Of a DNA stretch of 64,000 nt, positions 1 through 64,000 are shown one piece after another. Position numbers and translations under genes: made by a program. The stretch's first letter is position 1; every line of letters begins with the position of its first letter. The notes beneath the pieces are model-generated. The model worked only from the letters and a program-made list of their open reading frames with translations, made no database searches and was not told where the DNA came from. The DNA is from Escherichia phage nieznany. The stretch lies in the sequence record NC_052659.1; one strand, 5' to 3'.

Positions 1-243
1 GTGACCAAAGATCCAATTAATTTGCCTCCTAATGTGGTAGCTTGTTGTGGGAGTGGTTCAGGGGAAGTGGAGCCTGTATCCCGTTGGGAATTAACTAAAG
101 CTGTTTCAAAACGAAACGGTGAAGTTTTGAATATTGATATCGAGCAAATATGGACTTCTCCAGCAGCTAAATGGAATGATCCGAATGGTTGGGACTTGTT
201 CTTCTGGGATAATGAAACTGATGATGAGGTATTTTTAAAATGA
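1..243 (+). CDS. hypothetical protein (possibly 5' truncated at window edge)
   Basis: ORF begins at base 1 with GTG; no recognisable motif. Confidence 0.25.
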   Translation: MTKDPINLPPNVVACCGSGSGEVEPVSRWELTKAVSKRNGEVLNIDIEQIWTSPAAKWNDPNGWDLFFWDNETDDEVFLK

Positions 244-426
244 AATACTTGTTGGTTGTGTTTGAAAATATTTGTTTTGCAATAGGGTTGTTTGTTGTAA
301 TTTTTGTATTGACAAGCGTAATCAACGGCAGTAAAGTGAGTTTATACCGAGATGGAGAGCAACTTTATTGCTTCTCTGGAGATTTCAAACACAGATGTAT
401 TAATAGCCAAAACGAGGAAAGCAAAT

Positions 427-864
427 ATGAAAAAACTAGCCCTGATTTTAATTGGTTGTATCTTTTTAACAGCTTGCGAGGATGAGACAAATCCTGCACA
501 ATACCAACAACCTCCTCAACAATACGCTCAACAAGGATCTGACGGAGATACAACTATTATCAACAATGGTGGCGGTTCTAGTAGTAGCGGTGTTGGTGAG
601 TTTGCTACAGGTATGTTGTTAGGGCATATGATGAGTGGCGGTAGTAATCGTAGCAGTGGGGATTATAACGATAACAGAACGATTATTAATAAGCATTATA
701 ATACACCTAAACCGAAAACTAATTTTTATGGTAAGCCTAAACAAGAGATAAAAACTTATGAAAAGCCGAGACAAACTTTTAAAACAAATAGTAGCTATAC
801 AACTCGTAAATCTTACAATAGCCCTTTAAGTAAAAAGAGTTCATCTCGTAGCAAGCGACGTTAA
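427..864 (+). CDS. putative lipoprotein, Gly/Ser-rich
   Basis: Internal ATG at 427 preceded by AGGAAA; N-terminus MKKLALILIGCIFLTAC = signal peptide with lipobox Cys; track start 352 rejected. Confidence 0.5.
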   Translation: MKKLALILIGCIFLTACEDETNPAQYQQPPQQYAQQGSDGDTTIINNGGGSSSSGVGEFATGMLLGHMMSGGSNRSSGDYNDNRTIINKHYNTPKPKTNFYGKPKQEIKTYEKPRQTFKTNSSYTTRKSYNSPLSKKSSSRSKRR

Positions 865-878
865 TAAGGAGAAAAACA

Positions 879-1472
879 ATGACAATTTCTATTCGTACTT
901 CCATTACAGGTGTTAAAAGTTTGCCTAATGCTTTGCAAATCACACGTGCTTTGAGGGATACGTTCTCTGCTGTGGATGAGCATAAGATGCTCGATAATCT
1001 CTCAAATTGGCCCTATTTTCATTATTTTAAAAATGAAGACGACGAGTTTATAGACGCTGTTTCTTACGGTTATGATTTCGGTAAGGAGGTTTCTCCTGAA
1101 GAATTTGTAGTTATGGTGTTCCCAAACGGTTTGCCTACTCGCAGTAAACGTAAAAAAGGACCAAAAAACAAGAAACGTGCTACTAATAAAGCTACCATTT
1201 TCTTTACTGATGGCACACAATATACGATTAAAGATTTTGAAGAGGTATCTTATACAGCAGGTGGGAATCTTTCTTTCTACACCATCAAAAAACAAAACTC
1301 TACGTTCAGCCATGTTTCTAACATGATTGAAATGTTAGTAGAAGATATTGAAAGCGTAGCTGTGTTAGGTATGCATAAAAGCTTTTTAATTACAAATATT
1401 TCAGATTTCAGTGCACGTTTATCTGGTCCTGATTTTGAAACCACGACCACGCATTTCACTTTTAAGGTGTAA
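879..1472 (+). CDS. hypothetical protein
   Basis: ORF with RBS AAGGAG upstream of ATG. Confidence 0.45.
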   Translation: MTISIRTSITGVKSLPNALQITRALRDTFSAVDEHKMLDNLSNWPYFHYFKNEDDEFIDAVSYGYDFGKEVSPEEFVVMVFPNGLPTRSKRKKGPKNKKRATNKATIFFTDGTQYTIKDFEEVSYTAGGNLSFYTIKKQNSTFSHVSNMIEMLVEDIESVAVLGMHKSFLITNISDFSARLSGPDFETTTTHFTFKV

Positions 1473-1475
1473 GTT

Positions 1476-2066
1476 ATGTATACCGAGAGAGACTTGCAAC
1501 TCTTGTGGTGGGAAGTGATGCAGGAAATAAAAGAAGATTTTCCTGTTTACTACAACATGTTACGTGAAGCAGGATATAAAGCTTGTGTTAGAAACAAAGT
1601 GAATAACTCTTTCGGTTGGTGCAACTACCGAGATAAAATTGTTGTTGTAAATTGGCACTTGCATAAGAACTCTACAAGAGATATGATCGTGGATACAATG
1701 AAGCACGAAATTGCTCATGCTATTGATGGTTGTATGGGTAAGTTTAGTAGACACGGTGCTCATTGGCAAAAACTGGCAGCAGAGTTAGGGGCTAATCCTA
1801 AAGCCACTTCCAAAGAGCCGTTGAACCACGAATATAAATATGTTCTTGTTCTGGTAGATAGGTTTGCGACAAGATGTGTTAGAGGTTATAATCGTAAACC
1901 TAATCGCATGTACCCAGGTAAGCAACCTAATATGTGGTTGAAATCAGATAAAGAAGGGACCGAAGGAAAATTATGGTTGTATAAATGGGACGATTGGGTT
2001 AAAGTAGCTAAAGAGTACGGTGTTTCACCATATATAAGAGATGCAGAAGAGGAGAATGAAGAATGA
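1476..2066 (+). CDS. putative SprT-like zinc metalloprotease
   Basis: HEIAH (HExxH) motif followed by a downstream His, as in SprT-like domains. Confidence 0.4.
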   Translation: MYTERDLQLLWWEVMQEIKEDFPVYYNMLREAGYKACVRNKVNNSFGWCNYRDKIVVVNWHLHKNSTRDMIVDTMKHEIAHAIDGCMGKFSRHGAHWQKLAAELGANPKATSKEPLNHEYKYVLVLVDRFATRCVRGYNRKPNRMYPGKQPNMWLKSDKEGTEGKLWLYKWDDWVKVAKEYGVSPYIRDAEEENEE

Positions 2067-3175
2067 CAAGTCCATTTTTAAAAGCAGCTACTGGCGGTCA
2101 GAAGAAGCCTGAAATGAGCGTATTTGCTGCAACAACAGATGCAAGTAAATCTGTATTCGCTCCAAGCGTGTTAGATGCCAGTCCTGTTTATGCACCAGCG
2201 GCACCGCAAGAAGTTCCAGTTTTGCCTTCTATGACCCGACAAGAGATCGAAGAGATTGGGGCAGAGGCAGGAACAACCTTGCGTTCCTTGAATGCCGAGG
2301 TATTAAAACATCAACGTAGTAATCAAGGCGATCAGATGAGTGAACGACTCACAGCTTTGATTAAACAGGCAAAACAACTTGATCCAAACTCTATTAAACA
2401 AAGCAAGGGTATTACTAAACTCATTAAAAAAGTTATGGGTATGAAAGAAGATCTGTTTGGGGAGTTTGATAATGTTAATAACCGTATTGAAGAGTTGGTA
2501 AAAAACCTTCAAATGGATATTCGCAAAGAAGAAGATTCCTTGGTATATCTTGAAAAGCTACATCAAGCTATTGGACAATATGCTGCAAGTTTGAACCGAG
2601 ATATGCAGCTTCTAACAGCAACCTATGAAAAAGAAGAACAAGCTTTGGCTGCTCTTCCAGAAGATGCAGTAGAACAGCGACAAGTGATCCGAGATACTTT
2701 GGATCTTCTGGAGATTCGTATTGCAGATTTAAAAGCATTGCGCCTACTGTGTGTCCAAATGGGACCGCGTGTACAAGGTATGCAAAAAGTTTCTGCAAGC
2801 TTAATGCGATCTGCGCGTAACATAGTAAATAATGTTATTCCTGCTTACTCTGCTAACTTCTCAATGTATATCGAGAGCTTACGTCAAATGAAAGCAGCAG
2901 AGACGCAGAATAACGTTCTTGATGAATTTAACCTGGCAATTAAACTGGGTAGCGATCTTGCCACACAGAATCAGATCGAAGCAGCAGCACTGGCTAACCG
3001 TCAAGTGTTGGATATTGAAACTCTGCGTCACGATCAGGAAAACTTGGTTAAGATGTTGGAAGAAACTAACCGCATCAATACGGAAGCCCGTGCTGCTCGT
3101 GTTGATTATATTAATGAAGTTCAATCTTTGGAAGACGGGATGGTAGCTGCTGTGAAACGAGGGCTTGGTAAATGA
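2063..3175 (+). CDS. alpha-helical coiled-coil protein, possibly TelA-like (toxic anion resistance family)
   Basis: 370 aa, predicted helical with coiled-coil character; sits upstream of vWA and TerD genes; family assignment is inference only. Confidence 0.35.
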   Translation: MTSPFLKAATGGQKKPEMSVFAATTDASKSVFAPSVLDASPVYAPAAPQEVPVLPSMTRQEIEEIGAEAGTTLRSLNAEVLKHQRSNQGDQMSERLTALIKQAKQLDPNSIKQSKGITKLIKKVMGMKEDLFGEFDNVNNRIEELVKNLQMDIRKEEDSLVYLEKLHQAIGQYAASLNRDMQLLTATYEKEEQALAALPEDAVEQRQVIRDTLDLLEIRIADLKALRLLCVQMGPRVQGMQKVSASLMRSARNIVNNVIPAYSANFSMYIESLRQMKAAETQNNVLDEFNLAIKLGSDLATQNQIEAAALANRQVLDIETLRHDQENLVKMLEETNRINTEARAARVDYINEVQSLEDGMVAAVKRGLGK

Positions 3176-3372
3176 GAATCCGTATCTATATAATTGATGA
3201 GGACATTGGTGTCCGTTATGATGACGAAAAACGATTCGCGCCGATGGGAGGCATATATCCCCCAAGTGTTCTAGCAGTTTGTCGTGATTGTTATATTTAT
3301 GAAGGTTGTCGTAACTTCCGTAAATTCGAACTCCTTGCAGATATTGACTTCAATGAGGAGGAGGAGGAGTAA
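3172..3372 (+). CDS. hypothetical protein
   Basis: ORF overlapping upstream stop by 4 nt (translational coupling); acidic C-terminus. Confidence 0.3.
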   Translation: MRIRIYIIDEDIGVRYDDEKRFAPMGGIYPPSVLAVCRDCYIYEGCRNFRKFELLADIDFNEEEEE

Positions 3373-3545
3373 TGAAAATATTACGAGTGAATATTGAAAC
3401 TGCTTGGTGTGGATGCAATGAGGTTGTGGATATCGAAATTGAAGATGATATGTCTCAAGAGGATATAGAAGATCTTGCACACGAAACCTTTCAGGACTAT
3501 TGTAATTACGGGTTCCATATTTTAGAGGAGGAAGAGGATGTTTAA
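3372..3545 (+). CDS. hypothetical small acidic protein (57 aa)
   Basis: ATG at 3372 preceded by GAGGAGGAGG; below the 60-aa cutoff of the ORF track. Confidence 0.25.
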   Translation: MKILRVNIETAWCGCNEVVDIEIEDDMSQEDIEDLAHETFQDYCNYGFHILEEEEDV

Positions 3546-3741
3546 CTACGATAACGACCCTAATATTATCCAGTTAACCCGACAAGAACTGATCACAATC
3601 ATTGAAGATGCTTTTATTGATGGCTGGAATACACAAGACAATGATTGGGGTGGACCCGAAGCTTTTCTGGAACATCATAAAGCTTATGGAGAATTTTGTG
3701 AAACCACTGTAGCTCTTGATAATCTGAAGGAGGGTTTGTAA
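3538..3741 (+). CDS. hypothetical protein
   Basis: ORF in tight early-gene array. Confidence 0.35.
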   Translation: MFNYDNDPNIIQLTRQELITIIEDAFIDGWNTQDNDWGGPEAFLEHHKAYGEFCETTVALDNLKEGL

Positions 3742-4304
3742 TGGGTTGTTTTAGCTTTTTGTGCAAAGAATCGGGCAAAGCTGCCCTTTCTACTTCTTTC
3801 GACGGATCACCTTGTTATCTCTTTCTTTTGAAGGACGGTGTTGTTATTGAAGAGATGTATGGCAACTATGATAGTTATGGTTGTGTTTTCTCTGGAAAGG
3901 AGGATGAAAATGGCGTTCGTGAACGGTTCGAATGGGCTATGGATTGGGGTAAGGTTTGTGATTTAATGCATTCCTCGAATCCAAGGGATGGTATCGCTAT
4001 GGTGCTGGAAGAGTATTTTACAGGTGAAATCCCTACAGAACAATCTGACGGAGATCCTAACCAAGGTTGGGGTGATGGCGAAGAAGATCCAGATTGTTTT
4101 TTCAGCACAGAAAAGAATAAGTTTAAACGTGTTGACAACCCTTATCACAAAGTGCATAATACTCTCATTGAAACAGAAGATGACAAGATGGAAATTGAAG
4201 AAGATGATCCTCTTGTAACACTTCCTATAAGTGAGTTACAAAAGATCACTAAGGAAGCTTACGATTTGGGCTTCAAAATTGGTAGAGGAGGTATGCGTGT
4301 TTAG
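3741..4304 (+). CDS. hypothetical protein
   Basis: ORF, RBS GGAGGG upstream. Confidence 0.4.
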   Translation: MGCFSFLCKESGKAALSTSFDGSPCYLFLLKDGVVIEEMYGNYDSYGCVFSGKEDENGVRERFEWAMDWGKVCDLMHSSNPRDGIAMVLEEYFTGEIPTEQSDGDPNQGWGDGEEDPDCFFSTEKNKFKRVDNPYHKVHNTLIETEDDKMEIEEDDPLVTLPISELQKITKEAYDLGFKIGRGGMRV

Positions 4305-4575
4305 ATTCAATATTCAAGAAGAAAAAAGTCAGGATTTACCTATTGCTTTCGAAGATCTTGACGTAGGGGCCACATTCATGTATTATGATGCCTATGAAGA
4401 CGCAGGGTTGGATACCTACCGTAACTTGGTGTTCATTAAAAATTCCACAAACAGTGCGATTTGTATTAATGGATCACTAGCACAACGAGGCTATACTCAT
4501 TGCATCCCACCAGATACAAATATGGTGGAAGTAGATTTAGAAGTTACCAATATTACACTTAAGAAGGAGAAATAA
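4297..4575 (+). CDS. small protein, paralog A of duplicated Ter-associated ORF
   Basis: GTG start 6 nt after GAGGAGG; paralogous to 5597..5866 (shared DLDVG.TF, ITLK); directly precedes vWA gene. Confidence 0.45.
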   Translation: MFRFNIQEEKSQDLPIAFEDLDVGATFMYYDAYEDAGLDTYRNLVFIKNSTNSAICINGSLAQRGYTHCIPPDTNMVEVDLEVTNITLKKEK

Positions 4576-4576
4576 T

Positions 4577-5371
4577 ATGTCCGAGAAAATCAGCCTGAAA
4601 AAACGTCAAGAAAACCTTGCTTTCTCTCTGAAAAAGAATAAGAACCTGAATGAAGGTAAGATTGTTCTTCGTGTAGCATGTGCTCTAGATATTTCTGGTA
4701 GTATGCATGGTCTATATTCTAGTGGGGTAGTGAGTGATTTTGTAGGTAAACTGCTTCCTTTTGGTATGCTGTTCGACGATAATCAACAAATTGATATGTG
4801 GGCCTTCAATACGAGTTCCCAAGAGCTTACTCCAGCAACAGCAGACGTTTACGATGACTATGTTGGTAAATGTATGCGTAATGTTCGTATCGGAGGTGGA
4901 ACAAATTACGCCCCTGTAATGGCAGATATCTACGATGAGTATTTTGGCACTGTTACCAAATATATTACCACTAAACAAGTGGTACAAGAGGAGGCTCCAA
5001 AGAAAGGCTTCTTTAATCGTCTGCTTGGTAAAACTGAAACAGTGTCTGTAGAGCGTGAAAAAGTTGTAGCTGTATCTGAACCAGGTGCTGACGTTACCCC
5101 TGGTGTTGTATTCTTCCAGACGGATGGTGAGAATGGTGATCCTAGTGCTGTTCGTCGTCTTATTGAAGAGAATAAGAATAAACCTATTTATTGGTTCATG
5201 GTTGGCGTTGGTAATGAGAAGTTTGGCTTCCTGAAAGAACTGGCAAATGCTTATGATAATGTTGGTTTTATTGGCATTAAAGATTTAGACTTGACAGATT
5301 CAGAGCTTTATGACAAACTCTTATCTGAAGAGTTCGGAGAGTGGGTTGTTAAAGTAGGTGCTAAAAAATGA
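4577..5371 (+). CDS. von Willebrand factor A domain protein with TerD-like N-terminal leader (TerY/TerF-like)
   Basis: MIDAS-like DISGS motif, GGGTNY and TDGENGD motifs; N-terminus SEKISLKK resembles TerD N-terminus. Confidence 0.55.
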   Translation: MSEKISLKKRQENLAFSLKKNKNLNEGKIVLRVACALDISGSMHGLYSSGVVSDFVGKLLPFGMLFDDNQQIDMWAFNTSSQELTPATADVYDDYVGKCMRNVRIGGGTNYAPVMADIYDEYFGTVTKYITTKQVVQEEAPKKGFFNRLLGKTETVSVEREKVVAVSEPGADVTPGVVFFQTDGENGDPSAVRRLIEENKNKPIYWFMVGVGNEKFGFLKELANAYDNVGFIGIKDLDLTDSELYDKLLSEEFGEWVVKVGAKK

Positions 5372-5616
5372 TCGACGAGCTTGCCTCTCAAGTCGTAGAA
5401 AATTATTGGCGCGAGAGAGAAGCTTTCATTATGCGCAGTCTCAAAGAGTATTTCATTGGGACTGTGCGAATGGAAGATATTGTAAGTAGAGTAGAGATTC
5501 ATGTATGGCCCGATTATGAAGAATGGGTTGACAAAGAAAATGAAAATGCTATAATTCTTCGTATATACAAACCGGAGATAACATTAGGAGGAAGAAGTGT
5601 TAAACTTCGAAATTGA
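5368..5616 (+). CDS. hypothetical protein
   Basis: ORF overlapping neighbours by a few nt. Confidence 0.35.
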   Translation: MIDELASQVVENYWREREAFIMRSLKEYFIGTVRMEDIVSRVEIHVWPDYEEWVDKENENAIILRIYKPEITLGGRSVKLRN

Positions 5617-5866
5617 TGAGCAAAAAGTAAATAAACGATGCCTTACCATTAAAGATTTGGATGTAGGAGATACTTTCGTCTATGAAAATGCATTTGACGA
5701 AAATGGTTTAGACCTTAGTGAAATCATTGTTTATTTAAAAGTAGATGATGGGGAAAATGATTATTCTGCTGTAGAACTAAACCATCATGCACAATTAGTA
5801 TCAATCCAAAACACATCTAAGCTTTTGGAAGTAGAATTGACTGTAACTGGTATTACACTTAAATAA
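5597..5866 (+). CDS. small protein, paralog B of duplicated Ter-associated ORF
   Basis: GTG start after AGGAGG; paralog of 4297..4575; directly precedes TerD gene. Confidence 0.45.
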   Translation: MLNFEIDEQKVNKRCLTIKDLDVGDTFVYENAFDENGLDLSEIIVYLKVDDGENDYSAVELNHHAQLVSIQNTSKLLEVELTVTGITLK

Positions 5867-5881
5867 TAGAGGAGACAAAAG

Positions 5882-6484
5882 ATGACTGATAAAATTTCCC
5901 TGAAAAAAGGCTCTAGCGAAAAAATTTCCCTGAAGAAAGTTGCTCCGGCTCTGAAAGAACTGCGCCTGGAATTCTCTTGGAAATCTGATTCTAAACTGGA
6001 TCTGGATGTAAGTGCACTGGTTTGTCGTCACAATGCCGCTGGCAATCCTGAAATGCTGTCTGCACGTCATCTGGTTTGCTATGCTAACAAGTTTGATCCT
6101 GAACGTTCTACCTTCGCTGGTGACGATGTTCGTGATGGGACTGGCAGCATGGAGCAGATTGATATTACTCTGGCTAAAATCTCTCCTGATGCACAAGAGA
6201 TTGCCTTTGTTCTGACCATTGATGATGATACAGGTCTGAAACGTTTTGGTCATGCTTCTGAAGGTATGCTTAAAATCTTCGACTCCGAGCGTAATGTGGA
6301 AATTCTGGATTTTGACTTCCTGGCTCCTGAAGTAGCTGGCAACACAATCTGCCACGTGGCTTCCCTGGTTCGTGAAGATGGAGAATGGAAGCTGAAAGCA
6401 TATGGTGTAGGTAAAGCTGGTCTGGATATTTGCGATGTGGTGATGGCCTTCGGTGGTAAAAAAGAATGGTATGAATGTCCATAA
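5882..6484 (+). CDS. TerD-domain protein (tellurite resistance TerD/TerE/TerZ family)
   Basis: N-terminal repeated KISLKKG/KISLKKV, central LTIDDDTG acidic patch, C-terminal GEWK.KAYGVGKAGLD, about 200 aa: pattern of TerD family. Confidence 0.7.
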   Translation: MTDKISLKKGSSEKISLKKVAPALKELRLEFSWKSDSKLDLDVSALVCRHNAAGNPEMLSARHLVCYANKFDPERSTFAGDDVRDGTGSMEQIDITLAKISPDAQEIAFVLTIDDDTGLKRFGHASEGMLKIFDSERNVEILDFDFLAPEVAGNTICHVASLVREDGEWKLKAYGVGKAGLDICDVVMAFGGKKEWYECP

Positions 6485-6502
6485 TAATTAACAAATGATT
6501 TT

Positions 6503-6523
6503 GAGGGGGAGAAGTCCCCCCTC
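6503..6523 (+). terminator. GC-rich hairpin after TerD gene (weak intrinsic terminator)
   Basis: GAGGGGGAG..TCCCCCCTC stem; no clear T-run. Confidence 0.3.
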
Positions 6524-6524
6524 T

Positions 6525-6553
6525 TGCAATAAAGCCTCTATCGTGTTATACTA
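6525..6553 (+). promoter_or_regulatory. sigma70-like promoter (TTGCAA-17-TATACT)
   Basis: -35 TTGCAA 6525..6530, 17-nt spacer, -10 TATACT 6548..6553; RBS AGGAGG and TTG start at 6585 follow. Confidence 0.5.
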
Positions 6554-6584
6554 GAAGTTCGTTAACTTAAAAAGGAGGCAAAAT

Positions 6585-7106
6585 TTGCTGATAAAAAACT
6601 TTGTAACAGTTGCGTTACTATCCTTAACTGCTTTTACATTTACACCTGTTGTGGCGAAAGCCGAAGCTGCAAACGTAAAAACCGCTAAAGTAGTTCACAA
6701 ATGTACAAAGCAATATAATGATAAAATTCTATTAGCTTGTGCAATTTACGCAGAAGGTCGCGGTCTGGGTAAAAAAGGAATGAATGCCGTTGGGAATGTG
6801 GTAATCAACAGAAGAAATGATGCCTACTTCCCTAACACAGTCAAGGGAGTCTTGTTCCAGAAAGGGCAATTCTCATATGCGAAAACTTTTAACGTGACAG
6901 AGAAAGATAAGTGGCAGGAAGCAAAAGCAATAGCGGAGCGTTTACTTTATTTAGAGAAACATTTTCCTGAATTGCGGTCTGTTTTAGATGTTACTAAAGG
7001 TGCTCTATACTTCAAGAAACGGAATATAAGGACACACTGGGAGCGTGATATGCGTCTTGTTTATCGAGATAAAGTGCATGGTTTCTATCTACCAAAGGGG
7101 AGTTAA
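6585..7106 (+). CDS. SleB/CwlJ-like cell wall hydrolase with N-terminal signal sequence (endolysin candidate)
   Basis: AIYAEGRG...GMNAVGNVVINRR...VLFQKGQFSYA matches Hydrolase_2 signature; hydrophobic N-terminus. Confidence 0.55.
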   Translation: MLIKNFVTVALLSLTAFTFTPVVAKAEAANVKTAKVVHKCTKQYNDKILLACAIYAEGRGLGKKGMNAVGNVVINRRNDAYFPNTVKGVLFQKGQFSYAKTFNVTEKDKWQEAKAIAERLLYLEKHFPELRSVLDVTKGALYFKKRNIRTHWERDMRLVYRDKVHGFYLPKGS

Positions 7107-7107
7107 A

Positions 7108-7392
7108 ATGCAAGAAGATAATACTGTTGTTGTAGCAAGTTACCTGGTTGTCGGTCTTACCGAAGAGGACGTATACTACACCCGTAAACATTTGGAAGCA
7201 TACGCTACTTTGTTTATGGAAGATGAAAAGGATGTAGATAAATATAGCATTGATATGATCAACGACAGTATTTATCCTTGTATGGTTCTTAAAGTAGATG
7301 CTGTGCTGTGGGAGCGTTTTGCAAGGACTCATGATGCTGTAGAATGCTCCGCAGTAATGTCTCAAAACAACATTTTAGGGGAGATTCACTGA
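7108..7392 (+). CDS. hypothetical protein
   Basis: ATG at 7108 after AGGGGAG; track start 7045 rejected. Confidence 0.4.
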   Translation: MQEDNTVVVASYLVVGLTEEDVYYTRKHLEAYATLFMEDEKDVDKYSIDMINDSIYPCMVLKVDAVLWERFARTHDAVECSAVMSQNNILGEIH

Positions 7393-7622
7393 TGGGAGAA
7401 GTCATTGAAGTAAATTTTCGCACTAAACAAAAAGTGCAAAAATATGTTGTTATTAAAAACATTTGCGTTGTCTGCTTCAATACTGTAATATACGATTCAC
7501 GACGCGGAGAAAACGAAAATGAACCTTACATTGAAATTTCTAAGAACAAAGGTCAATGTATTTGTAAGAACTGTGCAGTAGCTATTAAGGAGGTTGTAAA
7601 TGAAAACGCTTGGGACCAATGA
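7392..7622 (+). CDS. putative zinc-ribbon protein
   Basis: ATGA overlap with upstream stop; two CxxC pairs (CVVC, CKNC). Confidence 0.35.
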   Translation: MGEVIEVNFRTKQKVQKYVVIKNICVVCFNTVIYDSRRGENENEPYIEISKNKGQCICKNCAVAIKEVVNENAWDQ

Positions 7623-7791
7623 AACTGGCGAGATCTCTCTTCAAGAAGTGACAAACGACAAGCTGATTAAACTACGGGATGTAGCTCGTGACCATCTCCA
7701 AGAATCTTTTAAAGAATATATGGAAGCACGAGATCGTGTCATCCAAATCCAACAAGAAATGATTAAACGTGGGATTGTAGCTGACAGTTAA
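7600..7791 (+). CDS. hypothetical protein
   Basis: ATG after AAGGAGG. Confidence 0.35.
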   Translation: MKTLGTNETGEISLQEVTNDKLIKLRDVARDHLQESFKEYMEARDRVIQIQQEMIKRGIVADS

Positions 7792-7807
7792 TATAACGGA
7801 GGGGAGA

Positions 7808-8371
7808 ATGATTTATTATATTACTCCCTATCTGACAGGAAATATCGGCAAGGCTATCAATGAAGCTATTGCCGTTCTTCCAGATGATAGTTGGGTGTGC
7901 TTAAGAGATACCGATACAATGTTCCTCCTGCCTGATCAACCATCTATGCTTGAAGAGCTTATTATGTCAAACCCGCCTTTTGATGTAATAGGTGCAACTT
8001 GTAACAGGTTAGGTAGTGGTTATCAGCTTTTCTCTAACCAAATTAACGATGATCCAAATATTCTAAACCATATAGAATATGCTAAGATTGCAAGAGAATA
8101 TCATAAAGTGAGTGTTGAAGAAGTTCCTTTCGGAACACCTCTGGCAGGTTTCTTTTTGCTTTTTAGAAAATCATTGTGGAATGAAATTCCTTTCGAAGAA
8201 AAATCTATCCAATTCGACCTAATTTTCTCTCGCACTTTACATGAAAAAGGAAAAAGGTTAGGATTGATGCGGGGAATGTATCTGTTTCACATTTACAGAT
8301 TAGGTCAAACAAATCCTCAACGGTCTATACATCATTTATTACACTGTCACGATCACAGTAAAACTATCTAG
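7808..8371 (+). CDS. hypothetical protein, possible GT-A-like glycosyltransferase
   Basis: DTD acidic motif; adjacency to other putative glycosyltransferases; weak. Confidence 0.3.
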   Translation: MIYYITPYLTGNIGKAINEAIAVLPDDSWVCLRDTDTMFLLPDQPSMLEELIMSNPPFDVIGATCNRLGSGYQLFSNQINDDPNILNHIEYAKIAREYHKVSVEEVPFGTPLAGFFLLFRKSLWNEIPFEEKSIQFDLIFSRTLHEKGKRLGLMRGMYLFHIYRLGQTNPQRSIHHLLHCHDHSKTI

Positions 8372-8379
8372 GAGAGAAA

Positions 8380-9063
8380 ATGGAAAATATTAAAATCGGA
8401 GTGGGTGTTATCACTGTAGGTGTCCGTCCACTTAAAGACTATCTTGTAACAGATCCACATGCAGATTTTCGAGTATTCAACGATCCAGATCGTAAAGGTG
8501 TAGCTTACGCCAGGAATGAACTTATGCACCAGTTTTATGAAGAAGGTTATGATTATTGGTTTATTTTTGACGACGATTGCTACCCAATCATGGAGGGATG
8601 GGAAACATATTTTGTAGATCAAGCTGTCTCTGGAGGATGGGATTTCTTTGGTATGCCGGAGTATTTCAAAGATAAAGTTGTTGGGAGTAAAGGAGAAGTT
8701 ATTCTCTGGGAACTTGCAATGTGTCAATTTGCAATGTATTCTCGTGCCGTTGTTGAGAAGATGGGTTATTTCCGCCCTTACACTCACGGCTATGGTTTTG
8801 AAGATGCTGAATGGGTACACCGTTTGAAAGCTGCTGGTTTGAATCAGGGCATTCAGGCAATACCTTGTCCACTTCATATCATGGCTTATATCCACCCAGA
8901 CGATGTTTTTGGAAACAATCCTATGCCTTTTGCTAATCTGACAAAAGAAGAGAAAGAAGCTGCTATTGGCATTAACTGGGAAGAATATAAAGCGTCTTTA
9001 GAAGATATTAAAAATGGGAAAATCCGAATTTCTTATGAGGAGGCACTGGCACATGTCAAATAA
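8380..9063 (+). CDS. hypothetical protein, possible GT-A-like glycosyltransferase (DxD)
   Basis: FIFDDDCYP motif resembles DxD of GT-A fold enzymes; weak. Confidence 0.3.
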   Translation: MENIKIGVGVITVGVRPLKDYLVTDPHADFRVFNDPDRKGVAYARNELMHQFYEEGYDYWFIFDDDCYPIMEGWETYFVDQAVSGGWDFFGMPEYFKDKVVGSKGEVILWELAMCQFAMYSRAVVEKMGYFRPYTHGYGFEDAEWVHRLKAAGLNQGIQAIPCPLHIMAYIHPDDVFGNNPMPFANLTKEEKEAAIGINWEEYKASLEDIKNGKIRISYEEALAHVK

Positions 9064-10000
9064 AAAATGGACTAAACTGAAAATTGATGCAAAACCTCAC
9101 AGTGGTTGTGATTATCATCGTATTGTTATACCATTTAACAACAATAATCTTCAACCTAAGAAAGATGTTGTTGTGTTTAACCGTATTCACTCTAAAGGTG
9201 CAGAATATGTTTTGTCCCTGAAACGTCAAGGTGTTAAGATTGTTGTAGATTTAGATGATTTCTACCAACTTAATCCAGAACATTATTTAGCAAGTCTATA
9301 CGAGTCAAACACCCATTCTATTGTAGCTATGGTTAAGCTTGCTGATGTGGTCATTGTGACTACGGAATACTTGGCATATAAGATCCGTCACTTAAATAGG
9401 AATGTTGTTGTGATCCGAAATGCACTTCCTTTTGATAGCGGACAATTCACTTTGTCAAATGATCGTTCATCCGGTACCCCTGTCGTATGGGCTGGCGGTG
9501 CTAGTCACGAACCCGACTTACGACTAGTCTCTAATACTTTCGACGATGACCTTCTTACTATTGCGGGATATGAGGCATCACAGAGCATCACGGGACAAGA
9601 GTGGATTAAGATTCGCAGAAATTTACCAAATGCCAAATATAAAGCCGCTGTAAAAGATTTAGATAATTACATGAGTGTTTACGAGGGTCATGCTATTGCT
9701 ATAGCTCCTCTGGTAGATAACGATTTTAATAATTGTAAAAGTAATCTCAAAATCTTGGAAGCTGGGGCAAAAGGTATTCCAATTGTTTGTTCTAAGGTAT
9801 TACCTTATTTTAACCCTGTAGATGCTCGCGCTGTTGCTTACGCAGAGAATAAAGCAGAATGGCATTACGAAATTGTTAAGCTTCTTCGCAATCCGAACTA
9901 TCGGGAAGATCGTGGCTTGTTCTTAGCGGAACATGTTCGAACACATTATAATCTGGCAGATGCAAACGAATTGCGACGCCAGGTTATTGAAAGTTTGTAG
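9053..10000 (+). CDS. putative GT-B fold glycosyltransferase (paralog 1)
   Basis: ATG 9053 after GAGGAGG; C-terminal NNCKSNLKILEAGAKGIPIVCS resembles GT1/GT4 motif; paralog of 10008..10952. Confidence 0.45.
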   Translation: MSNKKWTKLKIDAKPHSGCDYHRIVIPFNNNNLQPKKDVVVFNRIHSKGAEYVLSLKRQGVKIVVDLDDFYQLNPEHYLASLYESNTHSIVAMVKLADVVIVTTEYLAYKIRHLNRNVVVIRNALPFDSGQFTLSNDRSSGTPVVWAGGASHEPDLRLVSNTFDDDLLTIAGYEASQSITGQEWIKIRRNLPNAKYKAAVKDLDNYMSVYEGHAIAIAPLVDNDFNNCKSNLKILEAGAKGIPIVCSKVLPYFNPVDARAVAYAENKAEWHYEIVKLLRNPNYREDRGLFLAEHVRTHYNLADANELRRQVIESL

Positions 10001-10007
10001 GTGAAGT

Positions 10008-10952
10008 ATGGGACAAATAATTCTTGACAATCGTAACGGAATCAATTATAGTGTCTGCGATTTCCATAGGGTAGTGCTGCCTTACTCAAGGCAGTTCTCT
10101 TCACAACCTAAATACAACGTTTTCGTTTTTAACGGAGTGCCAACAAAAGGTAAAGAGGGCTTTTTAGCCCTTAAAAACCTGGGCTTTAAAATGGTTATGG
10201 ATTTGGATGACTCTTTAGTTATTCCAAAAGGACACATGTTAGAAGGTATTTTTGAATCAGGTATTCGTGAACATTTAAAATGGTTTTTAGAGCACAGTGA
10301 TCTTGTTACAACTACGACACCTGCCTTGCAAGTTGAACTTTCACAATACAATGATAATGTGCACATAATCCCTAATGGACTTCCTTACGATGAAGGTCAA
10401 TTTGTGTTGACCCGTGATCGCTACTCCAAAACTCCATTAGTCTGGGCTGGAAGTGAAACACATAAACAAGATTTGGCTATCTTGCCCGATTTTGGTAAAG
10501 ATCTTACAATATGTGGTTTTCGTAGGGATTCTGAAGTTTTAAGTAGTCGTGAATGGTCTTTAATCAGGGAAAATGTAGCACCAACTTGTGTTTATGAAGG
10601 TGTAAGACCATATGCCAACTACATGGAATCTTACGATGGTCATCAAATCAGTCTTGCACCATTGATCGATAACGTGTTTAATAATGCAAAAAGCAATCTT
10701 AAAATTCTTGAGGCAGGTGCTAAGGGTTTACCTTTAATCTGCTCTCCTCGTGAGAATTATCATACACAAGAGTTTAAAGATTTGTTATTCTTTGCTGAAA
10801 CACCTTCCGAGTGGAAAGATATTACGGAATACTTATTAAGTGCTCCCGATGTTTGCATGGAGAAAGGATTAGCATTAGCTAAGTATGTCAGGACTCATTA
10901 TCACATTGATGTGTTGAATGAGCGTCGTAGACTTTTATTTGAGGAGCTATAA
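10008..10952 (+). CDS. putative GT-B fold glycosyltransferase (paralog 2)
   Basis: Shares CD(Y/F)HR, DLDD, PLVWAG, NNAKSNLKILEAGAKGLPLICS with 9053..10000. Confidence 0.45.
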   Translation: MGQIILDNRNGINYSVCDFHRVVLPYSRQFSSQPKYNVFVFNGVPTKGKEGFLALKNLGFKMVMDLDDSLVIPKGHMLEGIFESGIREHLKWFLEHSDLVTTTTPALQVELSQYNDNVHIIPNGLPYDEGQFVLTRDRYSKTPLVWAGSETHKQDLAILPDFGKDLTICGFRRDSEVLSSREWSLIRENVAPTCVYEGVRPYANYMESYDGHQISLAPLIDNVFNNAKSNLKILEAGAKGLPLICSPRENYHTQEFKDLLFFAETPSEWKDITEYLLSAPDVCMEKGLALAKYVRTHYHIDVLNERRRLLFEEL

Positions 10953-11230
10953 TGATTAACACTTTTGATTTTGAATACACCACTCGTAACGGGAAAGCCT
11001 TGGTTGTGGAGGTGGATTACTATTATGAAGAACCTAATCCACTTTCTCGTGAAAGCGATTGGGATTACCACGGAGGGCTTTTAATTGACGGTATTCGTTT
11101 TTATGAAGGATCTACAGAAGTTTTTGAAAAAGATTTAAATGTAACTGTAGCAGAAATTGCTTTCCAATTTAGAAAGCACATGGAAGAACTAGAAGCAGAA
11201 TATATGATGGAGACTAACGAACCATTTTAA
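10952..11230 (+). CDS. hypothetical protein
   Basis: ATGA overlap with upstream gene. Confidence 0.4.
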   Translation: MINTFDFEYTTRNGKALVVEVDYYYEEPNPLSRESDWDYHGGLLIDGIRFYEGSTEVFEKDLNVTVAEIAFQFRKHMEELEAEYMMETNEPF

Positions 11231-11242
11231 CAGGAGAACAAA

Positions 11243-13021
11243 GTGTCGCACATTATAACTAAATATGGATTTGATGTTGATCTTAGCAAGGAAGGGCATA
11301 CAGGTTGTCCGCGCTGCATGAAAAATGGCAAGGATCGCTCTCGTAATAACCTGATGGTTTATGGATTAGATTCTAATGGAGAGCATAAAGGTGCTAAGTG
11401 CTTTGCGTGTGAATACACTATTCCTAGCGTAGAATGGTTACGAGAAAATGGTGAAGTTTTAGAAGAAGAGGAGGAGATTGTGGGTTCGGAATTTAATAAA
11501 CAGATTCATCGTAAAATTGTTCAAGAAACATCAACCAACCCACGTGGTTATCGAGGCATTAAAGAAAAAGTTTCATCTTTCTATGGTGTTCGTTATGAAT
11601 ACCGTCAGGAAGGGGATCAGATGGTAGTAGAAAGTTGTTTATATCCAACTACTATCGGTAAAGAATTGGTTGGTTTTAAGCGTCGTATTCATCCTAAAGA
11701 TTTCAGTAAACCTATTGGTCAAGTAGGTAAAGATGTAGATCTTTTTGGACAAATTCGTTTTGCAGACCGTTCTCATACTGTGGTAATTACAGGTGGTGAA
11801 CACGATGCTCTGGCAGCTTATCAAATGCTGTCTGAAAACTTGGACAACAAATATGAACTTCCAGCAGTAGTTAGTGGCACAACTGGTGAAACCAGTATGT
11901 ATAAACAAGTTCAGGCACAATACCCTTTCTTTGAAAAATTTAAGAAGATTATTGTTTGCATGGATAATGACAAAGCAGGTAATGAGGCATTTGAAAATAT
12001 TGTTAAGGTGCTGCCTCGTAACAAAGTCTACCGTATGCAGATGGATCTTAAGGATGCCAATCAGTATCTGGAAGAAGGTCGTGCAAAAGATTTCGTAAAA
12101 GCTTTTTGGAGTGCTCGTCTATACACCCCAGCAGGTGTTTATGCTTCTAATGTCTTGTATGAAGCTGCATTAGAATGCTTGGAATCCAAGATGATTACCT
12201 TGCCTCCTTTTATGCGTGTTGCTGCAAATATGCTGGGTGGTGGTTTAGTAGAGGAAGAGATTACAGTCATCCTGGCAAAGACCAGTATCGGTAAAACTTT
12301 GATGGTGAACGAGATCACCAAACATATTATTGTTGCGCACCCAGAACATACCCTAGGTATTCTGTCCTTGGAAGCAACTTATAAGAAATATTCTCGTAAC
12401 CTGTTGTCCTCGTTCCTGCATATTCCTCTACACAGGAAAACACCGGAAGAGAAATTTCAAATCTTGGAAGAGAATAAAGAAAAAATCCTAGATTTTTACG
12501 AAAGAGAAGATGGATCACCACGTTTTTATGTGTGTGATGATCGTGGAGCAGATGTGGAGTCTATCAAAGAAAAAGTTTTGGAGATGATCATCTATTTTGG
12601 AGTAACAATTCTTGTTATCGACCCTTATTCTGATTTGCTTTCTGGTATGGATGTTCAAGCCCAGGAAGAGTTAGCAACATGGTTGAAGCGCATCATGAAA
12701 GAGTATGCTATAACTATTATCGTCATCTCACACGTTAAGAAATCGGCTAATGGTGGCAATGAACACTTAACAGAGGACGATGCAATGGGTAGTAGTTTCT
12801 TGGCTAAAGGTGCTGGTATTACCTTGGCTTTGGAACGAGATAAAGCCGCTGAAGACCCTGTAGAACGCAATACGACTCATTGCTTTATCCTAAAAAACCG
12901 TGAGTTCTCGGAAACTGGTCCGGCAGGGCAGTTTTACTATGACATTAGAACTGCAACTCTGCATGACAAAGAGCAGTATTTCAACAATCCTGCTAATTTG
13001 CCTACGGATAGCAACTACTAA
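11243..13021 (+). CDS. bifunctional DNA primase/helicase (T7 gp4-like)
   Basis: N-terminal Zn finger CPRC...CFAC, TOPRIM-like region, Walker A SIGKT and Walker B ILVIDPY of DnaB-like helicase. Confidence 0.85.
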   Translation: MSHIITKYGFDVDLSKEGHTGCPRCMKNGKDRSRNNLMVYGLDSNGEHKGAKCFACEYTIPSVEWLRENGEVLEEEEEIVGSEFNKQIHRKIVQETSTNPRGYRGIKEKVSSFYGVRYEYRQEGDQMVVESCLYPTTIGKELVGFKRRIHPKDFSKPIGQVGKDVDLFGQIRFADRSHTVVITGGEHDALAAYQMLSENLDNKYELPAVVSGTTGETSMYKQVQAQYPFFEKFKKIIVCMDNDKAGNEAFENIVKVLPRNKVYRMQMDLKDANQYLEEGRAKDFVKAFWSARLYTPAGVYASNVLYEAALECLESKMITLPPFMRVAANMLGGGLVEEEITVILAKTSIGKTLMVNEITKHIIVAHPEHTLGILSLEATYKKYSRNLLSSFLHIPLHRKTPEEKFQILEENKEKILDFYEREDGSPRFYVCDDRGADVESIKEKVLEMIIYFGVTILVIDPYSDLLSGMDVQAQEELATWLKRIMKEYAITIIVISHVKKSANGGNEHLTEDDAMGSSFLAKGAGITLALERDKAAEDPVERNTTHCFILKNREFSETGPAGQFYYDIRTATLHDKEQYFNNPANLPTDSNY

Positions 13022-13040
13022 GGGCTTCGGCCCTTTTATT
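13021..13040 (+). terminator. rho-independent terminator
   Basis: AGGGC-TTCG-GCCCT hairpin followed by TTTTATT. Confidence 0.6.
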
Positions 13041-13051
13041 AAAAATACCTG

Positions 13052-13080
13052 TTGACAACTTTGCGGAAGGGACTTATACT
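13052..13080 (+). promoter_or_regulatory. sigma70-like promoter (TTGACA-17-TATACT)
   Basis: Consensus -35 TTGACA 13052..13057, 17-nt spacer, -10 TATACT 13075..13080; strong RBS and ATG 13114 downstream. Confidence 0.6.
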
Positions 13081-13113
13081 TGTCTCATCAACCAAACAAG
13101 AGGAGAAGTAAAA

Positions 13114-13545
13114 ATGCGTATGACAATCGATCTGAATGCAAAAGTTAAAGCTGCTGGTGCTCTGGGTGCTGGTGTTATTAAACACAAACAAGCGTTGGCA
13201 TTTGCCATCCCACATATGATTGTTGAGGATCATCCTGAAGAGTTTGCTGTAAAAGTTGTTGAGAACAATGTCTCTGTTATTGAACATCTTCCAACTGGAC
13301 GTTCTTACCGTGTTGTTTCTTCTAAAGGTTTCCGTTTCGATGTAAGCCCTTCTTTCACAAAAGGTGCTGGTCGTAGTAAAGTGGGTATTCTTTCTTACAA
13401 ATATTATATCGATAAAGTTGCAGATGGTGTTGCATTCTGTCGTGTAAGTGAAGGTAAAGTAGATATCATCTTTAAAAATACCAAAAACATGGTTATTTCT
13501 GACGATGGTAAAGTTGACCTCACTATTGAGTTCGCTAACAACTAA
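13114..13545 (+). CDS. hypothetical protein (likely highly expressed)
   Basis: Behind near-consensus promoter and strong RBS; no recognisable motif. Confidence 0.5.
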   Translation: MRMTIDLNAKVKAAGALGAGVIKHKQALAFAIPHMIVEDHPEEFAVKVVENNVSVIEHLPTGRSYRVVSSKGFRFDVSPSFTKGAGRSKVGILSYKYYIDKVADGVAFCRVSEGKVDIIFKNTKNMVISDDGKVDLTIEFANN

Positions 13546-13554
13546 GGAGGACTA

Positions 13555-14349
13555 TTGAGCAAGTTGAACACACTTGATCAATATTACACTAACCCCGCTT
13601 ATGCGGGGTTCTTATGTGATAAGATCAAAGAAATTTTTGGAGAGGAAGCTAACTACGTAGAACCATCTGCGGGAGAAGGAGCTTTCTCTTCTTGTTTTAA
13701 AAACATAACTTCTTTTGATATTGATCCTAAGTTTGAAGATTGTATTGAGGCAGATTTTTTAGCTCAATCTGTAGAGTCTGTTGGTAGTGTAACTGCTTTT
13801 GTCGGTAATCCTCCGTTTGGAAAAAATGCTAGTCTTGCCATTAAGTTCTTTAACCATTGTGCTGAAATGTTGGATAACGAAGGTGGTATTTGTTTTATCT
13901 TGCCTCGCACATTTCAAAAAATCTTTTTTGCACACAAACTAAATCCCCACATGCATCTTCTTTACGAAGAAGAATGTCCAAAAGGATCTTTTATTCTTCA
14001 TGGAGAACCTTGGGATGTTCCTTGTGTATTCCAGATATGGACTAAACGCAACGAGAAGCGTTCTCCCGTTGTTTTAGGAGAAAATCGACTATTCGTATTA
14101 GGCAACAGTAAAGACTACGACATAGCCGTTAGGAGAGCGGGAGCAAGTGCAGGTAAAGTGTTATCAGAAGAAGATTCTTTATCTGAAGCATCTACCTATT
14201 TTTTAAAAGCCTTGACTTCTGATCTTAAAACGCGTATCATTGAGGCTTACCCGTTACTTAAAGCTGAAGCTAGTAAAACTGCGGGAGTAAGAAGTTTAAG
14301 TTTAAAAGAACTTCAGTGGGTTCTGGAGAACATTAGAAAGGAGGAATAG
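13555..14349 (+). CDS. putative DNA N6-adenine (or N4-cytosine) methyltransferase
   Basis: SAM-binding EPSAGEGAF followed by catalytic NPPF motif; TTG start after AAGGAGG. Confidence 0.55.
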   Translation: MSKLNTLDQYYTNPAYAGFLCDKIKEIFGEEANYVEPSAGEGAFSSCFKNITSFDIDPKFEDCIEADFLAQSVESVGSVTAFVGNPPFGKNASLAIKFFNHCAEMLDNEGGICFILPRTFQKIFFAHKLNPHMHLLYEEECPKGSFILHGEPWDVPCVFQIWTKRNEKRSPVVLGENRLFVLGNSKDYDIAVRRAGASAGKVLSEEDSLSEASTYFLKALTSDLKTRIIEAYPLLKAEASKTAGVRSLSLKELQWVLENIRKEE

Positions 14350-17300
14350 TGAGTAAGTTTACATGGGATATTGAAGCAAACGGATTGTTGAATAATGACA
14401 CTATTGATTATTTAGCTAGTCCTTATCGTCTCAAAGACACATTTCAAATGCACTGTATTGTCTTAGAGAACCATGAAACAGGAGAAATAGTAGCTTTCCA
14501 CGATGGCCCTAAATACATTTTTGATGGTCGTCCTTATGAAGAGTCAGATGATAAATATACATATGTTCTTAAAGAATATGTGGCGCAAGATTACACACAT
14601 TTTCAACTAAAAGATTTCCCAGATTTTATTAATCATGAAGGTTATTTTAAAGACAAGCCTGAATATTTGGTTGAAATGGCTGTGGCACACAACGGTATCA
14701 ACTATGACTGGTTGGCTACAAAACTGTTTTATGGATTAGATTACAGTGTTAAATATAACACGTGGGGTAAAAGCAAGGTAAAACTTATTGACTCCTTAAT
14801 TTTGAGTAAAGTGTTAAACCCAGATCGAAAGATTGAGGGCAAATCAGGACATAGTTTGGCAGCACTTTCTCGAAAGGCAGGTGGGGATGTAAAAATAGAT
14901 TTCCGTAAAGAGATTCCAGAAGAAGATCGATTTAAGACTTTTGCTGCGGATATGCTTTATTACTGTATCTATGACAACAAAGCCAATACGAGCGTATATA
15001 ATTACCTTATGGAAGAGTGGGGTGATTATGATAAATGGGAAGGTCCATTTGAACTTGAACAACGTGTAGCAGACATTATTACACGCCAGGAACACCGTGG
15101 GTTTGCTTTTAACATGAAGCAAGCAGAAGAGAACCTTGCTTTTTTAGATGCAGAAATGGAGCGTCTTCGTTTACTCGTTGAGCCTATTTTGCCACCTAAA
15201 CCAGCAACAAAAGGTTATCTTAAGGCTTTTATTCCACCTAAGTTGCAAATTAAAAAGAACTTAGAGCCAACTAACCATATGATCAATTTTGCTAAGAAAC
15301 ATGATGGTCATTTGGAAGAGAGGGATGGAGATTGGTGGTTAGTGATGTTGGGGAAAGAGTGGAAACTGCCAGTTGCAGCAGATGAGCCTTTGTGTGATCC
15401 TAATATCCCTGCAACATTGAACGATACAACCCATATTAAAAACTGGCTTGTAGGATTAGGTTGGGTACCATCGGAATATAAAGATAAAGATTTGACTCTT
15501 AAATCTGGCACCAAGATTAAAAAGAGTGAGGAAGAACTTCAGAAAGGTATTCGAGCTTACGTTGAGCAAACTCTATCTTCTAATTTTTGTCAAGACCGTT
15601 GTGATCATCTGGAGTGCACACCGGAAACCTTGGAAAGGAAGATTCAAGAGCGTATAGCAAAAGGTAAAGGTCGAGGTCTTAAAGTATTGACTAACCCATG
15701 TTTTACCAAAGGTCAGGAAAAAGAAATCTGTCCTAACCTGCAAGCTTTGGGTGAGAAATTTCCTTATGCTACACAGATTGTAGAATACTTAACGTATAAA
15801 CACCGTAGGAACTCTATTTTAGGTGGTGGTGCCGATTGGGAAGAAGACGAAGAAGATCAAGAATACAACAAAGGTTTCTTGGCAGCAGTTCGTGCAGATG
15901 GACGTATACCTACGCCAGCGGCTACATGCGATGCAGCAACCTCTCGTATGAAGCATAGGTCTGTAGCCAATATTCCTCGTGTTACCTCTTTGTTTGGATG
16001 GCAGATGCGTAACCTGTTTGGTGTAGAGGTTCCTAAATACTTCCAGATTGGTTATGACTTTGATTCATTAGAGGCGAAGATTGAGTCGCATTATACGTGG
16101 AGATATGATAATCCTGATCATGCTTACTGTAATGCACTTCTGTTAGAAAAACCAAACGATGTGCATACTATGATGGCAAAACATATTACTGATATTATTG
16201 GACGTAAGTTTGAACGTGGTCCTGCTAAGAGCGTTAAATACGGTTGTGTACCTGTAGATAATACGGAAGTGTTAACAAGAACGGGTTGGAAGAAACGTAA
16301 AGATCTTTTTGTAGGGGATGAAGTTTTATCTTATAATACTCACACCGCTCTTTACGAATATACCCCTATTCTTAAGCTGTGGGACTATAACGATGCAGAA
16401 GTTGTCTCTCTCGGTAACAAGTGGTTCAAAGTAGAAGTTACTAACGATCATATGTGGATTAACGCACAGAGAAAAACTATGCGATCAGATGGTAACAATG
16501 TTAAGTATATGCAAGTGGAGCGTAGATCTACAGAGGATTTAAACTCGGAGTCAAACATAATTGCAGCAGGGCGATCTGGTGTGGTGTCTACTCTAACAGT
16601 GGAAGAAGGTCGTTTCTTAGGCTGGCTTCTTTCGGATGGCTACTATAAGTGGTCTGGCAAAGCCAGAAATAAAGTAATGGGTATTACAGTCACGGTAGAT
16701 CAAGATGAGAAAAAATTCTTAGAAGAAGCACGTGAGGCTGTGGGAGATATCTTCACATTTGACGAGTATGTATCTGGAACGATGCATTCATTACGTCCTA
16801 ATAAGAGTCAGTTTAGGGAATTTTTGACTAAATGTGGCGTTGAAGTGGGTCAAAATAAGCACGAAGTGGACTGGTCTACATTAATTGCTAATCAAGGTCA
16901 AGCTGTGTTGGAAGCATTCTTAGAGGCATTCTGGATGGCAGATGGTCATAAGCGTCCAAACGGCAGTCTTGTTATCCGTCAAAAGAAAGGTAAGATTAGC
17001 GACGCTGTTTCTTTGGCTATCAATATGACAGGTAATATTGCGTATGGTTCTGTTCAAAAAGATGGCATGTTAACGTTGGCAATCAATAACGGACAAACTA
17101 TTTCAGGACAGAGGTTGACAAAAGCTTTTTCACGAGTAACAGATGTATTCTGTATCTCAACCAAGAATGAATCTTTTGTTATGCGTCAGAATGGTTTTAT
17201 CACGTTGACAGGTAACTGCACGTACGGCGCTCAAGCAGACAAGGTTGCTAAAACAATTGGTAGCGATAAATACACAGGGCAACTGGTGTTCGATGCTTTC

Positions 17301-17918
17301 TGGGAAGCTGCATTCCCACTGGCGCGTCTTAAAGAACGTTTAAACGATTTCTGGGTTAAGACTGGTAAACAGTATGTTTTGGGTATTGACGGTCGTAAGG
17401 TTCCTACTCGTTCTGCTCACGCGATTCTTAACTCTCTGTTCCAAAGTGGTGGGGTTATCTGTGCTAAACGTGCAATGGTTATTTATGACGACATGATCGA
17501 AGAAGAAGGGCTAAGTGTTGACTTCTTTAAAGATGACTGGAAGAATAAAGACTTCGTGCAACAAATGATTGCATATCACGATGAAGCCCAGCTTGAAGTT
17601 TCTCGTAACCTTGTAGAATTTAAATGGTTTTCACCTGAATCATTAGGTTGGAAGAAAGTAGACGATCCTGAAGAACAAAAGAAAATTGATAAAGAATGCC
17701 TTGCTAAAGTTGAAGAATGGAAGCATAATAAGGAAAAAGAGACAGGGCAAATTTGGGCTAACATTCATGAATCTCCCAAAGGTGGATGGTTTACAGCCTA
17801 TAGTCGGGCAGGTGAACTTGCTGCTTTAGCTGTTACTAAGGCTGGAGAATTTTACAATCTTAATGTTCAGCTTACTGCCGGATATGATGTGGGTAACTCC
17901 TGGGCGAGCTGCCATTAG
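14349..17918 (+). CDS. family A DNA polymerase with 3'-5' exonuclease domain, interrupted by an intein
   Basis: Exo I DIEANGL; motif A GYDFDSLEAK; motif B RGPAKSVKYG|intein|CTYGAQADK (compare T7 RDNAKTFIYGFLYGAG); motif C YHDE. Confidence 0.9.
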   Translation: MSKFTWDIEANGLLNNDTIDYLASPYRLKDTFQMHCIVLENHETGEIVAFHDGPKYIFDGRPYEESDDKYTYVLKEYVAQDYTHFQLKDFPDFINHEGYFKDKPEYLVEMAVAHNGINYDWLATKLFYGLDYSVKYNTWGKSKVKLIDSLILSKVLNPDRKIEGKSGHSLAALSRKAGGDVKIDFRKEIPEEDRFKTFAADMLYYCIYDNKANTSVYNYLMEEWGDYDKWEGPFELEQRVADIITRQEHRGFAFNMKQAEENLAFLDAEMERLRLLVEPILPPKPATKGYLKAFIPPKLQIKKNLEPTNHMINFAKKHDGHLEERDGDWWLVMLGKEWKLPVAADEPLCDPNIPATLNDTTHIKNWLVGLGWVPSEYKDKDLTLKSGTKIKKSEEELQKGIRAYVEQTLSSNFCQDRCDHLECTPETLERKIQERIAKGKGRGLKVLTNPCFTKGQEKEICPNLQALGEKFPYATQIVEYLTYKHRRNSILGGGADWEEDEEDQEYNKGFLAAVRADGRIPTPAATCDAATSRMKHRSVANIPRVTSLFGWQMRNLFGVEVPKYFQIGYDFDSLEAKIESHYTWRYDNPDHAYCNALLLEKPNDVHTMMAKHITDIIGRKFERGPAKSVKYGCVPVDNTEVLTRTGWKKRKDLFVGDEVLSYNTHTALYEYTPILKLWDYNDAEVVSLGNKWFKVEVTNDHMWINAQRKTMRSDGNNVKYMQVERRSTEDLNSESNIIAAGRSGVVSTLTVEEGRFLGWLLSDGYYKWSGKARNKVMGITVTVDQDEKKFLEEAREAVGDIFTFDEYVSGTMHSLRPNKSQFREFLTKCGVEVGQNKHEVDWSTLIANQGQAVLEAFLEAFWMADGHKRPNGSLVIRQKKGKISDAVSLAINMTGNIAYGSVQKDGMLTLAINNGQTISGQRLTKAFSRVTDVFCISTKNESFVMRQNGFITLTGNCTYGAQADKVAKTIGSDKYTGQLVFDAFWEAAFPLARLKERLNDFWVKTGKQYVLGIDGRKVPTRSAHAILNSLFQSGGVICAKRAMVIYDDMIEEEGLSVDFFKDDWKNKDFVQQMIAYHDEAQLEVSRNLVEFKWFSPESLGWKKVDDPEEQKKIDKECLAKVEEWKHNKEKETGQIWANIHESPKGGWFTAYSRAGELAALAVTKAGEFYNLNVQLTAGYDVGNSWASCH
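16245..17216 (+). mobile_element. intein (324 aa) with LAGLIDADG homing endonuclease, inserted in polymerase motif B
   Basis: Starts with Cys after KYG; ends ...FITLTGN before Cys+1; LAGLIDADG-like LGWLLSDGYY and LEAFWMADGH; excision restores motif B. Confidence 0.7.
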
Positions 17919-17947
17919 TCTAACATGTTGTTTATTAAGGAGGTTTT

Positions 17948-18526
17948 ATGGTTTATGATCATGGTGTTTTTGATGGAGATATTACCGTAAGATCTCCTGA
18001 AGGAGTTATGCATCCTGCTTATATGAAATGGATGGCTATGTTGGGGAGGTGTTACTCCCCTTGCCAGCAGGTAAGAGATGTTGCCTACCACGGTGTTACG
18101 GTTTGTGATGATTGGAAGTTATTCTCTAACTTCTATTCTTGGTTACAAACTTGGGACAACTGGGAAAAATTAGAACTTGACAAGGATCTTATAGGAGGGG
18201 GCGTTTACTCCCCTGCTTCTTGCTTGATGATTTCTGGAAACCTTAATAAGTTCTTAGCTTATAGGAAGAAGACGGGGCAAATGGTAGGTTGTAATTACGA
18301 AAAGGATCGCAAGAAATATAAGGCCCATATAAAAGTAGACGGTCGTATTATAACACTCGGACGTTTTGATACTGAACTTGAGGCACATCTTTGTTGGTTG
18401 AAAGCTAAAGCAGAACAACTCACAAAGTTTTTTGAAATAGAAGACAAGAGAGTTGTTCCTTATCTTAAAGCATTGTATAATGAAATGCTTGAGCACGTAG
18501 AACAACACAAAGAGTGGACACGATAG
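17948..18526 (+). CDS. AP2-domain DNA-binding protein, putative homing-endonuclease-like
   Basis: C-terminal YKAHIKVDGRIITLGRFDTELEAHLCW matches AP2 domain; N-terminal Y..W..M..RC motif common in phage HNH-AP2 proteins; no clear HNH catalytic motif seen. Confidence 0.5.
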   Translation: MVYDHGVFDGDITVRSPEGVMHPAYMKWMAMLGRCYSPCQQVRDVAYHGVTVCDDWKLFSNFYSWLQTWDNWEKLELDKDLIGGGVYSPASCLMISGNLNKFLAYRKKTGQMVGCNYEKDRKKYKAHIKVDGRIITLGRFDTELEAHLCWLKAKAEQLTKFFEIEDKRVVPYLKALYNEMLEHVEQHKEWTR

Positions 18527-18729
18527 GAGGAGATATGAGTTACGATTTAGATTACTTTGGACAGCCTTACCTGCCAGACGAATTCGCAGATGAGGCGGAG
18601 GGTCGTGAATGGGATGATGGGGATATCCGTTGTTGGTCTTGTGGTAAAGATATGTCCTATGAACAACATATGCACAATGATGGTTTCTGCATACATTGTT
18701 ATAATGAAATTGATCTGGAGGAAGATTAA
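18514..18729 (+). CDS. small zinc-ribbon protein
   Basis: CWSCG...CIHC pairs. Confidence 0.35.
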   Translation: MDTIGGDMSYDLDYFGQPYLPDEFADEAEGREWDDGDIRCWSCGKDMSYEQHMHNDGFCIHCYNEIDLEED

Positions 18730-18896
18730 TGGGAAATGGTATCATGATTTGCTATAAAATTGTGCGTATTGTCGGAGACGAAGTTACCACTCGGTATTTT
18801 ATGATAGAGTCTCAAGCCGATGAGGTTTACAATGACTGGCTTGAAAAAGGTGGATACGATTTTGTATCTAAAGAAACTTTCCGTTTAGAAGTATAA
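18729..18896 (+). CDS. hypothetical small protein (55 aa)
   Basis: TAATG overlap with upstream stop; below ORF-track cutoff. Confidence 0.2.
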   Translation: MGNGIMICYKIVRIVGDEVTTRYFMIESQADEVYNDWLEKGGYDFVSKETFRLEV

Positions 18897-18906
18897 GGAG
18901 AAAACA

Positions 18907-19125
18907 ATGCGTAAATTAGTGAGCTTTAATGTTTCAATTCTTGTTGATGAACAAAATGAAGATGTTATTAAAGGTCTTGCAAATAAGATTGCAGGTGGAA
19001 TGACGGAAGCTGAAGTGTGGGAAGAATGTGCTCGACTTTATGAGGAAGGTGTTATTGAGGTCTTGGGGGATGAGATTAATATGGACGATGTTGTAAAAGT
19101 AACTGTGGAGCGTATCAATGACTAA
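18907..19125 (+). CDS. hypothetical protein
   Basis: RBS AAGGAG upstream. Confidence 0.4.
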   Translation: MRKLVSFNVSILVDEQNEDVIKGLANKIAGGMTEAEVWEECARLYEEGVIEVLGDEINMDDVVKVTVERIND

Positions 19126-19711
19126 ATCAAAACAAATCAATATTGCCAAAGAAATTCTTACCGTATTAAAGATCGCTGATCCTAATTCTGTCTTGGCTGG
19201 CGGTGCTGTTCGTGATTGGCGTATTCTTGATATTGCTGGACGTGATCTGGATTTCTATACATCCCTTCCTGCACATCGGACTGAAGAACAAATACAAGGA
19301 TTAATTGCATCTGCTTTAATGGGAACCAATATTCGTAAACTAGGAAACAAAGAGGCTTCTGACAATTATGAAGGTGTTACTGGTCTTAAACACGTTTTTG
19401 AGTTTGAACGTGATGGTCAGCTTTGCAACCTTATGATTATGGAACCAAGCGTAATGACAACCTTTCTAAATGAGTTCGATCTGTCCATCTGCCAGGCTGC
19501 ATTTGATGGGAAGGACTGTTATTATTCTAAAGATTTTGAAACAACCTTGGAAACAGGGATCTGCTTCTTGCACAAAGATGTTAGAGAAGATGCCAAACAT
19601 GTTATTAAAATTGCTACACGTTTCCCATATCTTCGTTTTGTGAAAGAGGTTAAGGTTCCACGTCCACCTCAAGTAGATACCAGATTGGAAGAAGATGATA
19701 TTCCTTGGTAA
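19118..19711 (+). CDS. nucleotidyltransferase-fold protein, possible tRNA nucleotidyltransferase (CCA-adding) head domain
   Basis: LAGGAVRDW...DIAGRDLD resembles GG.VRD...D.D of Pol-beta-like tRNA nucleotidyltransferases. Confidence 0.4.
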   Translation: MTKSKQINIAKEILTVLKIADPNSVLAGGAVRDWRILDIAGRDLDFYTSLPAHRTEEQIQGLIASALMGTNIRKLGNKEASDNYEGVTGLKHVFEFERDGQLCNLMIMEPSVMTTFLNEFDLSICQAAFDGKDCYYSKDFETTLETGICFLHKDVREDAKHVIKIATRFPYLRFVKEVKVPRPPQVDTRLEEDDIPW

Positions 19712-19718
19712 TTAAAGC

Positions 19719-19748
19719 TTGACAATATTAAACATTTTATGATAGGAT
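19719..19748 (+). promoter_or_regulatory. sigma70-like promoter (TTGACA-18-TAGGAT)
   Basis: TTGACA 19719..19724 and TAGGAT 19743..19748; same ATG-TAGGAT-type -10 context as the minus-strand tRNA promoters; ATG 19757 only 8 nt downstream. Confidence 0.35.
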
Positions 19749-19756
19749 AGCATTCA

Positions 19757-20149
19757 ATGACTGAACGTTCTAAGATAGCTGTTGAAACTGTTTATGGAAA
19801 CTATACCAGTTTGACACTAGTTGAGAAAAATGTTGTAGGTCTTGACAACTCTTTTTATTTTCAAATTTTGGTTATTCAAGGTGGAAACAAGAAGCTAACT
19901 GCTCGTGTCGAAACATCTGAAATAATTGAAACCACTGTTACAAACAAAGAATTCATTTCACTGCAAGATACAATCCGAAACGTTATAGACGAAGAAGGCA
20001 AAGCTGCCACAATTAAACTCGGAGGTTTCCCAGTGCAAATAGTTCATTTTCCTAATGGTGAAATTGGAGTTGGAATAGGTAAAGGTAAATACCTGTTAGA
20101 GCAAGATGATATGGAAAGACTCCGCTCTTTCTGTGCAAAATTAATGTAA
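19757..20149 (+). CDS. hypothetical protein
   Basis: ORF; possibly leaderless given promoter position. Confidence 0.4.
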   Translation: MTERSKIAVETVYGNYTSLTLVEKNVVGLDNSFYFQILVIQGGNKKLTARVETSEIIETTVTNKEFISLQDTIRNVIDEEGKAATIKLGGFPVQIVHFPNGEIGVGIGKGKYLLEQDDMERLRSFCAKLM

Positions 20150-20165
20150 TGTAGAGGAGATAATA

Positions 20166-21098
20166 ATGTCCGTAATTAATACTGAAACTGATCGTAAAGG
20201 CAAAACCGTAACTTATGCAACTGGTATCGTAGACTACGTCAAACTGGATAAATTCGCTGAACCTAAAACTTTTCATTGGGAAGGAAAAACGATTGTTTCA
20301 ACTCACCGAGCCTCTCTTGTTCTGAAAGAGAAAGGTGCTAAACCAGATGAGAAAGGTGTTTGGATTTCTCTTGGTGACATTGAACTGAAAGAAGGTTATG
20401 AAAACCTGCAAGTCAAAGAAGGTGATAATTGGATCACTATTGAAAAAGGTGTAGAAGTAAGTATTGATATTGATCGCGTTGATAATAAAGGCGGTAAAAC
20501 TTACTACAATACTAAAAAATCTCGTATTACAGTATTGTCTACCGATGGTGTTCAGAAGTCTAACAAATCTTCTGGCAATAAAGGTTCCAACGATGCTGCT
20601 CCTAAGCAGTCCTATAAAAAACGTGATACTGTAGGTCTGGAAACTGGTCACGCAGTAAATGGTGCACTGGAACTGATTCGTAATGGTGTTAAAGGCGATG
20701 CTTTCGATATCGCTGGGGTTGTTCAATCTGCAACTGTCACGCTGAAATCTGAAATTGCTGAATCTCGTGGCGTTGATATTAATGATTATGATCTTGGGGC
20801 ATCTGTTGGTCACGCTATTCTCAATGCTTGTAAAGACCATACCATTAAGACTGTCTCTGTAGAAGATCTGATTGATTCTGCTCGTAAAGTTCTGGCTCTG
20901 TCTGATAAAGTTGCTGCTGCCATTCGTGGTTCCGCAGAACAGCCTAAGAAAGAAGAGAAGAAAGAAGTTAAGAAACCTGAACCACAACCAGAACCAACTC
21001 CAAGTAATCAAGAAGAACCTCCAATGGACTTCGACGATGATATTCCATTTGCCCCTATTGGACTGCAATATGGTCGAAACTTCCTGCATTGCTTCTAA
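20166..21098 (+). CDS. ssb: single-stranded DNA-binding protein
   Basis: OB-fold-like N-terminus, Gly/Ser/Pro-rich linker, acidic C-terminal tail MDFDDDIPF matching the bacterial SSB tail. Confidence 0.8.
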   Translation: MSVINTETDRKGKTVTYATGIVDYVKLDKFAEPKTFHWEGKTIVSTHRASLVLKEKGAKPDEKGVWISLGDIELKEGYENLQVKEGDNWITIEKGVEVSIDIDRVDNKGGKTYYNTKKSRITVLSTDGVQKSNKSSGNKGSNDAAPKQSYKKRDTVGLETGHAVNGALELIRNGVKGDAFDIAGVVQSATVTLKSEIAESRGVDINDYDLGASVGHAILNACKDHTIKTVSVEDLIDSARKVLALSDKVAAAIRGSAEQPKKEEKKEVKKPEPQPEPTPSNQEEPPMDFDDDIPFAPIGLQYGRNFLHCF

Positions 21099-21564
21099 GG
21101 TTTGTTTCAAGTGTGGGGTGTTAAAGCCCCTCACTGAATTTTACAAACATAAAGCTATGGCTGACGGTCACGTCAATAAATGCAAGGAATGTAATAAGAA
21201 AGATGTTAAACAGAATCGTAAAGATAAATCTGAATATTACAAAGAGTATGATAAAAACAGAGATCAGACCCCAGAGCGCAAAGCTTTGAAAGAGGCTTAC
21301 GCAAAAGGGAAAGGTAAAAATAAGGCCAATGAAGCTAAGAAACGTTACATCGAAAAGAATCCGAAAAAACGTTCTGCTCATATAGCTGTAGGTAACGCAC
21401 TCCGAGATGGAAAGTTAGTAAAACAACCTTGCCAAGTGTGTGGGTCTGTTGATGTTCATGCTCATCATTGTGATTATGATAAACCGTTAGATGTTCTATG
21501 GCTGTGTCCTCTACACCATGAGGCTTGGCATCAAGAACATGGTGAAGGATTGAACGCTGAATAA
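21070..21564 (+). CDS. HNH homing endonuclease
   Basis: CFKCG...CKEC zinc-finger-like N-terminus and HNH core VHAHHCDYDKPLDVLWLCPLHHEAWH; ATG 21070 overlaps SSB 3' end; alternative ATG 21037. Confidence 0.75.
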   Translation: MVETSCIASKVCFKCGVLKPLTEFYKHKAMADGHVNKCKECNKKDVKQNRKDKSEYYKEYDKNRDQTPERKALKEAYAKGKGKNKANEAKKRYIEKNPKKRSAHIAVGNALRDGKLVKQPCQVCGSVDVHAHHCDYDKPLDVLWLCPLHHEAWHQEHGEGLNAE

Positions 21565-21600
21565 AAGAAAAGGGAACCTTTACGGGTTCCCTTTTTTATT
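21563..21600. terminator. bidirectional rho-independent terminator
   Basis: GGGAACC..GGTTCCC hairpin flanked by A-run upstream and TTTTTT downstream; between convergent genes. Confidence 0.65.
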
Positions 21601-24274
21601 AGTCGTAATATTTCAAACCTGTAATGAACTTCGATCCCCAATCCGCACTTGCGGCGGTGAACGTCAACATCCAAGTTGTAGCTGTACCAGTGAAGACCTC
21701 TCGTTGCACAGTACCATCAGTGTGGTAAATGTCCACGCCAGTATGTCCATTCTTAGGAATAGTGAAGGTAACAGCACTGGTAGTGTCTCGTGCATAAGAA
21801 CAAACAAATGGTGTCCCCGCCCAAACTGGATTTGTCATATCACCCATCTCAAGCTGTGGAACCCAAGCAATAAGACCTGCCGTACCATCTCCTGCGAAAG
21901 TGTCTGATCCACTTGCATTCAAAGCTATAATCTCATAGGTTATAGATGCTTGTTTGGCAACTGTCACTTTGTGTAGAATTACACGATACCAACCATTCCC
22001 CATATCGATTATGTTTGCATCTGCACCTGTAAATGTTCCAGCTACAAGATCATAAGTCCCTTCGTTAATCTCATCTCCTGAAGTCAATTTGAGTTTCACT
22101 TTAGTGATCCCGTCTGGCTTCAAGAATACGGATGCCGCCCAGTGCTTACCTGCTGTAATATCAGAAGCTGTATTCACTGCTGATAAAATATGTTGTCCTG
22201 AAGTTGTAGAAGGTGTTAACTTGTAAGTGTTAGCCGTAGTTCCAACCGGAGAGTTGATTGTTGATGCTGTGACTGTCAAGTTCGTCTTCAACCACGGGGA
22301 AGCTGTTGTCAAGTTATTGTTGATAAAGATATGTGTACGGTTGGCTGCTACAACACGTCTACCTTGTGGAGTTGTACCAACATATTCTAAAGGTGCTACG
22401 GGAGCAGAACTCTCTGTAGGTACAAGGATATCTCCAGAAGCCCTGGCATAACGGTTACTCCTGTTGACCTTTACATCCGTTGGAATAGTTTCTTGCGTCA
22501 AATCATAGTCCATCACAATCACCACAGCATTCACTGCGAGATAAGAACTATCTTCGGCAGTTACCACACCTTGATAAGTTGCTCTACAACCGATACGACA
22601 ATCCCCATCAGCAACCGCTGTAATAACGCCTGTAACGGGGTCAACTGTTGCTACCGTAGGGTCATTAGAGAAATACTCAACAACCATACCAGGTAAGCTT
22701 GCTGCTCCTGTTGGCGTTATTTCTGCTACCATTGTTTGTGTTGTTCCTACATCCATCGCAGATAAGCTAGGGGTGTAAACGCTCAATGTTGAAGCATATC
22801 CTCCAGAGGTATCTGATAAAGTTGTTCCTTCAGCGTTTAAGGCTGTCATACCTGCATCAAAACCACCTTCTGCATGGAAAGTCATTAAACCAGTAGATGA
22901 TATTGTCATGTTTGCAGGGGCAGAAGAAGTGTATTTAATATTGAAAAGTTTACCTCCTTCTGGGCTAACAGAATGTGTCAACTGTTTAGTTCCACCTACA
23001 ATACAAATTCCTAAAGAATCTGTAGTTAAGTCAGTTGCCAGAATATCACCCGTAATCACGGAGCTTGCTATTGGTGTGAATTTATTATAGTTTAGACCGC
23101 TATTGAACAGATACGAGGCTTTCCCATCTTTCCAAATACCGGAATAATACATATCTCCATTATAAACGAAAAAGGTTCCTTGATAACCTAATTGGTTAGT
23201 AACATCCATATTCAGCGTATGAACGCTTGTGAGCTTGTTTATATCCCAGGAACCCACTCCTTCAGGTTTAACTGGTTTTCCCACTTGAAGTGGATCTCCG
23301 CTCGCAGAATCATACCCCAAACCTAAGTTTGCAGTGTAGTTCTTACCAATAGCCCACAAGGAATTATTGATCCCAACGAAAAAAGAGTGGCGGCTTGGTG
23401 GAAATTTCCATGTTGAGAAACCTGCTGCAAAGGTATTCAGTTTAGTATAGGTTGTTTCTGTATTAGATCTAACATATAAGTAGTTTACTGCACCCGTGCC
23501 ACCGGAGGTATCTCCTACAACTATTGTCTGGGAAACTGTATTGATGTAATCTTTGACATACACTGTTTCAGTAGCGGATATCTTGGCATTGACAAAAGCT
23601 GTTGTTGTGTTATTATTACCTGCTAAACCTTTACTAGCTCCACAAACACGCAAGGTTCCCACATTGTTGACATAAGAGCATTGGTTGTAACCTGCATCAA
23701 AAGCAACTGCTGCACTTGTTATCTGACGAGGAGTAGAAACTTCGTTAGTAGTACTTGCACCTAAACTGCCTACTGTGTTTTGACCAGATCCGTAAAGAAC
23801 ACCACTATTCATTAACCAGAGAGTGTTGTTATATCCTCCCTTAACCTCTTTAAGATTGGCTAAAGAGATAGTCCCTGTTATTACAGATGGAAAGCTGGTC
23901 CAAGTAGTTACACATGCGTCCGTACCACCTGCTGCTATAGATCCTACCAATCCTGCTGTCAATCCTGAATATTGCCATCCCCCACTGTTAGTTTTAATAA
24001 CAAAACAACGATCTGCGGTAAACACATCCGCTACTACAGTAGAAGCTAAGTGGAAATTATTGAATCGTGCACTACGAGTTCCATCTGCAATCTCACCAAA
24101 AAGGTTTGCGCCTTGAGTAAACAATCTACCATCATTAAGCAAAATTGCTAAACTGCTGTTAGAATTACCAGCATTATCTGGGTAATCTAAAGTGATTACT
24201 TTTTTAACAATACCTGCTGGCAGAGGAACGACACCAGTGCTGGTCATAATAGTAAATATTGGAATTGGAAACAT
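21599..24274 (-). CDS. tail fiber / receptor-binding protein (with Ig-like domain)
   Basis: 891 aa, Gly/Thr/Ser/Asn-rich beta-rich sequence, position at distal end of tail module. Confidence 0.45.
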   Translation of the reverse strand: MFPIPIFTIMTSTGVVPLPAGIVKKVITLDYPDNAGNSNSSLAILLNDGRLFTQGANLFGEIADGTRSARFNNFHLASTVVADVFTADRCFVIKTNSGGWQYSGLTAGLVGSIAAGGTDACVTTWTSFPSVITGTISLANLKEVKGGYNNTLWLMNSGVLYGSGQNTVGSLGASTTNEVSTPRQITSAAVAFDAGYNQCSYVNNVGTLRVCGASKGLAGNNNTTTAFVNAKISATETVYVKDYINTVSQTIVVGDTSGGTGAVNYLYVRSNTETTYTKLNTFAAGFSTWKFPPSRHSFFVGINNSLWAIGKNYTANLGLGYDSASGDPLQVGKPVKPEGVGSWDINKLTSVHTLNMDVTNQLGYQGTFFVYNGDMYYSGIWKDGKASYLFNSGLNYNKFTPIASSVITGDILATDLTTDSLGICIVGGTKQLTHSVSPEGGKLFNIKYTSSAPANMTISSTGLMTFHAEGGFDAGMTALNAEGTTLSDTSGGYASTLSVYTPSLSAMDVGTTQTMVAEITPTGAASLPGMVVEYFSNDPTVATVDPVTGVITAVADGDCRIGCRATYQGVVTAEDSSYLAVNAVVIVMDYDLTQETIPTDVKVNRSNRYARASGDILVPTESSAPVAPLEYVGTTPQGRRVVAANRTHIFINNNLTTASPWLKTNLTVTASTINSPVGTTANTYKLTPSTTSGQHILSAVNTASDITAGKHWAASVFLKPDGITKVKLKLTSGDEINEGTYDLVAGTFTGADANIIDMGNGWYRVILHKVTVAKQASITYEIIALNASGSDTFAGDGTAGLIAWVPQLEMGDMTNPVWAGTPFVCSYARDTTSAVTFTIPKNGHTGVDIYHTDGTVQREVFTGTATTWMLTFTAASADWGSKFITGLKYYD

Positions 24275-24285
24275 TTAAACCCTCC

Positions 24286-24311
24286 ATAAAAAGAAAGCCC
24301 CTTTCGGGGCT
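24286..24311 (-). terminator. rho-independent terminator (minus strand)
   Basis: AGCCCC-TTTC-GGGGCT hairpin with A-run on plus side (U-run on minus transcript). Confidence 0.5.
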
Positions 24312-24315
24312 TCTG

Positions 24316-26340
24316 TTATCGTGTTACAACAACCATGTCCACGATATCACCCACACCAGGATACGTTAATTGCAAAATTGTTACTGCGTTAGCAGTAGTT
24401 GCTATTTCTGTATCATTTAGTGCTCCATAAGACGCATCTAGTGTAACCGTGTGTCCCGTTGTATCTTGAATCAAATAAATCATTGCTGAAAACGCTTTAG
24501 GTTTTGTAGAGCCAGTGACACCAGGCCATGCTCCAACTGTCAGAGCGTCAGTTACTGTAACAACATACATATTGGAAGTTCCAGAAGGAGTCCAAGATGC
24601 TCCAGAGTTGGCAGTAGTTGTTTCAAGTTCCATGAAACCTGCTGTAACTTTAGTTGGTGTTATAGCTTCCGTAGGATCTGATCCTGATATTTCGATCCAG
24701 TTTCCATCAGAACGACCATACGTCAAGCCGTCTTGAGGGGCTTCTGGTATACTAGGAAGAGTTCCTATAAGTGTCCACGTAGAAGAATCTGTTTTCTTAA
24801 ACACTGCTCCAGTGGTAGTATTGAAGGCGTAATCATTGATAACACCGTCTCCTGCGACTGGATTAGTTGTTGCTACAAACCATTGTGCGCCGTCCTTACC
24901 GTTGGTCCCATTAGTACCATTGGTTCCGTTTGCTCCTGGATCACCTTTCTCACCTTTATCTCCCTTCTCGCCTTTGTCACCTTTAATACTCCCCATGTCA
25001 ACAAAAGATGCGGAATTGGTGTCTTGATCATAAGTATAGATGTAAAGATTACTGGTGTCTTCAGTTAAATAAGCATCGCCATAGTTATTATAAACGGGGA
25101 GAGCTTCTCCATTTGCAACATGACCTTTAGCTGTAATAGATCTACCACCCAAACTACCCACATTGAGCCACGTTTGATTGTCGTCGATCCACACGTAAAG
25201 GTCATTTTTTACAATGTAGGCATCACCAACCTCCGCTACAGACGGTAGTTCTGAAACATCTGACAATTCGCCATTTACAGAAAGACCTGCACCAACCGGA
25301 CCTTGGATACCTTGAACACCCTGTTCACCTTGTGGACCAGGATCTCCCTTATCTCCTTTGTCCCCCTTCTCTCCTTTTAAGGAAGCAACAAAATCTACTT
25401 CTGTCCCTTCATTACCAGCATCCAGCCAACTTTGATATGCAGATTTCCCTTCGTCTCCATCTGTTCCATCTAGACCGTCTTTACCTGCCTCACCTTGTGG
25501 ACCTTGAGGACCAACAATATTACCCATGTTGACCCAAGCTGTCCCATTAGAGACATAAAGATTGCCATTGATAGAATAAGCTTGGCTTACGTTTTCAGAG
25601 TTAGGTTGTGGTAAGTTACTTGTAGAAGGCAAATCCCCACGATAATCAAAACCGTTGGCGTTAACACCAGGTGCTCCCTGTGGCCCTGTAGGACCAACAT
25701 CGCCTTTATCGCCTTTTATAGAGGTAAGAAAATCATAAACAGACCCTGTATTACCATCTGCCAACCATACCTCGTAAGCTGATTTACCTTCTGGCCCAAG
25801 AGAAGAAATAAGTTTCCAAACAGAACCATCCCAAGCGTAAATCACATCACCTACAATATAACCATCCCCTGCAACGTTACCTGTAGATGGTAGTTCACTA
25901 GTGCTTGCTAATGATCCTTTAATATTAAGTTGAGCACCAGTATCCCCTTTCAAAGAGGCAAGCCATTGTGCTTCTGTTCCAACAAAACCATTATCAAGTG
26001 CGATCTGATAAGCCGATTTACCAGCTTCAGGTATTGTTTCCGACAGATCATCAATCTGTTGCTGCACTGCCGTAAACTTGGCATTGATAATTGCTATATC
26101 ATCAGCGGTCCCAACACTTTGCCATGCAAGGGAAGAAATACCACCTGTGGTGGCTGGCGTAGAGTTTGCTGGAACTACTTTAGGAAAAGTTCCTTTCCAT
26201 TGGTAATAATTCCCTTCTGCTGCTAACAGCAAAACTTCACGGGAATTACGTAATGTAAAACCTGCCTCAAAGCTGCGACGTTTTCGATAAGTAGCTTCTA
26301 CCAGATCGGCTATCGCACTATTAGGTCTTGTTAAATTCAT
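24316..26340 (-). CDS. tail fiber protein with collagen-like Gly-X-Y repeats
   Basis: GPQGPQGEAGKDGLDGTDG and KGDKGEKGDKGEKGDPGANGTNGTNGTNGKDG tracts; three copies of a ~30-aa GKSAY..WL..GN.G...F..SLKGD.G repeat. Confidence 0.6.
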   Translation of the reverse strand: MNLTRPNSAIADLVEATYRKRRSFEAGFTLRNSREVLLLAAEGNYYQWKGTFPKVVPANSTPATTGGISSLAWQSVGTADDIAIINAKFTAVQQQIDDLSETIPEAGKSAYQIALDNGFVGTEAQWLASLKGDTGAQLNIKGSLASTSELPSTGNVAGDGYIVGDVIYAWDGSVWKLISSLGPEGKSAYEVWLADGNTGSVYDFLTSIKGDKGDVGPTGPQGAPGVNANGFDYRGDLPSTSNLPQPNSENVSQAYSINGNLYVSNGTAWVNMGNIVGPQGPQGEAGKDGLDGTDGDEGKSAYQSWLDAGNEGTEVDFVASLKGEKGDKGDKGDPGPQGEQGVQGIQGPVGAGLSVNGELSDVSELPSVAEVGDAYIVKNDLYVWIDDNQTWLNVGSLGGRSITAKGHVANGEALPVYNNYGDAYLTEDTSNLYIYTYDQDTNSASFVDMGSIKGDKGEKGDKGEKGDPGANGTNGTNGTNGKDGAQWFVATTNPVAGDGVINDYAFNTTTGAVFKKTDSSTWTLIGTLPSIPEAPQDGLTYGRSDGNWIEISGSDPTEAITPTKVTAGFMELETTTANSGASWTPSGTSNMYVVTVTDALTVGAWPGVTGSTKPKAFSAMIYLIQDTTGHTVTLDASYGALNDTEIATTANAVTILQLTYPGVGDIVDMVVVTR

Positions 26341-26402
26341 TTATCTCTCCTATCATTAGACCATTCTATTGGAAGAAGAGGGGGGAATCCCCCTCTATTC
26401 CA

Positions 26403-29400
26403 TTAGGTTGTTGGCACATCTACTACTGGCGTTGGGCGAATAACCGCAGTATTACCTACAGAAACATTACTGGAATCATTAGGTATGGTTTTAATTCTAA
26501 CTCCAGCACTTGTAGGCGTTACAATTGGATCTGCAATGTCTATTTTAACTGGGTTAGTCCACGTATCATTATCTTGATAAGGTGCACGAGTAATAACTGT
26601 GTCCAAATCTGCTCCACCTACGCCAGCACCAGGAATACGGATACGTGTCCCTGCTGATAGAGGGTAATGATACAACCAAGAAGCATTTGTTGCTGTCCCG
26701 TTAGGAGTCAAGTTCTGTGTCAGGAAGGTATCTCCTGCCTGTGTAGCTCGAATACCGAAAGCTGGGATATCTGGAATATATGCCCCACTTGTTGTTACAA
26801 GGAAGAACGTATTATCCGCCTTGACTATCATATCACCTTTGTCAAACTCTTTCCCTGTTGGGAAATGCATTCCATCAATGTTTCGACTAGGATTAGGCTC
26901 TAAGTAATAAACTTTGCCCGTTGTCCCTACAATAGCTCCAATACCACCTGCGATATTGGTATACATATTAGCTTCAACATTACAGTTGACACGATGAATA
27001 TCCGAGTAACGGCAACGGCTCCACTGTGGACGACCAGTAACCATCGTCTTGCCATCTGGGTAACAGTTTACGTTAACCATTTCAAGAACAGATTTTTCTC
27101 TACGGAAGAATCCATCATAAAATGTCCCTGGACCAGATTCAGGTTGACCAACACAATCGAAGATATTACAGGTGATGTTAGACATTGAAAGCCAAGAAGC
27201 TATACCGAACAACTGCAATGCAGCGCAACGAATATTTTCAAAGCTAACTCTGTTTTCATAACCTGGCCCAGCGGAAACTCCTGCAAAAACACGCCCAGTT
27301 TTGGTGTGAATGTTACGAACAGAATAGTTAAAGCATGGGTTTGAAGGTCTACCCTGTGCCGGAACTACCGGATTACCCTCTTCGTCCAGAACTGCGTTAG
27401 TTCCCCACTCCAAATAAATCATACGGATATTACTTGCAAGTGTGCTACCGTCTGTTTTAGGTTCTCCATAAACACCGTCAATCGTAAAATCTTTACTTCC
27501 ATACATTACAACTGCGCCAGTTGCCAAACCTGTTCCAACAGATACGGTTTGATCTGGATCGCCATGAATGTTTTCGATAGAAATATTACGACCAACTTCT
27601 ACGTGGACAATCTGACGGCAACGTTTTGCAAAAACGTTACGAATTGTAATATTCTTGCAATATTGATCATCAGAGATTCCGTAACCATATGGTCCTTTAC
27701 CAGCTACACCGATACCGATACCCCAGTTGGACAGAGGAATAGGAGCGTTAGTCCCATCGATATTAGACAGGTAAATATTCTCAATCACACAACCATCGTC
27801 ATAATGTTTATTGATGACGTTCAGTTCTATTGCATCACCTTGCATGTCCATGAAGGTAAGGTTACGGAAGACACCGCGTGTTACTGGCTCCCCTGTCCCT
27901 TGTTGAAGGATGCCATATAACCCGTTTTTAAAAGTACAATTATCAATTTCAAAAGTACCTGATATTGGGTTGCCTTGGAATACCAAGCTACCAACTTGAC
28001 CTGCGCGAGGAGCACCGTCCCACAAACAATCGAACATGCGCACAGCACCACCCCAATACATAACACGAGAGTTACGGAAAGTTGTGCCTTCTACTGTAGC
28101 ATTCTGCACACGATAGTCGCGTTGACCACGGAACACACCCCCACGCAAAGTGATACCTTGAATATCAAAAGAGCTTGTCGTGAAAGTCATATCGCAACCG
28201 TAAGCATCGAGAATCTTACTTTTCGAAGCTTTTGCTGCTAACAGTGCCGCCTGGAAAGCTGCTTCTGGTGTGGTATAGGTGGTTGTATTGTTAGCAAATT
28301 CTGACAAGTAGACAACATCGAATAAATCATTGTATGTTCCACCGCGAGGGGTTAACAGTCCTTCTGTATTAGTTAGAACCCATGCGTTTGGACCTAATCC
28401 ACCGCTTGTCTCCAATGTGTCAGAGGCCAAAATACTTTTTGGTAAACTCCCCGCCCAACGATAACGACCAGCACCACGTCCAATCGTCTGATTTTTAGCT
28501 GTCAGAGTTACATTATTACCAAAGCTTGTAGGCAAATGAACAAACTGTCCACGTTCAACAGCCAGTGCAGAAAGATCTACAGATCCCCCAGAGTAAGTCA
28601 TTACTCCAGAAACAGACAGGGATGTTAAAGTTCCTGTAATGTTAGGAGGTAGTGTGTAGGAAGACTGTGCTACCGGATCATATAGGGCTTTAATACCTGT
28701 TAAAGACTGTCCTGCTGTAGCATAAGCTACCTCATCATCTAACAAACCATACTTACGAGCAATGGTTTGCAGCGGAACTTTATCCATGCTTTCTGTCAGT
28801 TCTTCAGTTTTTGTTTCTAAACTGACAAGACGGTTCTCTAAGTTAGGATCTGTATCTGCGGAAGCTACAATTTTACCAATGTAAGCAAAAAGCTTGTTTG
28901 GTAATCCTGTTGCAGGATCATGCCCCAAAGGTTCAGATAAAATGATTTTACTATCTTCTATGCGGAAAGCTTCTCCCAAAACCTGAATAACACCATTGAT
29001 CGTAACAATAGCACTATCAAAGATGTAGGGTGGACTGATTACTGTTTCATAACCAGTTGCACCAGAATATACCCAAGGGGTGACTTCTGTTGCCAATTGT
29101 TCTGTCTTCAGTCCCCACAATACCCAGTTGTTATCTCCTACTGGAGTCCCTTGCATAGGGATTGGGTTAACCAATGTAGCGTTAGGAGCATAGTAATAAC
29201 CGCTCAATACCCCATTCTGGAAATAACGAAGTTGGTTAAAAACTGTTTCGTTTGTGCCTTGCGCCCAATCTAATGGGCTTTTAAAGAAAAAGTTGTCAAC
29301 AAGGGCTTTTCTCAGGGTTGGTATCAACCCTGATTCTGTTTCAATACTCTCTGTAGCACTTCCATTAATAACATCATGGAGTTGGTTAGATGAGAAAATA

Positions 29401-29456
29401 ACCAGGTCTACGCCCTGTTCGAGAGACGTTGCTGGATATGTTGGGAATGTTGCCAT
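26403..29456 (-). CDS. large tail fiber / tailspike-like protein
   Basis: 1017 aa, beta-rich Asn/Gly/Thr-rich sequence; position among fiber genes. Confidence 0.4.
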   Translation of the reverse strand: MATFPTYPATSLEQGVDLVIFSSNQLHDVINGSATESIETESGLIPTLRKALVDNFFFKSPLDWAQGTNETVFNQLRYFQNGVLSGYYYAPNATLVNPIPMQGTPVGDNNWVLWGLKTEQLATEVTPWVYSGATGYETVISPPYIFDSAIVTINGVIQVLGEAFRIEDSKIILSEPLGHDPATGLPNKLFAYIGKIVASADTDPNLENRLVSLETKTEELTESMDKVPLQTIARKYGLLDDEVAYATAGQSLTGIKALYDPVAQSSYTLPPNITGTLTSLSVSGVMTYSGGSVDLSALAVERGQFVHLPTSFGNNVTLTAKNQTIGRGAGRYRWAGSLPKSILASDTLETSGGLGPNAWVLTNTEGLLTPRGGTYNDLFDVVYLSEFANNTTTYTTPEAAFQAALLAAKASKSKILDAYGCDMTFTTSSFDIQGITLRGGVFRGQRDYRVQNATVEGTTFRNSRVMYWGGAVRMFDCLWDGAPRAGQVGSLVFQGNPISGTFEIDNCTFKNGLYGILQQGTGEPVTRGVFRNLTFMDMQGDAIELNVINKHYDDGCVIENIYLSNIDGTNAPIPLSNWGIGIGVAGKGPYGYGISDDQYCKNITIRNVFAKRCRQIVHVEVGRNISIENIHGDPDQTVSVGTGLATGAVVMYGSKDFTIDGVYGEPKTDGSTLASNIRMIYLEWGTNAVLDEEGNPVVPAQGRPSNPCFNYSVRNIHTKTGRVFAGVSAGPGYENRVSFENIRCAALQLFGIASWLSMSNITCNIFDCVGQPESGPGTFYDGFFRREKSVLEMVNVNCYPDGKTMVTGRPQWSRCRYSDIHRVNCNVEANMYTNIAGGIGAIVGTTGKVYYLEPNPSRNIDGMHFPTGKEFDKGDMIVKADNTFFLVTTSGAYIPDIPAFGIRATQAGDTFLTQNLTPNGTATNASWLYHYPLSAGTRIRIPGAGVGGADLDTVITRAPYQDNDTWTNPVKIDIADPIVTPTSAGVRIKTIPNDSSNVSVGNTAVIRPTPVVDVPTT

Positions 29457-29459
29457 TAA

Positions 29460-29795
29460 TTACCCCTTATTCTGTGTACGTTTAACTATGTCATCTAGCA
29501 TCATTTGGATAGTCGCATTCTTGAGATCCATAATCTTTTCAATTTTTTGCTCAAGGGTGTTGTTATTTGCCATTAATGTAGAGTTAATTTGATTTAGCAT
29601 CTGGGTAAGTTCGGCTTTAGTTGCGTAAGTTGATTCAACAAAGACCAACTTCTTCTCTAGCTCTCGACTTTTCTCCTCCATTTCCTCAAGATCAGAGCCG
29701 AATTTATCCATTTTTTGTTTGAAAAAGAACCAGATGACTCCGATTAAAGGGATAATTGCATCCTTGGCAAGTCCCCATGCTTCTTGAAATTCCAT
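29460..29795 (-). CDS. hypothetical protein with N-terminal TM helix and coiled coil
   Basis: Hydrophobic AIIPLIGVIWFFF then heptad-like charged region. Confidence 0.35.
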   Translation of the reverse strand: MEFQEAWGLAKDAIIPLIGVIWFFFKQKMDKFGSDLEEMEEKSRELEKKLVFVESTYATKAELTQMLNQINSTLMANNNTLEQKIEKIMDLKNATIQMMLDDIVKRTQNKG

Positions 29796-29805
29796 ACTGT
29801 ATCCC

Positions 29806-30345
29806 TTACTGAGTAGGTCTATCAGGCCACTGAATGTTGTTCAAGTCTTTCAGATCTAATAGAACTAAAGATGCTCGGTATAACTTAACAGCTTTTAACC
29901 ATTTTTCTTGTTCCTCTGACAAACCTTGCAACTCCTGCAAATCTGTCAAAGCACCTATTTGGTTTCCAGCCCACGTCAATTCTGTCTCTAGTGTAGTATC
30001 CACGTCTTCTTGTGTCCAAGTATTGTGTTTTTCAAAAGTTGTTCCGTTATATCTCCATTGTCTTGGATATTCGGTCATACCTTTTGGAACACTATCTGTA
30101 ACAACAACACGCATATTGTGGGGGAATAATCCTACCGCATCTTCCCCTACACCTAAAACTAAATTATCAGTATTCAAACTAACAAAATATGCATCAGGAT
30201 ACTTAGCATCCAACTCTTTCGACAAATCGTACCAATCCCTGCCAGACGAATCTCTTAAAAATCCTACCCCTAAACCAATTAAAAAGAGCGTATCTTCATT
30301 AGGTTCTGGAGTATATAGTTCAAAACCATCGTAAACAATGTTCAT
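29806..30345 (-). CDS. hypothetical protein (possible tail fiber assembly protein)
   Basis: Position immediately downstream of fiber gene; no motif. Confidence 0.3.
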   Translation of the reverse strand: MNIVYDGFELYTPEPNEDTLFLIGLGVGFLRDSSGRDWYDLSKELDAKYPDAYFVSLNTDNLVLGVGEDAVGLFPHNMRVVVTDSVPKGMTEYPRQWRYNGTTFEKHNTWTQEDVDTTLETELTWAGNQIGALTDLQELQGLSEEQEKWLKAVKLYRASLVLLDLKDLNNIQWPDRPTQ

Positions 30346-30360
30346 TATTTATTCTCCTAC

Positions 30361-31392
30361 TTAGTAGCTTACTGTTACCCATCCACCATTTACATAGTAC
30401 TGCAATGGCCCAGACCAATAAGAAGCACCACGAAGTTCTTTCTTATTACCGAAAGCCCAACCAGTCATAACGTGACCAGCATAGTAAGGGGATTCTGATA
30501 CACCTAACTGAATACGTCCATTAATACGAACTGCCGTTACACGTGCATTCACTTGACTTTGAAGGGAGTTTATTTGATTTTGTAAGCTGTTTTGCAAATT
30601 ATCAATACGAGAATTTAAATTGCTATTAACATTATTCAAATTGTTTTGAACACTGTTAATGTTTGTTTGTAATGTATTTTGAAGAGAGCTTAAACGAGAG
30701 TTCAAATAATCTAAGCGGACCAAAGCATTTCCATTTGAAGTGTCTTGTCCATTGTTTGATCTTGGATTATCGATTAGAACATAACCCGCATCATATAAAC
30801 GAACGCCAGCAGCTACACTACCTGTGCTAGGATTTCTACGATAAATGTAAAGCTGACCACCGCTTTGATACTCAGCAGAAATCTCACCATTTGTTTGTCC
30901 TGCAAAGTTTTTGAAGAATAGAGTTGCAGGATCTGTTGTGGAAGTGCCATTAACATAGATATCTCCGCCGTAAATAGCACCACCTGCGTCACGTTTTACC
31001 AATACATTTGGTGTTACTATGGAACTAGTAGCATCTGTAATATTTGCCGACAAGTGATTATGACTGTTATCTAGAACTTGAATAGATAAAGTAACTTCTT
31101 TATCACCATTCCAAGTAGCCTCACCAGTAGCATCACCTGCCATTGTAATCTTAGTTCCAACTAAAGGTAAGTAAGTATTAGGTAAAGTTGGAAGAAAGTC
31201 ATCTACCAAATAGCGAATCCATAAACCGATATTATTAAGAATCCAGTTCATTTCTTCGCAAGTCATGATTTGACCATAATCCATACCAACTGTGCGGATG
31301 GTTTCTTTAGGTCTAATTTTGTTTGTGTTTAAAGTTCCTGGGAGCGTTACAGTTTGTGTAGCCCAGTCAGGATAATATATTGGCTTCGCCAT
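30361..31392 (-). CDS. tail fiber protein with Asn/Gln-rich coiled-coil repeats
   Basis: NINSVQNNLNNVNSNLNSRIDNLQNSLQNQINSLQSQVNA heptad-like repeats. Confidence 0.4.
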   Translation of the reverse strand: MAKPIYYPDWATQTVTLPGTLNTNKIRPKETIRTVGMDYGQIMTCEEMNWILNNIGLWIRYLVDDFLPTLPNTYLPLVGTKITMAGDATGEATWNGDKEVTLSIQVLDNSHNHLSANITDATSSIVTPNVLVKRDAGGAIYGGDIYVNGTSTTDPATLFFKNFAGQTNGEISAEYQSGGQLYIYRRNPSTGSVAAGVRLYDAGYVLIDNPRSNNGQDTSNGNALVRLDYLNSRLSSLQNTLQTNINSVQNNLNNVNSNLNSRIDNLQNSLQNQINSLQSQVNARVTAVRINGRIQLGVSESPYYAGHVMTGWAFGNKKELRGASYWSGPLQYYVNGGWVTVSY

Positions 31393-31401
31393 TTAAACTC
31401 C

Positions 31402-32031
31402 TTAATCTATTTGCTTGAGAAGCGTACACATGCGTCCTGTTTCATCCCCAGTAGATTCCATATACAGGGAACCTAAACCACCAATACCATGAGGCGGTTT
31501 GGTAGCATAATAAGAACTAAAACCAAAAGCTGATCCTGCTTTTGCTCCAAGACGGTAGCTACTAATGATAGGGAAAACACTTAGCAACTGTTCTAAAGCT
31601 TGATCAGATTGAAGACACAGGTTGTAGAAAAACACATCAAAGGTTTTATTCAAACCTACGTAAGTATTAAGCGTTTCACGCTCTGTTCCTGTGAAACGGG
31701 CGAAGATATCAATTATGTCACCACGAGTCCCCGATGAGGCTACGCGGTAAGCCCTGATTTTTAATATTGTTCTATACTCTTCATCATCAGAGCCATTACG
31801 TTCGATCCCCATTTCTTCTCCTAAGATATCTAGGTATTTGCCTGTGGCTGTGGAGATCAAGCGGTGTTTAGCAAGATAGATCATTGCCTGATCTATCTTT
31901 TGCTTTTCACTGGATACGATGTAGAGGAGCTTGACAATGTTAGGAGAAGATTTAAAATCTTCAATCAGAAGGTTTTTAACGTCTTCATTGATACTGGCCC
32001 AAGTTGTTACATGGTCAACACTCACTGCCAT
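31402..32031 (-). CDS. putative baseplate/tail protein
   Basis: Position downstream of baseplate J-like gene. Confidence 0.3.
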   Translation of the reverse strand: MAVSVDHVTTWASINEDVKNLLIEDFKSSPNIVKLLYIVSSEKQKIDQAMIYLAKHRLISTATGKYLDILGEEMGIERNGSDDEEYRTILKIRAYRVASSGTRGDIIDIFARFTGTERETLNTYVGLNKTFDVFFYNLCLQSDQALEQLLSVFPIISSYRLGAKAGSAFGFSSYYATKPPHGIGGLGSLYMESTGDETGRMCTLLKQID

Positions 32032-32033
32032 TT

Positions 32034-33521
32034 TTACACTCCATACTCGTAAGAAATGTTATCAAGGTCAAAAGAAGGGACAACATTATAAGCAGGAACT
32101 ATATTATTCTCTGTATATTTACTGTCATCCTCAGTATTAAGTTTAACATAAACACGAAGAGAAGTCAAGCGTCCAAAAGCAAGTGCTGCATAAATAACAC
32201 CTTTGATTTGATCGTTCGTTACTGAAGAACCTAATTCAAAGTAAGCTTGCAGGTTTTGTAAAGCTTCTACGATGTTTTGTTTTTCTGTTCCACTTAAAGT
32301 TGTTCCGTTGACAGTTTGATAAACAAGTTTTACAGAATACATAGCAGAAGCACCAGGGGAGAAGCGAATAATTTCTTGTCCTCCATCTTCTGTTGTAACT
32401 GTTATGTTAGTTGTTCCGTGTGTCAAAGTGTTGATTGGTTTGGTTTTATAGATAACATTTGCAATTTCTTCAGCACTCCCTCCATAAACTATAGTCTGGA
32501 AAGTCATAGCTGGAGCATGTTCTTGATCATGTAACGTAGGGTTATCATAAATCTTCACCTTAGTAACACCATCTGTAAGTAACAGAGCTTTCACAATAGC
32601 TGCTCGTGTCCCTGCGTTAGCTTCGTCAACGTTGTCATTGAAACGAGAGCGGAATTCTGCGTCTGTCTCAACATCTCGACCAGGGGAAAATGAATAGAAG
32701 TTACCACTATCAAGATAACCTGTAAAGGTAGAAGATATCCCTGTAATAGACTCCACACCAACAGGATTGTATCCTTTCTCTGCTGCAACTACCGGAATCT
32801 CACTCCACTTGGTTCCAACCGGAACACTAGCATAAAATTTAATAGGAGTTACCAGCCCCACTGGAGTATCACTGGTTAAAGAAGTAAAACCAATTGATAA
32901 GTTACCTGAATCAGAAAATACAAGACTACGATCAGCTTCTGTTAAATTCGCCTTGATAAAAGTTTCAAGATCGGTTATAAATGTAGAAGAACCAGGTGCA
33001 AGTGTTTTACTGTTTAGTCCTCCATCCACCGCACTTTGTGCATAAAAAGTAATATTTGGAACACCTGTAGCAGTTGCATTAGCACGAGAGATTTGATAAG
33101 CTGCAATCTTAGCATTCAACATAGTTGGTGTGCTAACATAGTAGTTCATATCACTATCAGAGTTGAAGTAAATATCCGTGCCTAACTCATAAGTCCAAGC
33201 TGCTTTGTTATTACTCTTAACATAGGCATAACCTGTACTTGCTGCTGCCCCTGCTCGATAGAAACCGCGTTTAGAAAAGATTTCGTCAAGATAAATACCT
33301 TCTGCACCATCCAGTGTTTGAGTATTATAAACACCTTGCATACCTTCCCACAATGTGTAATCTGTGTACGCAATTATTCTAAACAGTTGTCCGATCACAG
33401 TATCTTCCGAAGTGGCTGCATCTGCACCAAATGTGTTTTTTACTGCTGTCATATAATTGTTTAGAACATCGTCAAAAGTCGGGATTACAAATCCCGCATC
33501 TGTCAAACCATATTCGTCCAT
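32034..33521 (-). CDS. baseplate J-like protein
   Basis: Size, position and N-terminal character resemble baseplate J/gp6-family wedge proteins (inference). Confidence 0.4.
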   Translation of the reverse strand: MDEYGLTDAGFVIPTFDDVLNNYMTAVKNTFGADAATSEDTVIGQLFRIIAYTDYTLWEGMQGVYNTQTLDGAEGIYLDEIFSKRGFYRAGAAASTGYAYVKSNNKAAWTYELGTDIYFNSDSDMNYYVSTPTMLNAKIAAYQISRANATATGVPNITFYAQSAVDGGLNSKTLAPGSSTFITDLETFIKANLTEADRSLVFSDSGNLSIGFTSLTSDTPVGLVTPIKFYASVPVGTKWSEIPVVAAEKGYNPVGVESITGISSTFTGYLDSGNFYSFSPGRDVETDAEFRSRFNDNVDEANAGTRAAIVKALLLTDGVTKVKIYDNPTLHDQEHAPAMTFQTIVYGGSAEEIANVIYKTKPINTLTHGTTNITVTTEDGGQEIIRFSPGASAMYSVKLVYQTVNGTTLSGTEKQNIVEALQNLQAYFELGSSVTNDQIKGVIYAALAFGRLTSLRVYVKLNTEDDSKYTENNIVPAYNVVPSFDLDNISYEYGV

Positions 33522-33763
33522 TAGTCATCCTCTTTGGTAGATTGTGATCTGCCCCAACGTAAATCAATAAGATTTTTCATGAGGCGAGAAGGGGTTATCA
33601 TGAAAACAAAAGCCCAACCCATCCATTCAGGAATTTCTTTTTCTATTCCTAAAAAGATAAACATGCCTGTCATAACCGACATGCCTACAGCGTTCCAGAC
33701 TTTAGTAGAACTGACTTTATTATCAGGATATGTACAGAACATACCTATTAAAAATTTTCTCAT
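33521..33763 (-). CDS. small two-TM membrane protein, holin-like
   Basis: Two hydrophobic segments and charged C-terminus RWGRSQSTKEDD. Confidence 0.3.
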   Translation of the reverse strand: MRKFLIGMFCTYPDNKVSSTKVWNAVGMSVMTGMFIFLGIEKEIPEWMGWAFVFMITPSRLMKNLIDLRWGRSQSTKEDD

Positions 33764-34068
33764 AGTGCGTTCTCATTACTTTTTAAATCACGAGATACAA
33801 CTAATTCCCCAAGGTCTACAGAACCCGCTGAATGCACAAATACAGCAGCACTAAGACTAATGGCAGTAGTACCTGGGGCAATATCAGCAGGTAGGGAATA
33901 CGCCCTTTGCGTCTCCTTATCATAGATAACCTTATACCCACCCAAATCCACACCAACTGAGAAGTAAACAACCTCAGATTGTTTAACTCCAAAGTGACGG
34001 GCTACTGCTTGTTTATTGGTTAAGATTCCGGTTGAACCTTTACCACCTTGTGAGAACATTTCGTTCAT
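33760..34068 (-). CDS. hypothetical structural protein
   Basis: ORF in baseplate module. Confidence 0.35.
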   Translation of the reverse strand: MNEMFSQGGKGSTGILTNKQAVARHFGVKQSEVVYFSVGVDLGGYKVIYDKETQRAYSLPADIAPGTTAISLSAAVFVHSAGSVDLGELVVSRDLKSNENAL

Positions 34069-34088
34069 AACGACCTCTTTGTTTTTCT

Positions 34089-34116
34089 AAAAAACCCCTC
34101 CGAAGAGGGGTGCTTA
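34089..34116 (-). terminator. rho-independent terminator (minus strand)
   Basis: CCCCTC-CGAA-GAGGGG hairpin with A-run on plus side. Confidence 0.45.
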
Positions 34117-34141
34117 TTAATACTAACAATAGTCGATGTTT

Positions 34142-34423
34142 TCAACAGTCAATACTAGTTGCTGCGTAAGGAGGCGCTAATTTTGTGGGAACGTGACGCT
34201 GTTCGAAAGCAACGCACGCAGCGGCATACAGTGCATCTATTGCAGGCAACGGAAACATCGACAGTGCACAGGCGTCACGAAACTCGTTCAGATCAGGCTT
34301 ATTCCCATAGACTTTAACGGCAATATTTGGTTTAAGGTAAAAACCAGCACTCCACCCATCACCCCGTACTTCAAGAATGGCAACGCCAACCGCTGTAAAT
34401 TTTTCAAATTTCATCTTAAACAT
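34142..34423 (-). CDS. hypothetical protein
   Basis: ORF. Confidence 0.35.
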   Translation of the reverse strand: MFKMKFEKFTAVGVAILEVRGDGWSAGFYLKPNIAVKVYGNKPDLNEFRDACALSMFPLPAIDALYAAACVAFEQRHVPTKLAPPYAATSIDC

Positions 34424-34614
34424 TCTCCATAGATTCGTTGTTATGAGCAGAATTTTCTCGGTCTAACTCTGCCTGTAATGCATTCATCGCTACAGTAAAG
34501 GCAGGAACTTCCTGCCCAGTTAAATTAACTCTCAGCATAAACTGCATGATATTTTGAATAGTTTGCTTATCCATGATTATTCCTATTAAGTTGGGCCAAT
34601 AAGACCGTGTGTGA

Positions 34615-35973
34615 TTAGAGCATCAGATAATTTTTTACATATCTGGCCAATTCTACCAGCGTCATTGTTTCGGTATTTTTGACCGTGCCATCCGCTGTTC
34701 CACCTAGCTGGAAAATTCCAGTTTGTCTGACTGAAAGAACTTTAGTGCTGTTTATAGATATGTTCATATTTCTGAAGTTAAATGCACCTGTCGCATCTTC
34801 GTAACCAATCCACTTCGTTACTCCGGCGACCGGACCCCAGTAAATCCTATGGTCTATATCTAAGTTTATTGCATTACTTTCTTGAAATCTCGCACCAAGA
34901 GTGTTCAGACCATATGTGAAGTTGATTCCAGTTCCGTCAGCCCGTGGACCAAGTTTTATTCCTCCATAACGATGAAGGTTAGACACTGACCCTTCGATTT
35001 TCAGCTGTTGAGTATCTTCCAAATAAGCATTTTTCCAATCTCCGGAAGGGAGCACACCACCCCTTCTAAGCCTCATGCCTATCCACCAGCCAGACTCTCC
35101 TACTGGACGGTTTGAGCCATCTCCAACGTCAATTCCAATACCACAAGCTGAACCACCGTCCGCAGTAGTAACGATAAGACCTCGATAAGGCCCCTCCCCT
35201 GTGGGAAGGTTTTCCGGATGAGGCTGAGATGAGAATGAATTCACCAGATTTAATTCACATCCGACTAACTGAGAAGAGCGCACTCCAGAGCCATCATTAC
35301 CATTCCCTGCCTGACCCCAAAGACCCCAAACCCTCCCGTTTCGTCCTATAGCTTTACCAGAACCATGTACGCCTATAGCGTCAACTGATTTTCCAGAGGT
35401 TAATACATCACCAGCCGAAGATCTTACATAGCCCGAGACACCAATCCCAAAGGCTGACGCCTCCGGTTCAAGGGTTATCGTTCCCTGCATAGCAACATCA
35501 AACCATTTTGTGCCCCCCTCTTCCCTTTTCATCTTGGAGGTTTTTTCTGCCCAGATTAATGGGTAAGGGTTTTCGGCTCCGGCTCCGGGTAAACCGCGCT
35601 TTAATTTGAACCCACCAGAATAGTTCCTAAACGAAGGATATATATTAAACGTTGCATCAACAGTATTGGGCCAATACCCTTCTGGGACAAGGTAGGTAAG
35701 GCCCGTGTTGTTCGCGGCAGTAATAGCTACCGTATTGGATTCGGAATCCCCTTTGGCTCCGCCAGCGAACCCACCCCACGTAATTGGTTTTGGAATATCA
35801 CCAATAAGACCAGCCCCACCTGAATCTTTCAACTGGGTGGCTAAAACCACCCCAGTGTCAGTAAGAAAGTTGGAAACTGTGCTTTTAACAGTCTTATCAG
35901 GTTGATCTAAAACCAGGTAATCTGAACCATTAACTTTTGATGTTTCGGGTAAATTAGTAATTGTAGTTGACAT
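34615..35973 (-). CDS. tail/baseplate structural protein
   Basis: 452 aa Gly-rich beta-rich ORF in tail module. Confidence 0.4.
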   Translation of the reverse strand: MSTTITNLPETSKVNGSDYLVLDQPDKTVKSTVSNFLTDTGVVLATQLKDSGGAGLIGDIPKPITWGGFAGGAKGDSESNTVAITAANNTGLTYLVPEGYWPNTVDATFNIYPSFRNYSGGFKLKRGLPGAGAENPYPLIWAEKTSKMKREEGGTKWFDVAMQGTITLEPEASAFGIGVSGYVRSSAGDVLTSGKSVDAIGVHGSGKAIGRNGRVWGLWGQAGNGNDGSGVRSSQLVGCELNLVNSFSSQPHPENLPTGEGPYRGLIVTTADGGSACGIGIDVGDGSNRPVGESGWWIGMRLRRGGVLPSGDWKNAYLEDTQQLKIEGSVSNLHRYGGIKLGPRADGTGINFTYGLNTLGARFQESNAINLDIDHRIYWGPVAGVTKWIGYEDATGAFNFRNMNISINSTKVLSVRQTGIFQLGGTADGTVKNTETMTLVELARYVKNYLML

Positions 35974-35981
35974 TTTTACTC

Positions 35982-38135
35982 CTATATATAAAATTTTTGT
36001 GTTGTTACTAAATCTTCTCCAGATTTAGTGGCTAATGTAATTCCACTTATGGTGGCAATCTCAACATTTACCTGTTTAAGAGTGATATCCTGTAAATAAA
36101 CGTTCAAAGGCACGTTACCCATATAGAAAACTTGGGATTGAGAATTAACTACTGTGATAGAATCATGCATTATTTGAGGATAGGCCCATATATATTGTGT
36201 AAGTCCGTCAAACTTATTGGCGTTCAACACTATGTTACCTATAATCATCTTCCAAAGATATGTGCGGTAGTTTGATTTAGGATCAAAGCCATACAAAGGT
36301 GCAAGAGTAGCATCTGGAACAAAACCTGAAAGGTAGTGAATATCAGAATATTCAAAACCTAATTTTTCATGTGGTATAGTAATTGCATCAAATGCTTTCA
36401 TCATCTTACCTTCCAGAAGCCAGTCATAACACTCTGAACAGTAAAAATCAAAAGCTTCAGGAATGTAGTAATCAGACGGGAAGTTAACTTTCTCCATCAA
36501 ACCGTTGCCGATAATTGATGGCAAGAACGGAAGCAATGTTACCTTGGCTCCTGGGTAAGTTGCTCTAGTATCTGTTGCAAACTTTGTAACTCTTAATCCT
36601 AGTTTACGAGACAAAAATGCATAGTATTCGTCAAACGGCGTTCCTGTTTTATAATTATCTATTGTTCCTGCATCTTGTGCAAATAAACCTGTTTCTGTGT
36701 TGAATGCCAGTTTGGTAGTGTAATCATATATGCAAGGCATTTTACTTGCTGTATTATACCACCACCAAGGCTCACCAATTTGAATGACAACTGGAATATT
36801 ATTAGCTTGCGAAATAGATGCTATTTTATTAATAACATTTTGCAAATATTCCATACCTTCGTCAATAGTTGGAGACAACACATAACTAGGAGGTTTATAC
36901 CCTGTTGCTGCAAGAGCATCGTTCCAATCATGCTGAACCCATTCTACAGGACAAACTGTGCTCATCAATTCAAAACTTAAAGAGTTCATTATTGTGTAGC
37001 CCTTCTCGTTTGCTATAGAATGGAAGCTGTTAAGCCAAGCTTCTGTAGCCGGATTCAGGAAAACAGATTTATTTAAAGCCCAAGATGTTCCATTCCATGA
37101 GAACTCATAATAGTGAGACATTCCGTTATAATGGTTAATCATCCCACGATAACCTAGTGCATATGTATTATAAATAACTCTCTCTGGAGTCAGGTTATAC
37201 ATATCATCATAAGATGTGCACATGCGAATATCATGTTCAGGCTGGACAAGGTTGCTGACTTTCATCATACTGTAACCAGAGGTAGGTTCAAGAAGAGTGA
37301 AAGTAAACCAAGCCTCTTGACTGTCAATAGGTACAACCTCTTCTATTTCTTCGTACCTTGCTGTAATCAAAGAGAAGAAAATATTATCTACAGCACTCAT
37401 ATCCAAAGGAATATCATTATTAGGGCCAGAAAAGATATTACCAAAATCTAACTTGATTGTAGCTGTTTTACCATCTTCTGAAATATCTAAAGCGTAGAAT
37501 CCTAAACTGACATAATGAACACTTTTATCCAGGAGAGTTACAGTCAAAGTCGGCACCAAAGGTTCTTCTTTAAAACCTGGCATGTTTTGACTAATTTCCA
37601 TTTTAAACCAAAGTTTCTCTGAACTTAAATCTGTGTGGGGTAAATACCCAACACCTTTATGGTCATATTTGTCAACTGTGCTCCAGATAACCCCTGCCAA
37701 ACCTGCTGTTGTTCTGTTTACAAATCTTGCAGTAAAAGAGTCTCCATGAGATACAATAGAACAACTTTCCGTTGCTTGAGAATCTATTGTCCAATACATA
37801 GGAGAGAACATTTTAACGTCTTTTGTAGTCCAAGTTATTGGAGTAGTATTTTCTTGGATAGTAGTTATAATACAATTGATGGTTGTTTCAACCATCATAT
37901 TATTTTGACTAATCCCTGAAACTTGGAGGGAGAAGTTAAGATCTATTGAGTTCTTTGGTCGTTCAAATACTTCAACCACAATAGTAGCAGAATCAGCATC
38001 ATCAGGGAACACAAGTGTTCCCGATTTTGCAATATAATCTCTACCAGCGACTGCTGTTCCGTCAACAGTCGTGTAGTTAAATGAACTCGCATTTACTCTC
38101 TTGTCTCGCGTGACAGTAAATATAGCTTGTTTCAT
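35982..38135 (-). CDS. tail/baseplate structural protein
   Basis: 717 aa ORF in tail module. Confidence 0.4.
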   Translation of the reverse strand: MKQAIFTVTRDKRVNASSFNYTTVDGTAVAGRDYIAKSGTLVFPDDADSATIVVEVFERPKNSIDLNFSLQVSGISQNNMMVETTINCIITTIQENTTPITWTTKDVKMFSPMYWTIDSQATESCSIVSHGDSFTARFVNRTTAGLAGVIWSTVDKYDHKGVGYLPHTDLSSEKLWFKMEISQNMPGFKEEPLVPTLTVTLLDKSVHYVSLGFYALDISEDGKTATIKLDFGNIFSGPNNDIPLDMSAVDNIFFSLITARYEEIEEVVPIDSQEAWFTFTLLEPTSGYSMMKVSNLVQPEHDIRMCTSYDDMYNLTPERVIYNTYALGYRGMINHYNGMSHYYEFSWNGTSWALNKSVFLNPATEAWLNSFHSIANEKGYTIMNSLSFELMSTVCPVEWVQHDWNDALAATGYKPPSYVLSPTIDEGMEYLQNVINKIASISQANNIPVVIQIGEPWWWYNTASKMPCIYDYTTKLAFNTETGLFAQDAGTIDNYKTGTPFDEYYAFLSRKLGLRVTKFATDTRATYPGAKVTLLPFLPSIIGNGLMEKVNFPSDYYIPEAFDFYCSECYDWLLEGKMMKAFDAITIPHEKLGFEYSDIHYLSGFVPDATLAPLYGFDPKSNYRTYLWKMIIGNIVLNANKFDGLTQYIWAYPQIMHDSITVVNSQSQVFYMGNVPLNVYLQDITLKQVNVEIATISGITLATKSGEDLVTTQKFYI

Positions 38136-38143
38136 TTTACCCC

Positions 38144-41020
38144 TTACTCGGTAACGTCCACACTAATGTTTGCCATTGTCAAAACAGTAAGTGCAGGAAT
38201 ATTGCTCGAATCCAAAACAGGTAATGCATTTTGGGGATTAAGTTTTTTGTATAAAGCATACAACCCAAAACCACGTAACAACTCTCCAGCGTGGAAGCCA
38301 AAGAAGACTCCGTTATCACTGTCTGGTCTAGGAGCAGCACTCCAACAACCATTCATAACGTGATTAGGACCAAGAACAATATAGTTTTCCTGAATAAGTT
38401 CAAAACAGCGGTCTGCTACTATTTTAATGTTAGGAATTTCTGAATCATATCCAGCCATCCCCATTATAGCACATCCCGCCATAAAGAGCGCAGACATGTG
38501 ACTTGTAAAGTCATCTACAGGCGCAGCCACTTCTCCGTTGGGATAAAATATTGTTGGTGTTCTTCCTTCGTTGTTATCTTGGAACCACTTCAGGTAGTTG
38601 ATCCAGTTTTTACAAACTGTTAAAAGTTTTTCAGGAACTTCGGCTCCTCGTCGCTTTAGTTCGTATACCGTATGACACGCACAGAAGAATGCTCGTGCTT
38701 CATAACCATCCCAAGCTTTATCGTTCCAATGATACATTGTGAACTCATTTTTGTTTCCATATTTATGAGCATCCCAACGATCCCAAACATAAGCTTGTGC
38801 CATTGGCCCAGGCATTACAGGGGCAAACTTATTATAAAACCACATTTGTGAATCATATAAAAAGTCTATACTGTTGTTCATACGAACCCAGTCAATATCT
38901 CTCCCTTTAAAACAATATAAGGATGGGTATTGATAACCTGGGTAAGGAATACCACGCCAACCGTCATATAATGCTGTGTTAGGATCACTAATATTGGAAA
39001 ATGGAATGATTCCTGGAGTATAATTCAAACTGTCAAGTTTGTAGTCCAGTATTGTACAATCTCCAAGTTTTGCTGTATAAGGATTTTCAGATGAAACTGT
39101 AACCCTGAAATACATTGTGTAATCATCGCCAGCGGCTGAAGAATACAAAGATGGGATATCGTTAACGCAATAAAAGTCGATTGCCCCTGTCAAGCCATTT
39201 GCAGGTTCAGAATCCAATGCAATATTGATCTGATCAACAGCAGTCAGGTTTATTGACGAAGGTTTTGCCTCTGTGTCTTCGTGATTAGGTTGCCAAGTAC
39301 TTAATTTGAAATCGGCAGGACTTAAAGCTTTAGTAACCCATGCAGAATTTGTTTTTTCTAACATGGCCCACCATCTCCAACCTGCGGAATCCGTAATAGT
39401 GATGTTAAAATCATCTGCGTATGAACGATACGTAATAGATTTTAAATTGGCTGTTTTAGTTGGTGTTAACCAAAACCCAACAGTAAAACCACCATCTGAA
39501 TCCATATTAGCAGAAACTATCTGATCACTATTTGTCCCAGCAATACCAGTTGCATATTTATATTGTATCACAGTATTGCTTCCCCAGTCAACAATAATTC
39601 TGGGTTCAGCAATAATATATACACCACCTCCAGGAGGTTCGGTGCGCATAAAACTAGATAAAGGTATATCCATCTTAGTCATATTAGCTGCACCAAGAGG
39701 TAAGCCACAACGATATGTCACTGTGTCTGTTTCACTCTTAGTCTTGCTTAATTCTAACTCTGGACGGAAAAGAACACCTTCCCCTGCATCATCTACACCT
39801 TGAAACTCAATACGCAGTTTTGAATTCTGATCCACTCTGAACCAAACTGCCTGTTGTTCTAGAGTTGTTTGTGCTGAAACATCTTGGCGAATTACTGTGT
39901 ATCCTAATTCGTCACGAGAATATTTAGGTATTGCTGTAGATGGGTATGAGTAATCATACGAGATACCATCTGTAAAAGGAATTATTGCTGTCGTAGATCT
40001 ACGGAAGAATTTATCAAACATATCGATGTTTGAGTAGTCTTGACACAACAATAAAGAAGATTGCCAGCAAAGCCAGTATTTTCTCTCTCCTGTGATCTGA
40101 TACATCAAGTAGTTTGCATCACACCACCACGTTTCAGCATCGGAAGCATTATCTTGATAGCCTAACTCTACCGGAACGTTCACAGGACGGTTATGCCACA
40201 TCTCATTACGCTTAAGCAGATATCCACCGTGTTCTACAGGATTGCATGTAGCGTAGTTGAATTTATAGTCCCCGTTCACAGAAGCATTTTTAAGTTGCAC
40301 TGTTCCATATTCTGCGAAGCTGTGACCTGTAGATAAAATGTTACCATCCCAATCAACTTTACGTCCTAGACGATCTATAATCCATTCAACGTCCCACTGA
40401 TCTCCATATTCTTTCCAGTTGGTTGAACCATCTGGGTTAGTTGCATACACTGTTGCGTTAACAGAGTTCCAACCAAGATTACCATTGAAAGCAAACCAAG
40501 CTTTATCTAAGTATTCTCCCCAGTGTGGCGCACCTTTAGGAATAATAGTCCTTCCGTTAATCCAAGTCATCATGCTACCTTTGAACCCACCGTGCGTAGG
40601 ATACCCATCATCTGTGAGAGGGTAATGTGCTAAACGTGGTTCTTTACCATTGATGATCCAGTTGGGACGATATTTAGCCGGAGGATCAGGAATAGGTTGG
40701 CCCCCGAAGAAGTGATCTATATAGGCTTGCCAATACTTCTCGGCAGATTCAAGATATTTTTTATCCCCTGTAGCCAAATATGCATAAGCAAAACCAGTGA
40801 TAAGCACAGATTGACCTTCGGTAGTAGCGTCACCGTTTGGTTGCCCTTCCTGCGCTGTCCAGTTAATAAAGTGTCTGTTGTTCGCCAATACGTTTTGTGG
40901 GTTGATAATGTAATGCTGAACCGTAGGATCTATGGTAAGCCCAGTATTTCTTTCCAAAAACTGAACCAACCCTTCAATCAACTGAAACGTGTTGTCAATA
41001 TTGTGCTTAACTCTTGACAT
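38144..41020 (-). CDS. large tail/baseplate structural protein (possible enzymatic tailspike)
   Basis: 958 aa, Trp/Tyr-rich, in tail module; function inferred from position only. Confidence 0.35.
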   Translation of the reverse strand: MSRVKHNIDNTFQLIEGLVQFLERNTGLTIDPTVQHYIINPQNVLANNRHFINWTAQEGQPNGDATTEGQSVLITGFAYAYLATGDKKYLESAEKYWQAYIDHFFGGQPIPDPPAKYRPNWIINGKEPRLAHYPLTDDGYPTHGGFKGSMMTWINGRTIIPKGAPHWGEYLDKAWFAFNGNLGWNSVNATVYATNPDGSTNWKEYGDQWDVEWIIDRLGRKVDWDGNILSTGHSFAEYGTVQLKNASVNGDYKFNYATCNPVEHGGYLLKRNEMWHNRPVNVPVELGYQDNASDAETWWCDANYLMYQITGERKYWLCWQSSLLLCQDYSNIDMFDKFFRRSTTAIIPFTDGISYDYSYPSTAIPKYSRDELGYTVIRQDVSAQTTLEQQAVWFRVDQNSKLRIEFQGVDDAGEGVLFRPELELSKTKSETDTVTYRCGLPLGAANMTKMDIPLSSFMRTEPPGGGVYIIAEPRIIVDWGSNTVIQYKYATGIAGTNSDQIVSANMDSDGGFTVGFWLTPTKTANLKSITYRSYADDFNITITDSAGWRWWAMLEKTNSAWVTKALSPADFKLSTWQPNHEDTEAKPSSINLTAVDQINIALDSEPANGLTGAIDFYCVNDIPSLYSSAAGDDYTMYFRVTVSSENPYTAKLGDCTILDYKLDSLNYTPGIIPFSNISDPNTALYDGWRGIPYPGYQYPSLYCFKGRDIDWVRMNNSIDFLYDSQMWFYNKFAPVMPGPMAQAYVWDRWDAHKYGNKNEFTMYHWNDKAWDGYEARAFFCACHTVYELKRRGAEVPEKLLTVCKNWINYLKWFQDNNEGRTPTIFYPNGEVAAPVDDFTSHMSALFMAGCAIMGMAGYDSEIPNIKIVADRCFELIQENYIVLGPNHVMNGCWSAAPRPDSDNGVFFGFHAGELLRGFGLYALYKKLNPQNALPVLDSSNIPALTVLTMANISVDVTE

Positions 41021-41493
41021 TAAATAACTCCTGCTAAAACTAAGCTACCTGTCCAAGTTGCACCATTATCATAACTGATAAACTCAAAAGTGTCTGTTGC
41101 ACCTTGACGATAACTCAAAACTGGGGGACGACCAAAACTCCATTTTACAGAAGAAGGCCATACGACTTTATTTGCACCACTTCCTTGACGCAAAGCTAAA
41201 GTAAAGTTTAAAACTGCATTTGTTGCTACTGGAATATTAGTAAAACTAATTGTGCACGTTGCAGAAGATAAAGTTGCAGAAAAATATTCTGCTGAACTAA
41301 TATCTAATGCCAAGGTGCTGGTTACTGTTCCCCGTGCATTCAGACGGTTTCTAGTTACCCCTGCACCACTCAACAGCACTTTCAAAGAAGTTTTCTTTGT
41401 TATTCCAGCCTGATCTGTTACAAAGAAATCTGTATCAGACACAGAGGTTGTTTGTGTAAGATCAGAAATTTTGATCGTAGTTAAATCTGCCAT
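41020..41493 (-). CDS. hypothetical tail protein
   Basis: ORF, translationally coupled to neighbours. Confidence 0.35.
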   Translation of the reverse strand: MADLTTIKISDLTQTTSVSDTDFFVTDQAGITKKTSLKVLLSGAGVTRNRLNARGTVTSTLALDISSAEYFSATLSSATCTISFTNIPVATNAVLNFTLALRQGSGANKVVWPSSVKWSFGRPPVLSYRQGATDTFEFISYDNGATWTGSLVLAGVI

Positions 41494-42119
41494 TACTCTT
41501 CTACTCCTGTCATAGCTGTTATACCGAAATTATTGTTTGTAGTTAATGCATCACCTTTTTCGTTAACCATGATTCTTTCCACTGCTGACTCTGTAGACCA
41601 TTCATTCCACCAAGTAGAGTAGGTATCACGTGGCAAACCAACAAAGTTGATAAAGCGATAAAGTCTATTCGAATTCTCAACAATACTGTAAGCTTCACAA
41701 ATGATCGCTGCATTGTCTTCACCAGCTTCAGGGTAAATAAACTCTTCAGAAGGTTGAGTATTGAATATAGATGTTACTGTATCTGCTCCTACTGTGACCA
41801 TAACTGTCATTGAGTAATAACGTTGATCCATGTCATAAGCAGATTTATAACTGTTTATTGTATCTATGTAAACGTTTTTGGCAATCTCTGCTAAAAATAT
41901 TCTGTCTACAATATCTTTCTTTCTAGCAACACCAATAATCTCTTGTAAGTAAGGAACACCGAAGTTAGTATTTAAAAACCACTCCCCACGATACGTGTTC
42001 AGAGTTATCCCAAGAGTTTGTGCTGCAATTTCTGTTCTGGTTGTAGTGAGGACCAAATCCCCATCATCCATGATGAGGTCGTTGTTTGGTCCAAGTTTTA
42101 AGTCAAAAGGGATTCCCAT
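41493..42119 (-). CDS. putative baseplate protein
   Basis: ORF in baseplate module. Confidence 0.35.
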   Translation of the reverse strand: MGIPFDLKLGPNNDLIMDDGDLVLTTTRTEIAAQTLGITLNTYRGEWFLNTNFGVPYLQEIIGVARKKDIVDRIFLAEIAKNVYIDTINSYKSAYDMDQRYYSMTVMVTVGADTVTSIFNTQPSEEFIYPEAGEDNAAIICEAYSIVENSNRLYRFINFVGLPRDTYSTWWNEWSTESAVERIMVNEKGDALTTNNNFGITAMTGVEE

Positions 42120-42120
42120 G

Positions 42121-42855
42121 TTAGGCTCCTGTTGGTTTTAAGGACTCGGCACTTGAGCTACCGCTCTGAATGTTACGAACCGTGTGCGTGTGAGTATGGA
42201 ATCCGATGCCATTACCATCTGTCATCAAACCGTTCTGATCTATTTTAAGACCATTGATATCTGCCACGCCGCCTTTGAAAGTTAAATTACCACCTTTTAG
42301 ATCCAAAGTCCCTGTGCCATCTGTAATAGTAATACCGGAGGTAGTAATATCTATTTTCATCCCTTGACTATTCCATATTGAAATATTACCTGTAGGGTCG
42401 AAAGAAGCGTACGTGTTTTTGTTATTAGAAATAACTACCTTTTCAGAATCTACAGCTTCTGTTGAATCTGTTCCTGTAGCTATTTTGGGAATAAAACAAA
42501 TAGGGTATAATCCACAAGGCTGCATAAAAGTGGATGATGAAGAGGTTTCTCCACTAGTTTGCAGTGCATTAGAAGGATCTCTTTCAGAAAATATAACAGT
42601 TCCTAAATCGCCAGCTTTAATAGGGAATGAGATTCTTCCTGTCCCACCCCCATTAACCATAAAAGGAACATCTTCAAAAGTAGGGTAATCTATTTCATCT
42701 TCACTAGATCGTGTGTTTTTAACAATAGATTCTAAAGTGACAGTTTTAGCACCATAATTAACGCCAGTCACACGGACTGGCAGGGCTGTATGGACTTCTG
42801 CTAATTGTTCTGTCATTAAGCCACGCATTGCTGTGACAAAATTTAATGCATCCAT
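42121..42855 (-). CDS. putative baseplate spike/assembly protein (gpV-like)
   Basis: Gly-rich C-terminal repeats and position after hub-like gene. Confidence 0.35.
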   Translation of the reverse strand: MDALNFVTAMRGLMTEQLAEVHTALPVRVTGVNYGAKTVTLESIVKNTRSSEDEIDYPTFEDVPFMVNGGGTGRISFPIKAGDLGTVIFSERDPSNALQTSGETSSSSTFMQPCGLYPICFIPKIATGTDSTEAVDSEKVVISNNKNTYASFDPTGNISIWNSQGMKIDITTSGITITDGTGTLDLKGGNLTFKGGVADINGLKIDQNGLMTDGNGIGFHTHTHTVRNIQSGSSSAESLKPTGA

Positions 42856-43865
42856 TATTTCTCCTTAGTCATTATTTCAGACACGGATACACACTCCACT
42901 TCAGTAACCCACTCTTTACCCTCTTTATCACCATTGTGAGAAACAGAAACAACTTTAAATGGACCATCATAATCTCGGCTTTTTAACCAGATTGTTTTTT
43001 CTGGTAATATTGCACCATTCATTTGGCATTTGAATTTAACACCATCTGTAGGTTTCTTTGCCTTCTTAGATGACTTGGTAACTTTTTTAGTAGGTTTTAT
43101 ATCGTTGTGGAATGGTTCTGGACTTCCTATCAGACCAGTTTCAGGGCTAATGTAGGCGCTACGTGCACTAGACATTTGTGAACGAGGAGTGACATAAACA
43201 GATCCATCTTGTATTGACACATTGTGATCAATACTTTTACAAATATGTTCTAGGTAATGTGAAGTGTTTCCACACATAGCTGTTGCTGAGGATAAGGTTT
43301 GATCATTATCTACGTGTATATTACCTTCTGTAGTTCCTAAATCCTTTACCAAATCTGTCACAACACGTTTGATTTTAGTTCCTTTTGGATAACTGCGGCT
43401 TGTTCTTGCTTCTGCAATGTTAATACCGCCATCCAAACAGTGTAAAGTGGTTTTCCTGTCTACCGAGTCAAAAGTATCACTAACCCACTGGATAGTTCCT
43501 TTGAAGACCATAACCAACTCTTCACCTTCGTATCCTACCGCTAAAGCAACAGCCAAGTTATTTCGGATACCACGGTTTATATAGTTAACAGTATCATCCG
43601 AAAGGTTATAAACTACAATCTCTGCTTGGTTAGGATCTTTGTTATTATCTTTCTTAATACTGAAGGTTATTTGATGGTCTTGCAACAAATACAAATTAGA
43701 AGAGGATTTTTCTGTTGTTCCTAACTTGGTATCCAAATCTACTGTAGATTTAAATGCCGAGTTCTTAGTTCTCTTCTGTATTGTGTTTGTGGCAGAACCA
43801 ATTAATAGTTTGTATGCCCTGTTTAAATTAGGGGCAGGAGCTTTTGTATACTCTCTTTCTGCCAT
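42855..43865 (-). CDS. putative baseplate hub / tail protein
   Basis: Position between tape measure-proximal genes and spike. Confidence 0.3.
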   Translation of the reverse strand: MAEREYTKAPAPNLNRAYKLLIGSATNTIQKRTKNSAFKSTVDLDTKLGTTEKSSSNLYLLQDHQITFSIKKDNNKDPNQAEIVVYNLSDDTVNYINRGIRNNLAVALAVGYEGEELVMVFKGTIQWVSDTFDSVDRKTTLHCLDGGINIAEARTSRSYPKGTKIKRVVTDLVKDLGTTEGNIHVDNDQTLSSATAMCGNTSHYLEHICKSIDHNVSIQDGSVYVTPRSQMSSARSAYISPETGLIGSPEPFHNDIKPTKKVTKSSKKAKKPTDGVKFKCQMNGAILPEKTIWLKSRDYDGPFKVVSVSHNGDKEGKEWVTEVECVSVSEIMTKEK

Positions 43866-43874
43866 ATTATCTCC

Positions 43875-44288
43875 TTACGCCTGATTAGGTTTGTTATCAA
43901 TATAAACCAATACAAAACGTTTATCTCGACCTGTAGTTGTATACCCAGGACGACCATTAATCTTAACTGTATCTACTATATACAATTGACCATCTGGCAC
44001 ACTTTCAAGATATTTATAAGGTTTAAGAAGATCTAAACCATTTGTAACTTTGAAACTTATACTTGGATCATCTCCAGATAATCCAATCTGACATTGCCAA
44101 GACTCGTCCCTAGTGTTCCACCTTAAACGAATGTCATAATCAACCCCATCCAATGTAACTGTATATGTTTGATCAGGATACTCTTCAGTTTTCAGATACC
44201 ATGCAAAATAAGTAGAATGGTCCTCTAGATAAACTGCACTGTAGCCTGTATTACTTGTAGACCTTGTTGTTTTAGAATAAGTTGTCAC
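43875..44288 (-). CDS. hypothetical tail protein
   Basis: ORF. Confidence 0.35.
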   Translation of the reverse strand: MTTYSKTTRSTSNTGYSAVYLEDHSTYFAWYLKTEEYPDQTYTVTLDGVDYDIRLRWNTRDESWQCQIGLSGDDPSISFKVTNGLDLLKPYKYLESVPDGQLYIVDTVKINGRPGYTTTGRDKRFVLVYIDNKPNQA

Positions 44289-44290
44289 TA

Positions 44291-44992
44291 TTAACCTCCG
44301 TTGTTTGTTGGGGTATTAGTAGCTTCAGCAGTTCTTACTGTAATATCTGACTTAGGACCATTCGAAGCAACTTGACCTTTCACATCACCACCAGTCGATT
44401 TATTTGGTGCTGTTTTTACAGCAATAGCATTAGTAGTGGCCTTAGAAACGAGACGGATTTGTTCAAACTCTAAATCAAATTGCATAGCAAATTCAGATTT
44501 ATAATCATAAGAGTAGCCTTTGAGAATAACATTTTCAAAAGTCCTATGTTCTGTCAAAAGAACTATTGGTTGTCTTGACTCAAATATTTGATCTAAATAT
44601 TCTATTGCTTGAGAAATCCTTGCCCCATTTACACCTGCACTGTATAATTGATCTCGCATAAGCCGAATTGGTGTTTCGGTAATTATACCTGAAAGTTTAA
44701 ATCTGTTGTTTTTTATTTGAACGTGGTCACTTACATCCGATCCTGATTCTACTGGAAAACTTGTAACATCTGCCTCACGAGTTACACCTACTTCAGGGAC
44801 CGAATCGAAAGTAATTGCTTTAAAGTTTTGAATGTATTGATCACTTGAACTATTATAAACACTTGCTAAAATGCAGAAACCATTATCACCCTTTACAGTA
44901 GATGCCGAGGTATTTTTATTCTCGGTAGAGTTGATTTCCTGTTCTGCCTTATAGACGGCTCTCACCGACTGTTGTGGAGTCATTGCTGCCAT
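44291..44992 (-). CDS. hypothetical tail protein
   Basis: ORF immediately downstream of tape measure gene. Confidence 0.35.
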   Translation of the reverse strand: MAAMTPQQSVRAVYKAEQEINSTENKNTSASTVKGDNGFCILASVYNSSSDQYIQNFKAITFDSVPEVGVTREADVTSFPVESGSDVSDHVQIKNNRFKLSGIITETPIRLMRDQLYSAGVNGARISQAIEYLDQIFESRQPIVLLTEHRTFENVILKGYSYDYKSEFAMQFDLEFEQIRLVSKATTNAIAVKTAPNKSTGGDVKGQVASNGPKSDITVRTAEATNTPTNNGG

Positions 44993-45089
44993 GATAACCT
45001 CGTAGTAATGATAATGCCAAAAGGAAGATGCAAGATCTTCCCATATTGATTATTGTAACACATATAGAAACTTCGTGTCAAGGGAAACG

Positions 45090-45118
45090 AAAAAACCCCG
45101 CCGAAGCGAGGTATTTTA
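45090..45118. terminator. hairpin terminator downstream of tape measure gene
   Basis: CCCCGC-CGAA-GCGAGG hairpin with A-run upstream and T-rich run downstream on plus. Confidence 0.4.
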
Positions 45119-47107
45119 TTAACCACCAGTGTTAGATTGTCCACTTAGAGTTGAAAGAGACAAACGTTGGAAAATGCTATTTCCGCTATTTTGAATTCTT
45201 GCATCAAGAATATTTCCAAACTCTGAAGAAGGGCTGATCGTAACTTTGATAAGATCACTTGGTATTGCTACCGTATTCTCAACAACAGGTTGATTACGAG
45301 CCAAACTTACGTTAGGTGTATAAGCTGATTCACGTAAATCTTCAAGAGGATTACCAAATCCAAAAGCACGTGTCCTTGTTTGTTCTCCTCTCCACATACG
45401 ACCAATATCTTGTGTATCAATACCTGTTAAATTGTACAACCAATCTGCTACAGGATTGCTGTCTCCACTTTGCGTTGCCTCGTATGCTTTTTGTGCTATA
45501 GGTTTATTAGGATCTGTGTTGTCTCCGAATGTATCTGGGAATGTTTCTTTAAGCCAATTGGTAAAAGATCCGAAACCATCTCCCAATTCTTTAGCAAAAC
45601 CTCCTAATTGAACTGTTGTCTTACCGAGTTCTTCACCTAAATCTTTGGCAAACTGGTCTAGCACTTTAACGTTATCCAACCAAGAATCATCTTTAGGTAA
45701 GGCTTTCACAAAACCCTCTAAGAAGTGGTTCTGCATACCTTGACCTACAAGCTGAACTGTTGCAGCAAAACGAGTAAACTCTTTAGAAGCATCTATTTGT
45801 TCTTGAGTTAATGTTGCACCTGTTCTTTGAAGCATTTTCAATACTTCATTATACCCTTCGCCGTTTTTACTAAACATACGTTGGTAGTGCATAAGGTCAT
45901 CACCAAGGTTTTCAAGAAGTCGCCCGATTTGAGCAGAGTTCATACCTCGACGCTCACCTTCATTAACAGTAGCCTGAATAAAAGCTAAAGGATCGTTCTG
46001 TAAAGGTTTAAGCTGTTCTGGATTCCATCCAAACAAGTTCATAATGTCATTTATGCCATTATCACCGCCTTTCCACTTCCCTTCTTTCTCATTCCATTTT
46101 GAGGCTAAAACTGTATTACCAAGACGTTCACGAACGTCTTTAATATTATCTATTGACTTAATAATATTTGCAGAGTCTACACCGTTCTGTTCACCCCAAG
46201 CTGTCATTGCCAAAATAGCGTTGGCGTTTGTCTGAACGTTTTCAGCACCACGACTTACAAGTTTAATTCTTTCGTTAGTATTCATCAACGTGTTACCAAC
46301 TACAGAACCACCTGCAAACAGCCCAGCACCTATTAAAGAGGATGCAATCATGCGTGGATTAAGACCTGCTGCACCTTCTTTTAATTGTCCATATCGACGA
46401 TCACGATCACGTTTTTGTTGAGCTAATTCACGCTTACGGTTGCGTTCTATATCTCTAAGTTCACGATTTCGCATACGTATACGCATTTTAGCTTCTGCTT
46501 CTAGCTCTCTACGAATACGGCGACGACCGCGAACCTCGTCTTCTATTTCGGCATTCTTTTCACGATGAGATCTGCGTAAGGCATCTAACTGGTGAGCAAG
46601 AGCTTGGTTCATACGTTGAAGAGTTATTTCACCCTTTTTGTATTGCTCTACAGCTTTACCCATAACGTCCCTAGCTTCTTGCATAGCACCAGGACTGGCT
46701 TTACTAAATGCTCTTGCTCTGTAGTTAAAGTTCTGCAAACGAAGATTACCTAAATCTTCCCTACGTGCTGCTGCTTTAGCTTCGCGTTCAGCAGCTTTAC
46801 GAGCTTTTTCTTCTTCTCTTCCTTGCGGGGTTTTAGGAGTTCTAGGTCTACCAGATCCTCCTACAGGAGCACCCGCTCCAGCGTGAGTAGGTGCTCGCAT
46901 AGGTTTTTGACTTTGAGTTTGAGCTTTCTTAAGTTCACGCTCAATCTCTTTCATTTGTTGTCTAAACTTGGTCATGTTCATAGTGGGTTGCATTTTATTT
47001 GCAAACTTCTGAACACTCAACACGGCATCTTTTGCTTCCTTGAGACTGTTCTTGTCCACCTTAAACGTAACCACGTTACTAATTTTGGAGGCGTTAATTT
47101 CTAACAA
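45119..47107 (-). CDS. tail tape measure protein
   Basis: 662 aa, long charged coiled-coil segments (Arg/Glu/Lys-rich), downstream of tube and chaperone genes. Confidence 0.6.
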   Translation of the reverse strand: MLEINASKISNVVTFKVDKNSLKEAKDAVLSVQKFANKMQPTMNMTKFRQQMKEIERELKKAQTQSQKPMRAPTHAGAGAPVGGSGRPRTPKTPQGREEEKARKAAEREAKAAARREDLGNLRLQNFNYRARAFSKASPGAMQEARDVMGKAVEQYKKGEITLQRMNQALAHQLDALRRSHREKNAEIEDEVRGRRRIRRELEAEAKMRIRMRNRELRDIERNRKRELAQQKRDRDRRYGQLKEGAAGLNPRMIASSLIGAGLFAGGSVVGNTLMNTNERIKLVSRGAENVQTNANAILAMTAWGEQNGVDSANIIKSIDNIKDVRERLGNTVLASKWNEKEGKWKGGDNGINDIMNLFGWNPEQLKPLQNDPLAFIQATVNEGERRGMNSAQIGRLLENLGDDLMHYQRMFSKNGEGYNEVLKMLQRTGATLTQEQIDASKEFTRFAATVQLVGQGMQNHFLEGFVKALPKDDSWLDNVKVLDQFAKDLGEELGKTTVQLGGFAKELGDGFGSFTNWLKETFPDTFGDNTDPNKPIAQKAYEATQSGDSNPVADWLYNLTGIDTQDIGRMWRGEQTRTRAFGFGNPLEDLRESAYTPNVSLARNQPVVENTVAIPSDLIKVTISPSSEFGNILDARIQNSGNSIFQRLSLSTLSGQSNTGG

Positions 47108-47127
47108 AGTATGTTCCTCGTGTTGGA

Positions 47128-47346
47128 TTAAACAAGTTTCTTAAACAAATCTGACATTTTATTTGTCTGGTTTTGATGTTTTCTCTTTATTGAAGTGTCT
47201 TTAACATACATGGCTTCAACATACTCTTCGTATGTTAAATACTCATATAGTTTTAAAAGATAATCTACACCGTAGTTATCCAATGTTTTCAGTGTTTCCG
47301 AGGTATCTTTAACGACTTTGCAAAGAATAACCTCATACCACTTCAA
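47128..47346 (-). CDS. possible tail assembly chaperone (downstream segment)
   Basis: Small ORF between chaperone-position gene and tape measure. Confidence 0.3.
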   Translation of the reverse strand: MKWYEVILCKVVKDTSETLKTLDNYGVDYLLKLYEYLTYEEYVEAMYVKDTSIKRKHQNQTNKMSDLFKKLV

Positions 47347-47393
47347 AGTAAGGGTTTTCGTTGCTGTGTCGATAGCATGTTCAATCGCAGGTG

Positions 47394-47876
47394 TTAATTT
47401 GCTGCTAAACTCGTCATCGCCTGAAGCTGTGTGAACAGTTTTCCGAAACCTCGTTTGAAAAAAGGGCCGTAGTTTACCTCCAGAACTTTAGCAGTAAGAT
47501 CTAACACTAGTTCTGGGTGAGCCATAAATAATTCATCAAAATTTTCTGCAACGTTATAACCGTCTTGAGTATAAACCTCATCTAAAATTTTACGCAAAAA
47601 GACCGTTAAATTCTTTTCTTCCAAACCTGCAAAAAGTTGGATCAGTGCCATAGCAATACGTGACTCAAGGTCTTCGTCTGCGGACATTGTTGCTGTGCTA
47701 TACATAGTCATAGGAACAACCAGAACACTACCCAATTCTGGAATCCTGTCAAACACTTTAGATGGACTCCACTTCATAATACGGAAAGTAACAGATCTGT
47801 TTCCATCTAACGGAATCTCAACTACTTCTTCTGGTCGAGCATATTTTTGAATTGTGTTATCTTGTTCTTGTGACAT
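47394..47876 (-). CDS. putative tail assembly chaperone
   Basis: Position between tail tube and tape measure. Confidence 0.35.
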   Translation of the reverse strand: MSQEQDNTIQKYARPEEVVEIPLDGNRSVTFRIMKWSPSKVFDRIPELGSVLVVPMTMYSTATMSADEDLESRIAMALIQLFAGLEEKNLTVFLRKILDEVYTQDGYNVAENFDELFMAHPELVLDLTAKVLEVNYGPFFKRGFGKLFTQLQAMTSLAAN

Positions 47877-47894
47877 ATTTTCCTCTCTAATGAT

Positions 47895-47920
47895 AAAAAG
47901 GGCATTTCTGCCCTTTATTT
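47895..47920. terminator. bidirectional hairpin terminator after tail tube gene
   Basis: AGGGCA-TTTC-TGCCCT hairpin flanked by A-run and T-run. Confidence 0.5.
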
Positions 47921-47921
47921 A

Positions 47922-48401
47922 TTATTGAATTGTCAGAGCAGAGATTGAGTTAAGGGTGCTCAAACCTACACCAACTTCATTACGCAGAAGACTTGCATCT
48001 TTAAGACCAATAACCCATTGGTTCTCTGTAATCATTTCGCCAATAGTATCTTCAGGCTGACTTTGAATCCATCCAATCGTGCTAATGTAATAGCCACGTG
48101 GGTCTTCCAAGTAAACACTGAACGCTACTTGACGAGTAGAATACATTGTTTGTGCATATGTTGCAAGCACTTCGTTAGCTGGAGATGTGCGTTGCAAAGA
48201 CATTGTGAGTGTTCCCAAACGGTTACGACTCAAAGCTAGTGAAACGTCGCCATCAGTCCCTGAATAAGGGTTGATAATATCGTTAGATTTAGCAATAACG
48301 ATTTTAGTATCAGCCGCAAAACCCCACGGTTCCCAACCACCTAATGAAAGGATAACTTGAGATGGGTCGTAGGCCATTACGCCAGTAAGCATTTTATCCA
48401 T
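47922..48401 (-). CDS. tail tube protein
   Basis: 159 aa ORF immediately downstream of sheath gene. Confidence 0.5.
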   Translation of the reverse strand: MDKMLTGVMAYDPSQVILSLGGWEPWGFAADTKIVIAKSNDIINPYSGTDGDVSLALSRNRLGTLTMSLQRTSPANEVLATYAQTMYSTRQVAFSVYLEDPRGYYISTIGWIQSQPEDTIGEMITENQWVIGLKDASLLRNEVGVGLSTLNSISALTIQ

Positions 48402-48447
48402 TATAGATCCTCTTTATTTTGATAACGGGGGCTTAACCCCCGCCATA

Positions 48448-49821
48448 TTAGTTTGCAGTACGGTTAGTCAGGACGTTGACCTGAACTTTAACGTAATGGA
48501 AGAAGCCAGCGTAAACATATTCAATCTTCATCCCATCGACCAGACGAGCATTGATTTGCGCATCAGTCATATCGGCACGAGAAGGAATATAAACAATAGG
48601 TTTCAGATCGACACGCAAACCAGTCTCTTCAGAAGTAACAACTTCATTAGCGATGGAACCGTTGAGGATACCTACTTGGATCGGGTTAGCCAGAACAGCT
48701 TGTCGAATCAAAGCCAGACCGTTTGAAGTAGCACGAACACCACCACCCAGCATAGACTGTTGTTTAAACAGTGTAAACAGTGATTCTTCTGTGCGAGCTT
48801 TAAACCACAAAGCATGAACAACATAGTCAACAAAGAAACCGCTAACCATCAATCCATCACGATAGAACAGAGTTCCATGCTCTTTACGATAGATGTTACC
48901 GTTCTGTTGAACAATATTGTTTTCCGAAGTCTGATCCAGTTTCTCGATCTCTACACCTACCAGTGTTTTACCGTGAAGAGTAGTTAAACCAGGTTGACGA
49001 GAACAGATTGCACCAACAACTGCTGCTTCTGGGAATACAGAATCTGCATCGGTCATCCACAAAGCAAAGCAAGTGTTATTATAACCGAGGTCATTCAGTC
49101 GTTCCAGAACGTTATCTTCTGCTTTCGTTTTAATTCCAGGTTCAGAGCTAGAGAAGAAGTAAACTTTATCATTCTCTTCTACCCATGCAGCCAAAGCTAG
49201 AACATCTTCTGTTTCATGGGAATCTGAAAGGGTCCAGAACCAGCTACTATCAATATCATGCAGAGCAGCGATATCTTCCGTAATAGCATTAGCATAGACA
49301 GTTTCTTGAGTGAAACCTGTGCTGTCAATAGAACCAAACTTACCTTCTACTGGAGTGAAAGTCATTGCAGCGCCGTTGTTAGCTACTGTAAACAGTGGGC
49401 CATAAACAAGATCTGCATTGATCATTTCAGTCAGACCAACTACAATCTCTTGTGCAGTTGCAGTGTCATCAGCAATGAATTTAAATTCTTTTTTCTTGGT
49501 ACCATTTTTGATGGTAATTGTGTAAGTTGCACTATCTTCTACGATTGGAGTTAGAGTAAAGTTTGTAACTTCACGCTTACCAACCATGACTTGATCTGGT
49601 GGGAACAAACCGTTAAACAGTTTGACTGCCATAATATACGCTGGATCATTTAATCCATAACCTGCTTCCAAAAGTGCATCGGAAGAAGAGTAATATTGAA
49701 TCGCTTCGCCAGTTACGTTCTGACCTGTAAGGATCAGGGGAATATCGAACTGGGTTTCACGAATTGATGTAGCACCATACAGTAAAGTTACGGTTGCTAC
49801 CTTTTCACGAAAAGTTGCCAT
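48448..49821 (-). CDS. tail sheath protein
   Basis: 457 aa, position upstream of tube gene (contractile-tail order). Confidence 0.55.
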   Translation of the reverse strand: MATFREKVATVTLLYGATSIRETQFDIPLILTGQNVTGEAIQYYSSSDALLEAGYGLNDPAYIMAVKLFNGLFPPDQVMVGKREVTNFTLTPIVEDSATYTITIKNGTKKKEFKFIADDTATAQEIVVGLTEMINADLVYGPLFTVANNGAAMTFTPVEGKFGSIDSTGFTQETVYANAITEDIAALHDIDSSWFWTLSDSHETEDVLALAAWVEENDKVYFFSSSEPGIKTKAEDNVLERLNDLGYNNTCFALWMTDADSVFPEAAVVGAICSRQPGLTTLHGKTLVGVEIEKLDQTSENNIVQQNGNIYRKEHGTLFYRDGLMVSGFFVDYVVHALWFKARTEESLFTLFKQQSMLGGGVRATSNGLALIRQAVLANPIQVGILNGSIANEVVTSEETGLRVDLKPIVYIPSRADMTDAQINARLVDGMKIEYVYAGFFHYVKVQVNVLTNRTAN

Positions 49822-49855
49822 TTATGCTCCTGTTAGAAACTTAATTCCAATGAGT

Positions 49856-50515
49856 TTATTCGGTAGGGTTGTTAAATAATGATCCATTTTGATTGACTGA
49901 CGAGTATTCGCCTGGAACCAAAGTAATTGCATAAACCCTGTTTAGAATTAAATCTAAAGGGATAGGATCATTGTAACTATCTCTGAATGAACGGATGTGC
50001 ATGTTGATTGCTTCTATTGGTGTAGTAGCAATATCTTCAATACTCATACGAGTGTTGAACGTCATAACCATACGCGCTCTTAATTCAGTCTTATCTCCGT
50101 CTACAATTGTATTGGCTTGAGCTATATTGGAGGCTCCTAAAAAACCAAGACCTTTAGAATAGAGATGTTTGTATTTTAATTCCTCTGCACCACGGAGAGC
50201 AGCCAGAACATAGCTCATCAAAGTGGTAGGTCTTCCACGATAGGCTACAAGTTCAATCTCGTAGGTATTATCCATCTCGTAGGAATACATATCATTTTGA
50301 ATAGAGCTTCGGTAAGACCAACCTCCAGAATCGCTGGAAGTGATAATACGTAGTGCTAGGTAAGGAGTATCCGGTTTAATGAATGGCTTATCCATAACAT
50401 AGACTGGCAACCCCACTAATTCTTGAAGGAAGCCACCTATATTTAAGTAGATGGCATTTTCGTATGCTTCTATTTGTTGGTAAATATTAGCCAAAGTTTC
50501 CTCCTTCTGTTCCAT
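49856..50515 (-). CDS. putative head-tail joining / tail completion protein
   Basis: Position between capsid and sheath genes. Confidence 0.35.
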   Translation of the reverse strand: MEQKEETLANIYQQIEAYENAIYLNIGGFLQELVGLPVYVMDKPFIKPDTPYLALRIITSSDSGGWSYRSSIQNDMYSYEMDNTYEIELVAYRGRPTTLMSYVLAALRGAEELKYKHLYSKGLGFLGASNIAQANTIVDGDKTELRARMVMTFNTRMSIEDIATTPIEAINMHIRSFRDSYNDPIPLDLILNRVYAITLVPGEYSSVNQNGSLFNNPTE

Positions 50516-50936
50516 AAGACCAGGAGTTGTTTTGATCGTCTAATATTGCAACACAGTGATGATGGACTAAGAAAGATGTTCTGGTCCAATCTTTAAGGGA
50601 ATAAACAGAATACCATTTACCATCTATCAGTATTTGATCTGATAACTGTTCTGTTCCTTGTTGTAACCCCTTCATTTCTGTTTTAGTCCAGAAACTATAT
50701 TGAGCCTTAGATCTGTAACCTTCAGGTAGTGCATTCAGTGTTTTACCAGATATCGGTTGTAAGCTTGCCGCTTCAATGGTAAATGGTTCATATTCTACAC
50801 TACTTTCTAAGTTAGCAATAACTGAACCAACTGCCTCTTTGTAGACTCGTCTACGACCTTGGTATTCAGTTAGATCAAGGAGAGTAAATTGATCTAGTAA
50901 CACTTGTATCTCCTTTTTAGTATACATCAAAAACAA
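50487..50936 (-). CDS. putative head-tail connector protein
   Basis: Position. Confidence 0.35.
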   Translation of the reverse strand: MFLMYTKKEIQVLLDQFTLLDLTEYQGRRRVYKEAVGSVIANLESSVEYEPFTIEAASLQPISGKTLNALPEGYRSKAQYSFWTKTEMKGLQQGTEQLSDQILIDGKWYSVYSLKDWTRTSFLVHHHCVAILDDQNNSWSYGTEGGNFG

Positions 50937-50948
50937 AGTTTATGCAAG

Positions 50949-51437
50949 TTATTTTTTAGACTTGCTTTTTGTGATTTTTGTTTCGATTGCATTTATCATG
51001 TGTGCCGTATCTATTAAGATATGATTAGAATAGTTGCCTTTATCTTGTCGTATCTTAATTGTCACAGGAGATAAAGGACGATAACGTTGCATTGCAATCG
51101 CTTGAGCTATTCCTTCTCTAGAGGCTCTCGCTATAGGCTCAAAAACAGCTAACCCGACATTATTCAGTAAGTAATTTGCAAACACCTGCTTCATCTTTTT
51201 AGCGATATTGTTCTGTGAGATAACAGCACCATCTGTTATAAAAGGGCGAGCAGGTATGTTATTTGTTTCATTACCATATTGTTGAATAGCTGCTATTGCA
51301 GGAATAGTGAGATCTGATTCAGGATGCCTTTTGTTTGTTAAAAAACCAGCCTCGATTTGAACTTGTTCAAGGTCCATCATCTTTTTGATAATGGTTTCCC
51401 AATCTGTATCGTCACCTGGTAAGATCTCACTTTCCAT
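50949..51437 (-). CDS. putative head-tail connector protein
   Basis: Position. Confidence 0.35.
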   Translation of the reverse strand: MESEILPGDDTDWETIIKKMMDLEQVQIEAGFLTNKRHPESDLTIPAIAAIQQYGNETNNIPARPFITDGAVISQNNIAKKMKQVFANYLLNNVGLAVFEPIARASREGIAQAIAMQRYRPLSPVTIKIRQDKGNYSNHILIDTAHMINAIETKITKSKSKK

Positions 51438-51985
51438 TATTTGTCCCTACGATAAAAAGAAACAGGTCCGTAATTTCGCAAATAATTAACGTTGCGTGTA
51501 TTACGATCAACACTTGCAACATTACCAAGACCATTCACAGAGTTAGGATCGCTGTTTACTCGATCAATCTCACGAGCATCCACACCACCAATAAGAACTT
51601 TACTGGTTGCTCCTCGTCCTGCCGTGCACCCAGGAATGACCATAAGACCATTTAAATAGTTATGATAAATATCTTCCCACGGAGATTTATAAGTGACTTG
51701 ACCGTTGTTAAATTTAACTTCAACTTCGACTTCACCCATCTTTTCTCTGCGGGACATAGCTCCTCCTGTTTGAGTATTGTTGTTAAGAACATCGTTGTTC
51801 CATAAATACTCTAAAACAGAAATCAAGCTGTTCCACAATACTGCACACTTATCCTTATCTTCATTCCCTATAATATCAATCCAAGTTTGGATGATCTGAA
51901 TCAGCATTGCGTCTGGCAATACTTCTTGAGAAGGGTTATAAACAAGGATTCGGATCAGTGGTGCCAACTCTACCGCATTCAGCAT
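51437..51985 (-). CDS. putative head completion protein
   Basis: Position. Confidence 0.35.
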   Translation of the reverse strand: MLNAVELAPLIRILVYNPSQEVLPDAMLIQIIQTWIDIIGNEDKDKCAVLWNSLISVLEYLWNNDVLNNNTQTGGAMSRREKMGEVEVEVKFNNGQVTYKSPWEDIYHNYLNGLMVIPGCTAGRGATSKVLIGGVDAREIDRVNSDPNSVNGLGNVASVDRNTRNVNYLRNYGPVSFYRRDK

Positions 51986-51994
51986 AAGCCCACC

Positions 51995-52393
51995 TTATTT
52001 TTTACGAAGGGAACGTTTTTTAGCTGGAGTGTCTACCGCTTCTACTTTTAAAACTTCTTCTTTGATTTTTACAGGCGAATAGTCTTCATAACTTACAAGA
52101 TAGTAACCCATGTGTTCTTCACTTGCAAAAGGATGCACAAGAATACCTGTTTCTTCTCTCAAACGCGTGAGGAAGTGAATGAAGTTTCCACCTAATGCAA
52201 TACGACCATCTTTCAGATAGAAAGACATTGGTGGCGCAGATACTAATGTTTTATCAGCATCAATCAGTGGTGAAAGCGATTCGAAATCACGAATCATTTC
52301 GTGATAACTAAAGTAACGTTTCAATTCTGGGTTTGACATATCAATCTCCTCATTGTAAACTCTTATTGTAAACAGAAAAGGCTCGCCCATCAC
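51995..52393 (-). CDS. hypothetical head protein
   Basis: ORF after major capsid gene; ATG at 52390 behind AGAGG more likely than GTG 52393. Confidence 0.4.
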   Translation of the reverse strand: MMGEPFLFTIRVYNEEIDMSNPELKRYFSYHEMIRDFESLSPLIDADKTLVSAPPMSFYLKDGRIALGGNFIHFLTRLREETGILVHPFASEEHMGYYLVSYEDYSPVKIKEEVLKVEAVDTPAKKRSLRKK

Positions 52394-52423
52394 GGACGAG
52401 CCTCTAATATTAACAGAGTTCTA

Positions 52424-53425
52424 TTAAGCCGTAGTCAGTTTAACTACCAGTTCTGGACGGGTGTTAACTGCGAGCAGCGAGAATTCAGACTGAAGCTGAA
52501 TAGTGCGGTGCTGGCTGATCATGAAGGTATACAGTTCACGAGCCTGGGTGTTAGCCAGTTCTGGAGTATCCGCAGGAGCGTAGTGTGCCTGGAACATACC
52601 TTCGATACCCATAGGCAGAACATATGCTTCACCAGCAGGGATGTTACCGTGGATATCTTCAATGTAAGTTACACCGTTCCATTCGAACACCTGAACATCC
52701 ATGTTACCGCTAAGGCGGTCACGCAGAAGGTTAGGAGTTCCCTGGAAATACTGATATGCCTGGCGAACAAATGGAGAGTTAACCAGAGATGCGAAAAACT
52801 CACGAGAACACAGAGCTACGATACGGGTAGCGGTAGAGCCATCTTGTTTAGTATCGATGATGTAAGCACGAGCTTCTTGTTCGATAGTGGCTGCTGGAGA
52901 AACAGTGGTAGAAGCAAAGTCTACAGCAACAGATTTCTGGGTAGCACCCCATTCGGTATACCAGTTGTATGCAGAGTTAGCTGCACCACCTACGCCGTTA
53001 TAGGCACGACCCATAACTGCTTCTGCAAAGATTTTCTCTTTGGTTTTTGCTACGTCACGCAGAATCTGGGACATATAGCGGTTAACAACTTCAGCGTCTG
53101 TGCGCAGAGAGTCATTGATTCCTGCCATTGCAAAGCTACGGAAAGATTGAATATCTTGAGCTTTGATGTTTTTATCCAGAGGGAAGAACGGAATGCGGAA
53201 CGCTTTCAGTTCTGGATTTTTCATGGTCAGGAAGTTACGCTCACCACCACGCTCACGAGCGGAGATCAGAGCATCTTCAGCTTTTTCTTTACCGATTTCA
53301 ATAGCGGTAGTTGAATGATAGTCAACACTGAACAGATTCAGGCTGGCAATCAGTGTATCAGGGGAATCCTGAAGTTCGATCATAGGGCTGAAATCTACAA
53401 CCTGATCTAAAATTACTGCTGGCAT
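52424..53425 (-). CDS. major capsid protein
   Basis: 333 aa, position after scaffold/decoration genes, followed by a hairpin. Confidence 0.6.
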   Translation of the reverse strand: MPAVILDQVVDFSPMIELQDSPDTLIASLNLFSVDYHSTTAIEIGKEKAEDALISARERGGERNFLTMKNPELKAFRIPFFPLDKNIKAQDIQSFRSFAMAGINDSLRTDAEVVNRYMSQILRDVAKTKEKIFAEAVMGRAYNGVGGAANSAYNWYTEWGATQKSVAVDFASTTVSPAATIEQEARAYIIDTKQDGSTATRIVALCSREFFASLVNSPFVRQAYQYFQGTPNLLRDRLSGNMDVQVFEWNGVTYIEDIHGNIPAGEAYVLPMGIEGMFQAHYAPADTPELANTQARELYTFMISQHRTIQLQSEFSLLAVNTRPELVVKLTTA

Positions 53426-53446
53426 TATATTAATCTCCTATTAAAA

Positions 53447-53845
53447 TTAAGAAGTGAAAACGACTTTTTCGGTCAGTTTCAGATCATGTGTTTCCAGTGC
53501 TGCTACGCCAGCGTCATCTACCAGGGAGCCATCTTTGTAGTATACTGCAAAGCGGTTCAGAGTAAGATCACGTACGCCAACAACTGCGGTGAAAGTGTCA
53601 CCTACTGCTACATCGTCAATACCGAACAGAGCATCAGTCCAAAGCAGAACTTTAGCAGCATCGGCAGCTTCAGCTTTAGCAGCTTCAGTGTTGTCAGCTT
53701 TCAGGATAGAACCAATTTTCATGGTTGCTGTTTTAACCAGGTTAACTTCACGTACACAGTGTCCAAGGTCAGAGCTAAACACTCCACCCAGAACCAGGTG
53801 TCCGAATTCCTGGCGAGAGTTAGATAAAGTAATTCCTTTAGCCAT
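53447..53845 (-). CDS. putative head decoration protein
   Basis: 132 aa Ala/Gly/Val-rich ORF immediately upstream of major capsid gene. Confidence 0.3.
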   Translation of the reverse strand: MAKGITLSNSRQEFGHLVLGGVFSSDLGHCVREVNLVKTATMKIGSILKADNTEAAKAEAADAAKVLLWTDALFGIDDVAVGDTFTAVVGVRDLTLNRFAVYYKDGSLVDDAGVAALETHDLKLTEKVVFTS

Positions 53846-53864
53846 TTAATTTAATCTCCTAAGA

Positions 53865-54980
53865 TTATTGTTTCTGGGCTTTTTTAAGTTCAGCAGCTTT
53901 CTGACTAATCAGTTCAGAAGAAGATTTAGCTACAGGTTGAGTATTGATCACATCAACACCACGTTCTGTTCCAAATTCTTTCTTAACTGCGTCCACTTCT
54001 GCACGTGCTTTTTCGAATGCTTTGACGATAGTTTCAGCGATATCTTTATTGTCTACCAGATATTTAACGAGAGCTTCAACTTTGTCTTCTTCTACGAAAG
54101 AATAGGATTTAACAACAGTTGTATATTCTTCTTCGATACGAGCTTGTTCAGCTTTACGAAGTTCTTCTGCTTCCTGTTCTGCCTTAGCGATTTTTTCCTG
54201 TGCTTCAAGTTCTGCGGCTGCACGTGCATCTGCTGCTGCTTTTTCTACAGCTTCAGCGATCTGTGCTTTCATCAGTTCTTGGAATTCAGCAGATTTCAGG
54301 AATTCTTCTTTGTTGATATTTTCCAAAGGGGTTTCTCCTTTATTGATTCCAGTTGTGTTTGCAGATTTATCACCTGCGGGGTTAGCCTCTGCATCCACAG
54401 AGTTTGTATTAGCTTTAGCGTGAGCTTTCACTAAATAATCTTTAACTTGACTTTGTTTCAAGGAACTCTTAACGAGATTACTCAAAGCATCGTCTAAAAC
54501 GTCCTCAAAGAAATCAATGGAGATCATTACATCACCATCAACAACTTGATAATCAGTAACACGAACAACAGGTTTAGCAACCTCTTCAACTTCAACATTC
54601 AGTCCGTCAACTTTAAAGCCAACAGAGAACATACCGTTATCTGAACAGAAAATTGCAACGTTCGCATCGAAGTCAGCATCAATAACGTAAACCCAATCCC
54701 AACCAGCTTCAAATTTTTCACGCACTTTTTCAGAAATGCGATCCATCACTTGTTGAATATAGCTTTTACGTAACTCTGTAACATCTTCTCCCATTTTAGT
54801 GAGAGCTTCTAACTTTTCAAAAGTTATGTCTGGAGATCCGTCTGACTTAAATAAAAGGGGGGTATTATAACCAGATGCCGCTCCACCTTGAAAATCAAAA
54901 GTGTAAGCAATATGAGCACCTAGTGACTCTTCCGTAGCTTTTCCAGAAAAGTCTACGTTAGTTAAATATGTATTTGCCAC
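53865..54980 (-). CDS. putative scaffolding protein (possibly with protease function)
   Basis: C-terminal charged coiled coil KAEQEAEELRKAEQARIEEE; position between portal and capsid. Confidence 0.35.
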   Translation of the reverse strand: MANTYLTNVDFSGKATEESLGAHIAYTFDFQGGAASGYNTPLLFKSDGSPDITFEKLEALTKMGEDVTELRKSYIQQVMDRISEKVREKFEAGWDWVYVIDADFDANVAIFCSDNGMFSVGFKVDGLNVEVEEVAKPVVRVTDYQVVDGDVMISIDFFEDVLDDALSNLVKSSLKQSQVKDYLVKAHAKANTNSVDAEANPAGDKSANTTGINKGETPLENINKEEFLKSAEFQELMKAQIAEAVEKAAADARAAAELEAQEKIAKAEQEAEELRKAEQARIEEEYTTVVKSYSFVEEDKVEALVKYLVDNKDIAETIVKAFEKARAEVDAVKKEFGTERGVDVINTQPVAKSSSELISQKAAELKKAQKQ

Positions 54981-54982
54981 GA

Positions 54983-55462
54983 TTAGTCCTTCTTGACTTT
55001 AACGCCCATTGCGCCTATACTCAAACCTTTAAGAACGCCGTCTTTACGAGCTTGATATAATTCAGGGTCGTTGAATTGGATTTTAACGAGGGGAGTTCCT
55101 TCCACAACGAGTTCGTCACCAATGTAACAATCGACTTCATTTACCCAAGCTTTAATTGGAGAAAACTTATCGGTGTTCTTCATGTGACCAAGATTACCAC
55201 TAATGTTGGTAATATTCTCATTGAAGTTGTCAACCATCTTCCTGATTTCCAAATCAGACATGCGCTCTCCGTGGAGATCGTCTTCTTCAGGTGGACAATA
55301 CAAGACCTCAATAACCTGCATCTTTTCTTCATCAAATTTATTTTGTTTGACTAGAGTTTCAGGTTTTTGAGATGGTATAGAATCTTGTTGGGATTCAGAA
55401 TTCTCTTTAAAACCAGCGAAGGTTTTGAAGAGTTCCCACAGTGTATCTTTATTGAGTTCCAT
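54983..55462 (-). CDS. hypothetical head morphogenesis protein
   Basis: Position downstream of portal. Confidence 0.3.
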   Translation of the reverse strand: MELNKDTLWELFKTFAGFKENSESQQDSIPSQKPETLVKQNKFDEEKMQVIEVLYCPPEEDDLHGERMSDLEIRKMVDNFNENITNISGNLGHMKNTDKFSPIKAWVNEVDCYIGDELVVEGTPLVKIQFNDPELYQARKDGVLKGLSIGAMGVKVKKD

Positions 55463-55498
55463 TTGAAACCTCTTAAAAACAGATATCCCATAAATCTT

Positions 55499-55527
55499 AG
55501 TCTACAGGATATTTGTTGTTTTGTCAA
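55499..55527 (-). promoter_or_regulatory. sigma70-like promoter (TTGACA-17-TAGACT), minus strand
   Basis: Plus-strand TGTCAA at 55522..55527 within CTATTGACAA motif shared with tRNA promoters; weak -10. Confidence 0.3.
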
Positions 55528-55555
55528 TAGAAAAATTAAAAAATATTAAATATTT

Positions 55556-57121
55556 TTAATTCGACAGGTTTTGTGCTGAAGGATCTAAAGCAGAAACAGT
55601 ATCAGATGTTCCAGTTCCCGCTGTAGCTAAACCGTCTCCTGATCGTGAAGTTTTGTCAGGCATATAGTTATCCATGAATTCAAAGAATTTCTCTTTATTG
55701 GCAACAATATCGTCAGGGATGCGATATTCAAAACCAATTTTTTCAAGGAACTCGTTAATAACTTCTGGGGTTAAAGGTATTGCACCAGAGGCTACCAACT
55801 GCTGAATAGCTTTAGCATTTACTTCAATATCAGGATCACCCATTTCACCACTGACAAACTTAGGCATATCTTCATCAGAAAGGAAGATATTGTTTAGTCG
55901 TAGTGTTTGAGGGATCAGTTGAGAGTTTATAGCTTCTACAACAATATCTACATCTCGCTCAATAAAATGAGACAATAGTGTTTGTTTGTTGTCAGAAAGC
56001 GCAAAACTTCCTGCATCACCATCACCCATAATCAACACACCCGCACCAAAGCGGTTATAAATATCTAGCTTGCGTTGTTTGATTAGTGCTTGAGTGTCAA
56101 ACTGTTTACCCGTGCCATCAACACCTTGGAATACAAGATCGTATTGACGCATCACTGTGCCTTCATAAACGTCTGAAGGCAATACCATGTAGGCTTGCTC
56201 ACCAGAGTGCAGGTTAGCGATGTTGGCTTGGAGAACTCGAAGAGATTGTGCTTCATCCCCAGCAGGATCTAAAGATGCCCTGTTTAGAATGTCACTTGGA
56301 ACCTTAAGAACTGGCATACCACCTAAATCTTTAGATACCCCAATAACCTCAAATTCCTGAATAAGAGATTTTTCACGCCAGCTACGATATACAGCTAAAA
56401 GCGGACTAACTCCTAGTGGGTTATTCTCTGTAATGTTGCTACCAACAAATAGAACTTTACTGAAAGGAATTTCTTTAATACCAGTTTCTAAAGTTGTATT
56501 ACCTGGAGCTAACATCGTATTGGTGATATTCTGGTTAACAGATAGAATAGAACGTCCGTCTGCCGAATATGTAAAAGGTTGAGCCATGTGAAGAGTGTCT
56601 TGTGGTCTAAAAGCCAGTTTGGTTAATCGCCAATACCCAAAGTAAGGACTTTTAGGATCTTCATCCAACTCATAAACTTTCTCTGCGAATGCAAAACCAT
56701 ATTGCTTATATGTCAAAAGTGATCTAACATATTGACGTAGAGGGGCTTGCATATTGCGCAACATGTAATCAATAAACTTAGCAGCTTTTCTTGACTTTGC
56801 CGAGTTTACATTGTATTTTATCTTGAAATCAAAGAATGCTCTATCTACAAAGATATATGTAGCGTCAAGAGCAGTAGCTACATCAGGGTCTTCACCCATC
56901 TCTTTAAAAGTGCGAATACATTCTGGGAAACGAGTCTCATAAGGTTGCATGAAATTCGTAAATGCTTTGATTGAGTTTAATCCGATCGTTCCTATTTCAG
57001 GTGACAGGAGTAACGTTTTCTCTTTCTCTGCCTCTTTTGTTGGAGAGAGAGCAGCTTTATTTGCAGCACCTTTGTCCCAGTATTCTGACTTTTTAGTGTA
57101 CGTTCTTTTTCCTGTTGACAC
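55556..57121 (-). CDS. portal protein
   Basis: 521 aa ORF immediately downstream of large terminase. Confidence 0.5.
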   Translation of the reverse strand: MSTGKRTYTKKSEYWDKGAANKAALSPTKEAEKEKTLLLSPEIGTIGLNSIKAFTNFMQPYETRFPECIRTFKEMGEDPDVATALDATYIFVDRAFFDFKIKYNVNSAKSRKAAKFIDYMLRNMQAPLRQYVRSLLTYKQYGFAFAEKVYELDEDPKSPYFGYWRLTKLAFRPQDTLHMAQPFTYSADGRSILSVNQNITNTMLAPGNTTLETGIKEIPFSKVLFVGSNITENNPLGVSPLLAVYRSWREKSLIQEFEVIGVSKDLGGMPVLKVPSDILNRASLDPAGDEAQSLRVLQANIANLHSGEQAYMVLPSDVYEGTVMRQYDLVFQGVDGTGKQFDTQALIKQRKLDIYNRFGAGVLIMGDGDAGSFALSDNKQTLLSHFIERDVDIVVEAINSQLIPQTLRLNNIFLSDEDMPKFVSGEMGDPDIEVNAKAIQQLVASGAIPLTPEVINEFLEKIGFEYRIPDDIVANKEKFFEFMDNYMPDKTSRSGDGLATAGTGTSDTVSALDPSAQNLSN

Positions 57122-57190
57122 TTGTTCCTCCAGTCAGGTATAAAATCGTTAAGGCAAGGCTGTATTATATACAACCTCACCTATCTAGTT

Positions 57191-57219
57191 ATAATACACT
57201 TTAAAGTGACTTTTGTCAA
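57191..57219 (-). promoter_or_regulatory. sigma70-like promoter (TTGACA-17-TATTAT), minus strand
   Basis: Plus TGTCAA 57214..57219 and ATAATA 57191..57196 give consensus-like -35/-10 in the terminase-portal gap. Confidence 0.5.
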
Positions 57220-57222
57220 CAA

Positions 57223-59298
57223 TTATCTTTTACGGACACTATACGGTTGGTGAAATCCGCTGTTCATTCTACTGTATCCTGTAGGAGCATTTGTTGTTGT
57301 AGGGATAGCTACTGCTTTGAAAGTATTCTCTTTTGACAGAGTATTAAAACAAGAGGCAGCAGCATCGGGAATGTCATCTTTAATAGTGGCTGTAGATCTT
57401 TCACCATTGAAAGATTCCAATTCTTTATAAAAGTGGGTTAAAGTTTCCACATTAGGGAAAGAATCTTCAACAATATAAACAAAGCCGTTTTGACACGCAC
57501 TACTAAAAGGCATAAAACGCTGAAGCTTTTTCTTGTTACCTGGCATAGCATCTGGTTTAACAACAAAACCCTCTAGAATAAGTTTCTTTGCAGACTCTGT
57601 GTATTCTATTGTCCCAGCACCAGATGGGTCTTTAGGAAGCACTACTGTAACTTCTGGTCCATCAATCTTACATTGATTTAGAATCAGGTTATCCCTTTCC
57701 CCAGGTAGTCTTCGAAACCTTCCGAAAATTTTACTTTTCTCATCCACAGCATCATAATCATAGTCGCCAAAGATGTAGATATTACCATCTTGGTCTTTAC
57801 CCATTTTGACAGATGTTGTATAGTCTGGATAACGGTAAGTTTCTGTAGGAACTGAAACAGCTTTATCCCATGCTCGCATTAGTTTAAGATTGTTAGGAAC
57901 ATCTTTATAAGATATTTTATGTAACCATTCACGTTGAAAGAAAGATTCTTTCTGGATACGTGCAAACCAACAACCGTCCAGAAGCTGTGCTCTTTTTATC
58001 GCTGTTTGTGATTTAAGCTGTGCTAAGTAATTAGGGTTAAGCCTAATGAGTTCTGGGTTATCAAATATTGTCCCACCAATAAATACGAAAGTTTGTGGTT
58101 CAATAACAACTGTCTCCCCTGTATTAGGGTTTTCCATGAAACAGTTTTCTGGGTATTTTTCTTTCAGTTCTTCAGGTGTGTCAGCAAAAACAGGTTCATC
58201 GTTAACAATGATGAAATATTTTTGTTTACCACACATATCTTCTCTAGGATAACCACCCTCATCAAGATAAGGTAACACCCAATTCAAAACCCAACTATCT
58301 GCGTCAGGGTTACATGTGCACAACATGAAACTTGTTTCTGACTCTGAACGCATACGTCCCAGAAGATAGAGCATTTCATATTGTGTGAAGTGGGTTAACT
58401 CGTCAAAACCTACCATTGAATACTGTGTACCCTGATGGTTTGTTTCTGCTGTTACGTTATCATTTTCCAAATGGTCAAATTTGAGGGTTCCACCACCAGT
58501 GGCTTCAAAAATGATATCCATTGTACTTTCTTTTACGTGTGGTTGTAAAGGAAGATACAAACGTTTTGCTTCTGTAAACAGACCACCTGGTTTACGGTGA
58601 GCAGTGGTGTTCTTACGGAAAAGTATTCCACCAAACAAAGGGTCTTTGTAGGCGTATTTTAAAGCTTTCAGCAATAGCAGACGAGACTTGCCGCTATTCC
58701 CAGTAACGAAGCAGTGATCGCCACGTCTAAAGACAATATAGCTGCTTGGAGTCTCAAAACAATATTTCTTATCATCTGTTGAAATAACCTCGTGTATTTT
58801 TAAGTAAGTGCTCTTTTTACCAGGTATGTTAAAAGGAACACGTTTACCGAATGGATTTTCTACATAACCTTGCAGGGGTTTTCCTATTTGCTGTAATGCA
58901 ATAAGATCTCCTACAAGAATCTCGAAATGTTTCTTTGATTTCTTTTTCTTATAGAATACAAAACGGTGTTCCATACTAAGTTCTTGGAATAATCCTACAC
59001 CATTTGTTATTCTGTATAGGTTATCTCCATTTAAATCGTATTCTACAAAATAAGGTGTTACCAATTCTAAACGCTTATTCTTAGGATTGTATTGGTAAAT
59101 ATCCTCTCCCGAATATTCACTAATCTGCCTCCAACCATCTTTTGTAAGATATTCCGTTTCAGCAGAAACACATCCAGCGGCACCACCATAAATCATAACT
59201 TCTGGCATTAAATCCATTGCAAGAGTCTGTTTACCTGGTTGAGCCTTTACTTCAATATCTACTCCAGCTAAACTACCTGCTGCCTTTTTCTTTGCCAC
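57223..59298 (-). CDS. terminase large subunit, interrupted by a mini-intein in the Walker A P-loop
   Basis: Extein junction IYGGAAG|intein|SGKSRLLLLKA reconstitutes Walker A GGAAGSGKS; size and position upstream of portal. Confidence 0.8.
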   Translation of the reverse strand: MAKKKAAGSLAGVDIEVKAQPGKQTLAMDLMPEVMIYGGAAGCVSAETEYLTKDGWRQISEYSGEDIYQYNPKNKRLELVTPYFVEYDLNGDNLYRITNGVGLFQELSMEHRFVFYKKKKSKKHFEILVGDLIALQQIGKPLQGYVENPFGKRVPFNIPGKKSTYLKIHEVISTDDKKYCFETPSSYIVFRRGDHCFVTGNSGKSRLLLLKALKYAYKDPLFGGILFRKNTTAHRKPGGLFTEAKRLYLPLQPHVKESTMDIIFEATGGGTLKFDHLENDNVTAETNHQGTQYSMVGFDELTHFTQYEMLYLLGRMRSESETSFMLCTCNPDADSWVLNWVLPYLDEGGYPREDMCGKQKYFIIVNDEPVFADTPEELKEKYPENCFMENPNTGETVVIEPQTFVFIGGTIFDNPELIRLNPNYLAQLKSQTAIKRAQLLDGCWFARIQKESFFQREWLHKISYKDVPNNLKLMRAWDKAVSVPTETYRYPDYTTSVKMGKDQDGNIYIFGDYDYDAVDEKSKIFGRFRRLPGERDNLILNQCKIDGPEVTVVLPKDPSGAGTIEYTESAKKLILEGFVVKPDAMPGNKKKLQRFMPFSSACQNGFVYIVEDSFPNVETLTHFYKELESFNGERSTATIKDDIPDAAASCFNTLSKENTFKAVAIPTTTNAPTGYSRMNSGFHQPYSVRKR
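58696..59172 (-). mobile_element. mini-intein (159 aa) in terminase P-loop
   Basis: Cys1 codon TGT at 59170..59172, terminal Asn at 58696..58698, Ser+1; N- and C-terminal blocks homologous to the polymerase intein; no endonuclease domain. Confidence 0.65.
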
Positions 59299-59307
59299 AT
59301 TTCCTCC

Positions 59308-59652
59308 TTATTCAGCAATAATACCTTTTTCTTGCAGTGTTTTAATATATGTTTGTAAACCTAGAACCTTTCGTCTATCTTGCTCCCAAAGAGCATTGTT
59401 TTGAGTTTGGTTGTTAACAACTTCAGATCTACTAACCCCTTTTGCAATTTGATTTTTAGTGTATGGCACAGGTGTCGATACTTTATCCATCAAGTCCGAA
59501 TCTGGACCTTTAACCTTTTCTATGGCTACAGCCTTACACTCATCAATAAGAACTGGGGAAACTTTTGTTGATGATGAACAACCCGTCATCATTAGGGGCA
59601 AAGCAAGACATACTGCCAGAATTAGTTTTTGCATAATTCGTTGTATCCTCAT
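59308..59652 (-). CDS. o-spanin (Rz1-like outer-membrane lipoprotein)
   Basis: Signal peptide with lipobox LMMTGC; overlaps 3' end of i-spanin in another frame; alternative ATG at 59634. Confidence 0.5.
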   Translation of the reverse strand: MRIQRIMQKLILAVCLALPLMMTGCSSSTKVSPVLIDECKAVAIEKVKGPDSDLMDKVSTPVPYTKNQIAKGVSRSEVVNNQTQNNALWEQDRRKVLGLQTYIKTLQEKGIIAE

Positions 59653-59935
59653 TGATCGTTTGTTTCTTCTTCTCTAAATCTGCTTTTAATTGTGCATTGT
59701 TTTTAGACAAGTTGTTTATTTGAGTATTTAATAATGCTCTTTCTTCATCTGCTCTTTTTTGAAGAACATCAAAATCTTGTTTTGCTTTTGCTTGGGCTGC
59801 TTGATATACTTGCGTTTGATAGGCAACACCATCTTTGTAGCCAGACTCACGTATCTTGTTATAAGCAAACATTCCGGCAAGAATAAGAACAACAATTAAA
59901 ACAAAACTTAATACAGTTTTAGTCTTTAGATTCAT
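59543..59935 (-). CDS. i-spanin (Rz-like)
   Basis: N-terminal TM helix then periplasmic coiled coil; overlapped by o-spanin. Confidence 0.5.
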   Translation of the reverse strand: MNLKTKTVLSFVLIVVLILAGMFAYNKIRESGYKDGVAYQTQVYQAAQAKAKQDFDVLQKRADEERALLNTQINNLSKNNAQLKADLEKKKQTINEDTTNYAKTNSGSMSCFAPNDDGLFIINKSFPSSY

Positions 59936-60134
59936 TATCTTCTACTTCCTCATAAAATTTTATTTTAGGAAGAGAAGGGGCGTTGTTAACTATCTTCTTC
60001 ACTTCCATTGGTTGAGCCTCCGCTAGGATCTCTTCCCAAGTCTTCTCTGTCATCATAAAGTTCTTCCTCCAAGTTCCAAGCCCGTGTGTAATCATTCTTT
60101 TTATCTTTATGATAAGAAGAACGGTTAAAATCAT
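59919..60134 (-). CDS. hypothetical small protein
   Basis: ORF adjacent to spanins; start uncertain. Confidence 0.25.
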   Translation of the reverse strand: MILTVLLIIKIKRMITHGLGTWRKNFMMTEKTWEEILAEAQPMEVKKIVNNAPSLPKIKFYEEVEDNESKD

Positions 60135-60210
60135 TTTTAACTACAAAATTGCGCATATTTTATCCTCCTCATATCTGATCTTATCACAAAATGATATATA
60201 ATTGCAAGCA

Positions 60211-60248
60211 TTAAAAATAAAAAAGCCCCTAACCTTTCGGAGAGGGGT
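60211..60248 (-). terminator. rho-independent terminator (minus strand)
   Basis: GC-rich hairpin (CCCCT..AGGGG) with long A-run on plus side giving U-run on minus transcript. Confidence 0.5.
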
Positions 60249-60296
60249 GTTAAAAATAACAAGGAGGAGGGGCAAAGCCCCAAGAGAGGAGAGGGA

Positions 60297-60593
60297 TTAG
60301 ATTACGATCTTTTTAGGAACGTCATCTGTATTCTGCACGGCAGGGGTTTCTTCTTCCATAGCTTCATAATGTTCTTCTAACCATTCTTCTACTTGCTCTT
60401 TAATAGCTTTAGCTGCTTGGAAGCGGAGAGGTTTTGCTGCATCCTTATCATTAACAAGTTCAACAATATACCGCATAGCTTCTAAATAATGCTCTGCAAA
60501 TAATTCTTTTACACTTGCTTGCGCCGCATCCATTGCGTAAATCTGTTGCATTTCGGCTGTTGGTCTTCCACGACCACGTTTTAGTTTAGGCAT
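60297..60593 (-). CDS. small DNA-binding-like protein (possible terminase small subunit)
   Basis: N-terminal KRGRGRP AT-hook-like motif, helical acidic remainder; function is inference. Confidence 0.3.
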   Translation of the reverse strand: MPKLKRGRGRPTAEMQQIYAMDAAQASVKELFAEHYLEAMRYIVELVNDKDAAKPLRFQAAKAIKEQVEEWLEEHYEAMEEETPAVQNTDDVPKKIVI

Positions 60594-60613
60594 AATAAAA
60601 TCCTCCTAAACTT

Positions 60614-60642
60614 TATCTTAACATATAAAAAATAATAAGTCA
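60614..60642 (-). promoter_or_regulatory. sigma70-like promoter (TTGACT-17-TAAGAT), minus strand
   Basis: Plus AGTCAA 60637..60642 and ATCTTA 60614..60619; RBS and start 60593 immediately downstream. Confidence 0.3.
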
Positions 60643-60661
60643 AGTTTTATTCAATAGATAG

Positions 60662-60685
60662 CAAAAAGCCTCCAATAAGGAGGCT
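60662..60685 (-). terminator. rho-independent terminator downstream of tRNA cluster (minus strand)
   Basis: GCCTCC-AATAA-GGAGGC hairpin with A-run on plus side. Confidence 0.45.
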
Positions 60686-60800
60686 AATAAATACTGTTAA
60701 TTTGAAATGCTTTATTATAATTGTGCGTTAAGGAGTCGCACCCCTCCATCTTAGAAGGAACCAGGCAAGGTCTTCAAAGATACCGCTGGCAAGCGATATT

Positions 60801-60879
60801 TGGAGGCGGGAATTGGATTTGAACCAATGATCTCCAGCATATGAAACTGGCGAGGACGACCAGACTCCTCTATCCCGCT
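60801..60879 (-). tRNA. tRNA-Met or tRNA-Ile2 (anticodon CAT), CCA encoded
   Basis: Manual cloverleaf: acceptor AGCGGGA/TCCCGCC (1-72 mismatch), anticodon loop TTCATAT, T-arm ATTGG-TTCAAAT-CCAAT, discriminator U. Confidence 0.6.
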
Positions 60880-60885
60880 ATTAGG

Positions 60886-60955
60886 TATCCCGTGCTGGAT
60901 TCGAACCAGCATCACAATAAGCTGTGGAACTCTTATCCTGTAAGTCTAACGGGAA
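60886..60955 (-). tRNA. tRNA-like gene with non-canonical anticodon region (anticodon undetermined)
   Basis: Canonical T-arm GCTGG-TTCGAAT-CCAGC and 6-bp acceptor stem, but no D-arm and only a 5-bp stem with 10-nt loop where the anticodon arm should be. Confidence 0.35.
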
Positions 60956-60957
60956 AC

Positions 60958-61031
60958 TGGTTGTTTCGACAAGAATCGAACTTGTGTCTCACGATTATCA
61001 GTCGTGGGTTCTACCATTGAACTACGAAACA
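60958..61031 (-). tRNA. tRNA-Ile (anticodon GAT), CCA encoded
   Basis: Acceptor CGAAACA/TGTTTCG, D-arm GTTC-AATGGTA-GAAC, anticodon loop CTGATAA, T-loop TTCGATT. Confidence 0.8.
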
Positions 61032-61037
61032 TTAAAT

Positions 61038-61114
61038 TGGTCGGAATTGCAGGATTCGAACCTGCGACCCTACGCTCCCAAAGCGTATGCTCTACCAAAC
61101 TGAGCTAAATTCCG
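61038..61114 (-). tRNA. tRNA-Pro (anticodon TGG), CCA encoded
   Basis: Acceptor AATTCCG/CGGAATT, D-arm GCTC..GAGC, anticodon loop TTTGGGA, T-loop TTCGAAT. Confidence 0.8.
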
Positions 61115-61207
61115 TCATAACATTCTAAAGGTACACCGCAAAAGAAAGTGTTCGGCGGCTCCTCGTTTTTAACTTCACACTTGAGGTAGTGACTCACCTT
61201 TGTTATA

Positions 61208-61283
61208 TGGCTGGTCTGTCTGGATTTGAACCAAACCTACGACAGTCAAAGTGTCGTGTGCTACCGGACTACACTACAAACCA
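61208..61283 (-). tRNA. tRNA-Gln (anticodon TTG), CCA encoded
   Basis: Acceptor TGGTTTG/CAGACCA, anticodon stem CGACA/TGTCG, loop CTTTGAC, T-loop TTCAAAT. Confidence 0.7.
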
Positions 61284-61381
61284 ATAAATCATTTAATGAA
61301 GGGCAACCAGAAGAGGTGTGAGAGAAGGAGAAAACCATGAGTAAAAGAGAAAGTTTTCTGGCAACCCTTTATTAAATAATT

Positions 61382-61455
61382 TGGAGCGTTCTACGAGGAT
61401 CGAACTCGTGCCGCCGACTTGGAAGGACGGAATGCTACCGCTACACCAAGAACGC
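61382..61455 (-). tRNA. tRNA-Gly (anticodon TCC), CCA encoded
   Basis: Acceptor GCGTTCT/AGAACGC, anticodon loop CTTCCAA, discriminator U as typical of bacterial tRNA-Gly. Confidence 0.7.
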
Positions 61456-61466
61456 CCTACATCTTT

Positions 61467-61496
61467 ACTATACTACATTTTACTATTGGTTGTCAA
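61467..61496 (-). promoter_or_regulatory. sigma70-like promoter for tRNA sub-cluster 1 (TTGACA-18-TATAGT), minus strand
   Basis: Plus TGTCAA 61491..61496 within CTATTGACAA motif; -10 about 6 nt upstream of tRNA-Gly 5' end. Confidence 0.45.
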
Positions 61497-61771
61497 TAGT
61501 TTTATTGAGTGGGACAGTGACGAGTATCCCGTTGGGTGACTAGCCCTACGTTCGGTAAGCTAACTTAAAATAATACAAAACCAAAGTCAAATATTATTCT
61601 TCGTTGCTGTCGATGGGAGAGCCGCTTCTTCTTTTGCCCCATCCAACCCTACTCCGGTCAAGTTTCAGGTAACTCTTTTTGTGTGATCAACACAATACTA
61701 AGAACACTGTCTTTCGAACAGACCTTGTGCACAGGATACGACGATCAATCACAGTGCTCTTAATGTTGTGT

Positions 61772-61846
61772 TGGTGCTCCCACTCTGAATCGAACAGAGA
61801 TCCACGGATTACAAAACCGTTGTAATAGCCATTATACTATAGGAGC
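61772..61846 (-). tRNA. tRNA-Thr (anticodon TGT), CCA encoded
   Basis: Acceptor GCTCCTA/TGGGAGC, anticodon loop TTTGTAA, T-arm CTCTG-TTCGATT-CAGAG. Confidence 0.65.
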
Positions 61847-61852
61847 AAAGCT

Positions 61853-61929
61853 GGGACTCGGCAGGATTCGATACCTGCAATTCCAGAAGCCTCTTGGCGA
61901 CTGGGGGTTTACCTTAACTCTACAAGTCC
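61853..61929 (-). tRNA. tRNA-like gene with non-canonical T-loop and anticodon region (anticodon undetermined)
   Basis: 7-bp acceptor stem GGACTTG/CGAGTCC, T-stem GCAGG/CCTGC with 8-nt loop TATCGAAT, no clean 5-7-5 anticodon arm. Confidence 0.3.
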
Positions 61930-61936
61930 ATAATTC

Positions 61937-62023
61937 TGGCGATGAGTATAGGATTTGAACCTATATCGTTCTTTCGAACACGGATTAACAGTCCGCCGCT
62001 TAAACCATTCAGCCAACTCATCT
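61937..62023 (-). tRNA. tRNA with Asn anticodon (GTT) on a long-variable-arm scaffold, CCA encoded
   Basis: Perfect acceptor ACTCATC/GATGAGT, discriminator G, anticodon arm GCGGA-CTGTTAA-TCCGT, plus a 15-nt extra arm GTTCGAAAGAACGAT. Confidence 0.55.
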
Positions 62024-62028
62024 TAATT

Positions 62029-62116
62029 TGGTGGTGAGTGATGGAGTCGAACCACCCGAATCGCAATGATAACAGATTTACAGTCTGCCCCGCTACCCCT
62101 ACGGAATTAACTCACC
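62029..62116 (-). tRNA. tRNA-Tyr (anticodon GTA), type II, CCA encoded
   Basis: Acceptor ACTCACC/GGTGAGT, anticodon arm GCAGA-CTGTAAA-TCTGT, long variable arm, T-loop TTCGACT. Confidence 0.7.
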
Positions 62117-62245
62117 TAAATACTAATATTTAAATTCTTTTTAAAATAGCCAGTGTTCACACCACTAACTATGAGTTATCGGTAAGATGGTGGGGCCATC
62201 TGCCGAAAGTTTACTCTATTAAAGTAAGCCATATTAAAAAGAACT

Positions 62246-62331
62246 TGGCGGTAGATGTAGGACTCGAACCTACACGCCGTTTCCGACTACAGTTTAGCAA
62301 ACTGTCGTGGCTACCATTTCACCAATCTACC
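62246..62331 (-). tRNA. tRNA-Ser (anticodon GCT), type II, CCA encoded
   Basis: Acceptor ATCTACC/GGTAGAT, 3-bp D-stem GTG/CAC, anticodon arm ACAGT-TTGCTAA-ACTGT, 15-nt variable arm, discriminator G. Confidence 0.75.
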
Positions 62332-62336
62332 TAATC

Positions 62337-62427
62337 TGGCGGAAGGAGGGAGAGTCGAACTCCCAAGGCTCTTTCAAGCTCGGCGGTTTTCAAGACCGTT
62401 TTCGTCGCCACGTCGATTTGCCCTTCC
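62337..62427 (-). tRNA. tRNA-Ser (anticodon TGA), type II, CCA encoded
   Basis: Acceptor GGAAGGG/TCCTTCC, anticodon loop CTTGAAA, long variable arm, T-arm GGGAG-TTCGACT-CTCCC; D-region atypical. Confidence 0.6.
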
Positions 62428-62436
62428 ATACTTATA

Positions 62437-62465
62437 ATCTAACATAAAATAATGTTTGTTGTCAA
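62437..62465 (-). promoter_or_regulatory. sigma70-like promoter for tRNA sub-cluster 2 (TTGACA-17/18-TTAGAT), minus strand
   Basis: Plus TGTCAA 62460..62465 within CTATTGACAA motif; ends a few nt upstream of tRNA-Ser(TGA) 5' end. Confidence 0.4.
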
Positions 62466-62661
62466 TAGTTTTTTAAAACATTTTACCATGAATGGTGACT
62501 CCACCAACCCCCGTTCTCCACGAACGGTGCTCTTCGAGCATTTATGTCTTCTAATATAACCGTGGCCTTTGTTTATAATGTCTGACATACTTGCCTCATT
62601 CTCTGCCACCATGATCAGTAGTGGGTTCAAATCACTTGAGCTAATTCATGTTAAAATGTTC

Positions 62662-62736
62662 TGGTGTCTTTACAAGGAATCGAACCTTGACTAAGAGTTT
62701 AGAAGACTCCTGTGCTATCCATTACACCATAAAGAC
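62662..62736 (-). tRNA. tRNA-Arg (anticodon TCT), CCA encoded
   Basis: Acceptor TAAAGAC/GTCTTTA, D-arm GTGT..GCAC, anticodon loop CTTCTAA, T-arm CAAGG-TTCGATT-CCTTG. Confidence 0.75.
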
Positions 62737-62738
62737 GT

Positions 62739-62813
62739 TGGTGGCCCTGGCTGGTTTCGATCCAGCTACCTATCGGTTATGAGCCGACAGCTCTCCCATT
62801 GAGCTACAGGGCC
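62739..62813 (-). tRNA. tRNA-Met, elongator-type (anticodon CAT), CCA encoded
   Basis: Perfect acceptor CAGGGCC/GGCCCTG, D-arm GCTC-AATGGGA-GAGC, anticodon loop CTCATAA, atypical T-loop ATCGAAA. Confidence 0.65.
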
Positions 62814-63022
62814 ATAAATGTGGTAACAGAGACGCTGACGATTGTAGAGAACCGCTACATTCTCTAAGACCAAGCCCAACTTTCAGCGTAAAAGTTCTTG
62901 AGCCGAGACTGTTCCTTTTCCTCTTTGGTAGCTAACCTCTGAAGAAGTAGTCTCTAACACTACCGCAGTGCAAGCCCCTCTTAACAAAAGTCAACGACAC
63001 TGTTACCACACTTGATGAACGT

Positions 63023-63052
63023 ATCCTAACATATGAAGGATACGTTTGTCAA
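63023..63052 (-). promoter_or_regulatory. sigma70-like promoter for tRNA sub-cluster 3 (TTGACA-18-TAGGAT), minus strand
   Basis: Plus TGTCAA 63047..63052 within CTATTGACAA motif; -10 TAGGAT in the same ATG-TAGGAT context as plus-strand promoter at 19719. Confidence 0.4.
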
Positions 63053-63059
63053 TAGTTAT

Positions 63060-63308
63060 TTAAGCATATTCTGCTACTTCTTCACTATCTTTCTTTTCCA
63101 GAAGAGCAACAACCAAAGCTTCTGCGTTAAAAGTATTAATTTCAAGATCCATCTCTCGCATCAGAGCCAAGAAATCAATAACTTTAACATCTTTAGTGAT
63201 TACAATAGAAGTTGTACCATTGTTTTCAGATGTGTATTTTTCTGGATGGAAAAGAAAAACTGCATTGCCGTTACCATCTTCAAACACGTGTTTTTCTAAT
63301 AGAGACAT
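63060..63308 (-). CDS. hypothetical protein
   Basis: ORF with RBS AGGAGG before ATG 63308. Confidence 0.35.
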   Translation of the reverse strand: MSLLEKHVFEDGNGNAVFLFHPEKYTSENNGTTSIVITKDVKVIDFLALMREMDLEINTFNAEALVVALLEKKDSEEVAEYA

Positions 63309-63316
63309 TGTTCCTC

Positions 63317-63568
63317 CTAATCTGTTAGTTGTTCGTCCTCTACCAAGTTTGACACGAGAACGTCTGTTATATATTGATGCTGATAAACCCTTTCGGGACT
63401 ATCATCAAAAGCCAAACCTGTGCAAATAGAACAGAGGTCTGATTCCTTGATGACTCCATTTTTATCACGTCTGGAGTGGTTTGTCAAATGCCTATTACAA
63501 GCACGGCACCTAAAATAAAAGCTATTTTGCATATATCCTTCGAACCCCAAATGGGGAGTGATCGGCAT
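63317..63568 (-). CDS. putative zinc-ribbon protein
   Basis: CRACNRHL...CSICTG Cys pairs. Confidence 0.35.
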   Translation of the reverse strand: MPITPHLGFEGYMQNSFYFRCRACNRHLTNHSRRDKNGVIKESDLCSICTGLAFDDSPERVYQHQYITDVLVSNLVEDEQLTD

Positions 63569-63605
63569 CTCCTCACTTCTAGTTTAGCACGAAGGATATC
63601 TTAAG

Positions 63606-63791
63606 TCAACTAGGAATAATTTTATCCCTTTTGGTTTCATAACCAGTCCAATCTAAATCCTCCCAGCCTTCATCATCGTCTAACACATTGTCATCATCAT
63701 AAGATGCAATGTTATAAATAGAACGTGGATTACAAGACATACAATCTTTAATAGGCACATGATGCCATTTGCACGGATTCTCACTAATCAT
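63606..63791 (-). CDS. hypothetical small protein
   Basis: ORF with RBS GGAGG before ATG 63791. Confidence 0.3.
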   Translation of the reverse strand: MISENPCKWHHVPIKDCMSCNPRSIYNIASYDDDNVLDDDEGWEDLDWTGYETKRDKIIPS

Positions 63792-63799
63792 TGCACACC

Positions 63800-64000
63800 T
63801 CCATTCTTGTTAAGATATTTCGTACTGTACTTCATACTAATCTATAGATCAAGTATTATTTATAATAATTTATTATTTTATTTTTAATTGATAGAAGTTG
63901 ATCTGTACGTACCAGTTCTGATACACTGTACCTGTTTGTTAGATCTAATAATTATTTATTATTAATATTTAATAATTATTAATCTAGTACGGAGTACAGT
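63800..64000. repeat. AT-rich region with short direct and inverted repeats (GTAC- and AGATC-containing)
   Basis: Repeated ACTGTAC/GTACAGT and (T)AGATC motifs in ATTATT-rich sequence; no ORF. Confidence 0.4.

Follow-up and report, generated by a model that had tools for sequence, protein, structure and literature searches.

Does the genome of Escherichia phage nieznany (NC_052659.1) carry a counterpart of the bacterial Ter stress-response systems, and what might such a set of genes do for the phage? The initial annotation of the 64,000-nt stretch analyzed here (the window), made from the sequence alone, had read positions 2063-6484 as a module of TelA-like, vWA and TerD proteins. Pfam profile searches upheld all three identities on the plus strand: TelA at 2063..3175 (PF05816, E=3.2e-33, residues 59-361 of 370), a 264-aa vWA-TerF-like protein at 4577..5371 (PF10138, E=1.6e-37) and a 200-aa TerD-domain protein at 5882..6484 (PF02342, E=3.2e-28). 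The vWA protein, previously assigned to the TerY type, is of the TerF type instead; the domain identities and the Ter-system analogy were otherwise correct. Our results indicate that positions 2063-6484 make up the downstream half of a Ter module conserved among myoviruses of the phAPEC8/phi92 type (Stephanstirmvirinae).

The intact DxSxS motif reported for the vWA protein was found as D38-I-S40-G-S42, which together with T109 and D183 makes up a complete MIDAS; in an alignment of 13 family members, D38, S42, T109 and D183 were invariant, and S40 nearly so. Foldseek matched the AlphaFold model of this protein (pLDDT 88.6) to integrin I-domains, the MDN1 MIDAS domain and copine BON1, and the vWA fold was thus confirmed at the level of the predicted structure. 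The TerD-like N-terminal leader described for the protein stood in part: ‘KISLKK’ is present, but it is not phage-specific, being shared by all of the stand-alone vWA-TerF-like family, also in bacteria, with L7 and K9 of this region invariant across the alignment. Local comparison by hhalign of vWA residues 1-36 with TerD residues 2-33 gave E=0.0013 at a probability of only 19%, and homology of the two N termini is only suggestive; residues 7-20 form a helix in the AlphaFold model.

The same model predicts a β-hairpin arm at residues 125-169 of the vWA protein, the tip of which bears a short helix carrying KKGFFNRLLGK (residues 142-152). Compared with the MinD C-terminus, EEEKKGFLKRLFGG, taken from E. 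coli K-12, this motif is identical to KKGFLKRLFGG at 7/10 positions, a 10-residue resemblance, and the hydrophobic moments of the two are similar (0.26 for the vWA motif vs. 0.27 for MinD). The motif recurs in vWA homologs. However, it is internal, at the tip of a hairpin insertion, whereas the membrane-targeting sequence of MinD is C-terminal, and the vWA protein, unlike MinD, has no ATPase. We regard the motif as a resemblance and not as a sign of family membership.

The TerD protein matched solved structures of TerD, 2KXT (E=1.5e-15) and 3IBZ (E=2.9e-14), and it carries a clade-specific C-terminal extension. Its Ca2+-site motif is partly retained: D40, D42, D82 and E91 are invariant in the alignment, while the canonical GDGDDE reads GTGSME. 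The TelA-family protein (370 aa) consists of a disordered N-terminal segment of ~58 aa followed by the helical TelA domain, and its ORF also matched phrog_5890 ‘tellurite resistance’ (E=1.5e-139). Both proteins are strongly constrained, with dN/dS values of 0.06-0.13 for TerD and 0.03-0.09 for TelA (vs. phiWec190 and phi92).

Other plus-strand ORFs lie among and beside these genes. A SprT-like zinc metalloprotease gene (1476..2066; PF10263, E=4.2e-9, HEIAH motif) overlaps the start of TelA and is found upstream of TelA in the metagenomic contig L010 as well; it is a recurrent neighbor whose membership in the module is uncertain. Three small acidic ORFs (3172-3372, 3372-3545 and 3538-3741; together 3172..3741), which are CDS in ESCO13, SF1-1 and phi92, separate TelA from the vWA unit as syntenic filler; their sole match was a weak one of 3372-3545 to DUF7167 (E=7.5e-5, under the curated cut-off). 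They are followed by a conserved 187-aa ORF (3741..4304), a homolog of phi92 gp175 (phrog_14928, E=2.4e-125; dN/dS ~0.11), for which Pfam, NCBIfam and PDB gave no match. An 82-aa ORF after the vWA gene (5368..5616; phrog_22387, E=1e-57) was found only in Phapecoctavirus-type genomes and is absent from phi92, where TerD directly follows vWA. The next conserved gene after TerD was in every case a SleB-type cell-wall hydrolase, a probable endolysin (6585..7106; PF07486, E=2e-17). This Hydrolase_2 gene directly follows TerD in loci L008, L009 and L010, lies a few genes downstream in L006, and in phi92 comes second after TerD; the adjacency is probably synteny only.

Because the window begins inside the module, with the 3' end of the ORF following terC at 1..243 on the plus strand (placed from the ESCO13 and SF1-1 loci), the remaining components would lie just upstream, outside the window. 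In the close relatives SF1-1, ESCO13 and phi92 this upstream region encodes a TerC/Alx-type membrane protein, PRTase_3, a HAD hydrolase and a Macro-domain protein, with terC ~0.15-1.1 kb from the point that corresponds to the window start. The relatives’ TerC was identified by PF03741 (E=3e-40) and TIGR03718 (319 bits vs. a cut-off of 246), and PRTase_3 by PF15610 (E=2.2e-41 and 6.1e-41), a family that a 2012 Ter study reportedly linked to Ter systems. The HAD match was clear in phi92 (PF00702, E=1.2e-5) and weak in SF1-1. The Macro domain (E=7e-5) resembles that of DarG in both PADLOC (E=4e-10) and NCBIfam (E=1e-8), with both scores far below the full-length cut-off. No Pfam match to TerB was found among all scanned ORFs of the cluster, although a very divergent TerB might escape such a search.

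The module is not a new kind of system, as it is already annotated in the ESCO13 and phi92 records. The locus of ESCO13, an Escherichia phage of the genus Phapecoctavirus, is 99.8% identical to the 5.8-kb query, and phi92 gp172-gp187 and ESCO13 gp209-gp227 (GenBank) are direct orthologs of the module. The ESCO13 record uses the labels TelA, TerC and TerE, and that of phi92 ‘stress/toxic anion resistance’, ‘membrane bound tellurium resistance’ and ‘stress protein’; both records leave the small ORFs and the vWA protein as ‘hypothetical’, while a VWA domain is named in some newer records. The phage cluster shares TerC, the TerD fold, a TerF-type vWA and TelA, as well as the PRTase and HAD branch, with bacterial Ter systems (terZABCDEF of IncHI2 plasmids, E. 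coli O157 and Klebsiella; TelA/KlaA). In contrast to these, Phapecoctavirus and phi92 have a single TerD paralog as against TerZ, A, D, E and F, no detected TerB, a stand-alone vWA in place of the fusion to TerD in TerF, additional SH3-like small partner genes, and Ter genes scattered among phage ORFs and not in one tight operon. Unlike bacterial Ter, the phage set is carried by virulent phages.

Hubs of terC, terD, terF and telA have been described previously in phages: Klebsiella phage phiKp34 has terC, terF-vWA, two terD genes and telA (PMC8386662), Pseudomonas phage phiPsa374 has terC, terD, terF and telA (PMC9796965), and a Ter hub occurs in Caulobacter jumbo phages and in Acinetobacter phage ME3 (PMC7824862), the latter also with PRTase and HAD enzymes. 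The four-protein hub is common to these virulent and jumbo phages and to the phAPEC8/phi92 lineages, which differ by their SH3-like small ORFs and by one TerD, not two. The distant Stephanstirmvirinae member KP13-16, which may be related to phiKp34, encodes TerC, vWA, TelA and, in the TerD position, two adjacent ORFs that both align as TerD, one of them annotated as yceD/general stress protein 16U.

The small ORFs set the coliphage module apart. The initial annotation had noted duplicated partner ORFs, and small ORF A (92 aa, 4297..4575) and small ORF B (89 aa, 5597..5866; phrog_11278, E=7e-45), both on the plus strand, are indeed paralogs, with 33% identity (BLASTP, E=3e-13) and common membership in phrog_11278. 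Such a paralog precedes the vWA gene and the TerD gene but not TelA, which is preceded by the SprT-like gene, so that the claim of one before each Ter-domain gene applies to two of them. The start of ORF A, formerly placed at 4231, is a GTG at 4297 that has a ribosome binding site and is conserved in relatives; its stop codon lies 1 nt before the vWA ATG. The two belong to a phage-only family with a putative SH3-like β-barrel fold, of which 13 stand-alone representatives were found among 1.84 billion proteins. A family member adjoined vWA-TerF-like and/or TerD in 6/6 contigs examined, lying between the two in distant contigs. In a rough NJ tree the clades were position-specific, with the pre-TerD type of ORF B forming a separate one. 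Phapecoctavirus has two copies and phi92 one; none was detected in KP13-16.

Each small-ORF/partner pair is preceded by a conserved sigma-70-like sequence that we interpret as a promoter. The first, at 4132..4160 (plus strand), reads TTGACA-17-CATAAT with an upstream TG, matches 11/12 consensus positions and lies ~135 nt before ORF A. Between the window, phi92 and phiWec190 its hexamers and TG do not change, whereas wobble positions of the spacer do; since the site sits inside the 187-aa ORF, part of this conservation may reflect protein constraint. The second, at 5528..5555 (plus strand) within the 82-aa ORF and 42 nt before ORF B, is a perfect consensus with an extended -10 (TTGACA-16-TGcTATAAT), the sole perfect match in the 64-kb window, compared to at least one in 7/100 shuffles, and it is kept without mismatch in SF1-1, ESCO13 and the divergent phiWec190. 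Both candidate promoters would fit early transcription by host RNA polymerase.

The module genes are co-oriented within the nucleotide-metabolism/replication arm, between the anaerobic RNR and primase/DNA polymerase. This position and the promoter-like sites agree with the early region of a lytic phage to which the genes had been assigned, the lytic part following from Phapecoctavirus being a virulent genus. A survey of related phages found the module retained, with synteny preserved in phi92 and in distant KP13-16; 63 records had at least 80% coverage of the 5.8-kb query at at least 95% identity, and 208 vWA, 144 TerD and 221 TelA homologs were counted among 50,697 phage records. Across the module genes dN/dS ranged from 0.03 to 0.36, and all of them are, on this sequence measure, under purifying selection. 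No DNA similarity to the module was found in 5,426 complete E. coli genomes, and it is no recent capture from E. coli; because enterobacterial plasmid TerD is only ~31% identical to phage TerD, the genes are an old phage-lineage set.

What, then, might the module do? Bacterial terC, terD and terZ are required for phage inhibition and colicin resistance, and TerC-TerD was reported as the minimal functional unit, with terC deletion giving larger plaques (PMC12054061). Ter systems of phages have been proposed to work against superinfecting phages, with a location beneath the membrane for TelA and TerF-vWA (PMC7824862). In view of these phenotypes and this proposal, superinfection exclusion or envelope protection is at least as strongly indicated as counter-defence. 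We therefore favor, at roughly even chances, a metal-dependent complex that is made early, sits under the inner membrane, protects the infected cell’s envelope and keeps out rival phages and colicins. Host RNA polymerase would transcribe the genes early in infection, and their products would come together on the cytoplasmic side of the inner membrane, with TerC as the core within the membrane and TerD as the subunit that binds Ca2+. The vWA protein would be tethered via its MinD-like amphipathic motif and engage a partner through its MIDAS, TelA would form a helical sub-membrane layer, and vWA and TerD would find dedicated adaptors or assembly factors in the SH3-like proteins. By altering envelope or ion properties, such a complex could make the infected cell resistant to pore-forming colicins and to DNA entering from rival phages and keep it energized until lysis, the phage using for itself, by analogy, the phenotypes of bacterial ter operons.

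Several observations argue against this envelope-protection reading: the TerD metal motif is partly degenerate, both promoter-like sites lie within coding sequence, the resemblance to MinD spans 10 residues, and PADLOC defence models matched none of TelA, vWA, TerD, the small ORFs, PRTase and TerC. Furthermore, with no TerB detected and a single TerD paralog rather than several, the phage genes may fail to give the phenotypes seen in bacteria; an equivalent caveat was made for phiPsa374 (PMC9796965). A more specific form of the proposal, which we advance tentatively and regard as rather doubtful, is that the phrog_11278 SH3-like proteins are a phage-only fifth Ter component, the paralogs loading vWA and TerD, respectively, onto TerC at the inner membrane, with vWA tethered by the MinD-like helix, in an early sub-membrane shield.

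We consider it unlikely that the module instead serves metal homeostasis, with the TerC/Alx-type transporter, TerD (Ca2+), the vWA MIDAS and TelA retuning Mn2+, Ca2+ and Zn2+ in the infected cell. Metallo-enzymes of the phage, for instance the neighboring anaerobic RNR, could thereby be supplied or protected, or exported proteins metalated, phage exclusion being at most a side effect. The phage TerC scores above the curated threshold of the ‘TerC/Alx family metal homeostasis membrane protein’ model, vWA has metal-binding motifs and TerD has them in part, and the small ORF has FeoA-type SH3 domains of metal-uptake and metal-regulator proteins among its nearest low-rmsd fold matches. Alx of E. 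coli has been described as exporting Mn2+ (PMC10197570), and K. pneumoniae TerC gives Zn(II) and Mn(II) resistance, although it is probably no Zn/Mn efflux pump itself (PMC12054061). However, metal homeostasis leaves unexplained TelA, the PRTase/HAD/Macro branch and the retention of the hub in phages of very different hosts.

The counter-defence or host takeover that the initial annotation had favored appears distinctly unlikely. It would have the module stabilize the membrane against depolarizing or permeabilizing abortive effectors, or PRTase/HAD/Macro destroy or mimic a nucleotide-derived immune signal or an ADP-ribosyl mark. The early-type promoters, the resemblance of the adjacent Macro protein to the DarG ADP-ribosyl glycohydrolase macro domain, the PRTase_3 and HAD enzymes of the same cluster and the link of bacterial TelA homologs to envelope-stress tolerance would suit it, but no match to known anti-defence families was found, Macro, PRTase and HAD lie outside the window and are separated by several unrelated ORFs from TelA, vWA and TerD, and the phenotypes known for bacterial Ter are those of defence, not of anti-defence. 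Finally, a passenger ‘moron’ giving the host tellurite or xenobiotic resistance with no role in the lytic cycle is highly improbable, as the phages are virulent and the genes are strongly constrained, syntenic across genera and dissimilar to E. coli genomic DNA and plasmid TerD. The label ‘tellurite resistance’ in databases and a mention of possible xenobiotic resistance in pseudolysogeny (PMC7824862) point to such a passenger, but components thought necessary for tellurite resistance are missing from the set (PMC9796965).

In the searchable literature we found no experiments on any phage-encoded Ter gene, and no description of the SH3-like small-ORF family, the promoter per pair or the MinD-like motif. 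Beyond these three small details, the value of the findings lies in pointing to a testable question. Few bacterial ‘resistance’ genes are as widespread as those of Ter and TelA, which have been tied to virulence and to resistance against phages, colicins and metals. The minimal TerC-TerD-vWA-TelA set is kept under strong purifying selection in many unrelated virulent phages, and therefore it must pay off within one lytic cycle. The coliphage version, with its separable gene pairs, own promoter-like sites and small partner proteins, would be a convenient system for studying Ter protein function, and if the SH3-like proteins are a fifth component, it would be the first tractable, minimal, genetically separable model of any Ter system.

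Profile searches bore out the three domain calls of the initial annotation: the TelA protein (2063-3175, plus strand, as are the other module genes) matched Pfam PF05816 (E=3.2e-33), the vWA protein (4577-5371) matched the vWA-TerF-like family PF10138 (E=1.6e-37), and the TerD protein (5882-6484) matched both PF02342 (E=3.2e-28) and the solved TerD structures 2KXT and 3IBZ. The vWA protein is of TerF type, not TerY type as first proposed. Its MIDAS is complete, with D38, S42, T109 and D183 invariant and S40 nearly so in an alignment reaching bacterial homologs, and its AlphaFold model (pLDDT 88.6) resembles integrin I-domains, the MDN1 MIDAS domain and copine BON1. The N-terminal motif of this protein, originally described as a TerD-like leader, is not phage-specific: ISLxK...SLxK is kept by the whole family of stand-alone vWA-TerF-like proteins, a Neobacillus member among them, and is therefore not a phage invention. 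Profile-profile comparison aligned vWA residues 3-40 weakly with TerD residues 2-33 (E=0.0013, probability 19%), and AlphaFold predicted a helix at vWA residues 7-20.

The small ORFs A (4297-4575) and B (5597-5866) were confirmed as paralogs (33% identity, E=3e-13, both phrog_11278). The claim that such a paralog precedes each Ter gene held for vWA and TerD and failed for TelA, which instead follows a SprT-like zinc metalloprotease gene (1476-2066, HEIAH motif) that extends into the telA start codon; the metagenomic contig L010 likewise has a SprT-like gene ahead of TelA.

The 5.8-kb region at 1400-7200 was 99.8% identical to Escherichia phage ESCO13 and shared 98-99.6% identity with dozens of further phAPEC8-like phages (Phapecoctavirus, Stephanstirmvirinae). 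This query matched 130 phage records, 63 of which covered at least 80% of it. Some records whose titles give Campylobacter, Acinetobacter or Klebsiella as host (e.g. MG065650, phage B15; OP562383, phage ABPW7; MH252123, phage ZCKP1) were 98.5-99% identical to E. coli Phapecoctavirus genomes over this region; either such labels may not be trustworthy, or these phages may infect an unusually broad range of hosts. The region sits in the co-oriented nucleotide-metabolism/replication arm of these genomes, flanked upstream by an anaerobic ribonucleotide reductase and downstream by four glycosyltransferases, a primase/helicase and a DNA polymerase. The four glycosyltransferase genes lie in a row at 7808-10952, immediately ahead of the primase/helicase gene, and may point to DNA or surface glycosylation; the one at 8380-9063 weakly matched the TET-associated glycosyltransferase family (PF20691, E=0.0013). 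Ten tRNA genes (Met x2, Ile, Pro, Gln, Gly, Thr, Asn, Ser and Arg) occupy 60801-62813 on the minus strand.

The module extends past the edge of the window, position 1 of which is already inside it. In SF1-1, ESCO13 and phi92, the genes upstream of this point encode a HAD hydrolase, PRTase_3 (PF15610, E=2e-41), a Macro-domain protein with DarG-like similarity, and TerC (PF03741, E=3e-40), which scored 319 bits, above the cut-off of the curated TerC/Alx metal-homeostasis model. A survey of related phages supported conservation of the module. The phi92 (Justusliebigvirus) locus follows the same order, with gp187 (HAD), gp186 (PRTase), gp185 (Macro), gp182 (TerC), gp178 (TelA), gp175, gp174 (small ORF), gp173 (vWA), gp172 (TerD) and gp170 (hydrolase). 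In KP13-16, a distant member of the subfamily, the module is more compact and consists of TerC, vWA, two adjoining ORFs at the TerD position, and TelA. Between terC and telA, the ORF at 427-864, for which the ESCO13 and SF1-1 annotations disagree on the start site, carries a lipobox, MKKLALILIGCIFLTAC, followed by a Gly/Ser-rich, very basic tail; it encodes a probable lipoprotein and is a candidate envelope or superinfection-exclusion factor.

The dN/dS ratio was calculated against phi92 and the divergent phiWec190, with synonymous sites close to saturation, giving 0.03-0.09 for TelA, 0.06-0.13 for TerD, 0.06-0.15 for vWA, ~0.11 for the 187-aa ORF (3741-4304) and 0.19-0.36 for small ORF A. The module DNA found no blastn match among 5,426 complete E. 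coli genomes, and the phage TerD is ~31% identical to enterobacterial plasmid TerD; on these results recent capture from a host ter island was rejected, and the genes are taken as a long-standing set of this phage lineage. Homologs of vWA, TerD and TelA were found in 208, 144 and 221 records of the phage collection, respectively, in phages infecting Escherichia, Klebsiella, Pseudomonas, Caulobacter, Brevundimonas, Rhizobium, Bacillus and Acinetobacter. Membership in TerY-P or another catalogued defence system was rejected, as PADLOC returned no match for TelA, vWA, TerD, the small ORFs, PRTase or TerC.

When 1.84 billion representative proteins were scanned in full with HMMER, 13 stand-alone members of the small-ORF family (87-93 aa) were recovered, compared with two matches from a word-indexed homolog search with small ORF B, and none of the members matched a Pfam family. 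On six additional contigs the small-ORF gene always adjoins vWA-TerF-like and/or TerD, in the orders vWA-small-TerD (L006, L008), vWA-small followed by a cut 185-aa ORF (L007), small-vWA-TerD (L009, L010) and small-TerD (L011). Phapecoctavirus has copies in both positions and phi92 a single copy, ahead of vWA; hmmsearch found no small-ORF homolog in KP13-16. In a rough neighbour-joining tree without support values, the pre-vWA and pre-TerD copies form separate groups, which makes the paralogs old and position-specific.

The AlphaFold model of the small ORF is an SH3-like barrel. An identity as truncated TerD domains was rejected by hhalign (probability 0.3%), the small ORFs being unrelated to TerD, and a reading as cadherin-like Ca2+-binding repeats was dropped because matches to giant repetitive proteins span 16 residues only and because of the SH3-like barrel. 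The start of small ORF A is corrected to the GTG at 4297; its stop codon lies 1 nt ahead of the vWA start codon, an arrangement that fits coupled expression of the two. DNA repeats at 4526-4603 and 5826-5908 are 76-77% identical. A segmental duplication copying the 'KISLKK' start between vWA and terD was rejected, since each family has the motif as an ancestral trait and since the paralogs, too, are old and tied to their positions; the similarity around the two start codons is better explained by a shared peptide motif plus RBS.

In the vWA model a long beta-hairpin is inserted at residues 125-169, and a short helix caps it. This tip reads KKGFFNRLLGK, and homologs have KKGFFNRLLGK, AKGFLAKLTGK, KGGFFGKLLGK, KPGFLNKLFGK and VKSFFGKLFGK. 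E. coli K-12 MinD ends in its membrane-targeting sequence, EEEKKGFLKRLFGG. The vWA tip and the MinD end are identical at 7 of 10 positions and have similar hydrophobic moments (0.26 and 0.27). This likeness, of which we found no mention in the searchable literature, is a lead, not proof, for peripheral membrane binding of vWA. In a divergent metagenomic relative (L006), vWA, the small ORF and TerD have as their immediate downstream neighbour a gene for a Band_7 (SPFH/stomatin-like) membrane scaffold (2095-2574), which fits a membrane-associated role of the module.

In TerD proteins of phages and bacteria, D40, D42, D82 and E91 are invariant, and this phage clade has GTGSME where the canonical stretch is GDGDDE. 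Judged by the liganding residues described for TerD structures, Ca2+ binding by the phage protein is plausible but may be altered. A C-terminal extension of ~20 residues (~180-200; G-L-D-I-x-D-V-V-x-A-F-G...W-Y/F), conserved in the clade and missing from bacterial TerD structures, could be a partner-binding tail.

Two sigma-70-like sites fall inside coding sequence. The sole perfect sigma-70 consensus in the 64-kb window (TTGACA-16-TATAAT, extended -10 TG, at 5528-5555) precedes small ORF B by 42 nt. It is still perfect in phiWec190, although the protein of the enclosing ORF has just 61% identity there. The other (4132-4160, TTGACA-17-(TG)CATAAT), ~135 nt upstream of small ORF A, is invariant across the window, phi92 and phiWec190, while its spacer wobble positions vary. 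Both putative promoters fit early transcription by host RNA polymerase.

Directly observed are the components of the module, how they are conserved and where they lie. For the mechanism, we infer that host RNA polymerase would transcribe the module early and the products would assemble into a metal-dependent complex beneath the inner membrane. TerC would form its core and TerD a Ca2+-binding subunit, with vWA tethered through its amphipathic motif, its MIDAS holding a partner, TelA as a helical layer and the SH3-like small proteins as adaptors. Such a complex would shield the envelope of the infected cell and keep out rival phage DNA and colicins. We prefer this reading because bacterial terC, terD and terZ are required for phage inhibition and colicin resistance, with TerC-TerD reported as the minimal functional unit and larger plaques on a Klebsiella terC mutant (PMC12054061), and because a published proposal has phage Ter systems compete against superinfecting phages and counts TelA and the TerF vWA protein among their sub-membrane components (PMC7824862). 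Alternatively, the module might retune Mn/Ca/Zn homeostasis. Counter-defence, the idea of the initial annotation, is worth testing in view of the DarG-like Macro neighbour; a passenger resistance gene is unlikely. The Macro gene (2688-3161 of the SF1-1 locus L001; 2604-3320 of the phi92 locus L003) is flanked by the genes for PRTase_3 and TerC and falls outside the window, ~1.5-2 kb ahead of its position 1, and its product, which matched DarG in PADLOC (E=4e-10) and in NCBIfam (E=1e-8, far under the full-length cut-off), could be a phage anti-DarTG ADP-ribosyl hydrolase. Altogether, the initial observation is confirmed and its interpretation partly supported.

The ESCO13 annotation already names TelA, TerC and TerE, and phi92 genes are labelled 'tellurium resistance', 'toxic anion resistance' and 'stress protein'. 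Previously, phiPsa374 was shown to carry terC, terD, terF and telA (PMC9796965), and a jumbo-phage comparison described complete and abbreviated Ter systems, also in 'certain other related smaller tailed phages' (PMC7824862). With the homologs in phage records, these reports indicate that the module is real but not new; the SH3-like partner family, the paired promoters and the MinD-like motif appear to be previously undescribed minor details. The searchable literature yielded no experiment on any phage-encoded Ter gene, no Phapecoctavirus transcriptome and nothing pertinent on the Ca2+-site residues of TerD, and one further study covers host genes only (PMC12827599). This coliphage module is suited to working out what Ter proteins do.

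What the first reader, a model, noticed from the sequence alone, without database searches (positions are those of the whole stretch)
4297..5866. Duplicated two-gene cassette: small ~90-aa ORF followed by a TerD-like gene
4297..4575 and 5597..5866 are clear paralogs (VFRFNIQEEK vs VLNFEIDEQK starts, shared DLDVG.TF and C-terminal ITLK). Both use GTG starts 6 nt after a strong SD and each ends immediately before a gene opening with the TerD-like KISLKK motif. This looks like a tandem duplication of a partner-plus-effector unit, with one copy having swapped the TerD body for a vWA domain.
Basis: seen in the sequence. Interest (0 to 1): 0.6.

Follow-up and report, generated by a model that had tools for sequence, protein, structure and literature searches.

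The report
Paralogous small partners in phage Ter module
Two real, anciently duplicated ~90-residue genes of unknown function sit directly in front of the vWA and TerD genes of a coliphage's tellurite-resistance-like (Ter) module, and probably encode small accessory subunits of those proteins, but no two-gene cassette was duplicated.

Summary
The window is a Phapecoctavirus (ESCO13/phAPEC8-like coliphage, 99.8% identity). ORFs 4297-4575 and 5597-5866 are true paralogs: 34% identity, BLASTP E=2e-14, and no shuffle of 5000 reached the observed score. Both fall in PHROG 11278. Each lies just upstream of a gene that opens with KISLKK.

The downstream genes are unrelated full-length family members: vWA-TerF-like (PF10138) and TerD (PF02342). 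The KISLKK hairpin is native to both families. It occurs in bacterial vWA-TerF-like proteins and in TerD-vWA fusions, so no TerD body was swapped for a vWA domain. Only the small gene was duplicated, and anciently, because both copies persist in a lineage only 45-52% identical.

The small protein models confidently (pLDDT 86) as an acidic SH3-like beta-barrel with no conserved catalytic or metal-binding residues. In every related phage contig examined it lies next to the vWA-TerD pair, before vWA, before TerD, or both.

The most likely role, which is inferred, is a co-expressed accessory subunit (adaptor or chaperone) of the phage Ter module. It may bind the shared basic N-terminal hairpin. 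This is a modestly interesting new component of a known system.

The parts
2063..3175 (+). TelA-like gene, a component of the phage Ter module
   Evidence: PF05816 TelA, E=3.2e-33. It is conserved upstream of the small/vWA/TerD block in phi92, 05F01, L005, L009 and L010.
3741..4304 (+). 187-aa conserved gene of unknown function (phrog_14928). Its stop overlaps the start of small A.
   Evidence: Homologs lie directly upstream of the pre-vWA small gene in phi92 (gp175), L005 and L009.
4132..4160 (+). Sigma-70-like promoter TTGACA-17-CATAAT (11 of 12), 137 nt upstream of small A
   Evidence: The same 11/12 site is present in L005 and phi92. This is a consensus match only and has not been shown to be functional.
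4297..4575 (+). Small A: 92 aa, GTG start, PHROG 11278, predicted SH3-like beta-barrel, pI 4.4. Its last codons (KKEK) carry the Shine-Dalgarno sequence of the vWA gene.
4577..5371 (+). vWA-TerF-like protein (264 aa) with an N-terminal basic hairpin MSEKISLKKRQENLAFSLKK and a MIDAS-type DISGS motif
   Evidence: PF10138, 130.1 bits against a cutoff of 29.4. The N-terminal hairpin is family-wide. The DxSxS motif can be read in the sequence.
5368..5616 (+). orf82 (phrog_22387, function unknown). It is present only in the two-copy arrangement and overlaps the vWA stop and the small B start.
   Evidence: The 80-aa ortholog in L005 matches at E=3e-26. It is absent from phi92 and 05F01.
5528..5555 (+). 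Perfect sigma-70 consensus promoter (TTGACA-16-TATAAT with TGn), 42 nt before small B and inside orf82
   Evidence: 12/12, and conserved at 12/12 in L005 4935-4962. Function is inferred.
5597..5866 (+). Small B: 89 aa, GTG start, PHROG 11278, paralog of small A, pI 4.3
5882..6484 (+). TerD-domain protein (200 aa) with strongly expression-optimised codon usage
   Evidence: PF02342, 98.9 bits against a cutoff of 25.3. It aligns to solved TerD 2KXT at E=1.5e-15. CTG is used for 18 of 19 Leu codons.
6503..6523 (+). GC-rich 7-bp hairpin after TerD, possibly the end of the transcription unit (weak evidence)
   Evidence: fold; z = -1.7 for the 61-nt stretch. The terminator scan did not call it because there is no T-run.

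Best explanation
SHOWN. The region belongs to the abbreviated Ter (tellurite-resistance-like) module of a Phapecoctavirus. In the window this module comprises TelA, a vWA-TerF-like protein and TerD; in the near-identical phage ESCO13, TerC, a Macro-domain protein and a ComF-like PRTase lie just beyond the window's left end. The two ~90-aa ORFs are genuine paralogs of a family (PHROG 11278) found so far only in phage and phage-like sequences. The family is acidic, models confidently as an SH3-like small beta-barrel with one helix, and has no conserved catalytic or metal-ligand residues. In the examined relatives the family was found in only two slots: immediately upstream of the vWA gene, with the vWA Shine-Dalgarno sequence inside its last codons, or immediately upstream of TerD. 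Some phages fill one slot and this genus fills both. Only the small gene was duplicated, possibly together with acquisition of orf82, and the event predates the split between the window lineage and L005. The downstream genes are not duplicates of each other.

INFERRED. Each small protein is a co-expressed accessory subunit of the vWA/TerD pair, acting as an adaptor, assembly chaperone or regulator. After duplication, A specialised for the vWA protein and B for TerD. The most likely docking site is the strongly basic N-terminal xSLKK...xSLKK beta-hairpin, which is the only element the two downstream proteins share. SH3-like barrels typically bind short peptides or strands, and the small proteins carry net charges of -2 to -11 against +4.5 to +7.5 for the hairpins. 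The whole module probably serves membrane or ion-linked stress handling or superinfection exclusion during infection, as others have proposed for phage Ter genes.
For: - Identity of the window: 99.8% to ESCO13.
- Family assignments.
- Paralogy.
- Restriction to phages: an exhaustive profile search of 1.84 billion representatives found only 13 full-length members of 87-93 aa (plus two fragments). Every one whose context I examined lies in a phage or phage-like contig.
- Linkage: small-vWA-TerD in phi92, 05F01 and L009-L011; vWA-small-TerD in L006, L007 and L013, and small-TerD in L008 and L012; both slots filled in the window and in L005. In L006 and L013 the surrounding genes differ but the trio is kept.
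- Database counts: 125 phage records carry the family and 68 of them hold two copies.
- Coupling: a 1-nt gap (A) and a 15-nt gap (B), with the Shine-Dalgarno sequence inside the small ORF's 3' end.
- Age of the duplication: A clade at 85% and B clade at 74% bootstrap.
- The hairpin is family-wide.
- Charges.
- Within each genome the vWA and TerD hairpins share KISLKK or K(V/L)SLKK.
- Published proposals for phage Ter modules: PMC7824862 and PMC8386662.
Against: - There is no direct evidence of a physical interaction. Co-folding could not be run because the structure jobs were exhausted.
- All carriers are related phages with conserved synteny across this region, so part of the linkage may be inherited gene order rather than selection.
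- Phages with more distant vWA-TerD pairs (Caulobacter, Rhizobium and Pseudomonas phages; L015-L017) lack the family, so it is not essential to Ter function.
- TerD is codon-optimised (CTG for 18 of 19 Leu) but small B is not (0 of 12). This argues against a 1:1 structural partner and fits a sub-stoichiometric chaperone or regulator better.
- An acidic pI is common among small phage proteins, so the charge complementarity is weak evidence.
Confidence: 0.55

Rival explanations
1. One reading: a tandem duplication of a two-gene unit (small gene plus a TerD-like gene), after which one copy replaced its TerD body with a vWA domain and kept the KISLKK leader.
For: Colinear nucleotide similarity of about 76-77% across the small-gene end, the Shine-Dalgarno sequence and the start of the next gene, at a constant offset of about 1300-1305 nt. 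The N-termini MSEKISLKK and M..SEKISLKK are similar (15 of 5000 shuffles reach the score).
Against: The vWA protein is a full-length PF10138 member. Its xSLxK hairpin is present in bacterial and distant phage homologs and in TerD-vWA fusions. vWA-TerD adjacency exists with one small gene or none. The junction similarity is confined to codons for conserved residues (EV.L.VT.ITLK; M..KISLKK) plus the Shine-Dalgarno sequence. HHalign and BLAST show no similarity beyond the hairpin.
Confidence: 0.05
2. The small genes are passengers. They are lineage-specific small phage ORFs, for example host-takeover factors, whose position next to vWA and TerD reflects inherited synteny and local duplication rather than any function in the Ter module.
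For: All carriers are related large myovirus-like genomes with conserved gene order from TelA to the cell-wall hydrolase. Ter modules in other phages and bacteria work without this family. There is no annotation or defence-system hit.
Against: The gene changes slot (before vWA or before TerD) but never leaves the pair. It is retained with vWA and TerD in L006 and L013, where the flanking genes differ. It is translationally coupled to the downstream gene. Both paralogs have been kept through divergence down to 45-52% identity. A second, unrelated small family occupies the same two slots in more distant modules, which suggests the slots themselves are functionally meaningful.
Confidence: 0.22
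3. The small proteins are metal-sensing or metal-handling SH3-like domains, in the manner of FeoA or the DtxR C-terminal domain, that feed into the Ca2+-binding TerD and the MIDAS-containing vWA protein.
Confidence: 0.07
4. The small proteins are Sm/KOW-like RNA-binding translational regulators that control expression of the gene immediately downstream.
Against: All family members are acidic (pI 4.3-5.3, net charge -2 to -11), which is atypical for nucleic-acid binders. They have no conserved basic patch: only K48 is conserved.
Confidence: 0.06

Closest known systems
Ter (tellurite-resistance / phage-inhibition) stress-response system, in the abbreviated phage-borne form with TerC, TelA, TerF-type vWA and TerD (Anantharaman, Iyer and Aravind 2012; Iyer et al. 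2021, PMC7824862; phiKp34 in PMC8386662)
   Same: TelA, vWA-TerF-like and TerD are present in the window. TerC, a Macro-domain protein and PRTase_3 lie just outside it in ESCO13. The same gene set has been described for other virulent phages.
   Different: None of the papers I could search mention a small SH3-like component or its duplication. The family is absent from bacterial Ter loci and from distant phage Ter loci.
PHROG 11278 (function unknown)
   Same: Both small ORFs are full-length members (E=4e-51 and 7e-45).
   Different: The PHROG carries no function, fold or context annotation. The linkage to vWA and TerD and the two-slot pattern are added here.
SH3-like small beta-barrel adaptor domains (FeoA, DtxR C-terminal domain, HspQ, Tudor/KOW)
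   Different: There is no sequence similarity (PDB profile search gives nothing better than E=0.16). The extra helix at residues 30-36 and the GxTF / GLD motifs are family-specific. Partner binding is untested.
TerF (a natural TerD-vWA fusion)
   Same: It shows that TerD and this vWA type function together, and that the xSLxK hairpin precedes the vWA domain (P0103 and P0106).
   Different: In this phage the two domains are separate genes, each preceded by its own small-protein gene and its own promoter-like site.

Membership tests
TerD (PF02342), gene 5882-6484 | Pfam score above the gathering threshold over the whole domain | tested here: met
   98.9 bits against 25.3, covering residues 5-179 and model positions 3-177 of 187.
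TerD (PF02342), gene 5882-6484 | Alignable to a solved TerD structure, including the N-terminal xSLxK-xSLxK hairpin | tested here: met
   2KXT at E=1.5e-15, residues 5-183 against 3-180; ISLKKGSSEKISLKK aligns to VSLSKGG--NVSLSK.
TerD (PF02342), gene 5882-6484 | Ca2+ binding | not testable with these tools
   The region GDDVRDGTGSMEQ aligns to GDNRTGEGDGDDES of 2KXT. Ligand conservation is only partial by eye.
vWA-TerF-like (PF10138), gene 4577-5371 | Pfam score above the gathering threshold | tested here: met
   130.1 bits against 29.4, in two stretches. All 62 homologs carry PF10138.
vWA-TerF-like (PF10138), gene 4577-5371 | MIDAS DxSxS motif | tested here: met
   ALDISGSM at residues 36-43, read from the sequence. 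Metal binding itself was not tested.
PHROG 11278, small A and small B | Full-length profile match | tested here: met
   E=4.2e-51 (residues 1-92 of 92) and 7e-45 (residues 1-89 against a 92-position profile).
SH3-like small beta-barrel fold, small A | Five-stranded barrel topology matching solved SH3-like domains | tested here: inconclusive
Segmental tandem duplication of a two-gene cassette | Both genes of unit 1 are paralogous to both genes of unit 2 | tested here: not met
   The small genes are paralogous. The downstream genes share only the N-terminal hairpin and belong to different Pfam families.
Segmental tandem duplication of a two-gene cassette | The shared leader is specific to this locus rather than a family-wide feature | tested here: not met
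   The hairpin is present in Neobacillus P0097, in distant phage vWA proteins and in TerD-vWA fusions, and in solved TerD.
DUF11 / DUF7507 Ig-like repeat (suggested by the profile-search hits) | Domain-length reciprocal similarity | tested here: not met
   Each stretch scores 3-5 bits over about 15-18 residues, and significance comes only from summing up to 22 repeats. Pfam finds no DUF11 in A or B. The model is not an Ig-like sandwich.
Known anti-phage defence systems (PADLOC) | Match to any PADLOC model | tested here: not met
   No hits for seven proteins of the block.

The most novel reading that the evidence does not exclude
The PHROG 11278 proteins are dedicated SH3-like adaptors that recognise the conserved basic xSLKK hairpin at the N-terminus of TerD-family and TerF-type vWA proteins, and so control assembly of the Ter sub-membrane complex. 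The phage has evolved one adaptor per client. An analogous, non-homologous small family (the 110-116-aa proteins of L015 and L016) does the same job in other phages. If so, the N-terminal hairpin would be a previously unrecognised docking element of the long-enigmatic Ter system, and the phage module would be a minimal model for dissecting it.
Probability: 0.2. Interest if true: 0.55.

Novelty: new variant of a known kind. Interest (0 to 1): 0.33.

Why it matters
The Ter system is widespread in bacteria, plasmids and phages and is linked to tellurite, colicin and phage resistance, yet its mechanism is still unclear. A small, phage-specific protein family that always travels with the vWA-TerD pair, and has been duplicated so that each partner has its own copy, gives a concrete and cheap handle: two 90-residue proteins to pull down, co-fold or delete. 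This could reveal how TerD and the TerF-type vWA protein are assembled or regulated. If no interaction is found, the result is simply a corrected annotation: paralogous hypothetical genes within a known phage Ter module.

Tried and rejected
- Remote homology of the small family to TerD, prompted by the shared 'DLDV' string. HHalign gives 0.6% probability, so I rejected it.
- Homology to DUF11/DUF7507 repeats of giant surface proteins, which appeared in the exhaustive profile search at E down to 1e-26. This is an artefact of summing 3-5-bit motif matches over many repeats.
- The first AF2 run, with 8 close sequences, was unusable (pLDDT 42). Only the 17-sequence alignment gave a confident model.
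- The Foldseek afdb50 library was unavailable.
- The search for related loci with the family alignment failed because no stretch was conserved enough. With single distant members it returned nothing or spurious loci (L019 and L020).
- I looked for divergent family members beside vWA and TerD in L015-L017 and found none. A different small family occupies those positions.
- PADLOC and NCBIfam gave nothing relevant. The PDB sequence profile gave nothing.
- Anantharaman et al. 2012 could not be read because it is not held.
- The longer in-frame start for A (GTG 4231, 114 aa) was rejected. Orthologs start at the MF.F position, and 4231-4296 lies inside the conserved C-terminus of the upstream gene.
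Full report
**What the window is.** Region 1400-7200 is 99.8% identical to Escherichia phage ESCO13, and 63 Phapecoctavirus-type records cover at least 80% of it at 95% identity or more.

**Check of the observation.**
- The two products, from 4297-4575 (92 aa) and 5597-5866 (89 aa), align end to end at 34% identity, BLASTP E=2e-14 with compositional adjustment.
- The Smith-Waterman score is 123 against 26 +/- 4.5 for 5000 shuffles, and no shuffle reached it.
- Both proteins hit PHROG 11278 over their full length.
- Each uses a GTG start 5 nt after GGAGG. In the divergent ortholog locus L005 both starts are ATG at the homologous positions.
- A ends 1 nt before the ATG of 4577-5371, and B ends 15 nt before the ATG of 5882-6484. 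Both downstream products open with M(S/T)(E/D)KISLKK.
- DNA similarity between the two units is limited to about 78 nt at the junction (76-77%). That stretch encodes the conserved last strand of the small protein, the Shine-Dalgarno sequence, and the conserved first nine codons of the next gene.

**What the neighbours are.**
- 4577-5371 is a vWA-TerF-like protein (PF10138, 130 bits) with a DISGS MIDAS-type motif.
- 5882-6484 is a TerD protein (PF02342, 99 bits). It aligns to solved Klebsiella TerD 2KXT from residue 5.
- 2063-3175 is TelA, 1476-2066 is SprT-like and 6585-7106 is a cell-wall hydrolase.
- In ESCO13, just beyond the window's left end, lie TerC, a Macro-domain protein and a ComF-like PRTase_3.
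- Together these form the phage-borne Ter module already described in the literature for jumbo and related phages and for phiKp34.

**Why the cassette-duplication-with-body-swap reading fails.**
- The two downstream proteins share nothing beyond the first ~20 residues.
- The doubled KISLKK of TerD is the native first hairpin of the TerD fold.
- The equivalent xSLxK(R)...xSLxK hairpin of the vWA protein is family-wide. It appears in distant phage homologs, in a Neobacillus protein, and in TerD-vWA fusions, where it sits between a complete TerD domain and the vWA domain.
- The vWA-TerD pair occurs with one small gene before vWA (phi92 gp174-173-172, Klebsiella phage 05F01, L009-L011). It also occurs with one small gene between vWA and TerD (L006, L007, L013; L008 and L012 are partial). 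It occurs with both in the window and in L005, and with none in L015-L017.
- In the phage database 125 records carry the family. Of these, 68 have two copies: 63 Phapecoctavirus records plus the phiWec179/181 and PsgM04F group. The Justusliebigvirus records have one copy.
- A neighbour-joining tree separates an A (pre-vWA) clade at 85% bootstrap, a B clade at 74% and a clade of the vWA-small-TerD loci at 88%. L005 carries both A (52% identity) and B (45%), so the duplication is old. Whether B plus orf82 was gained or lost in particular lineages is not resolved.

**What the small protein is.**
- An exhaustive HMM search of 1.84 billion representatives found only 13 full-length members of 87-93 aa, plus two fragments. 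Every member whose genomic context I examined lies in a phage or phage-like contig.
- The high-scoring giant proteins in that search are DUF11/DUF7507 repeat proteins. They match a 15-18-residue motif at 3-5 bits per repeat, which is an additive artefact.
- With the 17-sequence alignment AF2 gives pLDDT 85.7 and pTM 0.72: a small beta-barrel with one helix.
- The best BFVD hit is the phAPEC8 B paralog. All other BFVD hits are uncharacterised small phage proteins.
- The conserved positions are G, F, L, T, K and A, with no catalytic or metal-ligand signature.
- All members are acidic (pI 4.3-5.3). The N-terminal 28 residues of both clients carry +4.5 to +7.5 in otherwise acidic proteins.
- There is no relationship to TerD itself (HHalign 0.6%).

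**Expression anatomy.**
- A perfect sigma-70 consensus (TTGACA-16-TGnTATAAT) lies at 5528-5555, inside orf82 and 42 nt before small B. It is conserved at 12/12 in L005.
- An 11/12 site at 4132-4160 precedes small A and is conserved in L005 and phi92.
- Weaker promoter-like sites (10/12) also lie upstream of the TerD gene, or of the small gene in front of it, in the single-copy loci.
- TerD uses CTG for 18 of 19 Leu codons and CGT or CGC for all Arg codons. Small B uses CTG for 0 of 12 Leu codons. TerD is probably made in much larger amounts than small B.
- A 7-bp GC hairpin follows TerD.
- The locus therefore looks like two parallel units, each with a promoter, a small gene and a client gene, but functional promoter activity is only inferred.

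**Mechanism.**
- Shown: the family was found only next to the vWA-TerD pair, although its position within the pair changes. It is translationally coupled to the downstream gene and has been kept in two copies over long divergence.
- Inferred: the small protein is an accessory subunit of the vWA/TerD proteins, acting as an adaptor, chaperone or regulator, and has sub-functionalised into a vWA-specific copy and a TerD-specific copy. The shared basic N-terminal hairpin is the most economical docking site. The codon-usage contrast favours a sub-stoichiometric chaperone or regulator over a structural 1:1 partner.
- The main rival is that these are passenger ORFs held in place by inherited synteny.
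- A second, unrelated small family (110-116 aa; L015 3653-3985 and L016 4744-5094, E=5e-10) sits in the same two slots in more distant phage Ter modules. This mildly favours functional slots over chance.

**Novelty and verdict.** The Ter module in phages is known and the small family is catalogued, without a function, in PHROGs. Its SH3-like fold, its exclusive linkage to the vWA-TerD pair and its ancient duplication do not appear in the literature I could search. This is a new accessory variant of a known system and is modestly interesting.

Noticed in passing
window 5528-5555 (+): A perfect 12/12 sigma-70 consensus promoter with an extended -10 lies inside the coding sequence of orf82, 42 nt upstream of small B. 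It is conserved at 12/12 in the divergent locus L005 (4935-4962).
   Followed up: partly
window 5882-6484: TerD has strikingly expression-optimised codon usage: CTG for 18 of 19 Leu codons, CGT or CGC for all 8 Arg codons, and Fop of about 0.64. Its neighbours differ sharply (small B uses CTG for 0 of 12 Leu codons and has GC3 of 0.20). This suggests very high TerD expression.
   Followed up: partly
L015 3653-3985 and L016 4744-5094: A second small-protein family (110 and 116 aa, 27% identity, E=5e-10), unrelated to PHROG 11278, sits before vWA in one distant phage contig and between vWA and TerD in another. This mirrors the two slots used by the family studied here.
   Followed up: partly
ESCO13 NC_047770.1 116200-118802 (L014), just left of window position 1: The Ter module extends beyond the window, with TerC (PF03741), a Macro-domain protein and a ComF-like PRTase_3 (PF15610). 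The phage therefore carries a fairly complete Ter system, including a putative nucleotide-metabolite arm.
   Followed up: partly
window 4577-4636 and 5882-5938; same genes in L003-L013: Within each genome the vWA and TerD N-terminal hairpins use the same variant: KISLKK in the window, L005, phi92 and L007, and K(V/L)SLKK in L006 and L013. This hints at co-variation, but the sample is too small to test.
   Followed up: no
window 4560-4579: All pre-vWA copies of the small protein end in a (K/E/G)EK extension whose codons (AAGGAGAAA) form the Shine-Dalgarno sequence of the vWA gene. The pre-TerD copies lack the extension.
   Followed up: yes
window 3741-4304: A 187-aa protein (phrog_14928) opens with the Cys-rich sequence MGCFSFLCKESGK and has no Pfam hit. 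It always precedes the pre-vWA small gene (phi92 gp175, L005, L009) and overlaps its start. It may belong to the same functional block.
   Followed up: no
one search hit list (records MG065650.1, OP562383.1, MH252123.1, OR584014.1): Records labelled as Campylobacter, Acinetobacter and Klebsiella phages are about 98.5-99% identical to this E. coli Phapecoctavirus region, and a record labelled as a Pseudomonas phage (PsgM04F) carries the same two-copy small-gene arrangement at lower identity. The host labels may be unreliable, or the host range may be unusually broad.
   Followed up: no
search (P0011, P0014, P0016 and others): The small-family HMM gives E-values down to 1e-26 against giant DUF11/DUF7507 repeat proteins, purely by summing 3-5-bit matches to a GDTFxY-like motif across up to 22 repeats. 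This is a caution for profile searches with short queries.
   Followed up: yes
window 352-864: This ORF has a lipoprotein-type signal (MKKLALILIGCIFLTAC) and a low-complexity Ser/Gly/Asn-rich body. It lies upstream of the SprT-like and TelA genes.
   Followed up: no

What the first reader, a model, noticed from the sequence alone, without database searches (positions are those of the whole stretch)
6585..7106. SleB-type cell-wall hydrolase with signal sequence as the likely lysin, far from the spanin pair
The only recognisable peptidoglycan hydrolase in the window is a SleB/CwlJ-like protein with a hydrophobic N-terminus, behind its own sigma70-like promoter in the early region. The i/o-spanin pair lies some 53 kb away next to the terminase, and the only holin-like candidate (33521..33763) is inside the baseplate module. 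The lysis functions therefore appear dispersed, and the lysin may be secretory or SAR-type.
Basis: partly seen in the sequence, partly recalled or inferred. Interest (0 to 1): 0.45.

Follow-up and report, generated by a model that had tools for sequence, protein, structure and literature searches.

The report
Exported SleB-type phage wall hydrolase
This gene of a phAPEC8-like coliphage encodes a small cell-wall-cutting enzyme with a secretion signal; it is real but already annotated in this well-sampled phage group, and it is not the only lysin, because near-identical genomes also carry a classic T4-type lysozyme just outside the window.

Summary
ORF 6585..7106 (+, 173 aa, TTG start) is a Pfam Hydrolase_2 (SleB/CwlJ) protein. 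It has the family's catalytic glutamate (E57) and an N-terminal Sec-type signal peptide, with predicted cleavage at AKA|EA after residue 26. It sits behind a hairpin and an extended -10 sigma70-type promoter that are conserved in relatives at 74-79% identity. The overlapped i/o-spanin pair next to the large terminase is also real.

The window comes from a Phapecoctavirus (phAPEC8-like, about 150 kb). Three near-identical genomes (AV125, Ro121c4YLVW, tuntematon) carry a cytoplasmic T4 gp e-type lysozyme about 22 kb beyond the window's right end. About 130 Stephanstirmvirinae records match it at 60% identity or more. It is 166 aa, keeps the Glu/Asp/Thr triad, and is about 50% identical to T4 e. 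The SleB-type enzyme is therefore not the sole lysin and is probably not the principal one.

Signal-peptide SleB-like homologues accompany a different canonical endolysin in rV5/PVP-SE1-like and T5-like phages. The same dispersed layout has been published for Vequintavirinae.

Most likely this is a holin-independent, Sec-exported accessory muralytic enzyme. A cleavable signal peptide is favoured over a SAR domain. Verdict: ordinary and already known. The in vivo role remains untested.

The parts
6503..6523 (+). GC-rich hairpin after the upstream TerD-domain gene (terminator-like; no T-run follows)
   Evidence: Fold of -14.4 kcal/mol, z=-2.45. The stem is kept through compensatory changes in phiWec179, Eryne and FKP3. 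The terminator scan did not call it because the T tract is missing.
6524..6552 (+). Sigma70-type promoter: -35 TTGCAA (6524-6529), 17-nt spacer, extended -10 TG-n-TATACT (6544-6552)
   Evidence: Promoter scan, 9 of 12 matches plus TG. TTGCAA is invariant, and the -10 varies only within TAnAnT (TATACT, TACAAT, TAGAAT) in relatives at 74-79% identity.
6572..6587 (+). Ribosome-binding site AAGGAGG (6572-6578) and TTG start codon (6585-6587)
   Evidence: Read from the sequence. AGGAGG and the TTG start are invariant in four diverged relatives.
6585..6662 (+). Signal peptide, residues 1-26 (n: MLIK; h: NFVTVALLSLTAFTF; c: TPVVAKA; predicted cleavage AKA|EA)
   Evidence: Alignment A1 shows invariant P21, small -3/-1 residues in all 16 homologues and a variable -2. 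The uncharged stretch has no Gly. Distant homologues have unrelated but classic signal peptides. Cleavage itself is inferred, not shown.
6663..7106 (+). Mature SleB/CwlJ-family (Hydrolase_2) catalytic domain, about 147 aa, 17.0 kDa, pI 9.9. Catalytic Glu57 codon at 6753-6755; invariant Cys40 and Cys52.
   Evidence: Pfam E=2e-17. E57 is invariant and aligns with the Glu of the YGESRGE motif of SleB 4f55/4fet.
59543..59935 (-). i-spanin (130 aa, N-terminal TMD)
   Evidence: PHROG 4297 'Rz-like spanin', E=9.6e-35. TMD at residues 7-25.
59308..59652 (-). o-spanin (114 aa, lipoprotein signal with LMMTGC). It overlaps the i-spanin gene and abuts the large terminase gene.
   Evidence: PHROG 1267 'Rz-like spanin', E=8.4e-21. 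Sequence.
33521..33763 (-). 80-aa small membrane protein, a weak holin candidate (function not established)
   Evidence: PHROG 1322 'membrane protein', E=4.7e-27, with no Pfam or NCBIfam hit. One clear hydrophobic segment and one short one. A full relative genome holds many other small membrane proteins.

Best explanation
What the gene encodes:
- It encodes a 173-aa pre-protein. A cleavable Sec-type signal peptide (about residues 1-26) is followed by a single SleB/CwlJ-family (Pfam Hydrolase_2) catalytic domain with the family's catalytic glutamate (E57).
- It is transcribed from its own host-type extended -10 promoter directly after a hairpin, and translated from a conserved TTG start.

How it most likely works:
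- The Sec system exports the protein to the periplasm without any holin. There it cuts peptidoglycan glycan strands, probably as a lytic transglycosylase like SleB.
- It is not the phage's only lysin. The genus also carries a cytoplasmic T4 gp e-type lysozyme elsewhere in the genome, which is the canonical holin-dependent endolysin.
- The SleB-type enzyme is therefore most likely a conserved accessory, holin-independent muralytic enzyme that weakens or helps degrade the wall. The overlapped spanin pair next to the terminase completes envelope disruption.

Shown versus inferred:
- Shown here: the gene, the domain, the catalytic residue, the signal-peptide features, the promoter conservation, the second lysin in near-identical genomes, and the recurrence of this pairing in other phage lineages.
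- Inferred: export and cleavage, the bond cleaved, the timing, and the actual contribution to lysis.
For: Domain and catalytic residue:
- Pfam Hydrolase_2 at E=2e-17. PDB SleB at E=4.5e-10, with E57 on the Glu of the YGESRGE motif.
- That glutamate is essential in SleB (PMC12331253).

Export signal:
- Invariant P21 and a conserved (-3,-1) small-residue site with variable -2 in 16 of 16 homologues.
- Homologues at about 36% identity in rV5-like, PVP-SE1-like and T5-like phages carry unrelated classic signal peptides...LSLPVVA|APK...TTPVLA|KEN...FSSQA|SHD.
- About 124 of the 150 best family representatives have an N-terminal hydrophobic signal or anchor.

Second lysin:
- A 166-aa PF00959 lysozyme with E15/D24/T30 and no hydrophobic N-terminus.
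- It is present in AV125, Ro121c4YLVW and tuntematon at a syntenic site.
- About 131 records match it at 60% identity or more, against about 130 for the SleB-like protein.
- PMC10793346 reports both domains in a Phapecoctavirus.

Precedent:
- Vequintavirinae SleB-like CB7_83 has a signal peptide and was toxic on expression in E. coli (data not shown in the paper). Spanins sit next to the terminase and there is no cassette (PMC7344957).
- T5-like phages have a separate hol-lys pair plus a SleB-like gene (PMC3326045).
- A SleB-fold T6SS effector rounds and bursts E. coli, and the E-to-Q mutant is inactive (PMC11148199).
Against: - There is no experimental evidence for this protein or for any Stephanstirmvirinae homologue.
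- The T4-type lysozyme lies outside the window. Its presence in the source genome is inferred from near-identical relatives.
- That lysozyme's role as the main endolysin is also unproven in this genus.
- The SleB-like gene is the one conserved across Stephanstirmvirinae and Vequintavirinae, while the partner lysin is swapped (GH24, GH19, M15 peptidase). That pattern could equally mean the SleB-like enzyme is the core lysin.
- Bacillus SleB needs muramic delta-lactam in its substrate (my knowledge), which E. coli peptidoglycan lacks, so the bond and substrate specificity here are unknown.
- An active soluble periplasmic muralytic enzyme made before the end of infection would need some restraint, and none was identified.
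Confidence: 0.55

Rival explanations
1. The SleB-type enzyme is the principal endolysin, a secretory endolysin held inactive in the periplasm until a holin or pinholin depolarises the membrane, as with Lys44 of Oenococcus phage fOg44. On this reading the T4-type lysozyme is redundant or has another role.
For: - RefSeq and PHROGs label it 'endolysin'.
- It is the lysin conserved across Stephanstirmvirinae and Vequintavirinae, while the second lysin differs between lineages.
- In Certrevirus a class II holin candidate overlaps the SleB-like gene, and CR3_087 was 'implicated in host lysis' (PMC7344957).
- The homologue was toxic on expression in E. coli (same paper, data not shown).
Against: - A well-conserved T4 e-type lysozyme with an intact catalytic triad is kept in about 130 related genomes.
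- In T5-like phages the SleB-like gene coexists with a separate holin-lysozyme pair (PMC3326045). The characterised T5 endolysin is an L-Ala-D-Glu peptidase (PDB 2MXZ, cited in PMC7344957).
- No holin-like gene adjoins the SleB-like gene here. The downstream ORFs at 7108..7791 are soluble.
Confidence: 0.2
2. The exported enzyme is not a lysis protein. It remodels the host sacculus during infection, for example by shortening glycan strands, allowing cell enlargement, altering envelope stress or excluding superinfecting phages. It would be expressed with early or middle genes.
For: - It lies in the replication and metabolism block, next to TerD-domain and glycosyltransferase genes.
- It has its own host-type promoter and a conserved weak TTG start.
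- In rV5-like and PVP-SE1-like phages the homologue sits directly upstream of rIIA-rIIB. In phage naam it overlaps the rIIA start.
- Chromosomal SleB homologues of Gram-negative bacteria act in peptidoglycan remodelling and stress tolerance (Zymomonas preprint).
- The enzyme always accompanies another, canonical endolysin.
Against: - Expression timing is unknown. Similar extended -10 promoters also precede structural genes (for example NC_052654.1 near 50007), so promoter type does not mean early.
- Toxicity of the homologue and of a SleB-fold effector fits a lytic role at least as well.
- No specific remodelling function can be named from sequence.
Confidence: 0.2
3. The N-terminus is not cleaved. 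It would act as a signal-anchor-release (SAR) domain or a permanent membrane anchor, making this a SAR-type endolysin triggered by a pinholin. This concerns the export mode and could combine with either functional reading.
For: - The uncharged stretch is 19 residues (6-24), long enough to span a membrane and rich in Thr, Ser and Ala.
- The N-terminal sequence is unusually well conserved within the subfamily.
- A Pakpunavirus homologue (PaoP5_032) has an N-terminal hydrophobic segment with no evident cleavage site.
Against: - There is no glycine, against 4-5 in the P1 Lyz and R21 SAR domains.
- Pro at -6 and small residues at -3/-1 are conserved in 16 of 16 homologues, with a free -2 position.
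- Distant homologues have short, classic signal peptides with 13-16-residue h-regions.
Confidence: 0.15

Closest known systems
SleB-like cell-wall hydrolases of Vequintavirinae (CB7_83, CR3_087, rV5-like naam_76, PVP-SE1-like homologues)
   Same: - Same architecture: signal peptide plus a single Hydrolase_2 domain.
- Same H-x-C ... L-A-C cysteine pair before the Y-x-E-[AS]-R motif.
- 36% identity over the full length.
- Spanin pair next to the large terminase, no classic lysis cassette, and a second unrelated lysin in the genome (PMC7344957; PMC12210895).
   Different: - The neighbours differ: rIIA-rIIB or a class II holin candidate there, against a TerD-domain gene and glycosyltransferases here.
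- No rIIA or rIIB homologue was found by tblastn in the window or in the first 150 kb of the relative NC_052654.1.
- The partner lysin there is GH19, an M15 peptidase or another type. Here it is a T4 e-type GH24 lysozyme.
Bacillus spore cortex-lytic enzymes SleB and CwlJ (PDB 4f55, 4fet)
   Same: - Homologous catalytic domain with the catalytic glutamate in the same motif.
- SleB is a lytic transglycosylase (PMC12331253).
   Different: - It lacks SleB's N-terminal peptidoglycan-binding domain.
- It scores 52.5 bits against the 236.5-bit cut-off of the spore_SleB equivalog TIGR02869.
- The host has no spore cortex or muramic delta-lactam, so the substrate must be ordinary Gram-negative peptidoglycan.
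SleB-like periplasmic hydrolase of T5-like phages (e.g. Salmonella phage Th1 gp070, AKFV33 ORF81)
   Same: - Signal peptide plus Hydrolase_2 domain, 36% identity over the domain.
- Encoded away from the phage's holin-endolysin pair, in the early-gene region (PMC3326045).
   Different: - A different cysteine pattern: C-x-A-K-N and C-K-V-V instead of H-K-C and L-A-C.
- The protein is shorter (149 aa).
- The partner endolysin is next to a holin.
Secretory and SAR endolysins (Lys44 of fOg44; P1 Lyz, R21)
   Same: A muralytic enzyme that reaches the wall through the Sec system without a holin-made hole. This is a functional analogy (my knowledge; the references are listed in PMC10282059).
   Different: - The catalytic folds are unrelated.
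- The SAR hallmarks are not seen here: a Gly/Ala-rich, uncleaved N-terminal domain.
- No evidence was found of a restraint mechanism or a pinholin partner.
T4 gp e lysozyme (relevant to the second lysin, outside the window)
   Same: The relatives' 166-aa protein is about 50% identical to T4 e, with the E11/D20/T26 equivalents and no export signal. As in T4, it is encoded away from the spanins and from any holin.
   Different: - No homologue of the T4 holin T or of rIIA/rIIB was detected.
- The holin of this phage group is unidentified.

Membership tests
Pfam Hydrolase_2 (PF07486; SleB/CwlJ-type cell-wall hydrolase domain) | Profile match above the curated gathering score | tested here: met
   64.1 bits against a cut-off of 27, E=2e-17, covering profile positions 3-100 of 100.
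Pfam Hydrolase_2 (PF07486; SleB/CwlJ-type cell-wall hydrolase domain) | Catalytic glutamate in the Y-x-E-[AS]-R-G motif | tested here: met
   E57 (YAEGRG) is invariant in 16 homologues and aligns with the Glu of YGESRGE in 4f55/4fet. That glutamate is essential in SleB (PMC12331253).
Pfam Hydrolase_2 (PF07486; SleB/CwlJ-type cell-wall hydrolase domain) | SleB-like three-dimensional fold | tested here: inconclusive
   The AlphaFold2 model from the 16-sequence alignment was poor (mean pLDDT 55.3, pTM 0.44), so no fold search was run.
Spore cortex-lytic enzyme SleB proper (NCBIfam TIGR02869 equivalog) | Equivalog score above the cut-off, and an N-terminal peptidoglycan-binding domain | tested here: not met
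   52.5 bits against a cut-off of 236.5. Only profile positions 79-159 of 201 are matched. The protein is a signal peptide plus a catalytic domain only.
Secretory (signal-peptide) endolysin | Tripartite n-h-c signal with a (-3,-1) signal-peptidase I site | tested here: met
   MLIK / NFVTVALLSLTAFTF / TPVVAKA|EA. P21 is invariant, and every one of the 16 homologues offers small -3/-1 residues with a variable -2. This is rule-based inspection; no SignalP was available.
Secretory (signal-peptide) endolysin | Sec-dependent export and processing, and being required for host lysis | not testable with these tools
   These need expression, fractionation and phage knockout experiments. The only hint is the toxicity of homologue CB7_83 in E. 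coli, reported as data not shown (PMC7344957).
SAR endolysin | Weakly hydrophobic, Gly/Ala-rich N-terminal TMD with no signal-peptidase site | tested here: not met
A conserved AxA-type site is present.
SAR endolysin | Membrane tethering in energised cells and release on depolarisation | not testable with these tools
   This requires fractionation with and without an uncoupler.
Classic holin-endolysin lysis cassette | Endolysin gene adjacent to a holin gene (and usually spanins) | tested here: not met
   The neighbours are a TerD-domain gene upstream and three soluble small ORFs followed by glycosyltransferases downstream. The spanins lie 52 kb away. The T4-type lysozyme in relatives is flanked by glutaredoxin, a 49-aa basic protein and PhoH.
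Two-component spanin (Rz/Rz1-type) | An i-spanin with an N-terminal TMD, an o-spanin lipoprotein with a lipobox, and adjacent or overlapping genes | tested here: met
   PHROG 4297 and 1267, TMD at 7-25, lipobox LMMTGC, and genes overlapping at 59543-59652.

The most novel reading that the evidence does not exclude
The signal-peptide SleB-like enzyme may be a conserved, non-redundant periplasmic factor shared by phAPEC8-like, rV5/PVP-SE1-like and T5-like phages. On this reading it is made before lysis and has a job distinct from the canonical endolysin. Possible jobs are pre-conditioning or remodelling the sacculus, or superinfection exclusion. The invariant Cys40-Cys52 pair just upstream of the catalytic Glu57 might control its activity. 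This would explain why it always accompanies a second, frequently swapped endolysin.
Probability: 0.2. Interest if true: 0.55.

Novelty: already known. Interest (0 to 1): 0.2.

Why it matters
The practical value is mainly for annotation.

- In Phapecoctavirus genomes the SleB-type gene is variously called 'endolysin', 'cell wall hydrolase SleB' or 'hypothetical'. In at least one RefSeq record it is truncated at an internal ATG, which removes the signal peptide and the catalytic glutamate.
- The T4-type lysozyme is sometimes labelled 'baseplate hub + tail lysozyme'.
- Papers disagree on whether the genus has one or two lysins.
- Anyone mining these therapeutic coliphages for enzybiotics should know that the protein is a secreted pre-protein. 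The mature domain starts near Glu27. A second, soluble lysin exists.

Biologically, one question is open and testable. Several unrelated groups of large virulent phages of Gram-negative hosts keep an exported SleB-type enzyme alongside a conventional endolysin, and the reason is unknown.

Tried and rejected
1. Structure: the AlphaFold2 model from alignment A1 was too poor to use (mean pLDDT 55.3), so no fold search was run. Family membership rests on sequence profiles instead.

2. Timing from promoter type: rejected. A scan for the same -35/extended -10 pattern found 14 sites in a relative's genome against about 3 in shuffles. These include one upstream of tail genes, so a sigma70-like promoter does not mean early expression.

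The holin remains unidentified.

4. Holin by hydrophobicity: the scan returns many small membrane proteins across the genome. None is adjacent to either lysin, so no candidate can be preferred. The 'hol-like chemotaxis' PHROG protein is a soluble coiled coil.

5. Literature on Phapecoctavirus transcription timing: one search returned only irrelevant papers. 'phAPEC8' combined with 'SleB' found nothing. PMC3415495, the SleB structure paper, is not held.

6. A tail-associated lysozyme in the window: none was detected in the hub, spike, Dit-like, plug or tape-measure proteins.

7. A lipoprotein signal on the SleB-like protein: rejected, because there is no Cys in the signal region.
Full report
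**What is at the coordinates**

ORF 6585..7106 on the + strand is real: 173 aa, a TTG start, and a stop codon included in the end coordinate. AAGGAGG lies 6 nt upstream of the TTG. The protein matches Pfam PF07486 (Hydrolase_2, the SleB/CwlJ cell-wall hydrolase domain) at E=2e-17, 64.1 bits against a cut-off of 27. It also matches PHROG 938 'endolysin' at E=1e-18.

A profile built from 16 homologues hits the crystallised SleB catalytic domains of Bacillus cereus and B. anthracis (4f55, 4fet) at E=4.5e-10 and 1.6e-9. Its invariant Glu57 (YAEGRG) falls on the Glu of the SleB motif YGESRGE. That glutamate is the essential catalytic residue of the SleB lytic transglycosylase (PMC12331253). The residue numbers I recall, E157 and E151, are from memory.

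The protein is not an equivalog of spore SleB. It scores 52.5 bits against the 236.5-bit cut-off of TIGR02869 and has no N-terminal peptidoglycan-binding domain.

**Where the window comes from**

The region is 99.8-100% identical to Escherichia phages of the genus Phapecoctavirus (phAPEC8-like, Stephanstirmvirinae, about 150 kb): AV125, ESCO13, ESCO25 and Ro121c4YLVW. Window 39001-64000 is 100.0% identical to phage tuntematon.

In these records the gene is annotated 'endolysin', 'putative cell wall hydrolase SleB' or 'hypothetical protein'. RefSeq NC_052654.1 calls only a 108-aa version from an internal ATG (Met66). That version lacks both the signal sequence and Glu57. The conserved ribosome-binding site and TTG start in diverged relatives show that the long form is correct.

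**The N-terminus**

Residues 1-26 read MLIK / NFVTVALLSLTAFTF / TPVVAKA, followed by EAAN.

- In the alignment of 16 homologues (56-98% identity) Pro21 is invariant.
- Every sequence offers small residues at -3 and -1 (AKA, AQA, GIA, ATA, VHA, AYA, ALA, SEA, VDA and others) three to six residues after that proline.
- The -2 position varies freely. This is the pattern expected of a signal-peptidase I site under selection.
- The uncharged stretch contains no glycine.
- Homologues at only about 36% identity carry unrelated but textbook signal peptides:
  - rV5-like naam_76: ...ALLSLPVVA|APK
  - PVP-SE1-like SPLA5a: ...SLTTTPVLA|KEN
  - T5-like Th1 gp070: MKAALLLVAALTFSFSSQA|SHD
- Among the 150 best representatives of the wider family (17,504 representatives at E<=0.001), about 124 begin with a hydrophobic signal, lipoprotein signal or anchor.

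Export to the periplasm is therefore a conserved property. I favour a cleavable Sec signal peptide (about 0.8) over a SAR or uncleaved anchor (about 0.15). Cleavage itself is inferred. The predicted mature protein is 147 aa, 17.0 kDa, pI 9.9. Two invariant cysteines, C40 and C52, lie just before the catalytic Glu and are shared with the Vequintavirinae homologues. This fits a periplasmic disulfide, but I could not test it.

**Transcription signals**

A GC-rich hairpin sits at 6503-6523 (-14.4 kcal/mol, z=-2.45). It is followed directly by TTGCAA, 17 nt, then TG-n-TATACT. In phiWec179, Eryne and FKP3 (74-79% identity):

- the stem is kept through compensatory changes;
- TTGCAA is invariant;
- the -10 varies only within TAnAnT (TATACT, TACAAT, TAGAAT);
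- AGGAGG and the TTG start are invariant.

That does not make it 'early'. The same kind of promoter also precedes tail genes in a relative, and I found no transcriptome data.

**The rest of the lysis equipment in the window**

The i-spanin (59543..59935, -) and o-spanin (59308..59652, -, lipobox LMMTGC) overlap and abut the large terminase gene. The 80-aa membrane protein at 33521..33763 exists. It matches only PHROG 1322 'membrane protein'. It is not the only small membrane protein in the window (240..485 is another), and the genome holds many more. The hub, spike, Dit-like, plug and tape-measure proteins show no peptidoglycan-hydrolase domain.

**The decisive point: a second lysin outside the window**

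Walking through the full annotation of Ro121c4YLVW turned up a 166-aa 'lysozyme' (gp220). It matches PF00959 at E=7e-11. Its sequence, [39 protein letters not shown]..., carries the T4 lysozyme triad as E15/D24/T30 and has no hydrophobic N-terminus.

The same gene sits at the syntenic position in AV125, where it is mislabelled 'baseplate hub + tail lysozyme'. It is also present in tuntematon. That places it about 22 kb beyond the right end of the window.

In the phage collection about 131 records match it at 60% identity or more. About 130 records match the SleB-like protein at that level. This is consistent with the two travelling together through the subfamily, although I did not match records one by one. 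A genome announcement already states that a Phapecoctavirus encodes two lytic proteins, PF00959 and PF07486 (PMC10793346). Another paper counted only the Hydrolase_2 protein (PMC10282059).

The lysozyme's neighbours are glutaredoxin, a 49-aa basic protein and PhoH, not a holin.

**Comparative picture**

Hydrolase_2 proteins occur in 1,221 phage records. Wherever I looked, the signal-peptide form accompanies a different, conventional endolysin.

[quoted passage not shown] There the SleB-like gene lies directly upstream of rIIA-rIIB.
- Certrevirus CB7 has a T5-type peptidase plus SleB-like CB7_83. That protein has a signal peptide and was toxic on expression in E. coli (data not shown in the paper). 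The spanins lie next to the terminase, there is no classic cassette, and a class II holin candidate overlaps the SleB-like gene (PMC7344957).
- T5-like phages have a holin-lysozyme pair plus the SleB-like gene (PMC3326045).

A SleB-fold T6SS effector rounds and bursts E. coli when active in the periplasm and is inactivated by E-to-Q (PMC11148199). So this fold can attack ordinary Gram-negative peptidoglycan. A chromosomal SleB homologue in Zymomonas acts in wall remodelling.

**Mechanism I commit to (confidence about 0.55)**

The gene makes a Sec-exported, signal-peptide-cleaved SleB-family glycan-strand-cleaving enzyme, probably a lytic transglycosylase. It reaches the sacculus without a holin. 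It serves as an accessory muralytic enzyme alongside the cytoplasmic T4-type endolysin, with the spanin pair finishing envelope disruption.

Rivals:

- It is the principal, secretory endolysin (0.2).
- It is a non-lytic wall-remodelling or exclusion factor made before lysis (0.2).
- Orthogonally, it is SAR-type or anchored rather than cleaved (0.15).

The fact that the SleB-like gene is the conserved partner while the other lysin is swapped between lineages is compatible with all three readings and is the main residual uncertainty. The holin is unidentified. No homologues of T4 T, rIIA or rIIB were found.

**Verdict**

Everything seen here is already annotated or published for this genus or its sister subfamily. 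The gene, the signal peptide in homologues, the dispersed layout with spanins beside the terminase, and the two-lysin content are all covered. Dispersed lysis genes are also the T4 norm. Novelty: already known. Interest: low (0.2). What remains open is experimental: why several lineages of large virulent phages keep an exported SleB-type enzyme in addition to a standard endolysin.

Noticed in passing
L002 12373-12699 (NC_052654.1 gp023), equivalent to window 6780-7106: RefSeq record NC_052654.1 annotates the SleB-like gene as a 108-aa 'endolysin' starting at the internal Met66. That version lacks the signal peptide and the catalytic Glu57. The conserved ribosome-binding site and TTG start in diverged relatives indicate the 173-aa form is correct.
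   Followed up: yes
L005 6358-6858 (AV125 122357-122857), outside the window: In AV125 the stand-alone 166-aa T4 e-type lysozyme is labelled 'baseplate hub + tail lysozyme'. Papers disagree on whether Phapecoctavirus has one or two lysins (PMC10282059 against PMC10793346).
   Followed up: yes
window 2063-3175 and 5882-6484, plus TerC just left of the window in relatives: A cluster of tellurite-resistance-type genes lies directly upstream of the SleB-like gene. It includes a TerD-domain protein at 5882..6484 (Pfam E=3.2e-28), a 370-aa 'tellurite resistance' protein, and a TerC membrane protein in relatives. Four glycosyltransferase genes follow downstream (7808-10952).
   Followed up: partly
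window 6702-6704 and 6738-6740 (Cys40, Cys52): Two invariant cysteines sit 17 and 5 residues before the catalytic Glu57. They are shared with rV5-like and PVP-SE1-like homologues (H-x-C ... L-A-C). T5-like homologues have a different cysteine pair. This may be a periplasmic, possibly regulatory, disulfide.
   Followed up: partly
window 1-64000, compared with AV125 and tuntematon: The window matches no single database phage throughout. The SleB region is 100% identical to AV125 but 98.5% to tuntematon, while 39001-64000 is 100.0% identical to tuntematon. The coordinate offsets also differ by about 2 kb. This suggests a mosaic or an unsampled close relative.
   Followed up: partly
window 33760-34068 and 34142-35973: A 102-aa ORF matches only the N-terminal anchor region of many tailspike families (PHROG 7992, E=1.2e-59). 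It is followed by small ORFs and a 452-aa protein. Ro121c4YLVW has a single 762-aa tail spike at this locus, so this looks like a swapped or fragmented receptor-binding cassette.
   Followed up: no
L008 133-1596 and L010 1003-1605 (Eryne, FKP3): In Justusliebigvirus relatives, HNH endonuclease genes are inserted just upstream of the TerD-domain gene that precedes the SleB-like gene. They are absent from the window.
   Followed up: no
window 60801-62813: A cluster of 10 tRNA genes on the minus strand (Met x2, Ile, Pro, Gln, Gly, Thr, Asn, Ser, Arg) lies just beyond the spanin genes.
   Followed up: yes
window 352-864 (probable true start near 427, MKKLALILIGCIFLTAC) and 29460-29795: There are two likely lipoprotein genes. 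One is a small lipoprotein with a Gly/Ser-rich body near the left end. The other is a 111-aa protein in the tail-fibre module that is annotated 'lipoprotein' in relatives. Their functions are unknown.
   Followed up: no
L007 2995-5474 and L013 2444-5200: In Vequintavirus and Seunavirus the SleB-like gene lies immediately upstream of rIIA-rIIB, and in phage naam it overlaps the rIIA start. This hints at co-expression with membrane-integrity or lysis-timing genes. No rII homologues were found in Phapecoctavirus.
   Followed up: partly
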